A stretch of 64,000 nucleotides of DNA, taken from IMG/VR virus record IMGVR_UViG_3300035130_000336, positions 9,075 through 73,074 of that record, one strand, 5' to 3'. Below, one piece after another: positions 1 to 64,000 of the stretch; positions within the stretch are counted from its first letter, which is position 1, and each line of letters starts with the position of its first letter. The position numbers were made by a program, and so were the translations under genes. The DNA is from a virus. Taxonomy: Duplodnaviria > Caudoviricetes. The notes under the pieces were generated by a model. That model saw only the letters and a program-made list of their open reading frames with translations. It made no database searches and was not told where the DNA came from.

Positions 1-2
1 TC

Positions 3-686
3 GAACGTCCGGATAACCGGAGTGTGTCGAATAATTTTACCATAGATTGGAATTACGATCATCTGACCGATCCTTTTTTTGACGGCATTTTTATGGTGGA
101 TGTTCTTCACTATGCCGCCCTAGTGCTTAATAAGGATCTTTCCATTAATGGAATCGCGGCAATATACCAGCAATTCATTGACAAATTGTGGATTTACGCC
201 GAATTCAAACAGGAGCATCCCGATCCGGATGTTATCGCGAGAATCGTGAACAGGAGTACGCATAAAGGATGTTATGACGATGACCGGGAAATACGTGTTA
301 TCGGAAACAACGAAATGTTCAATAACAATGAGGATCGTCAACCATTGGGAGAAATTCTTCTGCGGTCGGGATTATACATCGCTTCCGCTGAAAAATATGA
401 TGAATTCGGAGCTATCGCGCTCGGTATTAAAATGTACGGAGAAAACAATATCATCATTCATAACGATTTGAAGGATATGCGAACCGCGATAGCTCTCTGG
501 TCGGTAAAGAAGGAAGGTCCGGATGTTGATAATAACGGATTCGTCAAAGCCTTGTTACTCATATTAAGTGAAGTGAGACGGAGAAAGAAAGAGAAAATAG
601 AAATGAAAAAATTAAGGGATTATTCTCCGGTGTTAAGAATAAAGAAGAAAGAAAATCACAGTATGACAGCATGGTGTACGAGATGA
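3..686 (+). CDS. Probable C-terminal (RNase H-like nuclease) part of terminase large subunit, 5'-truncated by the window edge; acidic catalytic residues appear degenerate
   Basis: Frame is open from position 3. Pattern (LWIYAEF...IGNNEMF...GAIALG...IIIHND...W...GPD..NNGFVKALL) follows TerL nuclease-domain order. Lies upstream of the portal on the same strand. Confidence 0.4.
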   Translation, partial: ERPDNRSVSNNFTIDWNYDHLTDPFFDGIFMVDVLHYAALVLNKDLSINGIAAIYQQFIDKLWIYAEFKQEHPDPDVIARIVNRSTHKGCYDDDREIRVIGNNEMFNNNEDRQPLGEILLRSGLYIASAEKYDEFGAIALGIKMYGENNIIIHNDLKDMRTAIALWSVKKEGPDVDNNGFVKALLLILSEVRRRKKEKIEMKKLRDYSPVLRIKKKENHSMTAWCTR

Positions 687-1111
687 ATATAATCAAAACC
701 AGATATGCGATTGAAGGGAAAGGTTTGTTCGTTGAGTACGAATGCGTGCCGGTTGATTTTCTGGTAAATATACCGATAATGGGTAAAGATAACAGGATTC
801 TCGGCAGGGCGATACTGACGAAAAATGTGCATTTTAAAAGAAATAACGGTACCGCACCGGTGATAAATGAAACGGTTATATTGACTGATATTATTGTATA
901 TGATCCGGATAATCGCGGCGAGGGAATCGGCGATCAGATTATGGGATTTATTACCGGTTCGGGATTTTTCAATATTATTGTAACGGGTATATCTACTGAA
1001 GGTGGAAGGGAATTGTGTTTGAAATGGGGTTTCAAGCAGGAAACCATAAAAGGAAACAAATTACTCGTGTGGAGAAAGGAGCATCAGGATGCCGTTGACA
1101 AAAAAGGGTAA
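671..1111 (+). CDS. GNAT-family acetyltransferase
   Basis: Acetyl-CoA motif A 'DIIVYDPDNRGEGIG' and 'LCLKWGF'. Confidence 0.7.
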   Translation: MVYEMNIIKTRYAIEGKGLFVEYECVPVDFLVNIPIMGKDNRILGRAILTKNVHFKRNNGTAPVINETVILTDIIVYDPDNRGEGIGDQIMGFITGSGFFNIIVTGISTEGGRELCLKWGFKQETIKGNKLLVWRKEHQDAVDKKG

Positions 1112-1223
1112 GAAAATAATGACGAACATGAAACAGGAATACGGCTCCAAAAAAGGGGAAAGCGTATTCTATGCATCGGCGAACAAGGGAACCATCAAAG
1201 GCGTGCATGGAAAGAAAAAGTGA
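1089..1223 (+). CDS. Small basic phage protein (44 aa, MPLTKKGKKIMTNMKQEYGSKKGESVFYASANKGTIKGVHGKKK), not in the ORF track
   Basis: Translated by hand; fills the gap between neighbours with overlaps; resembles a recurrent small phage protein motif (MPLTKKG...YG.KKG..VFYAS.NKG.IKGV). Confidence 0.7.
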   Translation: MPLTKKGKKIMTNMKQEYGSKKGESVFYASANKGTIKGVHGKKK

Positions 1224-2164
1224 GTAGATTCTGTTTCTCATCCGTCTGCACGAACGATTCATATCAGTTCTTCATACCTTTATTCGTCTATACGACGAAG
1301 AAAGCGTATCCGGATGCCGGGGTTAAAGTGTTTGTTAAAGGAGAATTAAAGAATAATACCCGTGAAGCTTTGAAAATGATTCCGTATGATGGATGGGAAG
1401 TAAAGGAAAATTGTTTCAAATCATACCCGAACAGGCCGTTTATAACGAATTGTCTGCGATTTCTTGTAAACGAAAAGGAATATAAAGGATATGACTATGT
1501 TTTTATAAAGGATATCGATTTTCTTATATTCCCGCACAAGATTTCTCATTTGAAATTCTTTAAAGATGCCATGGGAGGACTGCCGTATTTCGGGGTGCGC
1601 GGTCCTTACCGGCATCCAAGGCGTTACAATATAAATAGAATTGGATGGAAAGGTGATTTTACGAGAATCGCTGGCGGTTCTTTCGTTTTTAAAAACCCGG
1701 AATGGTTTGAAAAAACGCGGGAAATTCAGAAAAAGTATCGTTCTTTTATTAAACACAATCTTGCGGACGGTATCGACAGTCATATTCCCGCGTCGTACAG
1801 GGAATATGACGAAGTGATGCTTTATAGAATCGTTAAAAAGGCGGGATTGCCCGCTCCGACGAGAAAAAATAAAAATGTTTACAAAAAACATGCGCCAAAA
1901 ATTTACAGGGATATACATCTGGGTGATTTTATAAAGAGAAAACACGGCAAAAAAAGACTTGCCGGACGGGTAGCGGTTGAAAACCTGAAATTACTCGCCA
2001 AGCTTGAAAAAGATCCGTTATGGTTTCAAATACGGAAAAAAGTCGGTGAAAACGCCAAAATAAGAGAGATATTGAGACGCGTTCGAAAGTATACAAAATG
2101 GAAATTACATTTATCATCCTTATTAGAGGAAGAAACTGCGAAAAAACAGTTGAAAAATGCGTAA
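1220..2164 (+). CDS. Putative glycosyltransferase (GT-A-like)
   Basis: DxD motif 'YVFIKDIDF'; cluster context. Confidence 0.5.
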   Translation: MSRFCFSSVCTNDSYQFFIPLFVYTTKKAYPDAGVKVFVKGELKNNTREALKMIPYDGWEVKENCFKSYPNRPFITNCLRFLVNEKEYKGYDYVFIKDIDFLIFPHKISHLKFFKDAMGGLPYFGVRGPYRHPRRYNINRIGWKGDFTRIAGGSFVFKNPEWFEKTREIQKKYRSFIKHNLADGIDSHIPASYREYDEVMLYRIVKKAGLPAPTRKNKNVYKKHAPKIYRDIHLGDFIKRKHGKKRLAGRVAVENLKLLAKLEKDPLWFQIRKKVGENAKIREILRRVRKYTKWKLHLSSLLEEETAKKQLKNA

Positions 2165-2805
2165 GATCGATACGAAGACAGACATATTCACGATGGAAAG
2201 CGATCATATCGCTGGATGCGCCGATGGATAATTCAGCAATCGTAACGAATGCAGCGATAAAAGATGATAATAGATTTGTTTTGTCAACGAATTTGAACAA
2301 TTTCGGACTTTGCAGAAACATGTATTCGATTATAGGTCTTACGAAACATGTTTTTAAACCTGATAATGACGATGTGGCGGTGGTGGTTGACGCCGACGAT
2401 TATATCAGTAAGGAAGCGCTTGCAACCGTTGAACGTGTTTATCGCGAACATCCCGATACTTTGATTACTCATGGAAGTTATAAGAAGATTTCAAAAGGAA
2501 GAAGAACGAAGATCAGCAAACCGTATCCGCGAAACGGCGATATCAGGAAATTGCCGTGGCGTGGATCGCATTTGAAAACAATTAAATGGAAAATCATTAA
2601 ACAGGCAAAACCGCAATGGTTTCAACATGGTGGAAAATGGTTTGAAGCGGCAAGTGATTTGGCTTTGATGTTCGGTTGTATCGGCATTACGGGATTAAAA
2701 AAGGTGAGGCATATTCATAAAGTTATTTATTACTGGAACGATCATGTGACGCGAAGAAAAAAACGGTTGCAAAGAAAATGCGAAAAGCTTTTGAGAAAGA
2801 GTTGA
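2098..2805 (+). CDS. Glycosyltransferase family 2
   Basis: 'KCVRSIRRQTY', 'VVVDADDY', 'SDLALMF'. Confidence 0.8.
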   Translation: MEITFIILIRGRNCEKTVEKCVRSIRRQTYSRWKAIISLDAPMDNSAIVTNAAIKDDNRFVLSTNLNNFGLCRNMYSIIGLTKHVFKPDNDDVAVVVDADDYISKEALATVERVYREHPDTLITHGSYKKISKGRRTKISKPYPRNGDIRKLPWRGSHLKTIKWKIIKQAKPQWFQHGGKWFEAASDLALMFGCIGITGLKKVRHIHKVIYYWNDHVTRRKKRLQRKCEKLLRKS

Positions 2806-2806
2806 A

Positions 2807-3115
2807 ATGGATGAGGAATTTTTAAAAAAAAGCGCTGAAATGGCGAAATCGGCGGTGGAAAAATGCCTCCTTACCGACGGTATTCAATATGTAACGGTGA
2901 TGGATGAAGGTGGAGAATTCCGGGTAAAAGCGACGAAACGGCTGGATAGGGATAAAAAATTTTATGGAGAAATGCTGGTTACCATAGGACCGCCGAATTG
3001 GGGAGAACGTAATCGAATAGCCAATATGAAAAAACGCGGCAAAGTACCGGAATTCTTTTTCAAAGTGATAGGTAAGTCACATCGTAAAAATTCGACGGAG
3101 GAGTATTTCTTTTGA
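2807..3115 (+). CDS. Hypothetical protein
   Basis: Tightly packed in operon. Confidence 0.6.
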   Translation: MDEEFLKKSAEMAKSAVEKCLLTDGIQYVTVMDEGGEFRVKATKRLDRDKKFYGEMLVTIGPPNWGERNRIANMKKRGKVPEFFFKVIGKSHRKNSTEEYFF

Positions 3116-3882
3116 AAACACTTCTTGCTGGACCATGGCTTGGAGAATTCGGATGGGAAATAATGACATGGGTTCCTGCTATTCGGAAATATAGTCGAAA
3201 ATTCGATGAAACTATTATTGTATGTAAAATTGAACATGAGTATCTTTATCGTGATTTCGCGAAAAAGTTTATTTTTCACGAAAAAAAAGGTTTGCCAGAC
3301 AGATGGTTGTTGAATGGTAAAAAAGTAAAGTTGCCCGAACTTATCATAAGGGATTTTCCGAAGACGTATGTTGTTCAACCGACGCGCTCTATATGTTCTG
3401 AATGGAAAAGAGAATATTTAAAATATGGAATTAAAAGAATGAGCTGCGATTACGATCTTGTTATACATGCGAGGACGTGTGATAAATACGGACAGAGAAG
3501 TTGGAATTGGCCGAAACCGCGATATCGAGAGTTATTAAAAATATTAAAACCGAAAAAAGTGTGTTGTATAGGAACCGAAGCGCATTATATCGATAATACG
3601 GAAGATATGCGGAATTTTTCATTAAACATTATATGTGATGTTTTGGCAAGCAGCAAAGTGCTCCTTACTCCTTCCAGCGGGCCGGGACATCTGGCGAGTT
3701 TATGCGGATGTCCTCAGGTGATTATGACCGATAATAAATATCAAAAGTCAATAAAAGGAACCAATAAGGACAGATATAAACATATATGGAATCCGTTTGA
3801 TACGCCGTGCAAGGTTCTTGATGAGGATAATTGGCAATCATCCATTAAAAAGGTGGTAAAAGCCTTGGAGAAATTTTTATGA
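3112..3882 (+). CDS. GT9-like (heptosyltransferase-type) glycosyltransferase
   Basis: 'VLLTPSSGPGHLASLCGCPQV' matches the GT9 DSGxxHLA motif region. Confidence 0.65.
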   Translation: MKTLLAGPWLGEFGWEIMTWVPAIRKYSRKFDETIIVCKIEHEYLYRDFAKKFIFHEKKGLPDRWLLNGKKVKLPELIIRDFPKTYVVQPTRSICSEWKREYLKYGIKRMSCDYDLVIHARTCDKYGQRSWNWPKPRYRELLKILKPKKVCCIGTEAHYIDNTEDMRNFSLNIICDVLASSKVLLTPSSGPGHLASLCGCPQVIMTDNKYQKSIKGTNKDRYKHIWNPFDTPCKVLDEDNWQSSIKKVVKALEKFL

Positions 3883-4832
3883 ATATCTGTTTTTACGCGA
3901 ATCATCCTTATTGGTCACAATTAAATCCTAATGGGGGAACTTCGACCATTTTAAAATCCGCGAATTCATTGAAGAGTCTTGGTCATAAAGTTTATATTGT
4001 CGCGACAAAGGATAAATTTCGCTGGTTTAAACATCCTAAACCGGTGAATAAGATTTCAGAAGATGCCGATGCATGTATCGCCGTTACCGTCAGCGATATT
4101 AAACCGATGCTGAAGTATGCACCGAAAAAAGCGAAATTGTTCTATTGGTGCAGGCTTTTGGAAAATCATCAAATGCCGAAAAGGAAAGTGCTTAAATGGG
4201 CATCAAAAGTAAAAGTAATAGTAAATAGTGAAAATTTGCGTGATTGGTATGCGAACCATGGAATAGAAACACGTATTGCTTATCAGGGTATTGATTCATA
4301 TCGATGGCATAATTTGTATATCCATGAAAAAAACAGCATCGGTTTTTTAATATCGGATAAACCGCGAAAACATTTTGATTTCGTGATGGAGATCGTTAAA
4401 AAGCTTGGTGATACTTATCGATATTATGGATATGGTATCGATTTGAATAAGAAAATAAAGAGATTTGTTAAAAACAATTTTTATTCTTTTGTAAAAAATG
4501 CGGATTACAGCAGCTTGATACGGATATATAATGTCGTTGATACATGGGTTGTTACCAGCACGAAAGAGGGATTGCACAATCCGCCGATGGAAGCCGCGTT
4601 GTGCGGATGTACGGTCGTCTATCCGGATGCTCCGTTAGCGGGTTGCAGCGATCATTGTATTGATAATGAAACCGCATGGCGATACAAGGCTCTTGATGTC
4701 GATTCGGCGATAAAAGCGATAAAATCATCGGATAAAACGCGATGTAAAACTCATCGTGAACTTATCCTTAATAAAATAGGTAATCGCGAACAAGCAATGA
4801 GAAACTTCGTGGAGGTGTTAAAATGTTATTGA
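3879..4832 (+). CDS. GT-B (GT4-like) glycosyltransferase
   Basis: 'EGLHNPPMEAALCG' EX7E motif. Confidence 0.8.
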   Translation: MNICFYANHPYWSQLNPNGGTSTILKSANSLKSLGHKVYIVATKDKFRWFKHPKPVNKISEDADACIAVTVSDIKPMLKYAPKKAKLFYWCRLLENHQMPKRKVLKWASKVKVIVNSENLRDWYANHGIETRIAYQGIDSYRWHNLYIHEKNSIGFLISDKPRKHFDFVMEIVKKLGDTYRYYGYGIDLNKKIKRFVKNNFYSFVKNADYSSLIRIYNVVDTWVVTSTKEGLHNPPMEAALCGCTVVYPDAPLAGCSDHCIDNETAWRYKALDVDSAIKAIKSSDKTRCKTHRELILNKIGNREQAMRNFVEVLKCY

Positions 4833-6040
4833 CAAAAGATCAGTACAGGGAATTGTCGGGAAGTTGGGCGAAACATGGAACTATTTATCAGAAATTTGAC
4901 AGATATCAGGTTCGGTTTCCTACGTTGTTGAAACATATCAATGTATTCAAAGGAAAAAACGTGCTCGAAGTGGGATGTAATGCCGGACTCGCCGCGTATC
5001 ATATCGCACAAGTTGCTAATTGTTATACAGGAGTGGAAGGAGAAAAAGGATATTGGCAGCAAGCGCTTGAAACGAAAAAGCACATTCCTGAATTAGAATA
5101 TGAACCGACGTTTTTAAATATGAGTATTAAATCTTTCATGAAACGTATTGAAAAAGGTAAGTTGAAGGATGAGACAAATGCCGCGTATCTTTCATACGTG
5201 CTTTATCATTTCAGCGATAAAGAAGTGCGTCTGTTTGAAAAAGTGATTCTTCCAAAACTGGATGTAATTATCGTGCAAAGCAGATTTGCAGAAAGAAATA
5301 AGAAAGGCCGCAGGAAACATAATAGTTATGCTTTCTGGCATCCCATGAACGTTGAAAAATATTTAAATAAAAACGGATTTTCCACAACGGTGGAATGGGG
5401 ACCGGAAAGGAAATTTCATTTTATTATAGGGAGTAAAGATATATCTGATGAGAAGCTTTTAAAAGAAGAAGATAATATGATACATGAAGCTTTAACGGAA
5501 CCTAAAGGTGAAGCTGTCACATATACAAAAGAGATTGAAGATGCTTTAATAAAAAATCGGGTTGAACTTCCAACTGAGAAATTACAGGAATTGGATAAAT
5601 GGGCAAAAATACATAAACCAATGGGAATACAGCTTCCGGAATTTGATAAGGAGCAAACTGATGGAGATAAAAGGGATAGCGGAATTCATTCAGAGAGCGC
5701 ATGTGCCGTGCCCGAAGGACGGAGTGCATCAGGTGGGAGCGAACAATCGGATAAAGGGGAGCCATGCGATACTGTTGAACGAGAAATTGATTCCGAAGGG
5801 AAGAGTGAAACTGTATTACCAAAAAAGCCAGAAAGTGGGCGTTCAGGTATTTTACAGCCTGTCATGGAAGAAAGCACAGAAGAAACGGTACGTGATAAAG
5901 ATATTCAAAAAGTGGGAAAAAATCCACGAATTCGGCGTCGCCCCACGACCAGAAAAAATAGTGGAAGTAAAGGTAAATCTGTTGTACAAAAAGACGCGCC
6001 ACAAAACGACGGCGTTGGGGATAAAGACGCAACATGTTGA
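4823..6040 (+). CDS. Class I SAM-dependent methyltransferase with long low-complexity C-terminal extension
   Basis: 'VLEVGCNAG' motif I and 'YVLYHF'; paralog of 14655-15263. Confidence 0.75.
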   Translation: MLLTKDQYRELSGSWAKHGTIYQKFDRYQVRFPTLLKHINVFKGKNVLEVGCNAGLAAYHIAQVANCYTGVEGEKGYWQQALETKKHIPELEYEPTFLNMSIKSFMKRIEKGKLKDETNAAYLSYVLYHFSDKEVRLFEKVILPKLDVIIVQSRFAERNKKGRRKHNSYAFWHPMNVEKYLNKNGFSTTVEWGPERKFHFIIGSKDISDEKLLKEEDNMIHEALTEPKGEAVTYTKEIEDALIKNRVELPTEKLQELDKWAKIHKPMGIQLPEFDKEQTDGDKRDSGIHSESACAVPEGRSASGGSEQSDKGEPCDTVEREIDSEGKSETVLPKKPESGRSGILQPVMEESTEETVRDKDIQKVGKNPRIRRRPTTRKNSGSKGKSVVQKDAPQNDGVGDKDATC

Positions 6041-6260
6041 TGCGCCGGAAAAAGCATGGTGGGATTATGTTTGCGGTTATCCATATGATTGGAAAGCGGT
6101 TGATCATCCGGATCATTCACCGGAGGGGTATTTAAAATTCGTAAAATGGGCGAAAAGAAAACAGCATGCGAACGGAGTTTCAACCGAAGGGAGTTATAAA
6201 CTCGGTGATGTGATGTGGAGTTGTTCGAAAAAACGATGGTATCTGGTGGATATTGATTGA
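5661..6260 (+). CDS. Hypothetical, degenerate kinase-like protein; paralog of 15244-15837
   Basis: AAGGAG RBS before ATG 5661; shares CP.DG.H, VFYSL, AW....G.PYDW.A..HP.HS..G and KRWYLVD with the paralog. Confidence 0.65.
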   Translation: MEIKGIAEFIQRAHVPCPKDGVHQVGANNRIKGSHAILLNEKLIPKGRVKLYYQKSQKVGVQVFYSLSWKKAQKKRYVIKIFKKWEKIHEFGVAPRPEKIVEVKVNLLYKKTRHKTTALGIKTQHVDAPEKAWWDYVCGYPYDWKAVDHPDHSPEGYLKFVKWAKRKQHANGVSTEGSYKLGDVMWSCSKKRWYLVDID

Positions 6261-6397
6261 TAATATAAAGGTTGCCATGCCTTATGCCGTCCTTAACGTA
6301 TACGAACGTGGTAGAAGTTGAGCAACCGTGGTATCGGTTCAACGGTCAATTGGCATGGCAATTATTTTATGATAAATAATATGAAGTTGGAAATAAA

Positions 6398-7357
6398 ATG
6401 CTCATCCATGTAAACAAAAATTATTTCGCAAGGGGGAAAACCGGTAAAGGTAAATTCGCGGCACGGTTGGTTAATTCATGGCGTGAAATGGGAATTAAAA
6501 TAACTGAAAATCCGAAAGCAAAAGCCGATATCGCGCTTCATATCGGAAGAATGAATTATGATTCAAAGGCGAAAAAGCATGTATTGCGTGTCGGTCCCGC
6601 CTGTATCAATACCAATATGAATTGGAAGAAAATAAATCACGAAAAAGCGCAATCGGTAAAGAAAGCCGATGCCGTGATTTATCAGTCGCGATATTCAAAG
6701 AAGATATATCATAATCTTGTTTGCAAGCCGAATAAGCCGGAAACGGTAATATTCAACGGTGCCGATCCTCGTGATTATGATGTTGAACCGTTTGACAGTC
6801 ATTTCAAAAATAATTTTCTGGCGAGTACGAGAGTATGGTTGAAACAGAAAAGGCTTAAAACGATTATTCAATCTTTTCTTGAAATTGAAAGTGATGAAAA
6901 TCGTTTAATCGTTTGTGGGGATACTCAAGGGATTGATAAAAAATATAATGGTTATAATAATATATTGTTTACCGGGTCGGTAAGCGATGAAGTTTTATCG
7001 GGGTTTTATAAAGCATGCAATGCGATGATTCATATTACTTGGATCGATGCATGTCCTAACAGCGTTGTGGAAGCCCTTGTTGCTGGATTGCCGGTTATCT
7101 GTACCGATCAGGGGGGAACGCATGAATTATTGGATATTTCTTCTGTCTATCGTTATTGTATCGTTTTAAAACATGATTCAATATTTAAATATAAACCTGT
7201 CAATCTGGATAAACCTCCGCAATCGGATGAATTGATATGGTTGTTATCGAGTGCTATGAAAAGATATGTTCATGAATCATATAAAATAGAAGCTTCATAT
7301 CTTTATATTGAAAATATCGCAAAACAGTATTTAAAATATTTCGAAAAAATATTATGA
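6398..7357 (+). CDS. GT4-like glycosyltransferase
   Basis: 'DACPNSVVEALVAGLPVI'; paralog of 11777-12706. Confidence 0.85.
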   Translation: MLIHVNKNYFARGKTGKGKFAARLVNSWREMGIKITENPKAKADIALHIGRMNYDSKAKKHVLRVGPACINTNMNWKKINHEKAQSVKKADAVIYQSRYSKKIYHNLVCKPNKPETVIFNGADPRDYDVEPFDSHFKNNFLASTRVWLKQKRLKTIIQSFLEIESDENRLIVCGDTQGIDKKYNGYNNILFTGSVSDEVLSGFYKACNAMIHITWIDACPNSVVEALVAGLPVICTDQGGTHELLDISSVYRYCIVLKHDSIFKYKPVNLDKPPQSDELIWLLSSAMKRYVHESYKIEASYLYIENIAKQYLKYFEKIL

Positions 7358-7908
7358 GTGAAATCAAATATTTAAGCAAGAAATTTGAAAAAATTGATTT
7401 GAGAAAATTAAAATATCAATTCGTTCCCGAGTTTACGAATATGGATATTTGGAATTATGATATGAGTTTGCCGTATAGTCCGCAAGTGGAATGCGCGAAA
7501 TTGCTTTTAAAATATGGAAGGGATTGGTCGAAACTGAAAGATTGCAGATTCGCGCAAGATCGTCGGCATAGATATAAATGCGGAATGACCAAATGGACCG
7601 AAAAAGCGATAAAAAAACATATTTTAGATTCACGTTATAATATTCTCATGAGTATAAAGAAACACGGATTCGATGAAAAATTAAATAGAAAGCAGCCGAT
7701 AGCGATTCTTATTTCGCCTTTCTGGACTACGAGATTTAATTATATGGCTGATTGGTTAATGGGACCGGAAATATATCATGGAGGACGCCGATGCGCGGCA
7801 ATGTACGCACTTGGATATAAAAAGGTATCGGTTTTGTGGGTAGAAGATAAATATCCCGGATCGAATAAAGGCGGAAAATTCGAAACGAAAGTAATCAAAT
7901 ATTTATGA
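7354..7908 (+). CDS. ParB/Srx-like domain protein
   Basis: 'SIKKHGF...PIAI...IYHGGRRCAAMYALG...V' resembles the ParB N-terminal GxxR motif. Confidence 0.55.
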   Translation: MSEIKYLSKKFEKIDLRKLKYQFVPEFTNMDIWNYDMSLPYSPQVECAKLLLKYGRDWSKLKDCRFAQDRRHRYKCGMTKWTEKAIKKHILDSRYNILMSIKKHGFDEKLNRKQPIAILISPFWTTRFNYMADWLMGPEIYHGGRRCAAMYALGYKKVSVLWVEDKYPGSNKGGKFETKVIKYL

Positions 7909-8657
7909 TTAGCGTTATAATACCCGTTTATAATTACGCACAGTATCTTTTACAGGCTTTTTTATCGGTAGTAAACGAATGCGACGATATGGAAATTATC
8001 ATCGTTGATGACGGCAGTACCGATGATATCAAAAAAGTGATAGATAAAATAAGCCGACCTTTTGCTTTTCCGGAGAAGATTATAAGGTTTATATCGTTGG
8101 GATCGAACAGGGGAGTATCGATAGCGAGAAACGCGGGATTGAGAATAAGTGAAGGAAAATACATTACTTTCCTCGATGCGGATGATATGCGTGTTCCGGG
8201 GAGTATACTGGCTCAAAAAATGTATCTTGATAATTATGAGAATGTTGATGTGGTGTTCGGTGAAGCATTGGAAATACGCGGGGACATAAAATATTCTCAA
8301 GCTATAAACAGAGTAAGAAAATTTAGAATTCATCCGTCAGAAGTAAATCCGCAAACGGTGATGTATCGCAGAATCGTTTTTGAAAAATATGGTGGCTGGT
8401 ATGAAGGGCTTATTTCCGGGGAGGATAAAGAGATGAGTATTCGTCTCGGCATACATCCGGAATCGCCTTTTAAATTAGTTAAGGCGAAAAAACTTAAAGC
8501 TCCCATGGCATTTTATCGGAAGCATCCAAATGAAAAACATAAATTGAGAAAAGCCAATGTTGTTTGGAATAAAGAGACGAAACGAATTCAGAAAGACCGT
8601 ATCATACAATTAAAACGTGAGGGAATTACGAGAGAAAATACCTGTTTTCCTATTTAA
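7905..8657 (+). CDS. Glycosyltransferase family 2
   Basis: 'ISVIIPVYN', 'IIVDDGSTD', 'ARNAGL', 'FLDADD', 'GED'. Confidence 0.9.
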   Translation: MISVIIPVYNYAQYLLQAFLSVVNECDDMEIIIVDDGSTDDIKKVIDKISRPFAFPEKIIRFISLGSNRGVSIARNAGLRISEGKYITFLDADDMRVPGSILAQKMYLDNYENVDVVFGEALEIRGDIKYSQAINRVRKFRIHPSEVNPQTVMYRRIVFEKYGGWYEGLISGEDKEMSIRLGIHPESPFKLVKAKKLKAPMAFYRKHPNEKHKLRKANVVWNKETKRIQKDRIIQLKREGITRENTCFPI

Positions 8658-8667
8658 AGGATATAAA

Positions 8668-8928
8668 ATGTCGTTACGAAAGGCAACAAAAATAAGAACA
8701 TTATGCGAAGTTCTTCGTGAAATAAACGATCTTCATCAGGGAGAAACAAAACATGACAGAAAAGTTCGTAAAAGGCTTGTTGAAATTGAGCGTATGGCGA
8801 AAAAAATGTCTTATAAACTTTTGGACTACAATAAGGAATATGATAAAGAATGGTGGGAAACTGTTGAAGGTAAAGAACGTGAAAAACGTTTAAGAAAGCG
8901 GTTGTCAAAATCATATTTAATTGGATAG
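8668..8928 (+). CDS. Hypothetical protein
   Basis: AAGGA RBS before ATG 8668; fills operon gap. Confidence 0.55.
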   Translation: MSLRKATKIRTLCEVLREINDLHQGETKHDRKVRKRLVEIERMAKKMSYKLLDYNKEYDKEWWETVEGKEREKRLRKRLSKSYLIG

Positions 8929-8931
8929 CAT

Positions 8932-9768
8932 ATGCAAATAAATAAAATGGGAATAGATATTGTTCATGGGTGCCAACTTCGATGTATTGGTTGTCCGAAT
9001 TCAACATTGAAACCAAGGATAATTTATTGCGATACTGATATTTTAGATGCATGTTTGCATAATCTTGATGTAAAAAAGATACGTAAATTAAGACTGTATA
9101 ATTACGGAGAACCACTATTGCATCCGCATCTTGATAAAATACTCTTAATTATTTCACGACAATCATTTAAAATAAACAATGTGGAGATAACGACAAATGC
9201 ACAATATTGGAATGAAGAGGTTTTTACAAAGGCTTTTAGCCTTGGAGTAGTAACGCAATTATATGTATCTTGTGATGGGAATGCCACTTCTGATGATTAT
9301 GAACGTTTGCGTCCTCCCGCTAAATGGGATAAGTTGATTGCTTTTATGAAAAACATGAGACGGCTTCGTGATACGGTTTGTCCTGATATGTTTCTTGGTA
9401 CACGAACGATATGTACCGATAAAAAAGATCGGGATAGATGGAAAAAGTTATTAAAACAATTAGGTTATAAACCTGAATTTAGACCATGGGGTACAAGAGC
9501 CGATGCGCTAGAAAAACCATGGGGAAAAGTAAGAATACCAAGAGGAATATGTCGTTATCTCACAAAGGCCAAAGGTTTACGGTTATATGTCGATTATGAC
9601 GGTACGGTTGTTCCTTGTTGCGTTCATCCTCGTGCCGGAGTATTGGGAAATCTTGTCAAAAGCAAATACAGCGATATATTGAAATCTGATTTAAGAAATG
9701 AATTCATAAAAGTTATAAAAAAAAATAGGGCGTTAATACCTGCCTGTATAGAGTGTCAGGAGAAATAA
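8932..9768 (+). CDS. Radical SAM protein with SPASM/twitch-like C-terminus
   Basis: CxxxCxxC 'CQLRCIGC', 'GEPLLHP', 'ITTNA', 'DGTVVPCC', C-terminal 'CIEC'. Confidence 0.9.
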   Translation: MQINKMGIDIVHGCQLRCIGCPNSTLKPRIIYCDTDILDACLHNLDVKKIRKLRLYNYGEPLLHPHLDKILLIISRQSFKINNVEITTNAQYWNEEVFTKAFSLGVVTQLYVSCDGNATSDDYERLRPPAKWDKLIAFMKNMRRLRDTVCPDMFLGTRTICTDKKDRDRWKKLLKQLGYKPEFRPWGTRADALEKPWGKVRIPRGICRYLTKAKGLRLYVDYDGTVVPCCVHPRAGVLGNLVKSKYSDILKSDLRNEFIKVIKKNRALIPACIECQEK

Positions 9769-9769
9769 T

Positions 9770-10678
9770 ATGCTTGTGGCCGGAGTACAGACAGGACAAA
9801 TGAGGGGAGCCTCTGCAAGGATAAGATACTACACGTTTATGAAATATCTTAAATGTGACAAAACTGATAATTTGGAAGAAGCTGATGTTGTTTATTTTCA
9901 AAAAAAATCTTCCAAAGATATTATTAAATTAGCGTGGGAATTAAAACATAAAGGGAAAAAAATAGTTTACGATTGTGATGATGGGGATGGGAAAAGGGAC
10001 AGAAAAAATAGAAACGATTCTGCAATGTTTGAAGTTGCTGATGTTATTACAACCGATACTGAAGAAAGGGCGAAAGAATTTAGAAAAAAAACCGACACAA
10101 TAGTTTGTGTAGTTCCGGATTGTATTGATTATAATATAGATAGAAATGAACATAAAATAATACATCCGGAAATTATAACAATAGGAACATTTGGAACACA
10201 CAAAGTTCTTGAATCAACATTTAATAAAATCAAACTACTACCTAAATTTAAAAATCAATATTACATTACTGATAGAAAAATATCAAGCTATAACAAACAT
10301 GGATGGAAATTGATATTGTGGAATGTTGATACGTTTATAAAAAATATAAAGAAGTTTGATTTATGCGTATTGCTGCATTCTGAAAACAAACTTGGAGAAC
10401 TTAAATCAAATAACAGGTTACTTGTATGTATGGCCCTTGGATTACCCACAATAGTTTCAAATACATGTGCATATGCGGAAACTATGTTTTTTGCCGGTCT
10501 TGATCACTGTATTATATCAGGAAAAGCAAAAAAAACAATTTCAATGTTGTTAAAATATAAAACAAGGATAATCTGTTCCGATAAAATGCATAATTATGTT
10601 TGGAGCGTTTATTCTCCGGAAAGATCTGCTGAACGATTGGAGTTTATATTTAGGAGATTATATGATTCAAGTCTTTAA
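9770..10678 (+). CDS. Putative GT-B glycosyltransferase
   Basis: 'ASARIR', 'VYDCDD', 'KSNNRLLVCMALGLPTI'. Confidence 0.65.
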   Translation: MLVAGVQTGQMRGASARIRYYTFMKYLKCDKTDNLEEADVVYFQKKSSKDIIKLAWELKHKGKKIVYDCDDGDGKRDRKNRNDSAMFEVADVITTDTEERAKEFRKKTDTIVCVVPDCIDYNIDRNEHKIIHPEIITIGTFGTHKVLESTFNKIKLLPKFKNQYYITDRKISSYNKHGWKLILWNVDTFIKNIKKFDLCVLLHSENKLGELKSNNRLLVCMALGLPTIVSNTCAYAETMFFAGLDHCIISGKAKKTISMLLKYKTRIICSDKMHNYVWSVYSPERSAERLEFIFRRLYDSSL

Positions 10679-11780
10679 GCCATTGTTAAGAGTAGAAGAA
10701 ATAATGCCTGAAATAGAAAAGGCGTTAAAAAGTGGATGGATAGGATTAGGACCGAAAGTATCTGAATTTGAAGAGAGAATCGTTCAATTTATATCAGGGA
10801 GAACAAATCCGGATTTGTATTGTTGTGCATTGAATAGTTGCACTTCCGCGCTTCATTTGGCGGTTAAATTTCTCAATCTTCCTGAGAAATCAATGATTAT
10901 AACGACTCCGATAACTTTTGTTTCTACTAATCATGCAATATTATATGAGAATCATATTCCTGTTTTTTGTGATGTTGAACCAAAGACGGGAAATATAAAT
11001 GTTGACAGTATTTCAAAAGCAATAAAAGAATATAAAATAAGTGCGATTATGGTTGTTCATATTGGCGGTTATCCGTGTGAAATGGAAAAAATAAATGAAA
11101 TAGCGAAAAATGCGGATATACCGATTATAGAAGATTGCGCTCATGCATTCGGATCTTGTTATGATCCATGGACGTATGTAGGTAATTCAAATAATATATG
11201 TTGTTTTTCTTTTCATGCTGTAAAGAATCTTCCTGTCGGAGATGGAGGAGCGATAGTATCAAAAAATAAAGAATTAATAAATTGGTGCAAAAAACAGCGT
11301 TGGCTTGGGATAGATAAAGATACGATAAGCAGAAGCAAAGATGGCTATTCTTGGGAATATGAAGTTGAAAATATGGGATATAAATATCATATGTCGGATA
11401 TTGCAGCTATTATAGGAATAGAACAGCTGAAATTGCTTGATGAAGATAATGTATGGAGGAGTTATATCGTATCATTATATAATTTTTACATGTCTGAATT
11501 TATTGGCAGACCGGCATATTGTCGTAACAAGCAAAGCAGTTATCATTTTTACCCGATGTTTTTTAAAAACAGAGATGAAGTATATAAAAGATACGTTGAA
11601 AACGGTGTTTATTGCGGTATGCATTATAAAATGAATACTAATTATAAACCGTATAAAAATTTTCCTAAAATGGATTTGTCCGGCGCAAAAGAGTATGAAA
11701 GTACGGAATTGACATTACCTTTGCATTTGGGGCTTACTGAAAAAGATGTAAAATTTATTGCCGATATAATGATTTTATGA
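10662..11780 (+). CDS. DegT/DnrJ/EryC1/StrS PLP-dependent sugar aminotransferase
   Basis: AGGAG RBS; 'NSCTSALHLA', 'IIEDCAHA', 'FSFHAVKNL...GDGG'. Confidence 0.92.
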   Translation: MIQVFKPLLRVEEIMPEIEKALKSGWIGLGPKVSEFEERIVQFISGRTNPDLYCCALNSCTSALHLAVKFLNLPEKSMIITTPITFVSTNHAILYENHIPVFCDVEPKTGNINVDSISKAIKEYKISAIMVVHIGGYPCEMEKINEIAKNADIPIIEDCAHAFGSCYDPWTYVGNSNNICCFSFHAVKNLPVGDGGAIVSKNKELINWCKKQRWLGIDKDTISRSKDGYSWEYEVENMGYKYHMSDIAAIIGIEQLKLLDEDNVWRSYIVSLYNFYMSEFIGRPAYCRNKQSSYHFYPMFFKNRDEVYKRYVENGVYCGMHYKMNTNYKPYKNFPKMDLSGAKEYESTELTLPLHLGLTEKDVKFIADIMIL

Positions 11781-12706
11781 AACTTGCCATACGATACGAA
11801 AAAAATTCAACCGGCAAAAGCAAATTCATACAACGGCTTATTCCGGCATTGCAAAGACTTGGAATAGAGATCGTGAAAACACGACCTGATATTACTCTCG
11901 GGTTGCAATACTGGAAAGATAAACCTCATGGTAAAGCTATTATACGGGTTGATGGTATTCATATTGAAAAAGATGAAAAATATAGTTGGCGTAGGCATCT
12001 GATTAAAGACGCCATTAAGAAATCCGATGGCGTAATATTTCAGTCAAAATTCGCTTATGATATATTGACGCAAATATTGAATGTACACGGTAAAAAGGAA
12101 TTTATTATATATAATGGCGCTTCACCGGATGATTATAAAGTTAAACCCATAAAATCACCGTATGAAAAGAATATTATTATATCCGGACGTTATGCTACGG
12201 ATAAGGTAAGACCGCATAAACGTATAAAAGAAATGGTTGAAATAGCGAAAAGTTATGTCAAAAAACATGATAATGTCCGTTTCTGGTTTCTTGGAAAGAC
12301 AATGGGAGAACATTCAGAAAATTTACAAATAAAATATACCGGTGATTTGGATGAGAAAAAAATAAAACGGTATCTTGTAATGGCTGATGTTATGTTGAGT
12401 ATAGGTTATTGGGATTGGTGTCCGAACAGCGTGGTTGAAGCTCTTGTCGCGGGATGTCCGGTAATATGCGGCAATCATGGAGGAGTACCGGAAATAGTTA
12501 AAGATTGCGGGATGATATTGTCGATAGATTCGGTGCCGTTAAAACCGAAATTGCAGAAAAATAAACCTCCAGAAATAAGAACCGATCTTGTGATAGAAGC
12601 ATTGGATTTAATTTTTAATTCACCAATGAAACCGGTTAACGCGGAACATCTTTATATAGATCGCATAGCGCAACAATATAAAACCGCTTTTGAGGATATT
12701 CTGTAA
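11777..12706 (+). CDS. GT4-like glycosyltransferase
   Basis: 'DWCPNSVVEALVAGCPVI...GGVPEIV'. Confidence 0.85.
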   Translation: MKLAIRYEKNSTGKSKFIQRLIPALQRLGIEIVKTRPDITLGLQYWKDKPHGKAIIRVDGIHIEKDEKYSWRRHLIKDAIKKSDGVIFQSKFAYDILTQILNVHGKKEFIIYNGASPDDYKVKPIKSPYEKNIIISGRYATDKVRPHKRIKEMVEIAKSYVKKHDNVRFWFLGKTMGEHSENLQIKYTGDLDEKKIKRYLVMADVMLSIGYWDWCPNSVVEALVAGCPVICGNHGGVPEIVKDCGMILSIDSVPLKPKLQKNKPPEIRTDLVIEALDLIFNSPMKPVNAEHLYIDRIAQQYKTAFEDIL

Positions 12707-13293
12707 TGACCATTATAATGCCTAAAAAGATATTATGGAAGGATACCGACATATCCAGTATTCAGCAGTTTATTAAAAAAAAACAAGGTGCCGCCGATAA
12801 TGAAATAAGAAAGAAGAATTGCAGAACCAGAATAATCAGAACTTATTTGAAATCGCTTGTTGATAAAGAAAAAATAACATGTAACTTCAGGCTTGTCGAT
12901 TTGTTTTGCGGTGATGCCATTATAATTACTTATTTGAAAAAATATTTTAAAACGGCTGAAATAATCGGAGTTGATATAAACAGATTTGATACTCATGAGG
13001 AAGCTAAAAAATCAGGTGTTGAAATCAAATATAAATATGTGCAGAAATATATTAAAACAAGACGTGAAAAAATAGACGTTTTATTGATGTTAAATACATA
13101 TAGAAATTATTCTTTATCAGGAATGACAAAACGTGAATTTGACAAAATAAATAAATGGATGTTAAAAACTTGCAGACATGCAATTATAACCGCAAAAAAT
13201 ATAAAGCGAATTAAAAAATATGGATTTAAACCCTTAATAATAGGTAAAGGTGAAGGAAATTCAATGATGATTGATTTAAAAGGCGTTGAGTAA
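12706..13293 (+). CDS. Putative SAM-dependent methyltransferase
   Basis: 'LVDLFCGDA', 'IIGVDIN'. Confidence 0.6.
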   Translation: MTIIMPKKILWKDTDISSIQQFIKKKQGAADNEIRKKNCRTRIIRTYLKSLVDKEKITCNFRLVDLFCGDAIIITYLKKYFKTAEIIGVDINRFDTHEEAKKSGVEIKYKYVQKYIKTRREKIDVLLMLNTYRNYSLSGMTKREFDKINKWMLKTCRHAIITAKNIKRIKKYGFKPLIIGKGEGNSMMIDLKGVE

Positions 13294-13760
13294 TGAGTCA
13301 ATCAAAAATAGAGATAATAAAAAAATGCGTTTGTAAACAATATTATGATAACAAAAAAAATAGGCTTTCTTCGGTAAAAATGGAATTGGCGATGATTGAT
13401 CGTTTTAAAAGTCGTCATGCTCCAGAAATTATAAGTCGATTTGATAACGGTTATTATATGAAACGCTATGATTATGCTCTTGGAACGACTAAAAAATTAA
13501 ATCGTTTTTGTCCGAACTTTTTGGATGAAATCAATGAAATTGAACGGGATTTAATAAATAGTAGAATTAATCATCGGGATATCAATCCCGGTAATTTACT
13601 GTATTGTGAAGACGAACATTCTTTGATCTTGATAGATTTTTATTGGGCGATTTCATTAGAAATGTCAAAAATAAGAATCGGTAAGTTGAATAAATATTAC
13701 GGAAATGATCGTGATGCGTTTGAAAGGTTAAGAAGAGAATATGGGAAAAACCATTTATAA
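13293..13760 (+). CDS. Kinase-like protein (RIO/Kdo/APH-type fold)
   Basis: 'HRDINPGNLL' catalytic loop and 'LIDF'. Confidence 0.75.
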   Translation: MSQSKIEIIKKCVCKQYYDNKKNRLSSVKMELAMIDRFKSRHAPEIISRFDNGYYMKRYDYALGTTKKLNRFCPNFLDEINEIERDLINSRINHRDINPGNLLYCEDEHSLILIDFYWAISLEMSKIRIGKLNKYYGNDRDAFERLRREYGKNHL

Positions 13761-14658
13761 TTTGGCAAAAGCCCAAATTGATAATTACTGCATATTTCCT
13801 GAAAGGCTTACTATAGAAAAAGATGATGAATATCATTTGCATTATCGAAGTCTTCGTATAGCATTTACCATGCAAGAATATAAAGATTTTCTCAGTTTAA
13901 TGAGATACAATCCAGAAGATAAAAAGAGTATTTTCTTGAAGAAAGTGATAACTTCTAAAGACGATGTGATAAATAAAAATGATCTTGTGATTGAATACAA
14001 TAAAAATACTTACATAAAGCACCGCAACGATTCGGCAAAGGAAGCGGATTTTTTTGAAGAGAAATATTATATCCACGTTCATTACCGCAATATTAGGCTT
14101 GAGTTTCCGATAAAAGAGTTTGTTCAAGTCGCACAAACATTTGAAACAGCACGAAAGTCGTTACCGATAAAAACCATTCAAGATATGTTTTCAGTTATTG
14201 ATGATGTTTCATATGTTGTAATAAGAAATTTTGATAATTTGCCTGATTCCATAAAATTCGGGCAGCATAGCGATCTTGATTTGCTTTTTGCATCAAAAGC
14301 CGATGTTGACAAATTTATTAAACTCACGCATGCCGAAAAAACATTTAAAGAAGAATATCGTGTACAGCATAAAGTAACTATTGGTAACGATTATATTCTT
14401 TGTGATTTGAGAGTGATAGGGGATGATTATTTTCCATTATCCTTATGCGTTGATATGATAAACAACAGAATTCGGTGTAAATGTTTTTGGGTTTCTTCAG
14501 AACCTTGGCATTCAATAGCTTTGACATATCATGCCTATATTCACAAAAAAAACATGACTGATGATTATCGAAAAAGGATAATATGCTCAAAAAATGATAT
14601 ACGAACAATGTTTGAAACAACTAAACCTAAAGACAGATCGGTTTATTATAATCCATGA
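13741..14658 (+). CDS. Hypothetical protein with duplicated N-terminal motif and nucleotidyltransferase-like C-terminal domain
   Basis: 'HLHYRSLRI' and 'HVHYRNIRL' repeat; 'YVVIRNF..LP...SDLDLL'. Confidence 0.5.
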   Translation: MGKTIYNLAKAQIDNYCIFPERLTIEKDDEYHLHYRSLRIAFTMQEYKDFLSLMRYNPEDKKSIFLKKVITSKDDVINKNDLVIEYNKNTYIKHRNDSAKEADFFEEKYYIHVHYRNIRLEFPIKEFVQVAQTFETARKSLPIKTIQDMFSVIDDVSYVVIRNFDNLPDSIKFGQHSDLDLLFASKADVDKFIKLTHAEKTFKEEYRVQHKVTIGNDYILCDLRVIGDDYFPLSLCVDMINNRIRCKCFWVSSEPWHSIALTYHAYIHKKNMTDDYRKRIICSKNDIRTMFETTKPKDRSVYYNP

Positions 14659-15263
14659 TAACCAAAAAAGAGTATAAAAAAATATCTTCCAGATGGACCG
14701 GAAAAATATATCAGAAATGGAAGAAAATAAAAAAGAGGTTTCCCATGATAGAACAACATATTGAATTTTTTAAAGACGCAAAAGTTCTTGAACTTGGAGC
14801 GAACGCGGGAATGTATGCTTTTCTTTTATACCATTATATAAAAAAATATATCGGCATTGAATTTGATGAACATTATTACAATCAATCGCTTCATACGCTC
14901 AAAGGGAAAATGGATGTTACCCTGATAAAAGATAAATTTGAAAACATCGATATCGAGGTATTGGATTATGATTTGTTTTTTGTCTGTTATGTGCTTCACC
15001 ATTTAAATGAAAAGGAAATTAACAAGCTCAATGTAATATTTGATAAATGCAATAAAGTCGCGATCAGTACGAGAAGCGGCGATCCGCTTAAATACGGTCA
15101 TGATGAAATCGGATTCGATCCTCTGCCGAAATGGGAGAACAGCAGAATAAAGAAAATGCTAGATGAACACGGCTTTAAGAGCGAATTGCATCTTATGGGA
15201 AAACATGATTATAACGGTATTTATTTGATATTGGCGGAGAAAAATGATAACAATCAAGGGTAA
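14655..15263 (+). CDS. Class I SAM-dependent methyltransferase
   Basis: 'VLELGANAG', 'YVLHHL'. Confidence 0.8.
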   Translation: MITKKEYKKISSRWTGKIYQKWKKIKKRFPMIEQHIEFFKDAKVLELGANAGMYAFLLYHYIKKYIGIEFDEHYYNQSLHTLKGKMDVTLIKDKFENIDIEVLDYDLFFVCYVLHHLNEKEINKLNVIFDKCNKVAISTRSGDPLKYGHDEIGFDPLPKWENSRIKKMLDEHGFKSELHLMGKHDYNGIYLILAEKNDNNQG

Positions 15264-15837
15264 AGCGAAAAAAATTCCAAAAAAGAAATATAAATGTCCG
15301 AATGACGGTATTCACCGGAAAAAGGAGAGCGGAGGAATTCGCGGGTTTTGGGCGGCGAAGATTTCCGATACATACATATATTATGGCAATTGGTCTTATT
15401 ATATAAAACATATGGATTTCGGATTGAAGGTTTTTTATTCATTGAAATTCAATAAACCGACGAAAACAATCAAGGATGTCAAATCAACGGTGAACATGAT
15501 GGTTGATTTGAAAGAATTCTGTCCAAAAATTTATTGTTACGATATAATAGAAACCGATATCAAATTCGATAAAAGAGTATGTCGTTCGGCTTCTCACGCC
15601 GTCTATATGCAACATATACATTTTTCCGAAAAAGCTTGGTTGAATTTCGCCAAAGGGAAACCGTATGATTGGAGTGCCGACAATCATCCGGCGCATTCGG
15701 AAGTGGGATTTATTGAATTTCGGAATCGGCTTGAAGATGTCGTTAAAGATATTAATTATGATTTCGATCATTTTTCAATAGGTAATATTGTATGGTGTAC
15801 AGTTAATAAACGCTGGTATTTGGTGGATGTAAGATGA
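15244..15837 (+). CDS. Hypothetical kinase-like protein
   Basis: 'GLKVF', 'DHFSIGNIV...YLVD' resemble kinase motifs; paralog of 5661-6260. Confidence 0.55.
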   Translation: MITIKGKAKKIPKKKYKCPNDGIHRKKESGGIRGFWAAKISDTYIYYGNWSYYIKHMDFGLKVFYSLKFNKPTKTIKDVKSTVNMMVDLKEFCPKIYCYDIIETDIKFDKRVCRSASHAVYMQHIHFSEKAWLNFAKGKPYDWSADNHPAHSEVGFIEFRNRLEDVVKDINYDFDHFSIGNIVWCTVNKRWYLVDVR

Positions 15838-16463
15838 TTGTCGGTTTAATGGCATTGTGCAGATTTCCGTATTATGAGGGATGTTTATTATCGTTATGCA
15901 ATCTCGTGGATAAAGTATATCTGCGATTTGATGGGATAACCGGTAATGAAAAAATACGTGAAGTCGCTCCGTATATATGTGGAAATAAATTCGGCGAAAT
16001 GTTGGTAAGTTCTACTGTCTGGAATGCTTTTATATGGCGTGAAGAACTGTTGAGAATGCTTGATGATGTCAAACCGGAACTTGTTTTATTTCCCGATGAG
16101 GATGAAGTTTTCGGTCTTGGAATAGATGATGATTTAAAAAGATTTATAAAAAGTGATAAACAACAGCTTGCATTTAATTATCAATATCCGGCACCGACGA
16201 TAGATGGTTGGAAGCATAAAAAGCCTTATCCTTCAGAACCCCACATCAAGGCATATAAATGGAAGCCGGGATTGACATATATTCCATACAAAAAAAGAGC
16301 TAGTCTAAGTAATTATGGAAAATTTCACTATAAAATGGCGAAAAGTAAAATACTTCATTATTGTTTTTATACTCCGGAATTAAGAAAAAGAAAACTTTGG
16401 ACTACACCAGCTAAAAAGTTATGGTTTCGACAAGAAATGAAAGGGAGAAATGATGAAAAATAA
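15834..16463 (+). CDS. GT2-like glycosyltransferase
   Basis: 'LFPDEDE' DxD motif, 'ILHY'. Confidence 0.6.
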   Translation: MIVGLMALCRFPYYEGCLLSLCNLVDKVYLRFDGITGNEKIREVAPYICGNKFGEMLVSSTVWNAFIWREELLRMLDDVKPELVLFPDEDEVFGLGIDDDLKRFIKSDKQQLAFNYQYPAPTIDGWKHKKPYPSEPHIKAYKWKPGLTYIPYKKRASLSNYGKFHYKMAKSKILHYCFYTPELRKRKLWTTPAKKLWFRQEMKGRNDEK

Positions 16464-16590
16464 GGGTAATTATTCGGGAAAAGGTGGTCGTGGTATTTGT
16501 GGAGGACAGCGAAGAAAAGATGGTTCAGGCGGTGGTGTCGGGAATCGTGGTACAAATAGACAGCCGATTAGTAGGAATAATAAAAAATGA
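16450..16590 (+). CDS. Small Gly/Arg-rich peptide (46 aa), not in the ORF track
   Basis: GGGAG RBS; MMKNKGNYSGKGGRGICGGQRRKDGSGGGVGNRGTNRQPISRNNKK; ATGA overlap with next gene. Confidence 0.55.
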   Translation: MMKNKGNYSGKGGRGICGGQRRKDGSGGGVGNRGTNRQPISRNNKK

Positions 16591-17525
16591 ACTGGCTTTT
16601 TCTTCGTGGACGGATGGAACGGCATTCGGAATGTTTATGGCGAAATCTTGATGAATGTACCGATATGTGGACGCATCTGTTCGCGGGTATGATTGATGAA
16701 AATAATTCAGGAGTTATCTTATACGGTAACGGTCATAGAACCGTTAAATATTCTGATAAATTATGTGAAAAGTGGATTTTAAAATTCAAGGAATATGAAG
16801 GAGAGAAACCTGATATCATCATAGCTCGTGGTGGATTTAAAGACTATGTTCCGTTGTTGAAAAAATATCCTGAAGCGAAAAAAGTTTATTATGGTGCCAA
16901 TCATGGCTGTATTCCAAAAGATGGAATAAAATATGATTTGATTATGTGCGATAGTGAAGAACAGGTAAAGAAATGCCGTAAGCATGGATTGAACGGACAA
17001 CTATTTATTAAACCCGCCGCGCCGCAATTTTATCCTCGATTTTTTAAAAAAAAATATGATGTCGGATTTTCAGCCATATGGCCGAAGGATAAAAGAAAGA
17101 ATGTGGCTTGGGTGCATAAAACCGCTCCGAAGGATTTGAATATACTTCAGATGGGACATGCATGTAAAGCACCGAAAAATATTTTGGTAAAAATGATTGA
17201 TCATGATAAAATGCCGAGAGCGATATCACGATGCAAAGTAATTATCGCTCCTTATACTGGAGAGGATTCATGTCCGAGAATAATTCCGGAAGCTCTGGCT
17301 TGCGGAGTGCATGTAGTTGCTTTGCATGGGTGTCAGTATTGGCGTGAAAAATATCCGGTTGATTATATATCGAAAAAACATTTTTGGGAAACCGTTAAAA
17401 GATGCGTGAAGTATTATCAAAACAATTTGCATGATGATTATAAGGAAACTCTTTCCATACCGGTAGCGGCGGATTGTTTAAGGAGATTAATATATGAAAG
17501 TTGCGATATTCAGCGGCAGGTTTGA
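16587..17525 (+). CDS. GT-B glycosyltransferase
   Basis: 'EDSCPRIIPEALACG'. Confidence 0.7.
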   Translation: MNWLFLRGRMERHSECLWRNLDECTDMWTHLFAGMIDENNSGVILYGNGHRTVKYSDKLCEKWILKFKEYEGEKPDIIIARGGFKDYVPLLKKYPEAKKVYYGANHGCIPKDGIKYDLIMCDSEEQVKKCRKHGLNGQLFIKPAAPQFYPRFFKKKYDVGFSAIWPKDKRKNVAWVHKTAPKDLNILQMGHACKAPKNILVKMIDHDKMPRAISRCKVIIAPYTGEDSCPRIIPEALACGVHVVALHGCQYWREKYPVDYISKKHFWETVKRCVKYYQNNLHDDYKETLSIPVAADCLRRLIYESCDIQRQV

Positions 17526-17934
17526 TCCTTTACATATAGGACATATTCTTACTATAATTGAAATAGCGAAAAAATACGATCATGTATTTGTACCAATATT
17601 AAATTATTCAAATCGATTTATTGAAGTTGAAATAATTTTGAAAATATTTAAAAGAATTTTTGAACATATGGATAATCTTTTTTTTAAAGTAACTCTTATA
17701 GTAAATGAAATACATTTTGGAAAAATTACTTCTAAAGAATATAAAACATTAATTAGAAGTATTAATTGTGAAAATGATGATGTGACATATCTTTCCGGCA
17801 ATTTCGAAGTGCTTGATCATATGAATAAAATAGGAATAAAAAACGAATATTTTAAACGAACCATGGATGAAGTATATACGGGAACGAACATTCGTAATCA
17901 GATCAAAGATGGAGTATGTGAAGAATTTTTATAA
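17494..17934 (+). CDS. Cytidylyltransferase-like nucleotidyltransferase (HIGH superfamily)
   Basis: 'FSGRFDPLHIGH'. Confidence 0.85.
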   Translation: MKVAIFSGRFDPLHIGHILTIIEIAKKYDHVFVPILNYSNRFIEVEIILKIFKRIFEHMDNLFFKVTLIVNEIHFGKITSKEYKTLIRSINCENDDVTYLSGNFEVLDHMNKIGIKNEYFKRTMDEVYTGTNIRNQIKDGVCEEFL

Positions 17935-17952
17935 AATAAATTTGGAAAGAAA

Positions 17953-18660
17953 ATGCATATGAACAATCAAATCGAATCGGCGAAAAAGATACTTGATGAT
18001 TTGACAACGTTGTTTGATTTTCTGGAAACAAGCGATGGTAAATCCATATGGTGGTGTCATTGTTTCGGCGGTGTTCTCGAATTCATAGCGGATAAAACTT
18101 TTTCATTGAATTATGACATCGATATCGGGGTAATGTACGGGGAATGCGATGAAAATAAATTGATATATGCACTGGAAGGACATGGATATAAAGCCGAAAA
18201 AAAATGTATAAATGATGTTAATAAAAAATCGTTTAATATTCATTTTACTCCACGTGAAGAGACGTTGAAAGGGACGCCTACCGTGGATGTCTATTTTTGG
18301 GTTCCGATAGGAGATAAATATTATCATACGTATGATACGAAAAAAGAGGGAAACAAAATACCTTCCGAATATGTGTTCAAGGGTGTGAAAAAATGGTGGT
18401 TGAAACCTTCGCCCGAAATAATAAAAATGGAAAAAAACAAAGGTAAACCCGGACGGGAACAAATGCTTACGGATCAAGGTACGTGGAGGTTTCCGGTTTT
18501 TGGCAGTTCCGGCGGATTGACCATGAGGCTTCCTTATGCAATAGGACATTTGCTCGATACATGGTATTCACCGACGTGGAGATTCAGAGAATATTATAAA
18601 GGACAGAGCATGAGTCCGTGGGTGAAAAAAGTAAAATCTTGCAGGGAATTGGAACAATGA
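17953..18660 (+). CDS. LicD-family phosphotransferase
   Basis: 'FGGVLEFI...YDIDIG', 'VDVYF', 'LLDTWY...W'. Confidence 0.65.
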   Translation: MHMNNQIESAKKILDDLTTLFDFLETSDGKSIWWCHCFGGVLEFIADKTFSLNYDIDIGVMYGECDENKLIYALEGHGYKAEKKCINDVNKKSFNIHFTPREETLKGTPTVDVYFWVPIGDKYYHTYDTKKEGNKIPSEYVFKGVKKWWLKPSPEIIKMEKNKGKPGREQMLTDQGTWRFPVFGSSGGLTMRLPYAIGHLLDTWYSPTWRFREYYKGQSMSPWVKKVKSCRELEQ

Positions 18661-18932
18661 ATTTATGTGAAACCAATAAAGGCGCTGCCTTATATTGGGT
18701 TGAAAGATTCGGTTATGGTAAAGACTGCCGGAAATGTGAACATTATAACGATACATGTTGTTGTGAAATAGCCGATAGAATAATCAAGAAATTGGAAGAG
18801 CATAAAGGTTTTCTTTATAATATTCGCAAAAAAAAGAAGGTATATAGAATTACAGCCCAAGAATGCGACAGGTTCGATTTATGTACTTATCCTTATTCAA
18901 ACGAACTTTATTTAAAAGAAAATGATTTATGA
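18657..18932 (+). CDS. Cys-rich hypothetical protein
   Basis: ATGA overlaps at both ends; CxxC. Confidence 0.5.
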   Translation: MNLCETNKGAALYWVERFGYGKDCRKCEHYNDTCCCEIADRIIKKLEEHKGFLYNIRKKKKVYRITAQECDRFDLCTYPYSNELYLKENDL

Positions 18933-19234
18933 AGGAAAAAACAATTGAGATTTGTTTTTTTGGCACTGTTATTTTCTTAATTGTGTTACTAATTGGTGTA
19001 ACAATATATGGTGGCATGAGTGTTGAGAATAAAACAATAACAGTTACCGTTAAAGAAAAAATATATCAACCTAGTACTGAAGTTTTAATATTTGGACACC
19101 ATGAGGCTTACTACATTATATCTGAAGACAGTGCTGGAAATATGTATAAAACTAAGACCAATTATGCTACTTATGGTGAACTAAATCGAGGAGATGATAT
19201 TTATTTGGATGTAAATGTTAGTAAAGCAAGATAA
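18929..19234 (+). CDS. Membrane-anchored hypothetical protein
   Basis: N-terminal hydrophobic helix. Confidence 0.6.
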   Translation: MKEKTIEICFFGTVIFLIVLLIGVTIYGGMSVENKTITVTVKEKIYQPSTEVLIFGHHEAYYIISEDSAGNMYKTKTNYATYGELNRGDDIYLDVNVSKAR

Positions 19235-19256
19235 GTAAATACAATAAAAAAGGACA

Positions 19257-19943
19257 TTGATTTCAATGAGTTACTTCAATTACGATCGAAAAAGATGGGC
19301 TATTGAAGATATCGCGACTTGTTATGAATGTGCGGAGAAAGTGGGTATCAAAGAAAAGCTGTTCATCAATTTCGGTTTGTTATTGGGAATCATAAGAGAA
19401 AATGATTTTATTCCAAATGATGATGATGTCGATATTTGCGTGCAATCCGATAATGTTTCAAAAAGGCAACAGGAAGAGTATATCAATCGTCTGGATGATC
19501 ATGGATTGTTTTTCGCACGGGAAAAAAAGGTAAAGCGATTTGATAAAGATATGTATTTATGGTTTTCGTTGAGAAAAGAAATCAATAGATCAAAATTTTG
19601 CCATTGGTGGGGATTTAATTGGCAAGGTTATTATTGGTGGTCTAAAGGAAGAAAATGGGTGCGTCCGAATAAATTTGATGGATCACGATGGGGATATGAA
19701 GATACTGATGAAGGAATTGCCTTAGGAATACCGTTAAATTATGTTGAAAAATTAATGTGGATTAAATTCAAAGGAATTAAAATTCAAATTCCTGAAAAAT
19801 ACGGGCATGTTTTGGATTGGGAATATCCGGGATGGCCGGTACCGCAATCGGGAAGCAGCAGAAAACAGGTTGCATGCATCATACCAAAATGGAATAATCC
19901 GCGAGATTGGAAGATAAAAACCGCTTCTTTATCTTTGTATTAA
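19257..19943 (+). CDS. LicD-family phosphotransferase
   Basis: 'FGLLLGIIRENDFIPNDDDVDI' is the LicD signature. Confidence 0.85.
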   Translation: MISMSYFNYDRKRWAIEDIATCYECAEKVGIKEKLFINFGLLLGIIRENDFIPNDDDVDICVQSDNVSKRQQEEYINRLDDHGLFFAREKKVKRFDKDMYLWFSLRKEINRSKFCHWWGFNWQGYYWWSKGRKWVRPNKFDGSRWGYEDTDEGIALGIPLNYVEKLMWIKFKGIKIQIPEKYGHVLDWEYPGWPVPQSGSSRKQVACIIPKWNNPRDWKIKTASLSLY

Positions 19944-19965
19944 TATTTTTTTGTTTTTATTAACG

Positions 19966-20894
19966 TATGCGGTACGTGTGTCGCATACATTAGGTGCAAT
20001 ATGGCAAATGAAAACATGAATATTATACGCGCGGGGCAAGACACAGCGCGTCCTGTGCCGAAGATAAATACAATTACGTGCGGTGATTGTATTGAGGTTA
20101 TGCAATTAGTACCAGACAAAAGTGTCGATATGATTCTTTGTGATTTACCTTATGGTACTACCCAAAATAAATGGGATACTGTAATCCCATTTGTGCCGTT
20201 GTGGAAGCAATACAATCGTATTTGCTTAGGTGCCATTGTTCTTACTGCAAGTCAACCATTTACATCTGCCATAATTATGAGCAATCTAAAAATGTTCAAA
20301 CACGAATGGATTTGGATAAAAAACAGGGGAAGTAATTTTGCAAATACAGTGCGTGAACCGATGAAAGAGCATGAATCGGTTTTGGTTTTTGCTTATGGCA
20401 AATGGACATACAACAAACAGATGCAAGAAAGAACCGGAGGAGGTCTGTCTAGGGTTGGGTACAAGTTTACCTGCTGCACCGAAACCGAAAACTATGGGAG
20501 GATAGGTAACCCAAAAGAAGCGCAGGGAGAGTTGCGGGTTCCATCTTCGTGGCAAAAGTTCAATACTGAGGTTGGATTGCATCCAACACAAAAACCAGTA
20601 GCCCTTTTCGAGTACCTAATCCGCACCTACACAAACGAAGGTGATACGGTTCTGGATAATTGCATAGGTTCAGGCACAACAGCAATAGCCTGTATTAACA
20701 CCGGAAGAAATTATATCGGAATTGAGAAGGAAGAAAGATACTGCCGGATAGCAGAAGAGCGCATCCATGCGCTAAGAAGCCCCGTGCAGAACACTAAAGA
20801 AATTTGCCATACAGCACCTAACAGCGGTAGGGATGCCATGCTGCTGACACTATGGAATGAGAATAAATAGGCGGCACGACACACGTACCGCATA
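19966..20894. mobile_element. Inverted-repeat-bounded cassette carrying the DNA methyltransferase
   Basis: Perfect 18-bp inverted repeat TATGCGGTACGTGTGTCG (19966-19983) / CGACACACGTACCGCATA (20877-20894); attC-like ACCTAAC...GTT hairpin at the 3' end. Confidence 0.5.
20001..20870 (+). CDS. N6-adenine/N4-cytosine DNA methyltransferase (beta class)
   Basis: 'DMILCDLPYG', 'HPTQKPVAL', 'VLDNCIGSGTT'. Confidence 0.93.
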   Translation: MANENMNIIRAGQDTARPVPKINTITCGDCIEVMQLVPDKSVDMILCDLPYGTTQNKWDTVIPFVPLWKQYNRICLGAIVLTASQPFTSAIIMSNLKMFKHEWIWIKNRGSNFANTVREPMKEHESVLVFAYGKWTYNKQMQERTGGGLSRVGYKFTCCTETENYGRIGNPKEAQGELRVPSSWQKFNTEVGLHPTQKPVALFEYLIRTYTNEGDTVLDNCIGSGTTAIACINTGRNYIGIEKEERYCRIAEERIHALRSPVQNTKEICHTAPNSGRDAMLLTLWNENK

Positions 20895-21343
20895 GGTTGT
20901 CTTATAACGGATCGCGCAACGGTTGATCGTTTTAATGTCAACCTTGCGCTGTTGTGTGAATGTAAAATTGATTACCATAATATTATTTTGCGAACGGTGT
21001 TATTTTTTTAAACTACCGGGCTTGTGATAACCGCCTGTTTCCATTCTTGCACGCACCTTAAGCTCTCCAATGTTGCTTTTCATCATTTTATCAAAATCTT
21101 TTTGACGAGAATCGAGCCTTTTAAATCTCATTTTAACTTTCATAGAACCTCCAATGTAGTGAGCAAAAACTATTTATATAAAAATCAATTTTATTTCCAC
21201 ACAAATACTAAATATATGTAACCATATTAATATATTAATATGCTTCATTTAATTCAATATTAAATTAGGATATTTCGTTTCTATGCTATTGTTTTAATAG
21301 CGCAACATTATAAGACCCTTCCTAAAAATCTATATAAGTAGTA

Positions 21344-21562
21344 GTGATTTTCAAGATCCTATGTCCTAACCATAGGTATGAAAAAATACTTATGGCGTAT
21401 GAACCCGAATTGCGGAGATTTTGGGTGAATTGTCGTGGCTATAAATGCAAACGATGGATTCAAATCGACATAAATAATGTTGGTGGGGTAAATACGACGC
21501 TTATGCCTAAAGGTTATCTATTCGATTTCGAAACGATGCCAACACTCGTAAAGGGAATATGA
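21344..21562 (+). CDS. Small Cys/His hypothetical protein
   Basis: CPNH and CxxxxC; ATGA overlap with portal. Confidence 0.55.
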   Translation: MIFKILCPNHRYEKILMAYEPELRRFWVNCRGYKCKRWIQIDINNVGGVNTTLMPKGYLFDFETMPTLVKGI

Positions 21563-23673
21563 TGAATCAGCCGATTGGATTGGTTTCCGATACGAAATTT
21601 CCCATTGAAGAAATTAATATAAATACCAAAACATCCCGTAGGATGCGATCGTCCGACGGCGAACTGGTTCGGTACGTTGAAGATAAACATCGACATTGGG
21701 TTGATTATCACTCTCCTGCACGGAAACGATTATATGACGTCCTCGAAGCATTTATGGATATCAACGGCGGGATGTGGCCGAAAAAAGAACGTGATGAAAT
21801 AACCGGTTCCGGTCGTCATGCGGCGAGTATAAATATCGCCAAACAAAAAATGGAAACACTCAGCGGTTCGTTGATGTCGGAAAAATTTGATTTCGATTTC
21901 AAGCCGTTGGATATCGAAGAAAATACCCTTATAGAATCCATCAAGCACTGGTATTTCGCTGACAAGGAACAATACAACTATCATAACGCGGATAATCAGA
22001 CCAATATTTCAGGACTTCTCCATGCCGGTGTTCAGACGATGTATATCGATTACAATATACGTCGTACCGGAGCGATCGGCTTTAAACCTTTAACCGATGG
22101 TATGGTTCTTTCCGATCCTTATTGGCAGACAAATGAAAATAAGGATTGGCGGGAAGCGATGATTGACGGTTATTTGACTCCTTCGAAAATGATCGAGGAT
22201 TTCAATATAACCGATGATGGAATCAGAAAACTTGCTGAAGCTGATTTTTATATTGGTGAAACATATGAGGGACAGGATGATGTAAGGGCGTGGGAAAATT
22301 TACCGAACAGAGAAGGTTCGCGTTTTCTTGTCAGTGAATACCGATGGCTGGAAAAATTAAAAACAACGAGATTGCATGCACAATTACCTGATGGAGAGTG
22401 GTTTGCTTTTCCGCTTAAAGTAAGGGAAGAACAGGTAAGAGATTTCATCGAAAAAATGGAAATTCATTGGTCCGATATCAGGGAATTTCCTTATGAAGAC
22501 AATATTCTTCAGTATTGCATAATTTCACCGGATTTGACCGGCATAGCTCCCGACTTGATATTTGTTCGCGGAAAACATCCGATACAGTGCGGCGGTATCG
22601 GACTTTTTAAATTTTCCGCCACCCGCATGTTCGGTATCGATAAAGGGCTGTTCGAATACATCCTTGATTTGAACAGGACGTTGAATTATCGGCAATCCAA
22701 GATAGACGATATTATCGCTTCCGCCGCGTCGGGAATGGCTTTTGTCAATAAAAACAAAATCGGTGGGGATGCGGGTATCCGGCAATTGGCGCAGAATAAA
22801 ACCCGTCCCGATTACATTCATCCCGTTGATGGTTCTCCGGATGGCGTAGCGACACTGTTTCCCATCAATCAGGTTCCCGAGCATATTTTCCGGGAAGTAA
22901 ACAATATCATCGATCTTTTCGATCGGGTAAGTCCGGTTACTCCCGCGTTGGAAGGTGCGGCGACGAAAGACGAATCGGGAATTTTGCTGGAAATGCGGCA
23001 TGAAATAACCAAGCTCGGGACGTTGCGGCTTTATAACAACTGGCAGCAGTTTTTAATGGACAAAGCGGAAGCGTGGTACAATCAGGCCCAAATCACCTAT
23101 AAAAATTTGTATCGTAAAGTGCCGTCGGCGAACGGAGCGGGAAGTGTCGAGTTTAACGTTCCGGCTTTCAGAACGACGGCTGAAGGAACGCGGGAAAAGG
23201 TGTATATCAATTCGATCGGCGATTTGCCGAGAGCGAAAGTGATCGTGACGCTTTCGAAAGCTTCACCGACGAAAAGAATGGCGCGACGGCTTGAATTGTT
23301 CGATACGACGAAAATGCTGTCGGCTCATCCCGAATTGTTCAAGAACGAAATCAGAATTCTCACGAACGATCTGATCAGTACGATAGAGCGTGAACCTGAA
23401 GAACAGGTCAAATTGGAACGAATGCAAACCTTGCAGGAGATGCGCGATATCCTTGAAATATTCACTCAAATCGAAAGTTTGAAAGCGCAAGGCATGGAAG
23501 CGCAAATGATGCAGAAAAGATTGAGCGATATGATGCAGAGCGCTCAGGGAGCCATGCAGCAAATAACCGGACAACAACAGGTTCCCGAACAATTCGAGAC
23601 CGCGAAGAAACGGATGCCATTTACTCAGGAACAACCTGCGGCACCAACCGGAGAAAACGGAGGAATGAGGTGA
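21559..23673 (+). CDS. Portal protein (P22/podovirus-like)
   Basis: 704 aa, 'GRHAASINIAK', 'ESGI', Gln-rich C-terminal tail; first gene of the head module. Confidence 0.8.
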   Translation: MMNQPIGLVSDTKFPIEEININTKTSRRMRSSDGELVRYVEDKHRHWVDYHSPARKRLYDVLEAFMDINGGMWPKKERDEITGSGRHAASINIAKQKMETLSGSLMSEKFDFDFKPLDIEENTLIESIKHWYFADKEQYNYHNADNQTNISGLLHAGVQTMYIDYNIRRTGAIGFKPLTDGMVLSDPYWQTNENKDWREAMIDGYLTPSKMIEDFNITDDGIRKLAEADFYIGETYEGQDDVRAWENLPNREGSRFLVSEYRWLEKLKTTRLHAQLPDGEWFAFPLKVREEQVRDFIEKMEIHWSDIREFPYEDNILQYCIISPDLTGIAPDLIFVRGKHPIQCGGIGLFKFSATRMFGIDKGLFEYILDLNRTLNYRQSKIDDIIASAASGMAFVNKNKIGGDAGIRQLAQNKTRPDYIHPVDGSPDGVATLFPINQVPEHIFREVNNIIDLFDRVSPVTPALEGAATKDESGILLEMRHEITKLGTLRLYNNWQQFLMDKAEAWYNQAQITYKNLYRKVPSANGAGSVEFNVPAFRTTAEGTREKVYINSIGDLPRAKVIVTLSKASPTKRMARRLELFDTTKMLSAHPELFKNEIRILTNDLISTIEREPEEQVKLERMQTLQEMRDILEIFTQIESLKAQGMEAQMMQKRLSDMMQSAQGAMQQITGQQQVPEQFETAKKRMPFTQEQPAAPTGENGGMR

Positions 23674-23920
23674 AAAAGACGAAACCTGAACCGACGGATA
23701 TCCAAAAAAATCTGGACAACAGGAATAAGACTTTGCAAGGATGCGAACATAATTCCTATGAAAGTGAACCTGATCCCGAACCCGATCTTATGCTGTTCGG
23801 CATAAGTGGCTGATTCGTTCGGGAATGAGGATTTTTAATAAATGATTGTCAAGAAAAAGCAGCCCGATAAGCAGCCAACTGTTTTTGACGGACCCAACTG
23901 CAATTCGAAAGGACGATTGA

Positions 23921-25501
23921 ATGGATGATGTAGCCATGGAAACACTTGTTTTTACGAGTGAAGAAGAAAGACAGAAAGCTTTAATTGACATACCGGATGA
24001 ACCGCCCCCCGGCGTTGACATCGAGGAATGGCAAAAGGAGCAGGACGAAAAAGTAAAAAAAATAGTCGAAGCTTCCATTTCCGAAGAAGCGGCTCCGAAA
24101 ACGGAATCCAAAACCGATGAAGGACACCCTCCCGCGAAACCGGAACAAGAAGATAAGACGAAACAGCCCGTGGAGGAGGAAGACGAATACGTAGATTTTT
24201 CCGCGCTTGGAAAAATGAAAAAATCCGAATTGCCGGAGAATTTGCGTCCCTATCGAAGTCCTCAGGAAATCATCAAGCAGGCGGCTCACGCGAGACGTTA
24301 TGCGAATAGTGCCGAGGATAAGATACGTCAATATGAAGAGAAGATCACGGAATTGCAGTCAACAGCCGGAAAAGTTCCTGATTTGCAGAAGCAACTTGAA
24401 GAACTTAAAAAGGCGACTGAAGACGCGAAGAAATCCGTTGAGCAAAAGCCTTTCATATCATCCGGGAAACGAGCGGAATTCAATACGAAATTGGATGAAA
24501 TCAACGCCCGGATAGAAAAATTGAAGGATTACGGCGGAGAAGATGTTGATGCTCTTCAGAGTGTGATGTCCGGTACGGTCGAAGTTTTCAAGGATACTCT
24601 GGCCGAACTTGATTCGGTAAAGGATGAATTTACGAGTTATCGTAAAACCGCCGAATCACGATATGCCAATCTTGAAAAAAGCATTAAAAGCGTATCGGAA
24701 ATGACCCAACGGGCTGAGGAAAAAAGAAAGTTGGAGTTTGAACAAAAAACAGCGGAAAGAAATCTGGAGGAGTTACAATCGAAGTTTCCCGAATTAAAGA
24801 CGACGAAACCTTTATATGCCGACAACAGGGATGACCTTGAATCGGCGATCGTCAGAATGGCTGAAGTAGTATATGATAGAAAGCCGAAAAATTTTGATGA
24901 GATAAACAGGTTCGTCAGTGATTTTAATGCGAAAAATCCTGAACTTATTAAAATTTGTGAAAGGAACAGTATTTTCCCCGGCAATTTCGGCATTAATCCA
25001 AATGATATCCGGAATTACGGAATACTCATGAATGTTTACTGGAGGCAACGGGGAGAACGCATTGATCCTATGACCGGTTCCCGTATACCGGTTACCGATT
25101 GGAGAGGACAGAAAGTAACGTTTCCGGATTTCGCATCCACGTTTCAACATATGAAGGAAAGTGAAGGGATAACGACTGCGGAAAAGGAATTGGCGATTAT
25201 TGAGGCTGAAAAAAAGGGACAGCAAAATCTTGATGCATCCCTTAAAAAACGCGATACATCACCGCCGACGCTCGAACCGACCGGTTTACCGCCTGAAGGA
25301 CAGGGTTTGACTGAAAATCAGGCGTTGGAAATCATTGGTGAAAGAAAGGGCCGGATGACCGTTGACGAAGAAAAAATGGAACGGTTGTTACGGATCGGTG
25401 ATAAGCGCGGATGGGATATGTTCAAAGCGTTGCAAGCAGCCCATGAGACTTTAGGAATGCCGATTCCGCAGCCGGAACCGTATTGGAGAAATTCTGCCTG
25501 A
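23921..25501 (+). CDS. Putative scaffolding protein
   Basis: Acidic N-terminus and long coiled coil; between portal and capsid genes. Confidence 0.6.
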   Translation: MDDVAMETLVFTSEEERQKALIDIPDEPPPGVDIEEWQKEQDEKVKKIVEASISEEAAPKTESKTDEGHPPAKPEQEDKTKQPVEEEDEYVDFSALGKMKKSELPENLRPYRSPQEIIKQAAHARRYANSAEDKIRQYEEKITELQSTAGKVPDLQKQLEELKKATEDAKKSVEQKPFISSGKRAEFNTKLDEINARIEKLKDYGGEDVDALQSVMSGTVEVFKDTLAELDSVKDEFTSYRKTAESRYANLEKSIKSVSEMTQRAEEKRKLEFEQKTAERNLEELQSKFPELKTTKPLYADNRDDLESAIVRMAEVVYDRKPKNFDEINRFVSDFNAKNPELIKICERNSIFPGNFGINPNDIRNYGILMNVYWRQRGERIDPMTGSRIPVTDWRGQKVTFPDFASTFQHMKESEGITTAEKELAIIEAEKKGQQNLDASLKKRDTSPPTLEPTGLPPEGQGLTENQALEIIGERKGRMTVDEEKMERLLRIGDKRGWDMFKALQAAHETLGMPIPQPEPYWRNSA

Positions 25502-25535
25502 TATTATCAGGCAATAAACTAAAAGGAGCTTAAAA

Positions 25536-26822
25536 ATGGGTGTCAGGAATTACACCGATTTGAATACTCTTTCGGGCGGAAGTCTTGTTGTACGTAAATT
25601 CAGCAATACTCTCCGTCGGAGAGCTATTCCGAAATCGATTTATGCGAACATTACCGGTGAACGCATCATTTATAAACGGCAGGAATTGTCGATGCCTTCC
25701 GCCGTTATCGAACGTTTGTCACCGGAGGAAATCGGTGGAGCGAACAATGTTCGCGTCGGATTGAAAATGGAAGCGAATGCGAATATCATTCGCGGCAATG
25801 GCGTCGCGATGGGAACTGAAGTGGCTCCCGTCGTGAAGAGCGGTACATTATTTCGTAATAATTACCGCGTTGTTTTTCAGGACAAACCCGGATACGGAGA
25901 GCACAAACTCGACGCCGAGTTTTTCAATCTCTATGAGCAACATGCGAAGGATCTGGCTCCTCATGCGGCGGCGGAGGAAGACCTTGAAATTCATATGGGG
26001 CTTATCGAGACGAACGGATGGAACCTGCAATTCGGTTCTACGGCAAATACCTGTCCGGCGCAATGGAACCGGCACTGTTATGTTGCCAATGCCGGAACCA
26101 TCTATCAGCAACCGCAGTTTCATCCGAACTGGGCAACGTATACCAACCGTATAGTTGCGGCGATTGATACCGCTTCCGGAGGGACGGGAACCTTTCCGCA
26201 AACTGCTGCTCAGATGCTGAGCGGACAGGTAATGGATGAGCTTGTCAGGTTCGCGTTCATGCGTAGATTGTGGCCGCTTTCGATCGAAAACAATCAGGCG
26301 TTTCTTCTTACCGTTTCCCAGCTTCAGGCGGCGCGTTTTTCGAATCCGCGATTCGTCGATACGCTTGGTTCACGGTATACCCGTGTTGATGATATCAAGG
26401 ATAGCAAGGTACAAAACTGGTACGGAATGCTTGGCAAATGGGAAAGTGCCGCCGGAGCGACGATTTATCTCGTTCGTGATGACAGGCTCGCCACCCTTCT
26501 GCCGAGTGGTACGGCGGCTCCGTACGGGTTGCAGGCCAATTATATGTGGCCGACCGCCAACGACCAGCGGCAGCTTGAAAATCCGCTGGTAAGGGATGCG
26601 TCGATTCTTCACGGGGCTGGCGCTCTTTACCTGCTTGAACCGGAAAAAATGCACATGATATCTCAGGATTGGGATTACAACGTGCGTAACGGTGTCGGGT
26701 ATGCCGGTGTACGAGGATATCAGCATATGCAGTTTGACAATACTCCCGTTGATCCGACGGGTGCTGCGAGAGAGTATTTCGGTTCGGTGCTTGTTGTACT
26801 CGGGCGTGTTGAAAACGCATGA
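25536..26822 (+). CDS. Major capsid protein
   Basis: 428 aa, strong AAGGAG RBS, follows scaffold, followed by a terminator-like hairpin. Confidence 0.75.
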   Translation: MGVRNYTDLNTLSGGSLVVRKFSNTLRRRAIPKSIYANITGERIIYKRQELSMPSAVIERLSPEEIGGANNVRVGLKMEANANIIRGNGVAMGTEVAPVVKSGTLFRNNYRVVFQDKPGYGEHKLDAEFFNLYEQHAKDLAPHAAAEEDLEIHMGLIETNGWNLQFGSTANTCPAQWNRHCYVANAGTIYQQPQFHPNWATYTNRIVAAIDTASGGTGTFPQTAAQMLSGQVMDELVRFAFMRRLWPLSIENNQAFLLTVSQLQAARFSNPRFVDTLGSRYTRVDDIKDSKVQNWYGMLGKWESAAGATIYLVRDDRLATLLPSGTAAPYGLQANYMWPTANDQRQLENPLVRDASILHGAGALYLLEPEKMHMISQDWDYNVRNGVGYAGVRGYQHMQFDNTPVDPTGAAREYFGSVLVVLGRVENA

Positions 26823-26853
26823 AGTTGAAGTAAAAACAGTTTGTAAATTTTTG

Positions 26854-26884
26854 AGGGTAGTATCCCGCTTTGCGGGACTACCCT
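26854..26884 (+). terminator. Stem-loop after capsid gene
   Basis: AGGGTAG-TA-TCCCGC-TTT-GCGGGA-CTACCCT. Confidence 0.6.
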
Positions 26885-26910
26885 TATATCCATTAAAAAA
26901 GGGATGAATT

Positions 26911-27546
26911 ATGAATGAACTGGCTGAAATTCTGAAGTCGCAGGAGGAACGGGACCGATTAAAAAGAGTCGAACAATTACGGCGAAAGGGAGAACGGTTC
27001 ATACGTGTTCGATATAAAGGACCGATTATTCCTGAAATCGATCATGAAGGCATCTGTTACAATATCAGGCCGCATGGACTGAGAGATGTCGAAGCGTATG
27101 AATCATCGGATATAAATACCGGGCGGACGGAATGGAAATCGAGAAAAGGCGCTCGTGTTTTATACTTTCGCCAGACAGCAAGCGGGGATATTGAAGCTGA
27201 CATATGGGATGATCCCGACGGCTGGAATCGAAGATACATCGCATCGCATCCCGACGATCTTGAGGTATTGGATGATAAGTTAAGAGAGGAAATCAGAGAG
27301 GAAGCCAAGAAACCATTCAAAGCCGAACTCAGTAGAAAAGAGCAATTGGAAAGAGACATCGCCGAAAAAGTGCGTGAACTCGAATTGATAAATCAACAGG
27401 AAAATGAAGCCGGAAACAGGAAAAGAGGAAGGCCGAAAGGAAGTGTAACGAATGGCATCAACGAGTCAACATCTGGCGTGGATAGCTCTGGAGTGCCACG
27501 GGTGGCAACCGGAGGGGACAGAGAAGGGAATACTTCCTCTTTATAA
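26911..27546 (+). CDS. Hypothetical virion-module protein
   Basis: Position after capsid gene; 'KRGRPK' motif. Confidence 0.55.
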   Translation: MNELAEILKSQEERDRLKRVEQLRRKGERFIRVRYKGPIIPEIDHEGICYNIRPHGLRDVEAYESSDINTGRTEWKSRKGARVLYFRQTASGDIEADIWDDPDGWNRRYIASHPDDLEVLDDKLREEIREEAKKPFKAELSRKEQLERDIAEKVRELELINQQENEAGNRKRGRPKGSVTNGINESTSGVDSSGVPRVATGGDREGNTSSL

Positions 27547-28135
27547 TCAGGCACACCGGATACTGAACACGGCTGAACGGGAACAGAATCTTCTTTACGA
27601 TTCCGCTACCGGAGATTTTCCTTTTATTGCTACCGCTGATAATACCTTTCAGTATAATTGTCCGGAAACCGTTTGGCAGGTTAAACATATCGTAATTGAT
27701 TGGGACGCCGATCTGCCGTCGGCATGGACAAATGAATGGTTAGTTGAAGCACTGCACTTTGAGGGAATGGAATATCGGCGGATTCTCAATGTAAAAACCA
27801 GACCCGCGAGAGTAGCCGGAAGTGGAAACGTCACTCCGGCTATTCTCATGTTCCGAGGAGTAAATCCCGGAAATACCACTTCTCTGTTTCGCCGCATAGC
27901 CTATAAATTACCCACGGAAATTACCTCACAGAGAATACAGCATGAATGTCCGAGTCCGGAAGCGGAACAGATTTTGATGCAGGCTACAATGTCGCTTATC
28001 GATGCCGTCAATGATCATAAAAAACAATTGGCGGTAACGAAATATATCGAAGATGTTTTAAAGCCGAAATACTGGTCGGAACTTGATAATGGAGAACAGG
28101 GGATTTCGTTGTTTTGTACGAAAAGACCTTTTTGA
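27452..28135 (+). CDS. Putative head-tail adaptor
   Basis: Size and position typical of podovirus adaptor genes. Confidence 0.5.
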   Translation: MASTSQHLAWIALECHGWQPEGTEKGILPLYNQAHRILNTAEREQNLLYDSATGDFPFIATADNTFQYNCPETVWQVKHIVIDWDADLPSAWTNEWLVEALHFEGMEYRRILNVKTRPARVAGSGNVTPAILMFRGVNPGNTTSLFRRIAYKLPTEITSQRIQHECPSPEAEQILMQATMSLIDAVNDHKKQLAVTKYIEDVLKPKYWSELDNGEQGISLFCTKRPF

Positions 28136-28144
28136 CGATTTGCT

Positions 28145-30673
28145 ATGAGCAGACAGACAGACGATAATCTGGAAAACTGGAATCAAACCAATTTCGGTAA
28201 TGGTTTGGTAAAGAATGCGCCGCATGAGGACATACCGGTCAATGCGGTCGCAGGATTGATCAATGCCCATTCTTTCGACACCGAAATACAGCCGAGATTG
28301 GCATCGTGGCTATGGTCCGATTTGCAACCTCCGCCTTGGAGGGATGGCTGCGGAAGCGAATTAAAAAATCTTTATATGAGCAAAGTTAATAACGTCGTTA
28401 CCTGCGATCAGGACGTTTTTAATTATGACAGTGTAAGTTGTTATATCGCATGGCCGACCGATGACGGCGAATATTATCACGACGAAATAGCCGAATATAT
28501 TTCCGAAAATCAGGTAAGGATGGCATTATCGGGAATTGACAGGGAATCGGACGGATGTTATATCCATGGCCGCTTGAATATTAATAGTTGGCATAAAATA
28601 CAAAGAAAAAAAATATGGCAGTTCGGTAAAAGAGTATATACCAGCAGTTATAAATACAGGGGATATAGTGAATGTCTTTGTGTTTCGAGAAGAATGCCAT
28701 CGAACGTCATATCCGATTGGGACGATTCCGACAATGACGGGGTATTCGGGAATTCGAACGGCATATTCAAGTTGAGTTTCGATCAAAGCGTCGGTATTTT
28801 CTGGCGTGCGAACGGGCCGGTTCCGCATATACTGCTTTATGGAAGACAAAGAAGAAAAGAGCATAAGCATCGTTACGATTATCTCTATTCCATGGCGAGA
28901 ATCGCTGGAGCCGGAATAAGGGATAGAACGAATGCGAAACTGTTGCAGCAAAGCGGAACGACGCAATTAAATACCGATGTGATTCCAAACAGGGATTATT
29001 CGACGTATTGGAGAGAAAAACCGATAGGAAACAATGATAGCAGCGTTAAAATCGGTTGTCGTCTTACGTGCGCTGAAATGTCTGATGTCAATAAAGATCC
29101 CGCTTATTATCGAACGATTGCGGCTCCCGGTGCTTCTTTTAAATTTACCCACAATGAATACGAGGCTGAATTTATTGTTGATATGAGCACGACCGGAACT
29201 AATGTGCAGAGCATGCATGAAGTTGCTAATTCGCTGCAAAAAGGTATCAACACGTTGTTTCCGTGGATTGTCGTCAAATATAATGACGACGGTTACTTTA
29301 CTTTTAATACGGGTCGCGAAAAAAACGCATCGATCGGTTATCTGGGAGCGGGTACTACCGGAACGGATATTTCAGGGGTAATAAAAGGAACTGAAGCTGA
29401 TGGTGCCAAAATAAATGACCAATGGGAATATACCGAACCCAATCAGGTAGGAGTGTTTTTTATTCCGCTTGATCAAGATTATTTTGAATGGCACTGGACG
29501 CATTATACGAAATGGCGCACTACCGATATCAGTGAAAACGGGGCTAATCCGCGAACTACCGAAAACGGGGAAGAATTAACGCCGCTTAAATTTACATGGT
29601 GCGGCGATTTTCGCGTGGCTGCCGCCTTTTATGCAAGTAAAGCACACGGTATCGTTACTGCAATAGTCGGTACATTTGAAAAGGCCGATGAGGGAACGCC
29701 GCTTAAATGGGAGGATGGCGATACCGAAACCATTATAGAATATTTATCTCCAAAAAAAGTAAGGGTGGGAACCGATTATTACGGCGGGACGAAACCGTTA
29801 CAGGCTTGCGCGATCGGCGCGGGACGGGTTATGCGTGCCTCGCAGGATGGATACATAGTTACTTTACATAATGTATATACGGATGATTATTTTTCCAAAA
29901 CCGAATGTGATGAACGGAAAACGATATTCTGGTCCACCGGCTACGAATCGATTATCGTGGAAGTGATTTCCAGCAATCAGGTGCGGGTACATGAAAATTT
30001 GTCAAAAGAAATTCAGGGAATAACTCTTGATCCGATGTACCGGGTAATTACGGATATTACTACCGATGAAACACTGCGGAATCGCATGGATGAAAAGCAT
30101 ATCGGCTTATTGAATATGCGTTATAAAGAGGCAATGCCTAATTGCAATATTCTTCGGATGGTTCCCGGTTTTATGGTGACGGCACAGCGCGGCGATTCGT
30201 TGATTCATTATTGCGATCTTGCCAACAACATGCGATATAATGCCGGTTATTATTTGATGTCGAGACAGATTATCGACAAGATCGAAGGTTCGATACAGCT
30301 TATTCGCAAAGCTCCCAACTATATCCTTGTCTGGTGTATCGACAGTTTGTGGAGCATTCCGACCAATAATCCTGATGTTGAAACGTTGCCTGATTTTGGG
30401 GAATATTATGGTATTCTTCATGCCGATGTGGTTGACGAATATCTCGGTGCCATTGATTGGGGAAGTATACAGGAAATAGACAAGGGAACATTCGAACTTC
30501 TCTGTCATGATATGAGCGTACGTCAGGTTATCAATAGAACATATAGTGAAGACATGACGTTTAATTCGCTCGAACAGGATATAATCGCGAAGGATTTCAA
30601 AGAGTGCTGGAATATCGGCGCGAGCGCTTATGGGAGGACGCTCGGGCATGTATTCTGGAGAACTAGGAAATAA
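28145..30673 (+). CDS. Putative tail/stabilisation (nozzle-like) protein
   Basis: 842 aa, beta-rich, follows the adaptor. Confidence 0.5.
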   Translation: MSRQTDDNLENWNQTNFGNGLVKNAPHEDIPVNAVAGLINAHSFDTEIQPRLASWLWSDLQPPPWRDGCGSELKNLYMSKVNNVVTCDQDVFNYDSVSCYIAWPTDDGEYYHDEIAEYISENQVRMALSGIDRESDGCYIHGRLNINSWHKIQRKKIWQFGKRVYTSSYKYRGYSECLCVSRRMPSNVISDWDDSDNDGVFGNSNGIFKLSFDQSVGIFWRANGPVPHILLYGRQRRKEHKHRYDYLYSMARIAGAGIRDRTNAKLLQQSGTTQLNTDVIPNRDYSTYWREKPIGNNDSSVKIGCRLTCAEMSDVNKDPAYYRTIAAPGASFKFTHNEYEAEFIVDMSTTGTNVQSMHEVANSLQKGINTLFPWIVVKYNDDGYFTFNTGREKNASIGYLGAGTTGTDISGVIKGTEADGAKINDQWEYTEPNQVGVFFIPLDQDYFEWHWTHYTKWRTTDISENGANPRTTENGEELTPLKFTWCGDFRVAAAFYASKAHGIVTAIVGTFEKADEGTPLKWEDGDTETIIEYLSPKKVRVGTDYYGGTKPLQACAIGAGRVMRASQDGYIVTLHNVYTDDYFSKTECDERKTIFWSTGYESIIVEVISSNQVRVHENLSKEIQGITLDPMYRVITDITTDETLRNRMDEKHIGLLNMRYKEAMPNCNILRMVPGFMVTAQRGDSLIHYCDLANNMRYNAGYYLMSRQIIDKIEGSIQLIRKAPNYILVWCIDSLWSIPTNNPDVETLPDFGEYYGILHADVVDEYLGAIDWGSIQEIDKGTFELLCHDMSVRQVINRTYSEDMTFNSLEQDIIAKDFKECWNIGASAYGRTLGHVFWRTRK

Positions 30674-30676
30674 CAA

Positions 30677-31870
30677 ATGCCTATTATTCTTAATGATTGG
30701 ACTCGGAAACTTGCCGCTGCTCCTTGGTCTGAACGCAGGTTAATGCGTGCCGTTTCAGTCGGTGATTATATTTATATGACCGGTGGGAATACGAATGCAG
30801 CAGGAGTGAGAGTTGCTGAAGTATGGAGAACTAGAGATGGAATATCATGGGAACTTCTTACCGATACTCCCGGATGGTCGGCGAGAGCGGCGCACGGATT
30901 CGTTTATTATAATGGACTTTTTTGGGTTTTCGGCGGTTCCGAACAAGCGGCATTTTTAAACGATGTATGGTCTTCTCCTGATTGTATAACGTGGACGGAA
31001 AGAACGGCTGCCGCCGCATGGAGTGTACGTCATGAATTCGCATACTGTTTACATAAGGGAGAAATCTATTTATCCGGTGGTTATGGCGGAGGATATAGAC
31101 AAAATATATATAAAACATCGGATATGATCAATTGGGCACTTGTTGCGAATTTACCACAAGCGGTTCGTGAACATGTAATGCTTTCATTCGGAGGTAATTT
31201 ATACTGTTATTATGGAGATAACGGCGCTTCATCAAATGTGGTGCATCGATCAATAGATAATGGAGTTAATTGGGTAAATCTTGGAAATGCAGCTTATGGA
31301 GTCAGAAGAGAACATTGCGGCTTGATAGATGGGGAGGGTGATAATTTAGCTATCGTCGGCGGTTATAATACAGCAACCAGTACATCATATCATGATGTAT
31401 GGGAAACGGATGACGGATTTAATTTTACTGAAATTGCACAGATAAACGCATATACCGAAAGAAGTGATTTTTGTTTTGTTCATCACAATAAAAGGCTTTA
31501 TATATTCGGTGGGACGCCGGATACCGGAGCGACATATTTAAATGACGTTTGGGAATCACCCGCCGAACCGTATGCGGAATTTAGTGGTTATCCTTTAAGT
31601 GGTATATATCCGTTAACCGTTAATTTTACTAATAAATCGTCGGGTTCGCCGACATCGTATCTCTGGGATTTCGGTGACGGAAAGACTTCTACCGAAGAGA
31701 ATCCGACGCACCGGTATGATGCGCCGGGAGTTTATACGGTTACATTGAGTTCAACCTATTCTTATGGTTTGTATACCGAAACAAAAAAGGATTACATCAC
31801 CGTAACGCTTGACTTTACTGGAACGCCTCGAAGCGGCGTCCGTCCTTTTGAAGTGACATTCAAATTATGA
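30677..31870 (+). CDS. Kelch-repeat beta-propeller plus PKD domain virion protein
   Basis: Repeated 'WS.R..H....(Y/F)..GG.....NDVW'; 'YLWDFGDG...ENPTHRY..PGVYTVTL'. Confidence 0.85.
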   Translation: MPIILNDWTRKLAAAPWSERRLMRAVSVGDYIYMTGGNTNAAGVRVAEVWRTRDGISWELLTDTPGWSARAAHGFVYYNGLFWVFGGSEQAAFLNDVWSSPDCITWTERTAAAAWSVRHEFAYCLHKGEIYLSGGYGGGYRQNIYKTSDMINWALVANLPQAVREHVMLSFGGNLYCYYGDNGASSNVVHRSIDNGVNWVNLGNAAYGVRREHCGLIDGEGDNLAIVGGYNTATSTSYHDVWETDDGFNFTEIAQINAYTERSDFCFVHHNKRLYIFGGTPDTGATYLNDVWESPAEPYAEFSGYPLSGIYPLTVNFTNKSSGSPTSYLWDFGDGKTSTEENPTHRYDAPGVYTVTLSSTYSYGLYTETKKDYITVTLDFTGTPRSGVRPFEVTFKL

Positions 31871-33327
31871 GTGGGATAATTGTTAAATATCTATGGACAT
31901 TCGGTGACGGTGAAATTTCCAATGAAAAGGAACCGGTGCATGTCTATCGGATGCCCGGTGTATATACGGTAAAGCTTGAGGTATGGGATAATGACGGCAA
32001 TCTTTTTTCTGAAACCAAAGTTGATTACATCTATGTCTATGAAAACAGTTACGCTCCCGGCGGAAGAAACGTTACCAAATCAGACCGGATTTATCGATTG
32101 GGCGTTCCGCAGGAAAAGAAACAGGGGATAAGCTGGAGTGAATATCAGGGAAGTGATTATCCCAATGCGATCGGTTTGATAGGAACCTGTAAAATATTTG
32201 ATAACAATGATGAAGAACGGATAATCGTTACCGATTGCGATTCGTTCAAACATTACTGGTTGGGCAAGGAAGATCACTGGCTTGACGGCGGGAATGAGGA
32301 TTATGGCGGAAGTGAAATTGAATCCGATATTTTATTCAGAGAGCATGTTCCGCCCATCGAAGCGACTGCTAAATTACGGCATTCTGAAAGTCATGCCAAT
32401 TTAAAACCGTGGTATAAAGATCGAAGAAATACCGGCGATTATAATGTATTCGGTTTCAGGAAAAATTTCAAATCAAGCATGTATTTCCGTGAGGATTCGA
32501 GTCCGGAAGATCGGGCGGTAGTAAAATATTTCCCGAGAAAAGCGCAGATAGTTTCTGATCGGCATATAGAGAGCGAAAGCATACAGGCCGGATTGAGACT
32601 TATTGGAGCACCGTGGCGATTGGTCAATATGCAGCAATGGTATGAGCAGATCGATACCGCCGCCGCGCCGCCCGAAAAGCAGATGAGTGAAAAGACATGG
32701 GCTGAGTTGATGGCCGATTCGATCATATGGATCGGCAGAAGTATTGAACTTGTCAGTCTGGAAGATGGCTCCCATAAAATGCCGTGGGACAAGGGAAGCA
32801 ATCAGCGGACAACCGGAAGTTTTTCCGGGGTAATCGGCGGTCCTGATGGGGTTACACGATCGGCGATCGTATTTAATGCTTCCGAAAGTATGAGCGTGGA
32901 TACGGATTTACCCTCAGGAGACATGAGTATCGTGTTATGGGTAAAATCTCCGGCGTCTTCCTGTACAATAATCAGCAATGCCGATTTGACAATCAAATTG
33001 ATCAAAAGCGGGTATGGATGGAATCTTGATTGGGATGACGGGGTGAATAACTGGAAGGTCGCGTTAAGCGCGGCACTGACGCAATGGACGATGATTACCA
33101 TTATCCGCCATGAAACGACGGTTGAAGTTTATGAAAACAAATCGTTCGCGAATACACGGCTTTTGAAAACGAATCGATCGTATGCTGGTCCTATTGAATT
33201 TTATTCCGGTTCGGTAATCGGATTCGAACCGCGAATTGTCGGATCAATATTGACGGCGGATGCGATCGAGTGGTTATACAATGATGTGATTGAAAATCAG
33301 GGAAAATCAACCTGTGCAATGTATTGA
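31867..33327 (+). CDS. PKD domain and C-terminal LamG/ConA-like virion protein
   Basis: 'YLWTFGDG...EPVHVY..PGVYTVKL'; C-terminal 'MSIVLWVK...WTMITI...VYEN'. Confidence 0.7.
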   Translation: MSGIIVKYLWTFGDGEISNEKEPVHVYRMPGVYTVKLEVWDNDGNLFSETKVDYIYVYENSYAPGGRNVTKSDRIYRLGVPQEKKQGISWSEYQGSDYPNAIGLIGTCKIFDNNDEERIIVTDCDSFKHYWLGKEDHWLDGGNEDYGGSEIESDILFREHVPPIEATAKLRHSESHANLKPWYKDRRNTGDYNVFGFRKNFKSSMYFREDSSPEDRAVVKYFPRKAQIVSDRHIESESIQAGLRLIGAPWRLVNMQQWYEQIDTAAAPPEKQMSEKTWAELMADSIIWIGRSIELVSLEDGSHKMPWDKGSNQRTTGSFSGVIGGPDGVTRSAIVFNASESMSVDTDLPSGDMSIVLWVKSPASSCTIISNADLTIKLIKSGYGWNLDWDDGVNNWKVALSAALTQWTMITIIRHETTVEVYENKSFANTRLLKTNRSYAGPIEFYSGSVIGFEPRIVGSILTADAIEWLYNDVIENQGKSTCAMY

Positions 33328-33333
33328 TAGAAT

Positions 33334-36180
33334 ATGACAAAATCAATTATTACTAATTCCCGTGATCTACTTAATGCCATTGCCAAAATGGAAAGGGAGA
33401 TGAATGGCATTTCGGATGATATACGGAATTTGAAATCCGCCAAAGCGACTATTAATCAACCGACAAATAATCAATTGCTTACATGGGATTCCGAAATATC
33501 CATGGTTGAAGACAGTCTTTGGCAACTTCCCGCAGCCGATGGCGCTGCCAATGAAATCATGTATACCGATGGAGCGGGAAATCTGGCTTGGATCGCTCCG
33601 GGAGCGGCGGCGGTCGCGGGAGCGGATACGCAGGTACAATACAATGCCGGAGGCGTCATGGCTGCCGAAGCGGCATTTACCTATAATTACGGTACGAATA
33701 CGCTGACTACCGACCATATTCAGGCAACAATTGATTTCGCGCCGAGTGCGGCTGATGGAGCGTCGCTTGGAACCGCTGCCCTTGAATTTTCAGATCTTTA
33801 TCTTGCTGACGGCGGAATCATTTATTTGGGTGACGATCAGGATGTAACGCTTACCCATATTGCCGATACCGGTATACGCATTAATTCAACCATGCAACTG
33901 CAATTCAGGGATGCCGCCATTTATATAGCGTCGCTTGACGATGGGCATCTTGATTTGAAAGCTGATACGCAGATTGATTTGAACAGCGCGGTATACCTCA
34001 ATGTTTGTGCCGATGCGGGAGCGGATGTCAATGCATTTCTCGTGAGGGATGCCGGAGGGTTTATTGATTATCGCACCGGTACGGAATTGCTGGCCGATCT
34101 GAGCGGGGATGCCGGAGCGGCATTTTCCTTTAATAGTCAGGATGTTACCAATGTAGCTACACTATATGGCGCTTATGTTGATTTGACGAATTGTATTGAT
34201 TTGGTAAATACCATATCGGCGATTACCGGTGTTGTAAGAAAGAATGGTGATAGATTTATTCATGATTTTAAGCATCCGACCGGCGGGGGAGCAATTCCGG
34301 TCGGACATAATTTGTTTATAGGAGAAGACGCCGGTAATTTTACTATGGGTGCAGCGGCAACGAATATCTCTGAAGCTTCATACAATTTGGGTATTGGATG
34401 GAAGTCATTATTAAGTGTAGCTCTAGGATATAATAATATAGCTATTGGACCGCAGGCTCTTACAAGTTTAACGGATGCCCCTTATTGTATTGCTATAGGA
34501 AGAGATGCTCTGGCACTTTGTACAACCGGAGGGAGTAATCTTGGAATAGGTTATTCAGCTTTATATAAAAATACTACAGGTAGATATAATACTGCTATTG
34601 GGCGTCAGGCTCTTTACAATTGCGATGGTGGTGAATATAATTGCGGAATATCCACTCAGGCTTTGAATGCATTAGCGGGAGGAGATTCTAATTGTGGAAT
34701 TGGTTATAGAGCCTTATTTAATATAGTCGATCCAGATTATAATGTAGGGATCGGACATTATGCCGGAGCTTATATAGTAGGTGGAGGCAATAATACAGCA
34801 GGAAGTAATTCTATATTTATTGGAGTTGATACTCGACCTGCTGCTAATGGCGAAACCAATGAAATAGTTATTGGATATCAAGGTAACGGTATTGGCAGCA
34901 ATACGACGGTAATCGGCAATGCTTCAACGGTTACCGCCAGAATATACGGCGATATTCAAATCGATTCCGATACCGATATGATAATATTCGGCGACGGTCA
35001 GGATGCCGGTATTTATTACAACGGTTCCAATTTAGTTTACAATTCAACATTAGTAGGTGCGGGAGCACATGCGTTTACCGGCACGGTAAGACTTAATACC
35101 TGTGCGGACGCCGGGACGGATACCGACAAATTTCTTGTTCGCGATGCTGCGAATAATATTGACTATCGCACCGGGGCGGAACTGCTTGCTGATTTGAGCG
35201 GAGATGCGGCGGCATCTTTTGATTGGAACAGTCAGGAACTTGATAATGTTGGATGGCTTGGTATTAATACCGCAGCAGACTCGAATCGGTATATAAATAT
35301 TGATGATGCGGCGTTGTCGTTTACGAGTACGTTTTATGGAATATATCAGTCTTTGACAAAAACGGCGGGGGCTAGTGATGCTGGAGATTATTATTATGGT
35401 ATTTATAATGTTACGGAATTAAATCAGGCCGGTGGAAAAATAGGATATGCGAGAGGAATACAGAATGAATTTCAACTGACAGATGGCGATATTGGAGATG
35501 CTAGTAATTCGAGAAATTTGATGTCTATATATAGTTTCCTTGATTTAAACGGTGGAAAAATATATGGGGATGTTCGTGCTGGTTATTTTTCCATAGATCA
35601 GGAAGCGGGAAATGAAATAACAACTGATGCGGTTGGAGTACGGATATACGCTGATCTTGATGGTACCGTTGGTGGAATATCCTATATGCTGCATTTGATT
35701 GAAGGCAATGGCATTGATTACGGTATTTATCAGGAGGGGGTGGCGCAGAACAGGCTGGGTGGAATATTAGATATTTGGTCAAGCGCTAAAACAATCTTTC
35801 TTGGTGCTGACGAAGGGTTAAATACACGAACCGACAACACAAATAAACGTTGTCATATTCAGTGCACCCAATACGATACCGACGCTGACGGAATGGCAAT
35901 TTTAGCGACTTTATGTAATGTCGGTCAAAATTTGTTATTGATTGGTGGTCGCGGTTCAATGACCGGTAACGCTCCGACTGCCATATATTTTACTACATCC
36001 GCAAATACAACCGCCGGAGCTGGTGCCTCTGCACTTGGAATAGAATCGGATGGGGGAGTTTATTTATATATAGTCAAGTCCGGTGCAACGCAAGCGGCTG
36101 CCGGAGCATCGGCAGGTGAAATTTGGGAAACTTCCGGTCATGCATCATTGCCGGATCACGTTTTAATGTTGGGAGCTTAA
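33334..36180 (+). CDS. Tail fibre / receptor-binding protein
   Basis: Gly/Ala/Asn-rich, 'NxAIGxxAL' beta-roll repeats, internal ~50 aa duplication. Confidence 0.8.
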   Translation: MTKSIITNSRDLLNAIAKMEREMNGISDDIRNLKSAKATINQPTNNQLLTWDSEISMVEDSLWQLPAADGAANEIMYTDGAGNLAWIAPGAAAVAGADTQVQYNAGGVMAAEAAFTYNYGTNTLTTDHIQATIDFAPSAADGASLGTAALEFSDLYLADGGIIYLGDDQDVTLTHIADTGIRINSTMQLQFRDAAIYIASLDDGHLDLKADTQIDLNSAVYLNVCADAGADVNAFLVRDAGGFIDYRTGTELLADLSGDAGAAFSFNSQDVTNVATLYGAYVDLTNCIDLVNTISAITGVVRKNGDRFIHDFKHPTGGGAIPVGHNLFIGEDAGNFTMGAAATNISEASYNLGIGWKSLLSVALGYNNIAIGPQALTSLTDAPYCIAIGRDALALCTTGGSNLGIGYSALYKNTTGRYNTAIGRQALYNCDGGEYNCGISTQALNALAGGDSNCGIGYRALFNIVDPDYNVGIGHYAGAYIVGGGNNTAGSNSIFIGVDTRPAANGETNEIVIGYQGNGIGSNTTVIGNASTVTARIYGDIQIDSDTDMIIFGDGQDAGIYYNGSNLVYNSTLVGAGAHAFTGTVRLNTCADAGTDTDKFLVRDAANNIDYRTGAELLADLSGDAAASFDWNSQELDNVGWLGINTAADSNRYINIDDAALSFTSTFYGIYQSLTKTAGASDAGDYYYGIYNVTELNQAGGKIGYARGIQNEFQLTDGDIGDASNSRNLMSIYSFLDLNGGKIYGDVRAGYFSIDQEAGNEITTDAVGVRIYADLDGTVGGISYMLHLIEGNGIDYGIYQEGVAQNRLGGILDIWSSAKTIFLGADEGLNTRTDNTNKRCHIQCTQYDTDADGMAILATLCNVGQNLLLIGGRGSMTGNAPTAIYFTTSANTTAGAGASALGIESDGGVYLYIVKSGATQAAAGASAGEIWETSGHASLPDHVLMLGA

Positions 36181-36483
36181 ATGTCAAAAAATTACACGGC
36201 AACAAAAATGGATGAGATTACCATACGTATGCGAATTCCCGCATATTGTCCGGAAACGGGTAAATATCATGCGGGTTCGATGCAGATGATTGGTATAGCG
36301 AAAAATGGTGTTATGAAAGTACCCGTAATAATGGATATGGAATATCTCGGTTCCGAAAAAGATGTTCCGTGGACGCCGAGCGAAATATATACGGCATTGA
36401 CGAATTACAGTAATTTTAATACAATGCTCGCGAATAAATTAAAAGATCTTTATGTCGAAGGTATAAACGAAGATATTACGTGA
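36181..36483 (+). CDS. Hypothetical (possible fibre chaperone)
   Basis: Abuts the tail fibre gene. Confidence 0.55.
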   Translation: MSKNYTATKMDEITIRMRIPAYCPETGKYHAGSMQMIGIAKNGVMKVPVIMDMEYLGSEKDVPWTPSEIYTALTNYSNFNTMLANKLKDLYVEGINEDIT

Positions 36484-36695
36484 GGAGAATCTTTATGTCA
36501 AATGGCGGTGAAACGAATGTTCAACAGAAACAACAACCGGTCAGTTTGGAACAAATTGAATTGCGAACACGGAGAATAGTTGATGAATTAAATGGGGTAA
36601 TTACTTTTTTATGCAAAAATTATGCTGCGTTGGCACAGGAAAATGATCAATTGAAAAAACAGACATCGAAAATAAAAAATGGCTCAAAGAAATGA
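36480..36695 (+). CDS. Small coiled-coil hypothetical protein
   Basis: GAGGAG RBS before an internal ATG; heptad pattern. Confidence 0.55.
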   Translation: MRRIFMSNGGETNVQQKQQPVSLEQIELRTRRIVDELNGVITFLCKNYAALAQENDQLKKQTSKIKNGSKK

Positions 36696-36849
36696 AATTC
36701 AATCGCAAAACATTCAATTGGATATGATTGATCCGAAAAATCCGGAATCGTTGATGCAATTGATTGAATGGGCGAAACAGACATCCGCCAAACAAAAGGA
36801 ACTGCAACGGCAGATAGACCGATTAAACCGGTGGGTATATCCTCAGTAA
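36679..36849 (+). CDS. Small hypothetical protein (56 aa), not in the ORF track
   Basis: MAQRNEIQSQ...RWVYPQ translated by hand; fills operon gap. Confidence 0.5.
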   Translation: MAQRNEIQSQNIQLDMIDPKNPESLMQLIEWAKQTSAKQKELQRQIDRLNRWVYPQ

Positions 36850-36860
36850 AGGAGTGAAAG

Positions 36861-37295
36861 ATGTTGAAATGTTATCCTGTAAGCGATGTGTGGCTGCGAA
36901 CGAAAGACAAAAATGCGCCGGAGTATTGCGACATCGATGAAATAAGAAACGATCCGCACGGCAATGTACGGCAACCTGAAAATGTACTGGTCGGCGCTCC
37001 GAATTATCCGAACAGCGCTTACTTGACATGGGTGCTTGCGAATGATCCGAACGTATTTACTTTGCAGGATGGCAGCACCCCGACGAGAATGGATCATATT
37101 ATTGCGGCGCGATTCAACGATACGAAAATCCGGGTGGGTGATGTCGATAATGGAAATAATATCAAAGGGATATTGAAATACAACAATATCGTTACCGTTG
37201 GTGAATATACCGGCGGCATTCTTCATGAGGAAGTGTATCGTCGAATATACCGCAAGGGAACGACCGTGGAAAAATTATGGTTCATGGGGTGCTAA
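36861..37295 (+). CDS. Hypothetical virion-module protein
   Basis: AAGGAG RBS. Confidence 0.65.
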   Translation: MLKCYPVSDVWLRTKDKNAPEYCDIDEIRNDPHGNVRQPENVLVGAPNYPNSAYLTWVLANDPNVFTLQDGSTPTRMDHIIAARFNDTKIRVGDVDNGNNIKGILKYNNIVTVGEYTGGILHEEVYRRIYRKGTTVEKLWFMGC

Positions 37296-37310
37296 TAAAG
37301 GACATGTAAA

Positions 37311-39995
37311 ATGACTTCGAGCAATTATCCATTTCTGGCCAGAAACCAGAAAACGGAAGAGGAACGTCAGAAAGAGAATATCGATGCTCTTTGGGACCGG
37401 TTGGGAGTAATCGGTCTTCCCGGCAAGCAATCTTTTTTCACAGGATACGGCAATGACAAACAGTTGCAACCGGAAAGACCGACCGGCATATTGAATACCA
37501 ATCAGGGACCGAAAACCGTTCATGAAGGCGAACAGGTGAACATCGAACCTGATGGTCAATTCGGTGTTATTCCTGCGTCGCAATTGGGAGGACAGGAAAA
37601 TCTCCAGACTATGGAACGTGAAAATAATATGGAGGGTTATCAGTTGGGGAAATCTCCCGATGATAATACCATCATTGACGATACATATAAACCATATACT
37701 ACCCGTGGATTGCAGCGTCTTGAACGGTACGCCGATTATGAAAGTCCGGTGAATACCGCTATCAGGGAAGGGGAACGGGAGCGTTTTGCCGGTGAAGCGG
37801 TAGCGGCGAAAGGTGCATTGGCTCAGGAACAGGCGCAGATGGGAATTAAAGGAAGGGAAGCTGCTACGGAAGAGGCGCGGCTGGGAAGACAGATCGGTGC
37901 TCAGGAAAATGAGCTTATGACAAATTTGAGAAAGCAGGAATCGGAACAGGCGTTTACCGCTGCACGACAATTGCCCGGAGAGGCGATTACGGCGCGGGGA
38001 GTGGATTTTGAAAGACAGAAATACGGCGATCAGGAATTTACCCGTATGGCTGATGATGCGCAAACCACATCGTATGAAACGTGGAAGCAGAAATATCCGA
38101 ATGCCACTGAAGAGGATTATACGACGGCGAGAGAGTATAAAACACGACAACTTCAAAGCATGGATATAGGGATTCAAACGCAGAGTGAAAATTTATATCA
38201 GCTTAAGAAAAGCGATCAATGGAATGATGCCGAACAATTTCTTAATGCTGGAGATTATGACAATTATGCGGCACTTGTAAAAAAGATTACGGGACGTACT
38301 ATCAATTACACGCAATTCGTGGAAGACCGTGATTATGTTTTGAAAACTCGCGAACAAACCATTACCGCAGGTGATATCGCAAATGATGCCGCCCGATACG
38401 GATTGAACGATGCGGAGATGCAATCCGTTGTAAGGGATATAAACAGCGGTGTTCCGGTTGATACCATCAATTCTCAATATGGTACGGAATTTACTGAGGA
38501 CGACAGGGATTCAATCGCCGCGAGATACGATTCTGAATTGTTGTCATTGAAAAACAGAGTGGGCGATGAGATATACAATTCACTTCAGGAGATGATTAAC
38601 GGTGGATCGTCGCTTGAAGCGATCAATGATCGCGCGAGATATTATGGAATGGGAGAAATATCAACTTCAGAATACATGAAGATGCTGGATGCGACGCCGC
38701 TTGGAGAACGTACGTGGGAACGTAATCTACAATATTCGAATATGCTGCTTCAATCTCAGGACCCCGATAATATCATCAAGGCGCAACGCATACTCAAAGA
38801 ACTTTTTCCGTTCATGGGTTATGACGTTACTTTTGATGTCGATCAGCTTATTAACGATATCGGGGCGGAAAGATTCGCCGGAGCATTGACGGATATGTCA
38901 ACACTAGCTTCGACCTACGATACATGGGAGGAAGCCAAAGCCAGCGCTGAAGGATTGAATCTTATCGAAACGCTTGGAGGCGGACGGGAGGATGCCGAAG
39001 GTAATGCGATGAGGATGTTTCAGAGTCTTAAAATGAATGCGGTGGATGAACAGTGGGATGCTATTGAACAGTCGGATTTCTATCAGGGATTGTTGAGAAG
39101 TAATCCCGATGGAGCGGAATTGATCCGGCAGACATTTACCAAAGGACTTACCGGAGAACTTGAATTCGACATCAAACCGGTTTATAACGTAACTGATGAA
39201 ACTGGAAAATTTGTACAATCGTTTGACAATATCGTTGACGCCAACAAGTTTTTAAGTGAAAACGCCGATAAGGGATATATCGTAAATGAAAGTTCAAATT
39301 ACATTTACAAGGATATCGTATCTGGCAATACGGTAACGGTAAATAACCAGACGGGAACGACGACGACAGGTAATGAAGGTACGACCGAAACGGTGCAAAC
39401 CGTGGCGGCAAGATTTAAAAAGGCCGGATCGGATTATTCGGAAGTGGATGTACAGGATTTTTTTGATGAAATGGGAAGACTTCCTCTTGACACAAAAGAA
39501 ATGGATGAATGGGATGCGAAAAGATACGGAATCAATTTTTGGGATAGGGTTGAAACCAGTTATCCCGATGGTAATTTGAGTTTGGGAGGAACAAGGCCGA
39601 ATATAGGCGAGGAAGATTTAAACAAGATACTTGAAGCAAAAGCAAGCGGAGATAAAAGAGCCGATAAATTTTTCATGGTGGAAGAGGATTTAAATCGTGT
39701 TCTCAATGCTAATAGTAAATATACCACGAATTCAAGGAAGGGAAGTAATGCGGCGGCGGCTCGAACGGAAGCATATACAAACGCCGCAAGGGAAATCAGG
39801 GAAGCGGTAGGTAATAATACCGGAAAAATAGTTGAAACAAGTAAAGGAACGTTCATCATTTTAGGATTAAGTTCTGATGATACGATTAAATTATATGATC
39901 CGCAAAATAAAAATAACGTTTATCTTGATCTGGCTACTATTATACAAAAAGGAACTGAAACTGCATTGTCACAAATGACTGAAAAGCCGAGTTAA
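37311..39995 (+). CDS. Putative internal virion / ejection protein
   Basis: 894 aa, Ala/Gln/Glu-rich helical; position in podovirus ejectosome block. Confidence 0.55.
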   Translation: MTSSNYPFLARNQKTEEERQKENIDALWDRLGVIGLPGKQSFFTGYGNDKQLQPERPTGILNTNQGPKTVHEGEQVNIEPDGQFGVIPASQLGGQENLQTMERENNMEGYQLGKSPDDNTIIDDTYKPYTTRGLQRLERYADYESPVNTAIREGERERFAGEAVAAKGALAQEQAQMGIKGREAATEEARLGRQIGAQENELMTNLRKQESEQAFTAARQLPGEAITARGVDFERQKYGDQEFTRMADDAQTTSYETWKQKYPNATEEDYTTAREYKTRQLQSMDIGIQTQSENLYQLKKSDQWNDAEQFLNAGDYDNYAALVKKITGRTINYTQFVEDRDYVLKTREQTITAGDIANDAARYGLNDAEMQSVVRDINSGVPVDTINSQYGTEFTEDDRDSIAARYDSELLSLKNRVGDEIYNSLQEMINGGSSLEAINDRARYYGMGEISTSEYMKMLDATPLGERTWERNLQYSNMLLQSQDPDNIIKAQRILKELFPFMGYDVTFDVDQLINDIGAERFAGALTDMSTLASTYDTWEEAKASAEGLNLIETLGGGREDAEGNAMRMFQSLKMNAVDEQWDAIEQSDFYQGLLRSNPDGAELIRQTFTKGLTGELEFDIKPVYNVTDETGKFVQSFDNIVDANKFLSENADKGYIVNESSNYIYKDIVSGNTVTVNNQTGTTTTGNEGTTETVQTVAARFKKAGSDYSEVDVQDFFDEMGRLPLDTKEMDEWDAKRYGINFWDRVETSYPDGNLSLGGTRPNIGEEDLNKILEAKASGDKRADKFFMVEEDLNRVLNANSKYTTNSRKGSNAAAARTEAYTNAAREIREAVGNNTGKIVETSKGTFIILGLSSDDTIKLYDPQNKNNVYLDLATIIQKGTETALSQMTEKPS

Positions 39996-40009
39996 TATAG
40001 GGAGAGATT

Positions 40010-40396
40010 ATGTCAATAGCGGCGGCGGTAATAACGGGAATAGCGGGAATCGCTTCGACTCTAATAGGTGGCGGTCTTCAAATGAGGACTCTTAAACGGG
40101 GAGAAGCGGCGGCCAAGGAACAGTATCAAGGAGAACTTGCCGAAAGCGCACGGCGTTTTAATCTTGAAGCGGGACTTTCACGGCAATCGCTTTCTCTTCA
40201 ACGGCAAAATCTCGCGGAACAGAAACGGCAGTTCAATGAATCATTGGGTTTGAAACAGACGGAACTTGCCATGACAAAAAACGAATACGCGAGAAATGCT
40301 TTTAGGGAACAGGTGAAAAATCTTACCGGCATCCTTGATAAAAACGAGCAATTAAAGGATTTATATATAAACCGTCTTAAAGGATTGAGGAATTAA
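40010..40396 (+). CDS. Putative small ejection (pilot-like) protein
   Basis: N-terminal 'IAAAVITGIAGIASTLIGGG' then coiled coil. Confidence 0.55.
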   Translation: MSIAAAVITGIAGIASTLIGGGLQMRTLKRGEAAAKEQYQGELAESARRFNLEAGLSRQSLSLQRQNLAEQKRQFNESLGLKQTELAMTKNEYARNAFREQVKNLTGILDKNEQLKDLYINRLKGLRN

Positions 40397-40397
40397 T

Positions 40398-41807
40398 ATG
40401 CCTTACGATCCATATCAATTTTCAGTGGCAAGAGCGAATGTTATCGGCGGTATGACTTCCGGTATTGAAAAAGCCGTAGTGGATACCGCTTCGAGAATAG
40501 CCGAGATATCGAAACAAAAAGGTATCAATGATAAAATAAGAGGTCTTTACAAAGAGACGGTAAACAGATTTGTAACGGAAATGAAGGAAGCCGATCCTTC
40601 CATATCGGATGAGAAAGCCAGAATTACCGCTATGAGAAAATTGCCTTCTCCCATGGAAGGTATTTCGAGCGAGGATAATTTAAAAAATCTGTTGGCTGCT
40701 TCTTTATCGGCGGATAAATATATTGAGGAGTTGCAGAAAAAAACAAAAGCCACGCAATTTACGAAAGCTGCTGAACAGCCTGTTTCCGAAACAAGACAGA
40801 TACAAGCTGAAGGACCGCCTATACAACAAGGCGAACGTACCGGTGAAGTTCCCATGGAACAGCAAACAATTCAGCGTCCGATGAGATATGAAGAGTATGA
40901 AAAAGGATATGAAACATTGGAACCGGAAACGCGAAAAATGATTCCCGAATCGGTTGGAGCGCGGGTAAAAACCACTGAATCTGTTTATCAACAACCGTTA
41001 AAAACATTCGAGACTGAAAGAGAAGCATCGGTAAAAGAGCGGGAAAATAATATAAAAACGATGTCGGGGATCGATAAGGGTGCCGGATTTCATACGGCGA
41101 TAATTGAAAGTCAGAAAGCGGTGGATAAATTAAAATCCAAAAAATCGACGCTTGAAGATTTGATAAAAACCGTCAGCAAATCCGAAGGTTTATCCATGAA
41201 ACAGATCGAACAGGGAAAACAAAAAGATCTGGAAATGGAAATCGATCAGATTTCTCAAGAACTTAATATCCCGCAACAGCTCGCGCATAATGATGAATTT
41301 TTAGGACGTATGAAAGAGGATATCGATCGTCTTGTTGCGAAAGAAGAGGATTGGCAGAAAGGTTGGGAAACCGCTTATGATGAAATGAAAAAGCGGGAAG
41401 AAATGAATGCACGGAGAAAAGGAGCGCCGACACCGACTCCCGATTGGAAATTAGGTAAAGAGTTGCAGAATGCTTTAGAAAAAATGGCGAAACAGCAATT
41501 TCCCAATCTTTTTAAAGTTATCGAAGGCGAATATGGTATTGATGTTCTTAAGCAAACAAGCGGTATTGCTGAAGCGGCGAGAGCAATTTTAAGAGATCCG
41601 CAAAAAAGAATAGCTCTGGCTTATGCTTTTCCGGAAGAAGTGGGAGCGATAGCGCGGGCGAAAGGTGCGCCGCGTCCATCTGATGCTGAAATTCAATCGG
41701 TATTAAATGAGATGCAGCAATTACAAAATCAAGTATATGGAGTTATCGAAAAAACGCCTTCATCGCAAAGTGAGGATATTTTTAGCGGATTGGGCGGATT
41801 GCAGTGA
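40398..41807 (+). CDS. Putative internal virion protein
   Basis: Coiled-coil rich; position. Confidence 0.5.
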
Positions 41808-44800
41808 AGCAATATACGGTTGATGAATTTGCGGAAGAACTTAAAAATAAATATCCGCAATACAAAAATCTTGATAATAATATATTGGTGGAAAAGGCAT
41901 TATCAAAAAAACCTGAACTTGAACAATATATTATAAAGGAAGAAACCACTCCCGTTTCTTCTCCAACCAAATATACCGTCAAAGAATTCGCCGCCAAATT
42001 AAAGGAACTTCATCCGGAATACGCTTCAATTGATGATAAGGAATTGGTTGATAAAGCCATAGAAAAAAAACCCGATATTAAAAATTATATTGAGACGCCT
42101 TCTCTTCTTGAACGGGGGAAAGAATTTGTTGGGAAAGGCGTGGAAGCGATTAAAGGTTTTGCGGAAAAAATTATTTTTCCATCAGAACCCGGCAATATTG
42201 ATTTATCAAATAGACCGATTGTAAAAAATGCCGATGGTTCAATAAGTACCGTTCGTTCTATAAGTTTTAATGAGAATGGAAAAGAAATTCTTATTCCGAC
42301 TATATCTAATGATGGAAAAATATTGACTGATCAGGAGGCAATTGAACAATATCATAAAACAGGTAAACATCTTGGAAAATTTAATTCGATTGAAGAAGCT
42401 AACAAATATGCTGAAAAGTTGCATCAATCACAAGAGCAACGTTATTCAGAATCGAAAAAACCAATTGGCGCAACGCGATCTTTTGAACCTTCTGAAACAA
42501 TTGAAAAACCGGAACAAAAACCGGAACCGGGACAAATTCCCATTCCTCAATTAAGCGCTGAACCGCAAATAAAGGCTATCGAATCAAGATTTTATAGTAT
42601 TCAAGATTCCCGTGCAAAAGCGCTTGAATTGAAATCTTTGCCGTTGGATACAAGTATTAATCTGATTAACAAATTGCCTGATGATCAAAAAACTGCGGTA
42701 AATGGAGAGCTTGAAAAATTATTAAAAGAAGATAAAGAAGCGAATGCTTTTGCTATGGGGATATTGCAATCAACTTTGGCACCGACTTTTTTTCCGAAAG
42801 AAACCAAAAGGGAAATAGAAAAAACACAACAGGCCGCTCCGATACGATTCGGTGTAGGGCAATTCGCTGGAACGGCAAGTCAGGCTTTGATTGGCGCGGG
42901 CGCATTGAGTAAGCTTCTTGGAAAAACAATCATTTCAAAATCTCCTTTATTGACTAATGCCATTACGAGATTAACTACCGCCGGTGCGATCGCCGCTGAA
43001 CAAAATATAGGAAGGAAAGAAATCGGTGAGGCTATAGGAGATGTCGCGCAACAGAGCGGGGGAGGATTGGTATCGATAATTCCCGAAATTGTCGTTCCTG
43101 CCGGACCTTTACAATTAATAGCACAACCTCTTGGTGATTTGGTATATGATATCGTTTCCGGAAAAATAAGGGGACAGGATGTCGGTTCAAAAAGATGGTG
43201 GAAAAATGAAATAATTACTCTTGCCTCATCCGCTGGATTCGCTATAAGGGATGTTGCTTCAGGGAAGACATTTGAAGTACAGCAACAAGCACAACGGAAT
43301 GAATTAAAAAAGCTTCTCAATTCCGGAAAAACGAAAGAGTGGGAACTTACCCCTGAAGCAAGTCGGCGTATTGATGAGAATGTTAGTAAATGGATTAAAG
43401 AAACAGAATCACCACCAAAATCTAAAGTAATAACTGATGAAGAATCAGAATTTATAGCAGCAAATAAAGGTGTAATGGCAGGTAGAATAAATGTTAAAAA
43501 ACCACCGACGGAAATAGAACTTAAAGCCGTAGATGAAGAAGCACGAATAAGGGAGGAAATAGAACGGCTTACGGAATCGAAACCCGTTGAAAAGACGATT
43601 CGATTCAGATCGGATGAAATGAAAAATGCCGATAATGAAATGAATAAAAGATTGCAGGATGTATCCGAATTCGAACGAGCGGAGGCGCAGAAAGGTTTTT
43701 TACAGCTTCCCGGAGAAAAAAAAGTTATTGAAGGAGGAGAAAAAAAGGTTGCGGAAACATTGGAAGCGGGAAGATATGAATCGTTAAATCCCATTGAAAA
43801 AATAAAAAAATCAATTAATGCCACGATCGGATCGATTAAAAAAAGCTTTACCAAATATGAAAGTGATGTTGAAAGCTATCCTCAATACAGGGATGATCGG
43901 CGTACTGAATTCGATACAATGAGAAGAGGATTGTTTGAAACGGTTGCTAAATATCGTTATGCATCTCTGTCAAAATTGTTTAAAAGTGAAGGAAAGCGGG
44001 GAGTCAGAAAAGCAACGGATATTCTTTTATTGAGAAATTTGAAATTGCGGGGATTAAAAGGTCAGACGCTTGAGAATGATTTAAGTGTTGAACAGGTGCA
44101 AAACCATTTGGATTGGGTTGAAAAAAATTCAAGTAAAGAAGTTCTCGATGCCGTGGAAGATATGAGAACGGTTTTACAGGGTATTGGTAAAGAACTTGTA
44201 GCGCGTGGTAAATTGCCGGAAGCGGCTCTTGAAGTAGATTATTTTCCTCATAAGGTTCTTGATTATACTCCTGAATTTATGCTTGGTTTGAAAACGCCGA
44301 TGAATAGAAAATTCGGCGAACCATATCGACCGTATACAAAAAAAGCGGTCGGATCGAAACGATTGATATCATCTGACGACAGCGTTGTATGGACCCATAT
44401 CGCAAAGGTTTTAGCTGATAACGCACAAGAGGATTGGTTTACAAAGCAGGCATTGAAGTATGATGCCACGAGTCGTGTTACGCCGGAAGAACGTCAAAAG
44501 TTTTATAAAGGGTATGAAACGGTAATAAATGGCAAACGATACAAGGTGATGGAATGGAAGAAAACGAGATACCGGGCGCGTGCAATCAGTGAAGGTTTAC
44601 TGGAAAAAGCGCAACAGGAAGATATGCTCGTTAAGGATTGGCTGGAAACGAAAGGGCCTTTTGGAGGAAAACCGGTAAGAGAAATTACGGCGATGGGTAA
44701 ACCTCAATTGTATTTATTACCGAAGGAAATAGCCGTTGATCTTGATAATCTCATTGAAAAAAGTCCGCCTTTTATGGATGCGATTTATAATATCGGACAT

Positions 44801-46447
44801 TTAACTCAGAAATGGAAAGGTTTCACATTAGCGACGGCTGCATTACCGTATCAGATGGGTAATATAATGGGTGACGGGATATCAACATTGGTTTTTGATC
44901 CTCATGCATATACTTATTTACCGCAATCCAGCCGTGTGGCGATGAGAATATTTTATCCTCAAGGCATCGGTAAAAATATTACTCTGAATAGTTTTGAACA
45001 GAGATTATACGATGTTGCTTTGCAAAAAGACGTTGCTCGAAGTGGAATGACATCCGAACTCAGATATGGGATTTTAAAAAGTTTGTCCGAAAAATATAAA
45101 ACGGCATCGGAATATCGGGAATCCTTGATGCGGCTTTCCATATTGGCACATCAGTTGGACAGGGTAGATAAAGGTGAAGCGGTACAAAATCTGGCTGGAT
45201 TGAATTTAGAAGGATTGGATAATGAATCAGCGGCTGGGAAAGTCGCGAGAGAAGTATTGGTTGATTATTTGGCCGTACCAAGATCATATCAATTGTTTCT
45301 CAGCCGGGGATTGATGCCTTTTGTACGTTTTCATGAAGGGAATTTTCGCAATTATGCACGGGCGATCACGAGAAATGAAGGAACGCATAAAGCATTAAAA
45401 ACCGCAACGCCGATCCTTGCCGCTTATGCGGCGCAATGGGCGTATAATAATTTGTCTGAAAATAAAAAAGACATGGAAATGCAATTGCCCGATTATCTTC
45501 GCGAACGGTGGCATCTGAATTTATTTAAAAACAAGGATGGCAATGTAGTCGTTTGGGCACCGCAACAACCGGTTGACATGGCGATGAGTTGGCTTGGTTT
45601 GGATAAAATGAATAAAATCGCTTCAGATATGAAAGCTGGAAGAATTACTCCGAAACAGGCTGCCGGAGAATTTTGGGATGCCATACGCGGCGGGGCATCC
45701 GAAAATATCGGTTCTTTAATGAATCCGCTGATTCAAGCGTGGCAAGGGTTGCAATCAAACGAAGATCCATTTACTCATCGTAAAATAATGCCGGATGCGG
45801 TACATAGGGAAGGGATATTCAGCAAATATGGAAAACGATATACTATTGGTTATTTAGGGGAAAAACTCATTACGCCGATCGCTCAATATACCCGTACCAA
45901 AAAAGGCGGCGATCCGACGAAAAATCCGTTATTGGATTGGTTAACGGAAGGACCGTTTAATATAAAAAGAGCTTTCGGTATTTATGAAGTAAATCCATTG
46001 ACTCAAAAATTATCGGAACATTTCGAAGTTGCGGGACCGATAGAGGCGGCGAATGAATATTATCGAACGAAGTTTTATGATATTCTGGATGAATACGGAG
46101 ATAATGTAAGTGAGGGTTTGAAAGCCCGGAAAAATAATGTGGCATTAACCGATAAACAACAAAGGGCGATTAATGATGTTGAAGCGTTGGTGAAGACCGC
46201 CAAAGAAAACGGTTTCGAAGGGTTGCAATTGAATACATGGTTCAAAAACAATACCGCGCAGAGAAAAATAATTGATTCCGAATTGCGGAATACGACCGAT
46301 GAAAACAAAAGAAAAGAGTTGATCAACAGAAAAAAGGAATTGTTAACTGGTAGTCAGGTTGAGTATATGAAAAAGGTGCCTAAAACGGGACAGAGAAAAT
46401 ACGTAACTGAAATGCAGCGGCGTAGTGCCATGCCGGGGAATGAATAA
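41804..46447 (+). CDS. Large internal virion / ejection protein (polyvalent-protein-like)
   Basis: 1547 aa; duplicated N-terminal 'YTV.EFA..LK..(Y/H)P.Y...D...LV.KA..KKP'; last gene of structural block. Confidence 0.65.
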
Positions 46448-46712
46448 CATGATACATCCTGAAGTGCAGGGAGCATTAATAGGCGTGGGAGCGATGTCTA
46501 TCGCCCATATAGGTAAAATGGGATTTGATTATTTAATGCTGAAATTAAATAAAAATGGAAAAAATAAAAATGGATTTTGCAAAGAACATTACAGGCTTGT
46601 CGAAACTCTTAACAAATTGGAAGAACATTATAAGGAAGAAAAACAAATTTTTTTATATAAAGAAGCCATAAAACAGGTTAATAAAGAAATCTTAAATGGT
46701 GCTTTGAAATAA
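46425..46712 (+). CDS. Small membrane-associated protein (holin-like position)
   Basis: Weakly hydrophobic N-terminus followed by charged tail. Confidence 0.35.
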
Positions 46713-46818
46713 AATATTGGGGGGATGATGGATAAACCCGGCTGGATACTCGCGGCGATAGGAACGGTTTTCGTAATGTGGATGTTACTGTATCTGATTT
46801 ACTATTGCAAGTGATAGC

Positions 46819-47199
46819 ATGAAAATTCGAAATCTTTCGGAATTGAATAAATATCCTATTCCGGAACATATAAAGCAACAGATCGTTGATGCATACCGAA
46901 AAAAAAAGAATGGAGATAATACTCCCCATTCCGTTACCGACATGGAACCGGCTTCTCGAAATGAATCCGTTTCAGCGTATTCGGGTGAGACATTTGATTC
47001 ACCTGTTCATATCGATATTTATTCTACCCGAAAGCAAAAGACCGACATTGATAACATATCGGGGAAAGCCGCAATCGACGGAATCGTTAATTGCGGAATA
47101 CTTGAAACTGATTCGCCCGACCAAATCGAAAGCTATCAGGTCCATAAGCCGGAAATATCGCCGGTAGAACAGACGGTGATAGTGATTGAGGAGGTATGA
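46819..47199 (+). CDS. rusA: RusA-like Holliday junction resolvase
   Basis: 'DIDNISGKAAIDGIVNCGILETDS..QI' matches RusA D-x-D-N..K...D......DD motif. Confidence 0.75.
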   Translation: MKIRNLSELNKYPIPEHIKQQIVDAYRKKKNGDNTPHSVTDMEPASRNESVSAYSGETFDSPVHIDIYSTRKQKTDIDNISGKAAIDGIVNCGILETDSPDQIESYQVHKPEISPVEQTVIVIEEV

Positions 47200-47202
47200 T
47201 GC

Positions 47203-48240
47203 GCCTTTGCTTCGCACGACCAAACGATACTTAGCTTTGCTTTTGCTGGGCTAAACACAACAATGCCCCACATTGCCTTTGCAAAACAATGCATTGCATT
47301 ACTTCACTTTGCCTTTGCAACACAATACGCAACACTACCATGCTCTGCCTATGCTCTACTTTACATAACATGACCGCACTTTGCCTTTGCATTACATTAC
47401 ATTACCACGCCTTTACATTACCATACTCAACACCACCATGCTCCGCCTATGCTTCACACGCCGCTACTTCGCTTCGCTTTGCCTTTGCATTACTTCACTA
47501 CACTATACGGTGCTTTTGCATTACTCCACTACACCTGACTCCGCATTGCCTTTGCAACACTATACATTGAATAGCCTTTCCAATGCATCGCAATACTTAA
47601 CTATGCTGATCCTTTGCTAGCACAGCTTCACCATACACTACTTTTGCTTTGTCGTACTGAACGGAACTTTGCCCAACCATTGCAACACATGGCTATACTG
47701 CACAATACAATACCTTCGCATGGCGATACGAAACAAGGCTTCACACTTCCTTTGCGTCGCTAAACCACGCAAAACTATGCCTTTGCCGTATTGAACGGAA
47801 CTTCGCTTTGCCTTTGCGGCGTAAAACTACGCTTCACTCAGCTTCTGCTTTACGCAACGAAACAGCACTATGCTTTACCTTTGCCATACAGCACATCACT
47901 TCGCTTTTGCTTGGCCACTCCTAACTATTCTGTGCCTGTGCCACACGATACAACGCCTCGCCAAGCCTGTGCTTTGCTCCACCGTATCCGGCCCTGCTTT
48001 ACCAAACCATTACAACACAGTGCAGTACAAGGCTATGCCTGTGCTTAACTATACTAGACTTTGCCTGTGCCAAACATGACGAGACTTTGCCTGTGCTTAA
48101 CTTTACTTTGCTTAACGGCACCATACCACGCCTGTGCTCTACTAAACATCACTGTACTTTGCCTGTGCCATACACCACCCTGCAATACATGGTATTAGCG
48201 ATGTTTGACCGCACCGGGCATTCCTATACTTTGGATTGCC
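47203..48240 (-). repeat. Pentamer-grammar array A: + strand (RC-NNN)n punctuated by GCCTTT/GCCTGT; candidate guide-RNA array directly downstream of the RAMP gene
   Basis: e.g. gcctgtgc tct actaa acatc actgt acttt gcctgtgc (48130-48168); degenerate over the last ~50 nt. Confidence 0.9.
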
Positions 48241-48241
48241 T

Positions 48242-48877
48242 TTAGCTTTTTAAATAATTGACGGTAAAGCGGCCTTTTCCACTGTTTCGCCACTGTCCGA
48301 TGCCGCGCAATTGGCCATAATCAAGCCATTCGCGTACGAACTTTTCATGGCTGTCACTTAAACACTGAATTTCCAATTCGCAGGTGCTTCCTGCGGGGAC
48401 GGTTTCACTGTTCGCCAAAGCAATTCTCTCGCCCTGTGCGGTATTTCCGCGAAGAGGACGTTGACAGTTTCCCATCTTGCCTTTTACTTTGATGGCAATC
48501 ATTCTCGGGTGAACGAAAATACATCCATCGATCACCTTTTTATACGCTCTTAATTCTCCCTTCTTTCCTTTACCCGATTCGGATTTTGACGCCTTATACG
48601 TTTCGAATCCCTCACAGCGCATGAGAGCGGCGCAGGTATCCTTGAAAAACCCCTTCCACTGGTAATCCCAAAAGATGGGATTACTATCCTTATCGCGTGG
48701 AAAAATAGTCATTGCTTTTTCAACAACTTCTTCTATCCCGATCGCTTCCACTTCTTCTTCCCGCGACAGCTTATCGGGAGCCTTGCTTGCTATATACTCC
48801 GCATGGATTTCTTTTGACGGACTTGCTGTTCCCAACACTTCTTCTTGGAAAGTGATTTTTACTTTGAGCGTTTTCAT
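48242..48877 (-). CDS. Stand-alone Cas7-like RAMP-superfamily protein
   Basis: RAMP motif order: beta1 'LKVKITFQEEVLGT', 'PIFWDYQWKGFFK' (cf. PxIPGSSLKG), 'ETVPAGSTCELEI' (cf. E.VPxGxxFxFxI), C-terminal G-rich loop 'GIGQWRNSGKGRF'. Confidence 0.8.
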   Translation of the reverse strand: MKTLKVKITFQEEVLGTASPSKEIHAEYIASKAPDKLSREEEVEAIGIEEVVEKAMTIFPRDKDSNPIFWDYQWKGFFKDTCAALMRCEGFETYKASKSESGKGKKGELRAYKKVIDGCIFVHPRMIAIKVKGKMGNCQRPLRGNTAQGERIALANSETVPAGSTCELEIQCLSDSHEKFVREWLDYGQLRGIGQWRNSGKGRFTVNYLKS

Positions 48878-48911
48878 ACTGAACCTTTCTGATAAAATTG
48901 AGGGTTGATTT

Positions 48912-49030
48912 ACCTTTGCATAACTTCACAACACATTGTTTTGCCTTTGCGTTGCCAAACTATTCCTTGCTCAACTCTGCCGTTGCAAAACACCACATTG
49001 CAATACAGCACTTTACAATTGCGATACATC
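48912..49030 (-). repeat. Pentamer-grammar array B (short), immediately upstream of the RAMP gene
   Basis: acctttgc ata acttc acaac acatt gtttt gcctttgc gtt gccaa actat... Confidence 0.8.
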
Positions 49031-49162
49031 TCCTTTCTGTTTGAACCATTTGGTTTTTTCTTTATAATATTTTCTACTCTCCTCTCTTGTTTTATTTTTT
49101 GTTTCTCTATACATTTTGTCACGGGTTTTTCTTATGAATCTCATTACTTTGAAATTTTTCAT
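49013..49162 (-). CDS. Small basic helical protein (49 aa) between arrays B and C, not in the ORF track
   Basis: MKNFKVMRFIRKTRDKMYRETKNKTREESRKYYKEKTKWFKQKGDVSQL translated by hand; occupies the non-repeat gap. Confidence 0.5.
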   Translation of the reverse strand: MKNFKVMRFIRKTRDKMYRETKNKTREESRKYYKEKTKWFKQKGDVSQL

Positions 49163-49196
49163 AATTGATATTTTTTTTGAGATAATAAAAGAAACC

Positions 49197-50716
49197 GTGC
49201 TGTTCCATACGATACGTTACATCGACCTGCTTTTGCAACACTTAACTACGCAAATCCATACAAAGCTTTTGCGGGGCTAGACTAGACATCACAGTACCCC
49301 TGCCTCGCTGCGCGTTACATTACTATGCATTACCCCTGCCCCGCTGCGCGTCACATTGCTATGCTTTACCTTTGTTTTGCTGGGCAATACGTTACCGTGC
49401 GTTGCCATGCCTGTACGGAACTTTACTTAACTCTACTTAGCCTTTGCTCCACAAAACATAACTTCACTTTGCCATTCCTGTGCTACACAAGACACAACCT
49501 TACTCTACCATGCCTTTCCTTTGCTTGGTTATACTGTACCATGCCATACCTGCGCAATACCCCACAATACCGAACTGTACAATGCTACGCCTTAACAATG
49601 CCAAACAGCGCTTTGGCATGCATTGCCGGTGCTGTGCCAAACTACTCAACGCTTTACCATCGCCATGCCAAGCTTTGCCGTTCCTTTGCCGCACTAAACG
49701 CCGCGATACCATGCCTGTGCATAACCATGCATAACTGTGCTCTGCCTGTGCATTACTGAACAACATACCGCTTTGCCTTACCTTTGCAGAACAATGCTTC
49801 GCTATGTATTGCCTGTGCTCCACAATGCATCACAATACTTCACATTGCTTCGCCTTTGCCATACAGCGACATGCGATACTCCGCCTTTCCTTTGCAAAAC
49901 ACAGCGTCACAACGCATAGCCTATGCTTCACGAAACAGCACGTCACAAAACTATGCCTTTGCGTCACTAAACTACACAGTGCCTGTGCTTTACTAAACAT
50001 CACTTTGCTTTTGCATAACAGCACATCACTACGCCTGTGCTTCACCTTACTTCACTCTACATTGCCTGTGCCGCGCAATACATAGCGAAACCAGACCATG
50101 CCTGTGCATAACGTTACCAAACTCTGCTGTGCCTGTGCATTACCTTACCTCACTTCGCTTTACCATGCCAGCGCACCACGGTACAGCACTATGCCTGTGC
50201 ATCACGCTACCAAACAATACATTGTCATGCATGTGCATCACATTACTTCACTTCCCACCGCCTGTGCCTTACTAAACTCCACTCTACAGTGCCTGTGCAT
50301 CACTTGACTTCGCTCTACCTCGCTTTGCCTGTGCATTACATCACCACACAGTGCTTTGCCGGTGCTTCACGTTACAACACTATACACTACATATCCTAAC
50401 CATTTCTTTGCCAAACAGTGCATCACCATACAATGCCGGTGCCATACATTGCTATACCATGCATCGCCTGTGCTTTGCTTCACTCCACCTCGCTTTGCCT
50501 GTGCTTGGCTTAACCACGCTCTGTCTGTGCATTGCATCACGGCACACAACGGGACAGCACTACGCCTGTGCATCACTAAACTATACTGTGCCTGTGCTTG
50601 GCTTAACTAATCTGTGCCTGTGCATCACTTCGCCGCACATAGTTCTGCTGGTGCTTTGTATTACTATACTATGCATCGCCTGTGCATGACAGTACATCAC
50701 ATTGCTTTGCCTCTGT
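49197..50716 (-). repeat. Pentamer-grammar array C (longest, ~1.5 kb)
   Basis: Continuous RC-NNN register with GCCTGT/GCCTTT/GCCGGT punctuation. Confidence 0.92.
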
Positions 50717-50874
50717 ATTGATTCTCTGTTTTTGATACCCTCCCGAATTGATTTTTTGGTTCTCAGAGGCTACAAAAAGACTACAATTGGCCCTGATGAT
50801 AGTATATTTAAGGATAAAATTACTCATGATGGAAAGCAGGTTTTTAAAAAAAGTGCCCAAATTCGTTAAAAAAA

Positions 50875-50929
50875 CGGAGGGGAGAGGATTTGAACCTCCG
50901 GTAGAGTTGCCCCTACGCAGGTTTAGCAA
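50875..50929 (-). other. attP core: 3' half of a tRNA-Ser(GCT)
   Basis: Minus strand TTGCTAA-ACCTG-CGTAGGGGCAACTCTAC-CGGAGGTTCAAATCCTCT-CCCCTCCG = anticodon loop, long variable arm, T-arm, acceptor 3' strand; 5' half absent; ~40 nt from the integrase stop. Confidence 0.85.
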
Positions 50930-50970
50930 CTCTACGGCGGAGTAGGTTTCACCCAATAAAACCAATGGTT

Positions 50971-52023
50971 CTATGCCGTCTTTCGCAGCGAAAAGGCTAC
51001 CTGAGGGCTACATAATACGTCATTTATGATATCAATCTGACGCCGGTTGTCGTAAACATGCTGCGTTTTCGGACTCGTTTGAATGCCCATTTTCTTTAAC
51101 ATCTCATAGGTGAATCCCTGCCGCAACAGATACGTCTCCGCGCAATGCTTTAAATCGTGCCAGTTGAAATCATAAATCCCCACCTGTTTTAAAACTGTAT
51201 CGAAATGCCATCGGGGATCGCTGATTTTTTTCCAGACGACCTTTCCGTTTTTCCGTTCCAACATGGGAAAGAGCCACGGACAATCCTTCGGCAACGAATG
51301 GGCGTACCGGACAAAATCCATGTCGATATTCGGCAGGATCGTTACCCGGATTTTATCTTTCGTTTTCTTCGCCTGAAAACGAACGACCCATCGTGATACT
51401 TCCATCTGAAGATTTTTTCGCTGTAAATTGAAAAGATCCCCCTTGCGGATGGGATTAATAAGGGAGAATTTTACCGCTTCGAGAATGTGGGATTTATGTA
51501 AGGTCAAATAATTGATCAGGGCGTTTTTTTCGCCGTCGGAGAGAATCCGATTGCGCTCGTTGCCTTTCCTGATCCTCCATTTTCTGACCGTGGTTCGACC
51601 GCACCGCCCGGTTTCATAAGCGAAATTGCAGATTGACCGGACGACGATTTTATAATTATTGACGGTATTGACCGCAAGGCCGCTCCCTTCGAGATTTCCG
51701 ACATACCGGCTGTAACCGGCGGCGAAAATCTGCTTGTCGGGAAACAGACGACCCAATTCCTTAATCGATCGGTCGTAACACGCCTGATTAAATCCCCCGC
51801 GTCCGCGCTCGTTCAAATAAAGTTCCGCGCATTTGGAAAATCGTAACGATGTCAAAGAACAATCTCCCGTCAATGAACGGGCTTCGATCTGATTTTTTAA
51901 ATGCTGATCGAAATTATCCGTCTTGCGGCGGAAGTGACGCGCCTTTCCCGCGCCGTTTCGGTATGCCCGGTCAACGTAATACCACCGAACCCCATTTGCA
52001 TCATTCTTATACCAGACTCGCAT
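50971..52023 (-). CDS. int: Tyrosine recombinase / integrase
   Basis: GGGAGGAG RBS before ATG 52023; SAM-like domain 'NTVNNY'; 'IRKGDL', 'WHDLKH', 'MGIQT...HVYD'. Confidence 0.85.
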   Translation of the reverse strand: MRVWYKNDANGVRWYYVDRAYRNGAGKARHFRRKTDNFDQHLKNQIEARSLTGDCSLTSLRFSKCAELYLNERGRGGFNQACYDRSIKELGRLFPDKQIFAAGYSRYVGNLEGSGLAVNTVNNYKIVVRSICNFAYETGRCGRTTVRKWRIRKGNERNRILSDGEKNALINYLTLHKSHILEAVKFSLINPIRKGDLFNLQRKNLQMEVSRWVVRFQAKKTKDKIRVTILPNIDMDFVRYAHSLPKDCPWLFPMLERKNGKVVWKKISDPRWHFDTVLKQVGIYDFNWHDLKHCAETYLLRQGFTYEMLKKMGIQTSPKTQHVYDNRRQIDIINDVLCSPQVAFSLRKTA

Positions 52024-52094
52024 ATCTCCTCCCTTTTCAGGGAGGGTATCTGAGTATAATATAGTATCAGGTAGGGGAAAAGAGGGTATATTTT

Positions 52095-52367
52095 CTACGC
52101 TTTTACGCATACCGCATTATAGATGATTTTATTGGCGTATTCCGGACAGAATTCAGGCGTTTTCGACATATCGTATCGATTGCCCTGTTCGTATTTCACG
52201 CAAGTGTTTTTGAGGGGACACTCTTCACAGGTCGGAATATCTTTTTTCCACCGGTCGGCGTATTCCCGGCAGCCGCCGAGCATACATCGCGGACTCCACT
52301 TATGCGGGACGGCGGAGGGACACCCTTCACACTCTTTTACGGCTTTGCCGCAAATATAGAGGCTCAT
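52095..52367 (-). CDS. Cys-rich hypothetical protein
   Basis: Multiple CxxC; overlaps xis stop. Confidence 0.55.
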   Translation of the reverse strand: MSLYICGKAVKECEGCPSAVPHKWSPRCMLGGCREYADRWKKDIPTCEECPLKNTCVKYEQGNRYDMSKTPEFCPEYANKIIYNAVCVKA

Positions 52368-52567
52368 TTTTTTCTTCCTCTCTCCGGCAATAAAAACTCT
52401 CCGCCGGTCAGTCGTTTTTCAATATCGGCACGCCTGAACCGATAAATTCCCCCGATTTTTACCATACCGGGCAGACGTCGTAACGCCATGTATTTTTCGA
52501 TGAACTTTTTACTGACGTTCAACCTCTCGCTCAGCTCGTCGGGAGTCATCAGCGAATCTTTCGTCAT
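52364..52567 (-). CDS. xis: Excisionase-like HTH protein
   Basis: 'LMTPDELSERLNVS...LPGMVKIGGIYRFRRADIE'; AAGGAG RBS. Confidence 0.8.
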   Translation of the reverse strand: MTKDSLMTPDELSERLNVSKKFIEKYMALRRLPGMVKIGGIYRFRRADIEKRLTGGEFLLPERGRKK

Positions 52568-52578
52568 ACGCGCTCCTT

Positions 52579-53079
52579 GCCTTTGCATCACTGAACATTA
52601 CTTTGCATTGCCATGCCTGTGCTTGACTACGCCTTACTTCGCCTGTGCTATACTAAACTTCACATCGCATCGCCTGTGCTACACCAAACAACACTGCGCA
52701 CTGCCTGTGCCTAACTCAACAATGCCAAACCGTGCCTGTGCTTAACAAAACAACACCATGCTAATCCTGTGCTTCACATAACTGAACAGCACTATGCATT
52801 GCCTGTGCCGCGCAATACACCACCTCGCTTTGCCTGTGCTGGGCCAAACATTACCCTGCCTTGCCTGTGCATAACGAAACTCCACCGCGCATTACCTGTG
52901 CATTACCTTACCAAACCTTACATCACCATGCCTGTGCAAAACTTGACATTGCTTCACGATGCCTGTGCTTAACAAAACATGTCATAACAATGCATTGCCT
53001 ATGCTTAACCAAACCGTGCTGTACCTGTGCTTGACAATACATCACCCCACGGTGCCTATGCATTACCTTACCAAACACC
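52579..53079 (-). repeat. Pentamer-grammar array D, 16 punctuation motifs, units of 26/31/36 nt
   Basis: Motif starts at 52579, 52615, 52641, 52672...; fills the space between the SSB-like stop codon and the xis RBS. Confidence 0.95.
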
Positions 53080-53080
53080 G

Positions 53081-53509
53081 TTAAAACGGCAGATCGGAAT
53101 CCGCTGGGGGAGCGTTGTTCTGGTCCGCCAGATGTTTCGCTTCACGGCACACGTAATCATCGATTTTGTTCTTGTCGGGATAGATGCCGTTTTTATCCAC
53201 TTCGATACCGATTTTTGCTTTACCGACACGACCTTCGAAATCGAAGGCTCTGAGGCTTCCCGTTTCGTATTTCGCCAGCAGCCCGAAAGCATCGCATGCA
53301 TGGCGGAGTTTCGCGGGCATCTCATCAAGCAGATAGTCATAGATTCTGTTGACGACGCGATCCCCCAACCAGACGGCAATAGTAAGCCGGATCATCTCCT
53401 TGTCGTTTTTACTTACCTGATCGATCGCTTCGATCACTTCGACGTCGTAAACGCCTTTATCGATGATTTTTCTCGGTAGATCTTTTTCCGAATAGGTTTT
53501 GAACCTCAT
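53081..53509 (-). CDS. SSB-like protein (DUF669-like)
   Basis: 'KGVYDVEVIEA...SKNDKEMIRL'; acidic C-terminal 'DSDLPF'. Confidence 0.7.
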   Translation of the reverse strand: MRFKTYSEKDLPRKIIDKGVYDVEVIEAIDQVSKNDKEMIRLTIAVWLGDRVVNRIYDYLLDEMPAKLRHACDAFGLLAKYETGSLRAFDFEGRVGKAKIGIEVDKNGIYPDKNKIDDYVCREAKHLADQNNAPPADSDLPF

Positions 53510-54405
53510 TTCTTTTTTCCGCCTTTCAATTTGCCGTTTAACCATTCTATTGTTTTCGCCGCCTGATCGGCGGTAAGTTCGTTCCAGTTGTCCGCTCCCG
53601 CCTTGGTCAATACTTTCGTCGTTTCCTCAGGGGTGATTTTAAGGAGCGCCACCATCCGTTCGATTTCCTCGACATCTTCATCCGACGCGATCGTGATAGG
53701 GTTTACATTCGATTCAATATTCTCCCTGCCGTACCGTTTCGAAAACTCCTCGTAATCGAGGGAAAAGGTTTCCTGATCGGGAAAACCCGCGAGGCGCGTT
53801 TTATAAACGATCGCCGTCGGCGGATAGACGGTGCCGCGTTTGATCACCCGCAATCCCAGATCAAGCTCGTAAACGAGTTTGTCCCATACGTCGGGACACT
53901 TTCCTGTCTCTTCCCGCTGCCCGGTTCGGGGATTGGTACCCCATTCCGACGTCTCATGCGCGATGAACCAGATGTTCATATCAAGTTTCATACACCAATT
54001 GACAAGTCGGCGCATTTGCGCGATCGCCGGTTTTTTCGACGCGCCAAAGACATCACGTTCGGCGAGACGCTCCGCCTCGTTGGCGATGCATGTCTGGTAG
54101 ACTTTCGTGATTGAATCGATCACCAGCGTACCGTAATTATGTTTTTCGGTGGCAAGCGACTGCATCTCGGTAACGATCGCCGAAAGGTCAAGCGCCCCTT
54201 CTTCCGGTCCCATGTACGCGCCTCCCGCCGCTTTGAGGCGTTTCTGGTATTCCACTCCATCCGCTCCCCCTTCGGTATCGATATAATACGGCCTTGGGAA
54301 CGTGAGAGAAAACCATGTTTTTCCCACTCCACTCGCTCCGAAAAGAAGCCCTTTCGCCTTACCCTGTTTTACTTCTTCAGGATCTTTCGCTTTCAATTTG
54401 CTCAT
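53506..54405 (-). CDS. Sak4-like AAA ATPase (single-strand annealing)
   Basis: GGAGG RBS; Walker A 'GASGVGKT', 'IDTEGG', 'TLVIDSIT', 'FIAHE'; adjacent to SSB-like gene. Confidence 0.8.
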   Translation of the reverse strand: MSKLKAKDPEEVKQGKAKGLLFGASGVGKTWFSLTFPRPYYIDTEGGADGVEYQKRLKAAGGAYMGPEEGALDLSAIVTEMQSLATEKHNYGTLVIDSITKVYQTCIANEAERLAERDVFGASKKPAIAQMRRLVNWCMKLDMNIWFIAHETSEWGTNPRTGQREETGKCPDVWDKLVYELDLGLRVIKRGTVYPPTAIVYKTRLAGFPDQETFSLDYEEFSKRYGRENIESNVNPITIASDEDVEEIERMVALLKITPEETTKVLTKAGADNWNELTADQAAKTIEWLNGKLKGGKKK

Positions 54406-54628
54406 CAAAAACCTCCATTGATTGACAATTAGCGGTGCAGCGGTTATGTTCCCGGTCCCACGGCGCACCGCATTCGGGACATGTTTCTTTCACGATGTCA
54501 TTGCCGTTGCGTCGACGGCGGTCGCGCGACGGAACGGGCGTCATATCCTGCTGGCCCAATGCTCTTCCACCGGTTTTCTGCGGTGTTCGCCCCATTGCTC
54601 CATTATCCGTGCGATCGCCGCGTCATAA

Positions 54629-55393
54629 TCAAACGGTTCTTCCGATTTTTCTGAGGACTCCGGCAACGACGTCTTCCGTTGCGGCAATTTGTTCTCGTTT
54701 CTCATCATCGGTCATGCTCACTTGTTTCACCGGTTCCTTTTCCGGTGCCGGTTGCATCCTTCCCCGTATTTTGTCGATCACCCAATTGCGGATAACCTTG
54801 TTGTGATCCTGATACTGTTTGCGTTTCTTCGGGTTATTGGTCAGATATTCATCGAGATATTTTATACATGCTTTAACAAACCGTTCGCCAAGTTCTTTCT
54901 TCAACCGCTCATACTCTTCATCGGTCAGATAGACGGTATCGAGATATTGAACGGTAATCCGGGCTTTCCTTTTTTTTCGCGGTACGGGTTTCTGTTTCTC
55001 TTCCTCTTTTTCCTTTATAGGGACCGGCGGTTTCGCCGTTTTTTTCAATCGTTTGGTCGCGGCGGCGCGTCTTTTCGCTTTGTCGGCAAGCGTTGCCTGT
55101 GCCTTCGGGGAGACATATACCCCTTTTTCCGTTTCACGACAGATTCCGTTTTTTATCGCATCCTTGAGAATCGCCTCGTGTTCCTCAGGTGTTACGCCGC
55201 ATTTTTTCCGGAACAGTTCGGCAAATGGTCCCCGCAGATCAACCGTTCCCGTCATTGTTTTATACGCGCTTTGCCAGAATCGTATTAACCATGTCAATCC
55301 ATGTTCATGCATTGCAATCATTGATTCAACCGTATCATTGAATGTCACTTCAAGCGGAAAAACGTCAAGTCCTTCCTTTTTCGGACGCGCCAT
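54629..55393 (-). CDS. Phage replication initiator (DUF4373-like N-terminus)
   Basis: 'MARPKKEGLDVFPLEV'; C-terminal 'YQDHNKVIRNW'. Confidence 0.7.
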   Translation of the reverse strand: MARPKKEGLDVFPLEVTFNDTVESMIAMHEHGLTWLIRFWQSAYKTMTGTVDLRGPFAELFRKKCGVTPEEHEAILKDAIKNGICRETEKGVYVSPKAQATLADKAKRRAAATKRLKKTAKPPVPIKEKEEEKQKPVPRKKRKARITVQYLDTVYLTDEEYERLKKELGERFVKACIKYLDEYLTNNPKKRKQYQDHNKVIRNWVIDKIRGRMQPAPEKEPVKQVSMTDDEKREQIAATEDVVAGVLRKIGRTV

Positions 55394-56175
55394 ACACTAT
55401 GCAGTTTATCCAATCAGACTTTCCATGTATCTTTTTCCGTTATGTCTCAATAACAGCTGACTTTCTTTATAATGAATGCATCTGCCTTTACCGCATTCAT
55501 GCGCTTCCGGGAAGAGACTTTGGCCTGAGGCATGATAGTAACTTCTCTCAAGAGACAAACAAAGTGGTAATGGACCTTCATTGTGCAGATAAGCACACGG
55601 TTTGCAAGTCTGATTAAGAATGTCTTTCTCTTCCACGCGATGCCGCCTTTCTTGGTTCACATTTTTATTGATTTTTAAATTGAATGAAAGTAGAATTAAA
55701 AAAAGGATTATTATATAAACAATTAAACAAAGAACAATCATCAGAAAGAGTTTCATGAGAGTAAGTTTTCCTGAACAGTTAAGCGCATCAGCACGAAGAC
55801 GGAAAGCACTTGTCTTCTCACTGAGAGGCGGTTGATTATATGCGCGAACCAGTTTATTCCGATTTGCTTTCATCACTTGCCTTCTCTTGTCCTTGCGAAA
55901 TTCTGATATTCCATCCGCCCTCAGGCGCGGCGAATGTTTGCACGGAAAAGCCAAGCATGATTGCACGATGTCTGATGGCTTCCGTAGTATTTTTTTTGAA
56001 TTCGTGGAGATATTTGTCCGATTTGCCCGCGACATGGTTGATTTTATCGTCAAAGAGAGGCTTGCGCCCCTTTCGCTTCATTTTTACCGGGACGCCGGTT
56101 CTTATCTCCGCCATTCGAAAATCCGACTTTCCATTTTTATTGAAAAAAAAGTTGAAAAAAAAATTGAAAATAAAG

Positions 56176-56205
56176 TTGACTGACCTATCAATTAAAGAAT
56201 ATATT
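56176..56205 (+). promoter_or_regulatory. Putative rightward sigma70-type promoter
   Basis: TTGACT-N18-TATATT with upstream A-tracts. Confidence 0.5.
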
Positions 56206-56309
56206 AGGATACAAAAAGGGTATAAAAGCCTCACGGCTTAGGAATTTCGCGGTTCCGCCCTTTTTCTCCAAGGGTGACGGTCCTGCCAGACCGTCACTCA
56301 AATAATTAG

Positions 56310-56339
56310 ATTATATTATTTTAACAATAAATAAGTCAA
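56310..56339 (-). promoter_or_regulatory. Putative leftward sigma70-type promoter for the early operon
   Basis: Minus strand TTGACT-N18-TATAAT. Confidence 0.6.
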
Positions 56340-56399
56340 CAAAAAAAGTAAAAAATTATCCATTTTTAATTTTTTGTTTTATTCCCTAAAGGAGGAATC

Positions 56400-57134
56400 A
56401 TGGCGGAATTAGTCAGCAGTACCGATAGACTGTTTGAATTGTTAAAAGAAAATCCGGAAGGACTTACTCTTGAAGAATTAAAGGCGCGTTTTGGCCATAG
56501 TAGTACATCCAGTACCTACTCGACGATCAAACGCGCACGGGTAAAATTTCCACAATTTGATTTCATTGCCGATAAAAATGGAAGATATATAATGCAGCGA
56601 AACGATGCCGATTCCTCTCCGGAACCGGAGTTATCCGCAAGCAATAAGGAAAATAATGGTGACTTAACAAAAAGAATCGCCCGCTCACTGAAAGACGGAA
56701 TAAGTAAATCAAACATACTAAAAGATCTTTTATTGGAGTCGAATGAAGGAATAAATAAAAATATTCTTGTGTCGGCTTTAAAATTAAAAAGCAATGCTCA
56801 GCTTTATACTTTAATACATACGATTCGACAGAAATTGGAAGGTCAGCATGAAATTGTTTTATTCGATGATATATATAAATGTGTTTCTAAAAAAAGAAGA
56901 TCAGCCGGAACTTTTCAATCGCCTAAAATAACTGATATCCCTTCCGATCCTGCTACTGATAGTGACATCATATTACCACAAAAGTTAGTTGAACAACTGA
57001 AATCTCTTTCGCCTCAGGATGCCAAAGAGGTGATTGATTTATTAAAGAAAGCGAAATTCTACAAAGAGTGCGCCGCCGCGCTCATTATCGCTTCCAAAGA
57101 AGCAAGCGCTTTGAATTCAACCCTGTTTTTATAA
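56400..57134 (+). CDS. Putative regulator with two winged-HTH-like repeats
   Basis: AAGGAGG RBS; 'LLKENPEGLTLEEL' and 'LLLESNEGINKNIL' repeats. Confidence 0.6.
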   Translation: MAELVSSTDRLFELLKENPEGLTLEELKARFGHSSTSSTYSTIKRARVKFPQFDFIADKNGRYIMQRNDADSSPEPELSASNKENNGDLTKRIARSLKDGISKSNILKDLLLESNEGINKNILVSALKLKSNAQLYTLIHTIRQKLEGQHEIVLFDDIYKCVSKKRRSAGTFQSPKITDIPSDPATDSDIILPQKLVEQLKSLSPQDAKEVIDLLKKAKFYKECAAALIIASKEASALNSTLFL

Positions 57135-57165
57135 TATTCAATTCACTTCTTATTAAGGAGCATCA

Positions 57166-57606
57166 ATGAATCAAGTTCGAATGGCAGTTCGAAAGGCAAC
57201 GGAAGAAGGCATGGAAAGATTACTTAAGATTTTGAAAGCCGATCCGACCATTTATCGATCGGCGATCGTGCTGGCGAACAAAATGCATTGTAAACCTTCC
57301 CGTATCAGACGCCTTATCAAATTAATGCGGTATAACGGCATTGGTATCATGTCGGTATACGGAGGATATATTCTGTCCTCTCATGCGAAACAAAAAGACG
57401 ATGTACATTTTCTCCGAATGTGTTACGGACACTATGTTTCCGATTACATGGCTTATAAAGCGGCGGAAAAAGATATTTTCAAAAGATGGAAAACGGTGGA
57501 AGATCAGCGGAATTTGAAATTGTTGGTCTCGCCAATATCGGTTAATTTATATGGATCGAGACAATACCAATTGCTATCGGATATTTCACAAAAGTTATTG
57601 GCATGA
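57166..57606 (+). CDS. Putative HTH DNA-binding protein
   Basis: AAGGAG RBS; 'LANKMHCKPSRIRRLIKLMR..G..I....GGY'. Confidence 0.6.
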   Translation: MNQVRMAVRKATEEGMERLLKILKADPTIYRSAIVLANKMHCKPSRIRRLIKLMRYNGIGIMSVYGGYILSSHAKQKDDVHFLRMCYGHYVSDYMAYKAAEKDIFKRWKTVEDQRNLKLLVSPISVNLYGSRQYQLLSDISQKLLA

Positions 57607-57722
57607 TGAAAAAAATAGGCGCACTGAGTACCACCGTGTAAGGTGTTGATCCAAATGGGGAGAGTGGCTTTTGCATACGTCCAAATGGTTAGCCGACAAG
57701 CGGGTGAAAGGTGCGCCGAATA

Positions 57723-57968
57723 ATGAATTTATGTAACAAAGATTGTGGTAATTGTCCGATAATTAATCACGAAAACAATAGAATGATCACGTTTATACTT
57801 AATAGTCTTATAGAAACCCTTGGAGAAGATAAAGTGTATCCTATTGTTGAAGCGGCTTGTCCTAATTTAACATGCTGTTTCGATTGTAAAATCGATGATT
57901 TTTGTCATGTAAAAGGATGTGAAATAGTAACGGCGGTTAAAAATAAATATGGAAAAGCAACGCCATAA
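57723..57968 (+). CDS. Cys-rich hypothetical protein
   Basis: CxxxCxxC and CCxxC clusters. Confidence 0.55.
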   Translation: MNLCNKDCGNCPIINHENNRMITFILNSLIETLGEDKVYPIVEAACPNLTCCFDCKIDDFCHVKGCEIVTAVKNKYGKATP

Positions 57969-58387
57969 TGCTTTTCCAAATCAAAGCTTCTTATTTCTGT
58001 GCTGGCGGTGAAATAATAGATGATTGTGTTATTGATAACGCACCGATTATTCAGTATATGAAAGGATGGTCTTATAAACAAGTATATGAATATTGTCAAC
58101 GTAAAAAATGGGAATTTAAAATGACACCAGATATTAAAAAAGCCGAATATATTGAGGATTATAAAATTCGATTTTTATTTGATAATGGTAAATCAGGAAT
58201 TGTCGATTTTACAAAATATATTAAACGTGGCGGAATCTTTAAAGAGTTGGAGAATATCGAATTTTTTAAAAACTTTTCGATTGATTCTGAGGTATTCGTA
58301 ATAAAATGGTGGGATAAAATTGATATCGCACCGGAAGAAATATATTCCGAAGCAACAGGTGAACTTTTACCTTCATGGATGGAATAA
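57968..58387 (+). CDS. DUF2442-like protein with an N-terminal extra domain
   Basis: 'YKIRFLFDNGKSGIVDF...GGIFKEL...F...IKW...DIAPEEIY'. Confidence 0.65.
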   Translation: MLFQIKASYFCAGGEIIDDCVIDNAPIIQYMKGWSYKQVYEYCQRKKWEFKMTPDIKKAEYIEDYKIRFLFDNGKSGIVDFTKYIKRGGIFKELENIEFFKNFSIDSEVFVIKWWDKIDIAPEEIYSEATGELLPSWME

Positions 58388-58418
58388 AAATATAATAAAG
58401 TCGATATATATCCGGAAT

Positions 58419-59063
58419 CTACAAATTCCAGACATAAATGATATTTTTCCGGGGATTCGTCGCACGACTGTATAACCAAGAAAATTGATACTCTTTATGT
58501 TTGACTTTCAGGATTTTCTTATTTCCATGAACGTTTTCATTCCCGACGACTATATATTGTTTGACATTTTTTAATATAAATTCTTCATCGATACCGTATA
58601 TATTGCCGCCGCGATCAGGTTCCGTTTCTTTATACTTATGGGTGACCCAGCAACCAATTACCGTTTCGGGCTTGTATTTTTTTATCGCATTAACCGCATC
58701 AAGGGCGATAATGTCCTCAGGATATTTAGTTAGGGGTTGACCGGTACTAATATAATATGCCTTGACATCGGAACGTTCCTGACATTTTGAATCCGTCGCG
58801 GGAATTTTCAGATAACGTGCCAATGCTCCATGTCCCGCCCCGATTTCAATAGTGGAAGCGATATTTATTCTCTCTAATAACCATTCCGCCAGTTCAATGG
58901 TCGGAAAACAGTAAATGCCGTTAAAATGTCCATACAGCATTAAATCTTCCGGCGGCAATGCCGCGTAAATATACGCCGGAAGAACCTTTAATAAATTGTT
59001 CTCCAATAAAATATCATCTAGGTATGAAATGTCTTTAGGAGGGAGAATTATCATAGTGTTCAT
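58419..59063 (-). CDS. Putative SAM-dependent methyltransferase-like protein
   Basis: 'TIEIGAGHGAL'. Confidence 0.6.
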   Translation of the reverse strand: MNTMIILPPKDISYLDDILLENNLLKVLPAYIYAALPPEDLMLYGHFNGIYCFPTIELAEWLLERINIASTIEIGAGHGALARYLKIPATDSKCQERSDVKAYYISTGQPLTKYPEDIIALDAVNAIKKYKPETVIGCWVTHKYKETEPDRGGNIYGIDEEFILKNVKQYIVVGNENVHGNKKILKVKHKEYQFSWLYSRATNPRKNIIYVWNL

Positions 59064-59194
59064 TTCTGCAAAAAAGGGGGCGAAGCAGCAAGCGGAAAGG
59101 AACTGCTGTTTGTCAATATTTCACCGTCGTGAAAAATCTATCGCCCTTAATAAAATTCCTTTGTTGTATTATCAATTAAATTGCTATTAACTAT

Positions 59195-59563
59195 TCACAA
59201 CATACCCTCATGAGTAAAATCGGGCAGTCCATCATCGGGACAATGAAATAAATGCAAACATTGAGGATGAATATTTACATAATTTTTTTCATTGGGTAAG
59301 ATCTGTATTGCCTTTTTGAATCTACCGATGAAAATATTTTTTACCTCTTTTAGATCATTCCATGAAGGAAGTTTACCTTTTTTATTAAATGCACACGATA
59401 CATGCTGCCACCATTTTCCATCATGGTTTTCTTCCGTAACGATAACCGACATACCATCACGACGGCGGCGATAAACTCTTTGCATTAAATTCTGTATTCC
59501 CCAATCTTCATAAGTGGAAGGAAGAATGGAGATTTTATCCGACAATCTCCAATCGGAAATCAT
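59195..59563 (-). CDS. Conserved phage hypothetical protein
   Basis: 'WQHVS...LPSW.DL..VK..FIG....AIQILP....YVNIHP.CLHL' motif typical of a widespread phage family. Confidence 0.7.
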   Translation of the reverse strand: MISDWRLSDKISILPSTYEDWGIQNLMQRVYRRRRDGMSVIVTEENHDGKWWQHVSCAFNKKGKLPSWNDLKEVKNIFIGRFKKAIQILPNEKNYVNIHPQCLHLFHCPDDGLPDFTHEGML

Positions 59564-59793
59564 GTATTATCCGTCATTACAGTATTGGAGAGAATTACAA
59601 TCGGGGTGAGTTTTTTGGCACGTTCTGTTTTTGTTTGAACGTAATAAATTTTCAGATCGCGATTCAATTTCAATTCATCGCCGAAAATAAGAATCTTTTC
59701 GCCATTTCTTAATTGATTTAAATTTTCTTCACTTAATCCGATATATAAAGTTGGATGATAACCTGATGAAAGTGAATGTTTTTTTTCAGGCAT
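59560..59793 (-). CDS. Hypothetical protein, paralog of 59802-60026
   Basis: 'IGLSEENLNQLRNGEKILI'. Confidence 0.6.
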   Translation of the reverse strand: MPEKKHSLSSGYHPTLYIGLSEENLNQLRNGEKILIFGDELKLNRDLKIYYVQTKTERAKKLTPIVILSNTVMTDNT

Positions 59794-59801
59794 AAAACGG
59801 T

Positions 59802-60026
59802 TTACAATTCTTTGTGAATTACGGTATCGGGATCGATATAAGGTGAAAGAATCATGGCAATTGATTGTTCCGTTTTGCCGTACATGATGAAAATATCATG
59901 ATTTAGTTTTACCGGCGCACCTTCGATAAGGATCGGTTGACCGTCCTTTAATCGACGAATATTTTCTTCACTTAATCCTAATCCCAAAACAGGACCATTT
60001 TTTCCTTGAAAGGTGAATTTAACCAT
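59802..60026 (-). CDS. Hypothetical protein, paralog of 59560-59793
   Basis: 'LGLSEENIRRLKDGQPILI'. Confidence 0.65.
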   Translation of the reverse strand: MVKFTFQGKNGPVLGLGLSEENIRRLKDGQPILIEGAPVKLNHDIFIMYGKTEQSIAMILSPYIDPDTVIHKEL

Positions 60027-60219
60027 ATCGGAGTTTTTCCCGTTTCAACATCTTTCTTAAGTTTTCCGGCCCGATCTTTAACAAGAAGTTTTTAAGGGAT
60101 AATGGAATTCTTATCGTATAGCTGACAGTGGGATCATTCGGATCACCACTCACGGTCGGTTTACATCCTCTTTGTTCAGGGGGAATGATACGTCCACGTC
60201 CGGGACGGTTTTTATTCAT
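60019..60219 (-). CDS. Small ribbon-helix-helix-like protein
   Basis: GAGG RBS; 'YTIRIPLSLKNFL'. Confidence 0.5.
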   Translation of the reverse strand: MNKNRPGRGRIIPPEQRGCKPTVSGDPNDPTVSYTIRIPLSLKNFLLKIGPENLRKMLKREKLRYG

Positions 60220-60281
60220 AATAAACCTCGTTTAATCATTGCTTTTTAAAAATATATAATTATTATTGAATATTTTCAAGA

Positions 60282-61187
60282 TTAATTGTTCAATAATTTT
60301 ATTAATTTAAAAAACGCTTTTTCCTTTTTTACCGCACCATCATAAAAGATGGAGGATTGGATTTGTATTTGGTGATCGTTTAAATTGGCCATCCGTTTTG
60401 TTTTTCGGGTGGTCCGATACTGATCTATCCAAATGAGATAGGTCACCAACAAGGTATAAGCATTTTTCTCACTGCTTTCATCGAACCATTTTTTTATTAG
60501 TTCGATCTGATTTTTCTTTTTGGAAGAATCATAACAGTTTTTTCCAAAAATTTTTTTCATTACGATATCAAACATTTCATCATCGATGCTTTTTTGAAAT
60601 AGAGCATTGAGTTTGCGGTGTATCGATTCTATCTGTTTAATAATCGATATACCAGTACCGTTAATGGAAATGGTAAGCGGCAATATAGCACCTGAGAGAG
60701 ATACCAGCATCAGTTTCGCATTGTTTTTCAGATGCCGCATATGTCTCATTGAACCGTCATGCGTCGTTTGAAACAGGAGATAACAATGTAACAGTTCATG
60801 GGGAGGGGGAGCCAGTTTAATGGTGTAGGGAAGGCGAATAATAACGAAAATACATTTACCTTCGAACAATGATCCGGCGGTATCATATTCGGCACCGGGG
60901 ATCTTTTTTAAAAACTCATCAACGAAATTGAATGCCGATGAATTTTGCAATACGTCGGTTTTCTCTTCTACCGTTTCAAGAAAATCATCCGTATCATCCC
61001 GGAAGACTCCCCAAGCCGTAGTAGGAACTTTTTTATTGTTTTGAAACGAGCAAAGCTGACGCTTGGATACGCTCCACATCAAATTTGTTTTTTTTACCGC
61101 AGCCGACCACGACGAGACACCTTTTATTGAGATGCCGATTTTGTTCCAAGGCGTAACCATTGTTTTTTTCATACTATCTCCGATCAA
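60282..61187 (-). CDS. DUF932/DUF945-like phage protein
   Basis: 'PW..IG', 'L.WSV.KR.L', 'VLQN..AF.F', 'YDTAGSL..G', 'LL...THDGS'. Confidence 0.7.
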   Translation of the reverse strand: MIGDSMKKTMVTPWNKIGISIKGVSSWSAAVKKTNLMWSVSKRQLCSFQNNKKVPTTAWGVFRDDTDDFLETVEEKTDVLQNSSAFNFVDEFLKKIPGAEYDTAGSLFEGKCIFVIIRLPYTIKLAPPPHELLHCYLLFQTTHDGSMRHMRHLKNNAKLMLVSLSGAILPLTISINGTGISIIKQIESIHRKLNALFQKSIDDEMFDIVMKKIFGKNCYDSSKKKNQIELIKKWFDESSEKNAYTLLVTYLIWIDQYRTTRKTKRMANLNDHQIQIQSSIFYDGAVKKEKAFFKLIKLLNN

Positions 61188-61271
61188 TTAATTGTTTCCA
61201 TAAATATACCTAATAAACCATACGATTGCAATATATTTATTATGTATAACAATCGTCTTATTATAAAACCA

Positions 61272-61298
61272 ATAAAAAAGCCCGTATAAACGGGCTTT
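61272..61298 (-). terminator. Rho-independent terminator
   Basis: Minus strand AAAGCCCGT-TTAT-ACGGGCTTTTTTAT after the lipoprotein gene. Confidence 0.75.
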
Positions 61299-61317
61299 AA
61301 TGGAAGATTAAATGGAA

Positions 61318-61710
61318 TTAATCGGGAACAATGGCGGTAATTATGTACTCATCACCGGGATCGCATTCCGCATCATCAAAGATCCGGATATACCAGTTAC
61401 CATAATACCATAACGGGGAATGCCACATATAACCGCTTCCTTTGCGGACATAGCAGTTAATAAGTATGGTATCAGGTAACATAACAAAAAAATCTTCATG
61501 CCCGAGTAATATGATTTCCCAATAATCCTTTCCCTCGACTTTATCGGAGGAGTAAAGAATACCGCTCTTTACAATCGGACGTATCTCTCCCGGTTCTCCT
61601 TGTTCTCCTTGCAATCCTTGTGGTCCTTGCGGACCTGCCGGACCCGTTGGCCCTCGAAGGCTGTTGCAGGAGAATAGACATAATAAAATTAAGATAACTG
61701 AAATTTTCAT
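61318..61710 (-). CDS. Lipoprotein with short collagen-like (GXY) repeat
   Basis: Signal peptide and lipobox 'LFSC'; 'GPTGPAGPQGPQGLQGEQGEPG'. Confidence 0.75.
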   Translation of the reverse strand: MKISVILILLCLFSCNSLRGPTGPAGPQGPQGLQGEQGEPGEIRPIVKSGILYSSDKVEGKDYWEIILLGHEDFFVMLPDTILINCYVRKGSGYMWHSPLWYYGNWYIRIFDDAECDPGDEYIITAIVPD

Positions 61711-62120
61711 GTCTTTACTCCTTCCTTTTCGACTTCACAATGAGTAATAATGAACCTTCGATCTGAAAGGATTCGAAAACGCATGCATATAAAGCATTCC
61801 CGACAAGGTGCGCCGTTGTTCTTTTCACAGAAGCATCTCTTCCATTCATATGCGTCTTCATTACCAAAACGTGCCGTTCGAATATAATCAGCGACGACAT
61901 GATTAACCACATAGAAGTCGGGCTTTGTATATTCATCCTCTTCGGCAATATAAGGGCTGATATCCAATTCATTTTTTATCTGAAGAGCTTTAGATACATC
62001 CTCAAACAACAAAGCGTGAGGAACGGCGAGTTCTTTCATCGATCGGTAAAACTGCGGCATTTCCAGACATTTGATGTCCGGTTGTTTCGCATGTCGTAGA
62101 ACGGCGATTGCGTATCTCAT
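61707..62120 (-). CDS. Hypothetical protein with C-terminal Cys cluster
   Basis: AAGGAG RBS before MRYAIAV; the upstream extension in the ORF track runs into array E. Confidence 0.55.
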   Translation of the reverse strand: MRYAIAVLRHAKQPDIKCLEMPQFYRSMKELAVPHALLFEDVSKALQIKNELDISPYIAEEDEYTKPDFYVVNHVVADYIRTARFGNEDAYEWKRCFCEKNNGAPCRECFICMRFRILSDRRFIITHCEVEKEGVKT

Positions 62121-62152
62121 GATGGGACTCCTTTTGTTAAAGTTAAAATAGT

Positions 62153-62186
62153 GGTTTCGTCTCAAAAAACGAGACGAAACCTTTTT
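62153..62186. terminator. 11-bp perfect hairpin at the left (minus-strand 3') end of array E
   Basis: GGTTTCGTCTC-AAAAAAC-GAGACGAAACC followed by TTTTT. Confidence 0.55.
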
Positions 62187-62198
62187 CTGCTTTTCATA

Positions 62199-62998
62199 GC
62201 AATACAACTCCATACTGCACCTCGCATTGCCTGTGCATAACATTACCACGTTTTACTATGCTTTGCCTAAGCCGTACGCAGCGGTACTTTACTTTGCCTG
62301 TGCGGAACTGTACTATGCTTTGCCCCGCTTTGCCTAAGCTATACATTACTATGCCTTACTATGCCTTGCCTGAGCTATACATCACAGTGCTAATTTATGC
62401 CTGTGCTTCGCTATTCTTCACTACGCCTAGCCTTTACATCGCGCTACCGCACGTTACAATGCCTATGCCAAACGGTACTGTTCCAGACTATGCCTATGCT
62501 ATACAATACTTCACTAAACAATGCCTATGCCAAACGGAGCGTAACTATACTCCTCTGTGCTATTGCCATGCAATACTATACACTGCATTACCTATGCCAT
62601 ACTTCCCCGTGCTTCACATTGCTTTTGCTTTGCCATGCATGACAAAGCTATACCCCGTTTTGCTTTTGCCTAGCCGCGTTCCACTTTGCCTAACCTGTGC
62701 AGTGTTTCACACCACCTTTCTACGCACCGCCATTGCTGTACTACACAGTGCTCTGCTTCACCTTGCCTTTACTGTACATTGCTAAACTTCACTGTACTTC
62801 ACCATGCCTTTTCAGTGCCAAACAATTCGATACTGAACTATGCCTGTGCTTTACTGAACTCTACAAAACTTCACATTGCCTTTGCTTAGCATCACCTATC
62901 TTCACAATGCTTCGCCTTTGCTTTGCTTGGAAACACGGGGCCAAACTAAACCGTGCCTTTGCAGTGACAAGCGCTGCATTGCTTTTCAATGCATTAGC
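62199..62998 (-). repeat. Pentamer-grammar array E
   Basis: e.g. gcctatgc tat acaat acttc actaa acaat gcctatgc; punctuation GCCTGT/GCCTAT/GCCTAA/GCCTTT. Confidence 0.9.
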
Positions 62999-63085
62999 GA
63001 AAATAATTATAAATTTTCCCTGCCTTTTTCCTTATCCTCATCCGCCTGATACAATGAAGGCAGTGAATCGGGACAGGGAAAATTT

Positions 63086-63370
63086 ACTTTGCTCAAGGCA
63101 TGCCATTGCAGGGCTCGACAGCACATAACAAAAGTATGCAATGCTATGCCTTTGCCATACACTACATGGCCTAACTACGCTTTGCTTTTGCACGGCGCAA
63201 CATGGCCCAACTGCACTATGCCTTTACAACACAATACATTGCTATACTTGGCATTACCTTTGCTTTGCATTGCTTAACATTACCCAGCTATAGCGTGCCA
63301 TTGCATCACATCACTATACTAAGCTGCGCTTTTGCTTTGCAATGCGTAACAAGGCCCAACTACGCCATGG
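63086..63370 (-). repeat. Pentamer-grammar array F
   Basis: e.g. gcctttgc cat acact acatg gccta actac gcttt gcttttgc. Confidence 0.85.
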
Positions 63371-63682
63371 CAATATTTTTTCCATCCTTTCTATTGTTTT
63401 TGAGTTAAAAAAATATTTTAACGTTTGCTTTCCTTCATAGAGAATTCTTTAATAATAACCTTTCGGCAATATTCCGGCAATGAATTCTTTCTCTCAATTG
63501 ATTGTATTTATTTTTATATTAATTCATAACCAAAATGGTAATCATTTTTATATTCTCCGTGTTGTTTATAAAAACGCAAACAAGCGGATTTACTGCCAGT
63601 AAATACTACATTTTCAATATCATCACCATACCATACTTGCCATTTTCTTTTCATGTTCTTACTCCTTTCAATTCAGATCTTG

Positions 63683-63937
63683 TTATAATAAAAGTGAAAC
63701 GACTTTTTGACAAATATCCGGTAATTGTTTGAAGGGAATGATTTTTCCATTGTGTTCCCCCAATATCCCCGTATTGTGATTGCAGAAACCAAGGGGATGA
63801 AACGGACGTTCATTCATTGCCACACAACTATAAACAGGGTTTCCGTCAATGATTTCATTAACCGTATTGAAATACACTGTATACCGGTCGATTGTTTTCC
63901 CCTCATTGTCATATATGGCTTTAATTTCGGTTGACAT
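63683..63937 (-). CDS. Hypothetical early phage protein
   Basis: GGGG RBS-like; 'YDNEGKTIDRYTV...P.HP.GF' motif. Confidence 0.6.
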   Translation of the reverse strand: MSTEIKAIYDNEGKTIDRYTVYFNTVNEIIDGNPVYSCVAMNERPFHPLGFCNHNTGILGEHNGKIIPFKQLPDICQKVVSLLL

Positions 63938-64000
63938 ATTAACCCCTTTCCGGTTAATAAGATGGTTTATTTATCCTATTATATAGACATTTTCAAAAAC

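Follow-up and report, generated by a model that had tools for sequence, protein, structure and literature searches.

The window, the whole stretch of 64,000 nucleotides that we analysed, spans positions 9,075 to 73,074 of IMG/VR record IMGVR_UViG_3300035130_000336, a 73,074-base contig with an 18-base terminal overlap that closes into a circle of 73,056 bp. Portal, major head, integrase, xis, Sak4-like and replisome-organizer genes mark the genome as that of a phage or provirus. A DNA methyltransferase gene (20001-20870, plus strand; phrog_67, E=4e-71) sits at a boundary between the stretch 1-20000, with 28-40% G+C, and the structural gene block, with 36-51% G+C. Within a leftward row of early genes lies a block of short repeats, array D (52581..53079, minus strand), placed between a 154-aa ORF upstream (53081..53545, minus) and a xis-like HTH_17 gene (52364..52567, minus), with a tyrosine integrase gene beyond (50971..52110, minus). 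One edge of the array lies within 2-5 nt of the stop codon (53081-53083) that ends the 154-aa ORF, and at the other edge the first handle abuts an AAGGAG ribosome-binding site (52573-52578) ahead of the xis-like ATG (52565-52567), the likely start being the ATG at 52567. The initial annotation had set the array between the stop codon of an SSB-like gene and the xis ribosome-binding site; both edges stand, whereas the SSB-like label itself corresponds to a weak match (phrog_378, E=0.0045).

Our parsing of array D revealed a repeat of exact arithmetic. Read on the plus strand, the array contains 16 CCTNTGC marks, all between 52580 and 53061, with starts at 52580, 52616, 52642, 52673, 52704, 52735, 52766, 52802, 52833, 52864, 52895, 52931, 52962, 52998, 53024 and 53055. 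The 15 spacings between them are 31 nt (nine cases), 36 nt (four) and 26 nt (two), all equal to 1 modulo 5, and the sequence between the marks resolves into 77 pentamers without remainder. This bears out the earlier description of 16 motifs spaced 26, 31 or 36 nt apart, in all 15 spacings, and of units made of a hexamer plus 4-6 pentamers; the motif positions given there lie one base to the left of ours, which reflects only the choice of first base for the motif. In the RNA sense, the 16 units each consist of a GCANAG handle and 4-6 G-Y-N-N-N pentamers. On the plus strand the terminal base is C in 77/77 filler pentamers (G in the RNA sense) and the fourth is a purine in 75 of the 77 (A 47, G 28, T 2), while the first three positions are variable and G-poor, with G at 3, 11 and 5 of 77. 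The logo of the 31-nt units reads GCAcAG GCA.. Gc... GTg.. GT.t. GT... in the RNA sense, and the conserved unit junction, GCANAG with the GCA that follows it, is 9 nt long and leaves the following unit one base out of register.

The mark is strongly over-represented and strand-biased. CCTNTGC occurs 94 times in the window, where 100 dinucleotide-preserving shuffles give 16.8 +/- 4.1 and none reaches 94; in the whole 73-kb genome the plus strand has 90 occurrences and the minus strand 6. Out-of-register G-Y dinucleotides are mildly depleted (73 vs 86 expected, P=0.02). The variable positions of array D are strongly C-poor in the RNA sense and asymmetric between strands, which is odd for guides taken from targets on both strands. 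A slippage microsatellite or satellite DNA was considered and ruled out, as adjacent units are 65-90% alike yet the register bases are invariant. Neither strand of array D, nor its single units, folds better than shuffled sequence (z -0.7 to +1.3), as expected for a protein-coated scaffold. The units carry no structured 3' tail, and an Rfam scan of 46000-64000 at E<=1 returned two sub-threshold chance matches and no ribozyme.

The setting of the array within the early row provides some indication of how it may be expressed. The best promoter-like site, TTGACT-18-TATAAT (56310..56339, minus), is a consensus match only and lies upstream of the row, and no minus-strand terminator is predicted between 56339 and 52364; the promoter and terminator scans as such were not enriched over shuffles (14 vs 17.1 and 11 vs 9.8). 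The shared orientation, the terminator-free stretch and the tight fit between stop codon and ribosome-binding site suggest that array D may be co-transcribed with the early genes. Any control of xis translation by the array would be speculation.

Array D is one of five blocks that share one build and together make up 4,189 nt, or 5.7% of the genome, with about 135 units in total. All five lie on one strand and are co-oriented with the surrounding minus-strand genes. Array A (47205..48200, minus; 21 handles, 90% covered by NNNRC pentamers) is directly downstream, and the short array B (48914..49025, minus) directly upstream, of a gene for a 211-aa protein that we call Vipr-like after the protein of Escherichia phage SUSP1 discussed below. 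Array C (49230..50710, minus; 1.5 kb, 28 handles) occupies the space between the integrase gene and the Vipr-like gene, and array E (62230..63330, minus; 1.1 kb, 17 handles) lies at a distance of 13 kb from that gene, within another row of minus-strand genes. Coverage by NNNRC pentamers is 83-94% per block, reaching 94% in array D, compared with 38% in a control stretch, and no 200-nt window on the opposite strand attains the period-5 threshold. In-register runs peak at 6 and 7 pentamers, units have 5-7 and rarely 8 repeats, and the arrays contain no true runs of at least 10 pentamers. The scale of the arrays is roughly ten times the median length in relatives (462 nt), and both their size and their dispersal are unusual; among five related phage records checked, arrays at several loci occur only in this phage and its close relative.

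Several smaller features accompany the blocks around the Vipr-like gene. An AT-rich segment of about 115 nt separates arrays B and C (49073-49190), where the close relative has about 10 nt, and promoter-like hexamers lie near this gap at 49041-49068 (plus strand) and 49122-49094 (minus strand). Through array B, just upstream of the Vipr-like gene, runs an ORF of 39 codons (48910-49029, minus) with a strong ribosome-binding site, AAGGAG; it probably arose by chance, the repeat being poor in stops. Two minus-strand hairpins resembling terminators, at 47042-47062 and 46907-46932, lie 140-300 nt beyond array A inside a convergent RusA-like gene, and could mark the end of a transcript covering the vipr-like gene and array.

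The Vipr-like (RAMP-like) gene itself (48242..48877, minus) is flanked by arrays alone. It is the ORF to which the initial annotation referred as a RAMP gene 3.7 kb from array D, and a link between it and the arrays is supported both by the co-occurrence of gene and arrays and by weak RAMP matches. The ORF belongs to no Pfam or PHROG family. Its C-terminal G-loop, G-I-G-Q-W-R-N-S-G-K-G-R-F, follows a motif that is invariant in its family, G-x-G-Q-W-R-N-x-G-x-G-R-F, and the family is large: 7,922 of 8,000 scored candidates are homologues of about 200 aa, with 2,173 cluster representatives (E<=1e-3, 50% clustering). When a profile was built from 38 members, it picked up PDB Cas7 chains (E=0.0045) and Csm4 (E=0.025), with the matches lying in the last ~55 residues, a region of strand-helix-G-loop-strand. 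TIGR01903 cas5_csm4 is matched by 5/38 members (best E=0.016) and Pfam CRISPR_Cas6 weakly by 2/38, and a neighbouring ESM Atlas cluster has been auto-named RAMP superfamily. A second ORF of 211 aa, across the genome origin, proved unrelated.

Gene and arrays are joined by a tight two-way genomic link. A search of IMG/VR found a relative of the 211-aa protein encoded in 557/576 candidate stretches, and in the 80 of these loci kept for the array check a period-5 G array adjoins the gene on the same strand in every case (80/80). With a further 80 loci from bacterial genomes and MAGs, whose record titles point mostly to gut and rumen Clostridia, the array is present in 159/160 loci, with a median length of 462 nt and a maximum of 1,225 nt within the flanks examined. 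The arrays of these relatives have G at the first pentamer position in 89% and as the extra base in 79%, and their units likewise peak at 5-7 pentamers. In the reverse direction, a scan by RNA motif only, for a pair of junctions spaced 31 nt with G kept in phase, yielded 82 stretches; of 79 new loci, 70 carry the gene, on the same strand in 70/70 and at a median distance of 182 nt.

Comparison with a close relative provides a view of how the arrays change. The IMG/VR contig L001, an independent assembly with 90-92% identity across the shared region, has the same array blocks, which shows that they are not an assembly artefact. Across aligned array positions of the two phages, the register base (C; G in the RNA sense) differs at 6/281 sites (2%) and the adjacent purine (Y in the RNA sense) at 44/281 (16%), with the class kept in 35 of those 44. 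The three free positions differ at 79, 74 and 68 of 280 sites (24-28%), and third codon positions of neighbouring genes, at 8-17%, change more slowly than these. The fixed positions are conserved and the N positions hypervariable between close relatives, as in VIPR, and these rates agree with the earlier remark that the array is unlike a slippage microsatellite.

Turnover also takes place at the level of whole units. The two phages share the six 5'-side units of array D at 92-97% identity, and in its middle entire units have been replaced or inserted. When 58 cleanly bounded units of the window were compared with the available loci of the relative, 18 had a counterpart at 90% identity or more and 11 at 80-90%, and 29 had none at 80%. 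The flanking genes of array D recur in contigs from four other public runs: a 2,977-nt contig in one run joins them while skipping 429 nt of array, and shorter contigs in two others hold different combinations of units. In an environmental relative from run X6 (compare window 52603-53033), the same xis and SSB-like genes enclose about three array units. The size of array D in nature thus spans about 3 to 16 units, and its near absence from one environmental relative indicates that it is dispensable. Searches of GenBank phages by blastn with array D and by tblastn with the portal protein gave no match.

A framework for these observations comes from VIPR. In the account of a June 2026 preprint, a phage-encoded Vipr protein of ~20 kDa, an early-branching RAMP, acts with vrRNAs of YNNGG repeats whose NN bases pair with DNA while every third target base is skipped, and the system silences competing mobile elements (10.64898/2026.04.26.720920). 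The Methods of the same preprint name the alternative repeats NNNGG, YNNNG and NNNNG, and 'staggered arrays', whose vrRNAs derive from positions shifted by 1 nt, appear in its text and in the fig. S18 legend; seven types are distinguished, with a vap gene 'typically' beside vipr and used for type definition (10.64898/2026.04.26.720920). The structural preprint describes one protomer per repeat in a filament with six subunits per turn, and in SUSP1 Vipr the reading of G1 by H17 and D177, of G2 by R138 and W178, and of Y3 partly by R179 (10.64898/2026.04.26.720927). A third preprint, of October 2026, reports solo vrRNAs, some aimed at the vipr genes of rivals, that can redirect VIPR to decoys (10.64898/2026.10.15.759431). 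Our literature search found no source beyond these three 2026 preprints.

We aligned the 211-aa family with the SUSP1 protein, whose locus in KT454805 has arrays at 27623-27966 and 29169-29231 around ALH47069. Profile-profile comparison by hhalign with the SUSP1 Vipr family covers the last 53 columns (E=1.9e-4, probability 48%), and our family profile aligns with the single protein ALH47069 from one end to the other across 170 columns (E=6e-4, probability 28%). HMM searches of each family with the other reach only 10-13 bits. Taken with the Cas7 and Csm4 matches, these weak sequence similarities, most of them in the C-terminal 55 residues, point weakly to the 211-aa protein being a RAMP/Vipr relative. 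In the alignments W178 and R179 of SUSP1 correspond to the invariant W196 and R197, and D177 to the invariant Q195. With the W/R pair kept and the aspartate replaced by glutamine, the protein would fit a repeat that retains G2 and Y3 and has lost the first G, G1.

Beside the 211-aa gene there is no vap-like accessory gene. Since the preprint qualifies the position of vap with 'typically', this absence is not excluding of VIPR. In 48/60 gut-phage relatives (L013 and 47 others), a Cys-x-x-Cys-rich protein of about 139 aa is encoded upstream of the vipr-like gene on the same strand and is a candidate vap-like accessory; this genome has no homologue of that conserved upstream ORF.

The repeat anatomy, the conservation pattern and the link to the gene are direct observations, and with the published systems as a guide we consider it probable that array D, like the other blocks, is a VIPR-type guide-RNA array for the 211-aa protein. 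By analogy with those systems, we infer transcription of the array, processing at its junctions, protein binding with filament assembly, and DNA targeting. In this model, array D would be transcribed from the minus strand within the leftward early gene row, giving an RNA in which units of 26, 31 or 36 nt follow one another, each with the 9-nt junction followed by 4-6 G-Y-N-N-N pentamers. The 211-aa RAMP-like protein would bind one pentamer per protomer, holding G and Y, and the variable bases would be presented for gapped pairing with the DNA of competing mobile elements. A unit of about six pentamers would correspond to about one turn of the published filament. Such a protein and gapped-pairing mechanism has been demonstrated, as the preprints describe it, for Vipr and vrRNA of phage SUSP1 (10.64898/2026.04.26.720920; 10.64898/2026.04.26.720927).

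The initial annotation had likewise envisaged gapped guides, and that idea agrees with published VIPR; our searches showed no enrichment of gapped matches over controls. We searched for targets with the variable triplets at period 3, 4 or 5, in databases that were small or not clearly relevant. Neither the phage's own genome, with its arrays masked, nor the related loci (2.5-2.65 Mb) contained an excess of gapped matches over order-permuted controls. Exact 15-nt seeds from 1,246 guides gave 14 matches at each of periods 3 and 4, where triplet-preserving nulls gave 9.9 +/- 4.0 and 8.8 +/- 2.6 respectively, and a 2.7-fold match excess over within-triplet shuffles vanished once such a null was applied. 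There was no excess in a comparison of 901 guides with 206 vipr-like genes, and IMG/VR scans with one array D unit returned two matches at period 3, which is chance level and includes one in a giant-virus bin, and none at period 4. A single match deserves separate mention. When its triplets are joined without gaps, the minus-strand unit 47447-47482 has a contiguous 18-base match within vipr-like genes of other phages (L054, L086, L088 at 5285), in a stretch coding for KKKAVNE that is absent from the window's own gene. The close relative has an identical copy of this unit (L001 11509). The match has a nominal P=0.025 before correction for three periods and is accompanied by no family-wide trend.

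Other explanations of the arrays have to be weighed against guide production. The array RNA might bind the Vipr-like protein without guiding, either as a sponge or decoy that titrates the phage's own or a rival Vipr, or as a cis element that couples xis and int to the level of the Vipr-like protein. The very large arrays, with 4.2 kb and about 135 units against a 462-nt median in 160 relatives, would suit a titrating role, as would target searches without matches beyond chance, the C-poor bias of the variable positions, and the capacity of solo vrRNAs to redirect VIPR to decoys reported in the preprint (10.64898/2026.10.15.759431); the exact fit of array D into the gap from a stop codon to the ribosome-binding site of xis would suit a role in cis. 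We regard binding without guiding as improbable, as the free positions outpace synonymous sites and whole units turn over, more like a changing guide set than a binding platform, and as a relative with the same gene order has about three units, which argues that a cis role for xis is not essential. It might also be that only the arrays beside the Vipr-like gene work, arrays D and E being non-functional copies spread by recombination in which the repeat pattern is still present. Array D does lie 3.7 kb from the gene, arrays at several loci are confined to this phage and its close relative among the five records, and array D is nearly lost in one environmental relative. Its register, however, is the cleanest of all blocks (94% coverage, 15/15 spacings), the relative matches its six 5'-side units at 92-97% identity, it is co-oriented with its operon, and the G position changes at only about 2% of sites across the arrays as a whole, all of which makes non-functional copies a quite doubtful account.

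A role as duplex DNA is, in our judgement, very improbable indeed. The arrays would then be double-stranded, helically phased sites (31 bp being about three turns) for a replication, partition or compaction protein of the phage, and the geometry is suggestive in that one extra base per ~31 nt gives a mean period of 5.17 bp, half of a 10.3-bp helical repeat; replication genes (the replisome organizer and Sak4-like genes) are also nearby. Duplex sites would need neither a fixed orientation relative to the gene, yet arrays and gene are co-oriented in 80/80 and 70/70 loci, nor a depletion of G on one strand at the free positions, and the accompanying protein resembles an RNA-binding RAMP. Rho loading, primase sites, Chi-like sites and TRAP-like RNA binding were early ideas set aside when the link to the gene emerged.

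Returning to the reading as VIPR-type guide arrays, we tentatively put forward a possible, on balance unlikely, extension in which the system is a distinct VIPR dialect with one-turn guides, three free positions, contiguous-triplet targets and a library of about 135 guides held partly in an early operon. Guides would here be minimal, with 5-7 protomers, and chained head to tail by the 9-nt junction, whose G-G-C may nucleate assembly. The three free positions per pentamer would follow from the change of the G1-reading aspartate of the G-loop to glutamine. Target reading might then proceed in contiguous triplets, in place of the 2+1 gapped ones, and it is in this way that the conserved unit 47447-47482 makes its match. 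With part of the guide library placed beside xis and int, guide output could track the lysis-lysogeny programme.

VIPR has been described only in 2026 and, in the accessible parts of the preprints, for a few E. coli and Pseudomonas systems. The window offers an environmental-phage example of the less-studied YNNNG, staggered form, and the protein clade behind its arrays has more than 2,000 cluster representatives. The size of the arrays, their short units and their presence inside other operons raise the question of the minimum length of a VIPR guide, of how units are separated without a tail or ribozyme, and of whether three free positions per repeat alter the pairing code. Such arrays are, moreover, recognisable from raw sequence alone.

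The relation to known systems can be drawn at several distances. The backbone that Cas7 and crRNA form in class 1 CRISPR systems would offer a general likeness in the putative RAMP G-loop, in one protomer per short RNA segment and in periodically unpaired guide bases. In contrast to those systems, the locus lacks CRISPR repeats and spacers, has neither cas1, cas2 nor any further cas gene in its vicinity, and shows a period of 5 where CRISPR has 6. CRISPR-Cas in the sense of direct repeats of at least 23 nt, unique spacers and cas genes was ruled out, as the conserved element is 9 nt and no cas family was found among 10 ORFs scanned around the arrays. Closer to hand is type II VIPR as represented by SUSP1, which shares a phage-encoded RAMP-like protein of ~200 aa, co-oriented pentanucleotide arrays with fixed G/Y and variable positions, and the conserved W-R pair of the G-loop. 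Here the repeat is G-Y-N-N-N where SUSP1 has G-G-Y-N-N, units have 5-7 repeats instead of 9-16, a 9-nt junction takes the place of a pseudoknot tail of ~40 nt, about 135 units compare with 4 vrRNAs, no vap gene is present, and the proteins align confidently over only ~53 C-terminal columns. Membership of type II was ruled out on the absent tail, the short units, the missing vap gene and the differing repeat consensus.

Arrays D and E, lying away from a vipr gene, resemble the solo or orphan vrRNAs of the third preprint (10.64898/2026.10.15.759431), and the 18-nt match of one window unit in the vipr-like genes of other phages, a single weak match, is a further point of likeness; unlike the phages with solo vrRNAs, this phage has a vipr-like gene of its own. 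There is a likeness, too, to the YNNNG variants named in the VIPR preprint (10.64898/2026.04.26.720920), since the minus-strand (G-Y-N-N-N)n is YNNNG and lies beside the gene in the same orientation. The 'staggered arrays', as the text and legend of that preprint describe them, share with the arrays of this phage a shift of register by one base at each boundary, the end of one unit marking the start of the next.

Follow-up and report, generated by a model that had tools for sequence, protein, structure and literature searches.

In class 1 CRISPR effector complexes, Cas7 subunits measure the crRNA in 6-nt steps without reading its sequence, and the crRNAs of type III systems differ by one Cas7 footprint. 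Short RNA motifs are bound in series elsewhere as well: TRAP binds (G/U)AG repeats as a closed ring with 11 sites, and sponge RNAs of the CsrB/RsmZ type carry many protein sites on one transcript. Phages also carry TIGR arrays, whose units consist of two alternating 8–12-nt repeats, two 9-nt spacers and box C/D motifs, with a Nop-domain protein as partner (PMC12045711). Racrs are reported to be phage-encoded non-coding RNAs that imitate the CRISPR repeats of the host and work with its Cas proteins (PMC10651486). Here we analyze a phage genome in which kilobases of pentamer tracts accompany the gene of a Cas7-like protein, P0001. Literature searches, supplementary tables aside, brought up no earlier account of a Cas7-like phage protein paired with pentamer arrays. 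We rate the array and its RNA as new in kind, and the protein as a distant new branch of a known fold.

The window, the whole 64-kb stretch analyzed (64,000 nt), is the final part of a 73,074-nt virus record. An 18-nt direct repeat is common to both ends of the record, which makes it probable that the genome is complete and either circular or terminally redundant. The phage is temperate. It encodes a P22-type portal, a major head protein, an integrase by a tRNA-like attP fragment and an excisionase-like HTH protein, together with replication and recombination proteins (a Sak4-like annealing protein, a replisome organiser and a RusA-like resolvase). Minus-strand genes run from 47.2 kb to the end of the window and continue through the first 3 kb of the record. 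A tRNA scan returned no tRNAs, and the sequencing runs matching the phage, among those listed, comprised 17 DNA runs and no RNA run. The P0001 gene and the pentamer tracts lie as follows.

48242–48877, minus strand: gene of P0001 (211 aa), a Cas7/Csm3-like RAMP protein, the sole such gene in the genome (1 match)
47205–48195, minus strand: array A, directly 3′ of P0001 after a 46-nt gap
48915–49030, minus strand: short array A2, in the 5′ leader of P0001
49220–50712, minus strand: array B/C, 3′ of the integrase and the attP-like tRNA fragment
52578–53080, minus strand: array D, 5′ of the excisionase-like HTH gene
62199–62999, minus strand (presumed): array E, ~153 steps, 21 units of 31, 36 or 41 nt
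63087–63368, minus strand (presumed): array F, ~46–55 steps, 5 complete units of 31, 36 or 41 nt

A first-pass annotation of this DNA had singled out E and F as satellites of the tracts near the RAMP gene, about 13 kb away, among minus-strand genes and part of some 4.2 kb devoted to such arrays. This description holds: E begins 13.3 kb from the gene, the ORFs next to E and F all lie on the minus strand, and the six tracts total ~4.18 kb, or 5.7% of the genome (~1.1 kb in E and F, 3.1 kb around the gene). The further statement that arrays are dispersed across the genome was too strong; remote arrays do exist, but the tracts occupy two regions only. The genome encodes a single candidate effector, as had been proposed. 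Besides P0001, no Cas-like protein was detected among the ~50 proteins screened, a subset of the ORFs, and the screened neighbours of the array loci were integrase, HTH/excisionase, Sak4-like, replisome-organiser and RusA-like genes, with no cas1/cas2, Cas5, Cas10/Cas8 or Cas6. With one RAMP gene in the genome, a protein partner of E and F, whatever it is, has to work in trans.

The tracts stand out sharply from the remainder of the genome. A periodicity score, defined as the match at lags 5 and 10 minus that at lags 3, 4 and 6–9 in 200-nt windows, exceeded 0.09 in only four regions of the 73,074-nt record (window positions 47127–48301, 48802–50776, 52452–53176 and 62102–63476). Outside these regions it averaged −0.005 (sd 0.025, max. 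0.064, n = 676 windows); inside the tracts it rose to 0.22–0.26, and E and F lie ~8–10 SD above the rest of the genome. The grammar was obtained with a dynamic-programming parse that penalised tetramers slightly more than hexamers. On the plus strand, the tracts consist of NNNRC pentamers, with C at position 5 in 95–100% and R at position 4 in 93–99% of cases, and of hexamers of the form C-NNN-RC, mostly C-T-N-T-G-C, inserted once per 4–7 pentamers to give units of 26, 31, 36 or 41 nt. Viewed on the minus strand, G-first pentamers gain one extra nucleotide every 4–7 steps (units of 5n+1 nt), and C is almost limited to pentamer position 2. All six tracts are C-rich on the plus strand (GC skew −0.29 to −0.34), and 102 of the 128 possible NNNRC pentamers are in use.

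Array E parsed into 131 pentamers (95% ending in C) and 22 hexamers, with a 6-nt step per 5–7 pentamers and units of 31 nt (9), 36 nt (9) and 41 nt (3). Array F comprised 40 pentamers (97% ending in C) and 6 hexamers, with one 31-nt, three 36-nt and one 41-nt unit. The parse, the periodicity and the C-rich plus strand confirm the claim that E and F share the grammar and strand of the tracts near the gene. A degenerate 9-nt punctuation, TGC-CTNTGC, is the sole element that recurs; it is conserved within the phage yet variable inside E. Partly different punctuation had been noted for the remote arrays and is evident in the counts: CTGTGC accounts for 13 of 15 hexamers in tract D and for 5 of 22 in E, where CTATGC (4), CTTTGC (3), CTAAGC (2), CTTTAC (2) and TTTTGC (2) also occur. 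Punctuation is more varied in E than in the main tracts, and CTAAGC was found in E alone. The Rfam 15 covariance models gave no match at gathering score in the window and none at E ≤ 1 in 62100–63520.

P0001 had no family match in Pfam, PHROG, NCBIfam or PADLOC. Its AlphaFold2 model, built from 36 homologues (mean pLDDT 76.8), was closest in Foldseek to type VII Cas7 and Csm3 (E 2e-7 to 1e-5); there were 96 PDB matches at E ≤ 0.001, and every one listed was a CRISPR-Cas effector complex. VIA-align superimposed the model on Csm3 (9g9a_D) with Z 11.2 and an RMSD of 3.0 Å over 152 residues; Cmr4-type, gRAMP and type IV Cas7 chains ranked next. A C-terminal motif runs through the family (Q195, W196, R197, N198 and G202 invariant; G192, G194 and G200 nearly so), and the family profile weakly aligns this glycine-rich motif to the corresponding glycine-rich loops of Csm4 (E 0.019) and type VII Cas7 (E 0.034). 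P0001 therefore models as a member of the RAMP/Cas7 superfamily on the basis of its fold and one motif, in line with its earlier identification as a RAMP protein. When three copies of P0001 were predicted together, as protein without RNA, they scored 0.63 (best of three controls, 0.30), with head-to-tail contacts, contact agreement of at least 35% between runs and partner pLDDT of at least 73. The mark for this complex score is reached by 20 of 30 proteins solved as one-chain pairs and by 1 of 23 solved as single chains; Cas7 filaments being among solved structures, the three-copy result may reflect likeness to them and nothing further.

The P0001 family is very large yet carries no annotation. 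It counts at least 7,922 sequences at E ≤ 0.001 among 8,000 candidates scored, and 1,651 clusters at 50% identity; its nearest Atlas clusters are 88–98% viral. The only additional domain among 22 longer homologues was one Big_2 domain. According to MAG and isolate titles, members occur in prophages of gut Clostridia, Bacteroidota, Actinomycetota and others, and they are also found in sediment phages.

One close parallel is the class 1 Cas7 filament (Csm3/Cmr4, type VII): P0001 models as the same fold class, has a glycine-rich RAMP loop and is predicted to self-associate head-to-tail. As for Cas7 on crRNA, unit lengths in the arrays are quantised by a fixed step; unlike there, the step is 5 nt rather than 6 and includes a conserved base. 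The system also differs from CRISPR loci in being phage-encoded within early operons, and from CRISPR arrays in having neither near-identical 23–50-nt direct repeats nor foreign-derived spacers, the sequence between punctuation marks being itself 5-nt periodic and compositionally restricted. With TIGR-Tas, the locus shares phage-borne, non-CRISPR arrays of ~36-nt units beside a small RNA-binding protein, putative as such here; CRISPR finders miss them. Identity with TIGR-Tas was nevertheless rejected: the locus has no Nop protein, and its pentamer arrays lack dual repeats and box C/D motifs (PMC12045711; 10.64898/2026.09.09.750476). The fold matches of P0001 are to Cas7 and not to Nop, its units are a hexamer plus 4–7 pentamers, and a 5-nt periodicity is not mentioned in the TIGR descriptions outside their supplementary tables. 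The resemblance to Racrs and viral solitary repeat units (PMC10651486) lies in a phage non-coding RNA engaging a Cas-type protein, an engagement that is putative here; in contrast to the Racr case, this phage supplies its own Cas7-like protein and its array shows no apparent likeness to CRISPR repeats. A short motif at fixed spacing with many sites per transcript is analogous to TRAP targets and to sponges of the CsrB/RsmZ type, although the proteins are unrelated and the arrays have hundreds of sites with a +1 step per 4–7 repeats.

Gene and array are linked far beyond this phage, and arrays of this type were found almost exclusively next to a gene of this family. All 12 IMG/VR loci had a 5-nt periodic tract of 0.5–1 kb directly 3′ of the P0001 homologue, with the same grammar and different punctuation sequences. 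Among bacterial assemblies (one genome per species), 80 of 166 confirmed loci were analyzed, 78 of them with at least 500 nt downstream. The tract lay directly 3′ of the gene in 66 of these 78 and directly 5′ in 10 more, and thus adjoined the gene in 76; of the other two, L108 had no tract, and in L042 tracts lay 0.5 kb before and 1.9 kb after the gene. All 66 downstream tracts were G-rich on the gene's strand. MAG and isolate titles place the hosts mainly in Clostridia, and also in Bacteroidota, Actinomycetota, Megasphaera, Synergistaceae and Chitinivibrionales; L100 belongs to an Eggerthella isolate and L105 to a Megasphaera isolate. Parsing 96 arrays, 5 of them in the window and 91 in relatives, yielded 8853 pentamers, 1419 hexamers, 186 tetramers and 22 heptamers, with unit lengths peaking at 26, 31 and 36 nt (296, 360 and 219 units) and a median step of 5.14 nt. 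Across the family, G alone is universal; the extra base of the punctuation is conserved and its sequence is not. Pentamer position 2 on the minus strand varies by lineage, with U/C in this phage and C/A in the majority of gut relatives.

This phage is not alone in having tracts at a distance from the gene. In L042, L053 and L099, extra tracts were parted from the gene by co-directional ORFs, which indicates that satellite tracts recur; E and F are the most distant among the loci examined. Five near-complete relatives had a single array each, making the large array load of this phage, including E and F, unusual, and part of it could be tolerated repeat expansion. Besides the Cas7-like gene, no conserved partner gene was found in the 12 viral loci. 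The module in relatives is surrounded by genes for NinB/Orf, SSB, a Holliday-junction resolvase and a replication initiator. Clear, strong sense-strand terminators followed the arrays in two of the 12 viral loci (L008 and L012), and a weak one in L001.

Comparison with related phages for presence, position and turnover of the arrays, as the first-pass annotation had suggested, was possible with a sister phage, the IMG/VR contig behind L001 and L030, whose flanking genes are 89–97% identical. It carries E and F at the same site; E is 85% identical, and F has undergone unit-level rearrangements. Over E and F, mismatches at plus-strand pentamer positions 1–4 were 29/158, 27/157, 26/156 and 28/157 (17–18%), compared with 4/161 (2.5%) at position 5, the periodic C that reads as G on the minus strand. 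A stricter local-identity filter gave 13–17% at positions 1–4 and 2/107 at the periodic base. In six flanking genes, 51 of 344 four-fold degenerate sites (14.8%) and 19 of 929 second codon positions (2.0%) differed. Indels in E and F (103, 119, 10, 15 and 5 nt) were whole units or pentamers, keeping the register. Plus-strand ORFs of 175 and 143 aa over E were rejected as genes, since the indels of 103, 119, 10 and 5 nt break any frame and G-poor sequence is poor in stops. Seven other prophage pairs gave 15/498 mismatches at G and 12–22% at other positions, 4 of 11 pairs having been left out for too few aligned columns; in-phase misalignment can inflate conservation at G, and local-identity filters were applied for this reason, but the seven-pair comparison is still exposed to it. 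Logan contigs from other runs revealed further unit-scale joints inside the arrays of relatives. Run X2 has a contig in which 50066 is joined to 52920; in that relative, B/C and D therefore form one continuous array without the integrase cassette.

In these alignments, the 5-nt ruler is as constrained as second codon positions, and the content between its marks is about neutral. The proposal that the arrays are under selection is thereby substantiated for the periodic base. Slippage-prone satellite DNA, spread by duplication and tolerated without function, would account for the fast turnover by unit-sized indels, for the far greater amount of array here than in the five near-complete relatives and for content evolving at about the neutral rate. 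It would not explain a periodic base conserved like second codon positions (2.5% vs 2.0%), a grammar and orientation kept across prophages of Clostridia, Bacteroidota, Actinomycetota and others, or the shared location of E and F in the two sister phages, with a 97% conserved element between the arrays. We regard functionless expansion as highly improbable.

The same pattern of selection bears on the suggestion that the arrays are guides. Under such a scheme, tracts would be cut at the hexamers into 26–41-nt RNAs directing P0001 complexes, with E and F as remote sets used in trans. Unit lengths quantised by one pentamer (26/31/36/41), which recall the lengths of type III crRNAs, would suit this scheme, as would the punctuation conserved in this phage, the Cas7-like fold modelled for the partner protein and the diversity of content. 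However, selection acts on the ruler and not on the content, which argues against guides: the variable positions drift about neutrally between sister phages, and only the periodic base is kept. The near-confinement of minus-strand C to pentamer position 2 means that ordinary sequences could not be matched by such guides. The arrays change by in-register indels and point changes without gain of unrelated spacers, and across the family only the extra base of the punctuation persists. Array matches within the phage's own genome did not exceed shuffled controls, and E and F had no match in 50,697 GenBank phage records (blastn, 11-nt words). The guide claim is not supported, and we consider it quite unlikely.

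Selection of the register rather than of the sequence between the Gs suggests that the tracts are scaffolds or decoys and not sequence-specific guides. For E and F, we give about an even chance to their being minus-strand untranslated RNA, coated in a 5-nt register by the sole Cas7-like protein and loaded in trans. In this mechanism, the arrays would be transcribed as untranslated parts of minus-strand operons, and P0001 would polymerise head-to-tail on them, with ~1 protomer per pentamer, reading the periodic G. By analogy with Cas7 on crRNA, we infer a register that, here, would read sequence; the contrast with the 6-nt, sequence-blind binding of known Cas7 proteins counts against this. E and F, 13 kb from the gene, would add a ~1.1-kb track to the 3.1 kb around it. 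Our leading guess as to the biological role, weakly held, is an early-expressed ribonucleoprotein that could serve as a counter-defence decoy or an RNA scaffold.

The ruler could instead act at the level of DNA. G-skewed tracts might function as DNA or as RNA:DNA hybrid, for example as R-loop-prone zones or as single-strand tracks for replication or recombination, with the Cas7-like protein on the displaced G-rich strand or on the hybrid. The replication and recombination neighbourhood of the module in relatives, with Sak4-like, replisome-organiser and RusA-like genes beside it in the window, fits this explanation, as does the strong G skew of the non-template strand. The mean step of 5.14–5.17 nt, doubled to ~10.3, comes near the B-DNA helical repeat, and immunoglobulin switch regions, which are pentamer-based, G-rich and orientation-dependent, offer a precedent by analogy. 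On the other hand, the RAMP/Cas7 fold is known as an RNA binder, and the arrays have no G runs of the kind that nucleates R-loops. In one relative (G004), a separate iteron-like 10-nt repeat, unlike the pentamer arrays, adjoins the replication genes, so a pentamer array need not be the origin. On balance, a DNA-level element appears unlikely.

If E and F are instead RNA tracks for P0001, their importance would lie in tracts able to work away from the gene. The wider hypothesis is of an undescribed, widespread phage ribonucleoprotein in which a solo Cas7-like protein, in place of CRISPR repeats, reads a ruler of one G per 5 nt with a +1 step per 4–7 repeats; it would assemble along transcripts of its own that total kilobases, with remote tracts loaded in trans. 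It would be a non-CRISPR Cas7 backbone, a relic or offshoot of class 1 effectors, possibly acting as a decoy against host RNA-guided or RNA-sensing defences. We put this hypothesis forward tentatively, at somewhat below an even chance. If it is true, the Cas7 backbone is not confined to CRISPR and has an RNA type of its own there, many phage genomes have kilobases of apparent 'junk' accounted for, and a simple rule (G every 5 nt) becomes available for programmable protein–RNA polymers.

Function most likely resides on the minus strand, which also carries the RAMP gene and all neighbours. The greater minus-strand stability of the hairpin between E and F and the strong sense terminators after the arrays of L008 and L012 favour this orientation; the small number of viral loci with a clear terminator behind the array, 2–3 of 12, speaks against it. 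No terminator-like site is listed in the 46-nt gap between P0001 and array A, which makes sense transcription of A together with the P0001 gene hard to avoid. Predicted folding gives a less simple picture. Minus-strand array RNA is predicted at −37 to −47 kcal/mol per 150 nt, a level that ordinary genes also show, and plus-strand RNA is far less structured (−21 to −25 in A to E). Low structure on the plus strand would be better suited to a single-strand binder, and to that extent the predictions count against the minus-strand reading. Evolved RNA structure was not apparent in the arrays, with z near 0 on both strands. The sequences around E and F that bear on orientation are the following.

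61707–62123, minus strand: 138-aa gene, function unassigned, downstream of E in the minus sense
62153–62181, minus strand: 11-bp GC-rich hairpin (arms 62153–62163 and 62171–62181), past the 3′ end of E on the minus strand and ahead of the following gene
62996–63105, minus strand: non-periodic element separating F from E, with 97.3% identity to the sister phage across 110 nt
63371–63445, minus strand: conserved AT-rich sequence, upstream of F when read in the minus sense, with 96% identity to the sister phage
63514–63654, minus strand: 46-aa ORF upstream of F in the minus sense

Array E had been said to end in an 11-bp hairpin. The hairpin exists, but it lies just outside the 62199–63370 span originally assigned to E and F and marks the end of E only on the minus strand, coming after E in that sense. 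It is terminator-like on both strands (z −4.8 minus, −4.3 plus). The element separating E and F contains an inverted repeat with 13-nt arms (63010–63022 and 63074–63086) and folds as a long hairpin that is more stable on the minus strand (−39.8 kcal/mol, z −3.8) than on the plus strand (−32.4 kcal/mol, z −2.6). The AT-rich stretch upstream of F may hold promoter or terminator signals. Weak sigma-70-like matches occur on the minus strand at 63497–63468 and 63480–63452.

Predicted RNA structure differed sharply between the two strands of the arrays (window 47205-53080 and 62199-63368), the non-coding pentamer tracts with a G every 5 nt on the minus strand. For arrays A to E, the predicted folding energy per 150 nt was -37 to -40 kcal/mol for minus-strand RNA and -21 to -25 kcal/mol for plus-strand RNA. 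The plus-strand RNA is thereby far less structured than its minus-strand counterpart, and also less so than plus-strand genes (about -31 kcal/mol). The reading of the arrays as minus-strand RNA coated by the Cas7-like protein leaves this low predicted structure of the plus-strand array RNA unaccounted for.

An integration cassette lies inside the array field, beside a fragment resembling a tRNA 3' end that is probably the attP core:

50880-50950, tRNA 3'-end-like fragment, adjoining the integrase
50971-52591, cassette of integrase, 90-aa ORF and excisionase

Window positions 50066 and 52920 are joined in one contig of sequencing run X2, so the cassette is missing from a relative, in which B/C and D form a single array. 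The conserved element between arrays E and F contains a 20-nt stretch (window 63014-63033) with two further copies, at record positions 2996-3015 (95% identity) and 2527-2544 (94%). Both fall outside the window, close to the genome's divergent early/late control region, and the recurring stretch may be a common regulatory site.

The record begins and ends with the same 18-nt direct repeat, at record 1-18 and at window 63983-64000. The record is classed as linear, and the repeat suggests a complete genome, circular or terminally redundant, of about 73,056 nt. Plus-strand ORFs occupy a low-GC block (28-40% GC) across window positions 1-20000, where none of the four ORFs sampled had a PHROG match. 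Two genes encode DNA methyltransferases:

window 20001-20870, DNA methyltransferase
record 4852-5811, DNA methyltransferase

Among the Cas7-like family members P0136, P0167 and P0129 are double-length proteins of 458 and 432 aa, each containing two Cas7-like stretches, and a C-terminal Big_2 domain is present in one member. The genome of a relative (G004, L024) contains a distinct repeat at 12100-12650, built of 10-nt units of the AAACCAAAGN kind and flanking a replication-module gene; this repeat resembles iterons and has no relation to the pentamer grammar. Contigs from runs X2 and X8 hold a short phage match adjoining the Cas7-like gene (window about 48199 and about 48894) and then continue into other sequence resembling a type I-E-style CRISPR repeat; the short matches may be host spacers against this region.
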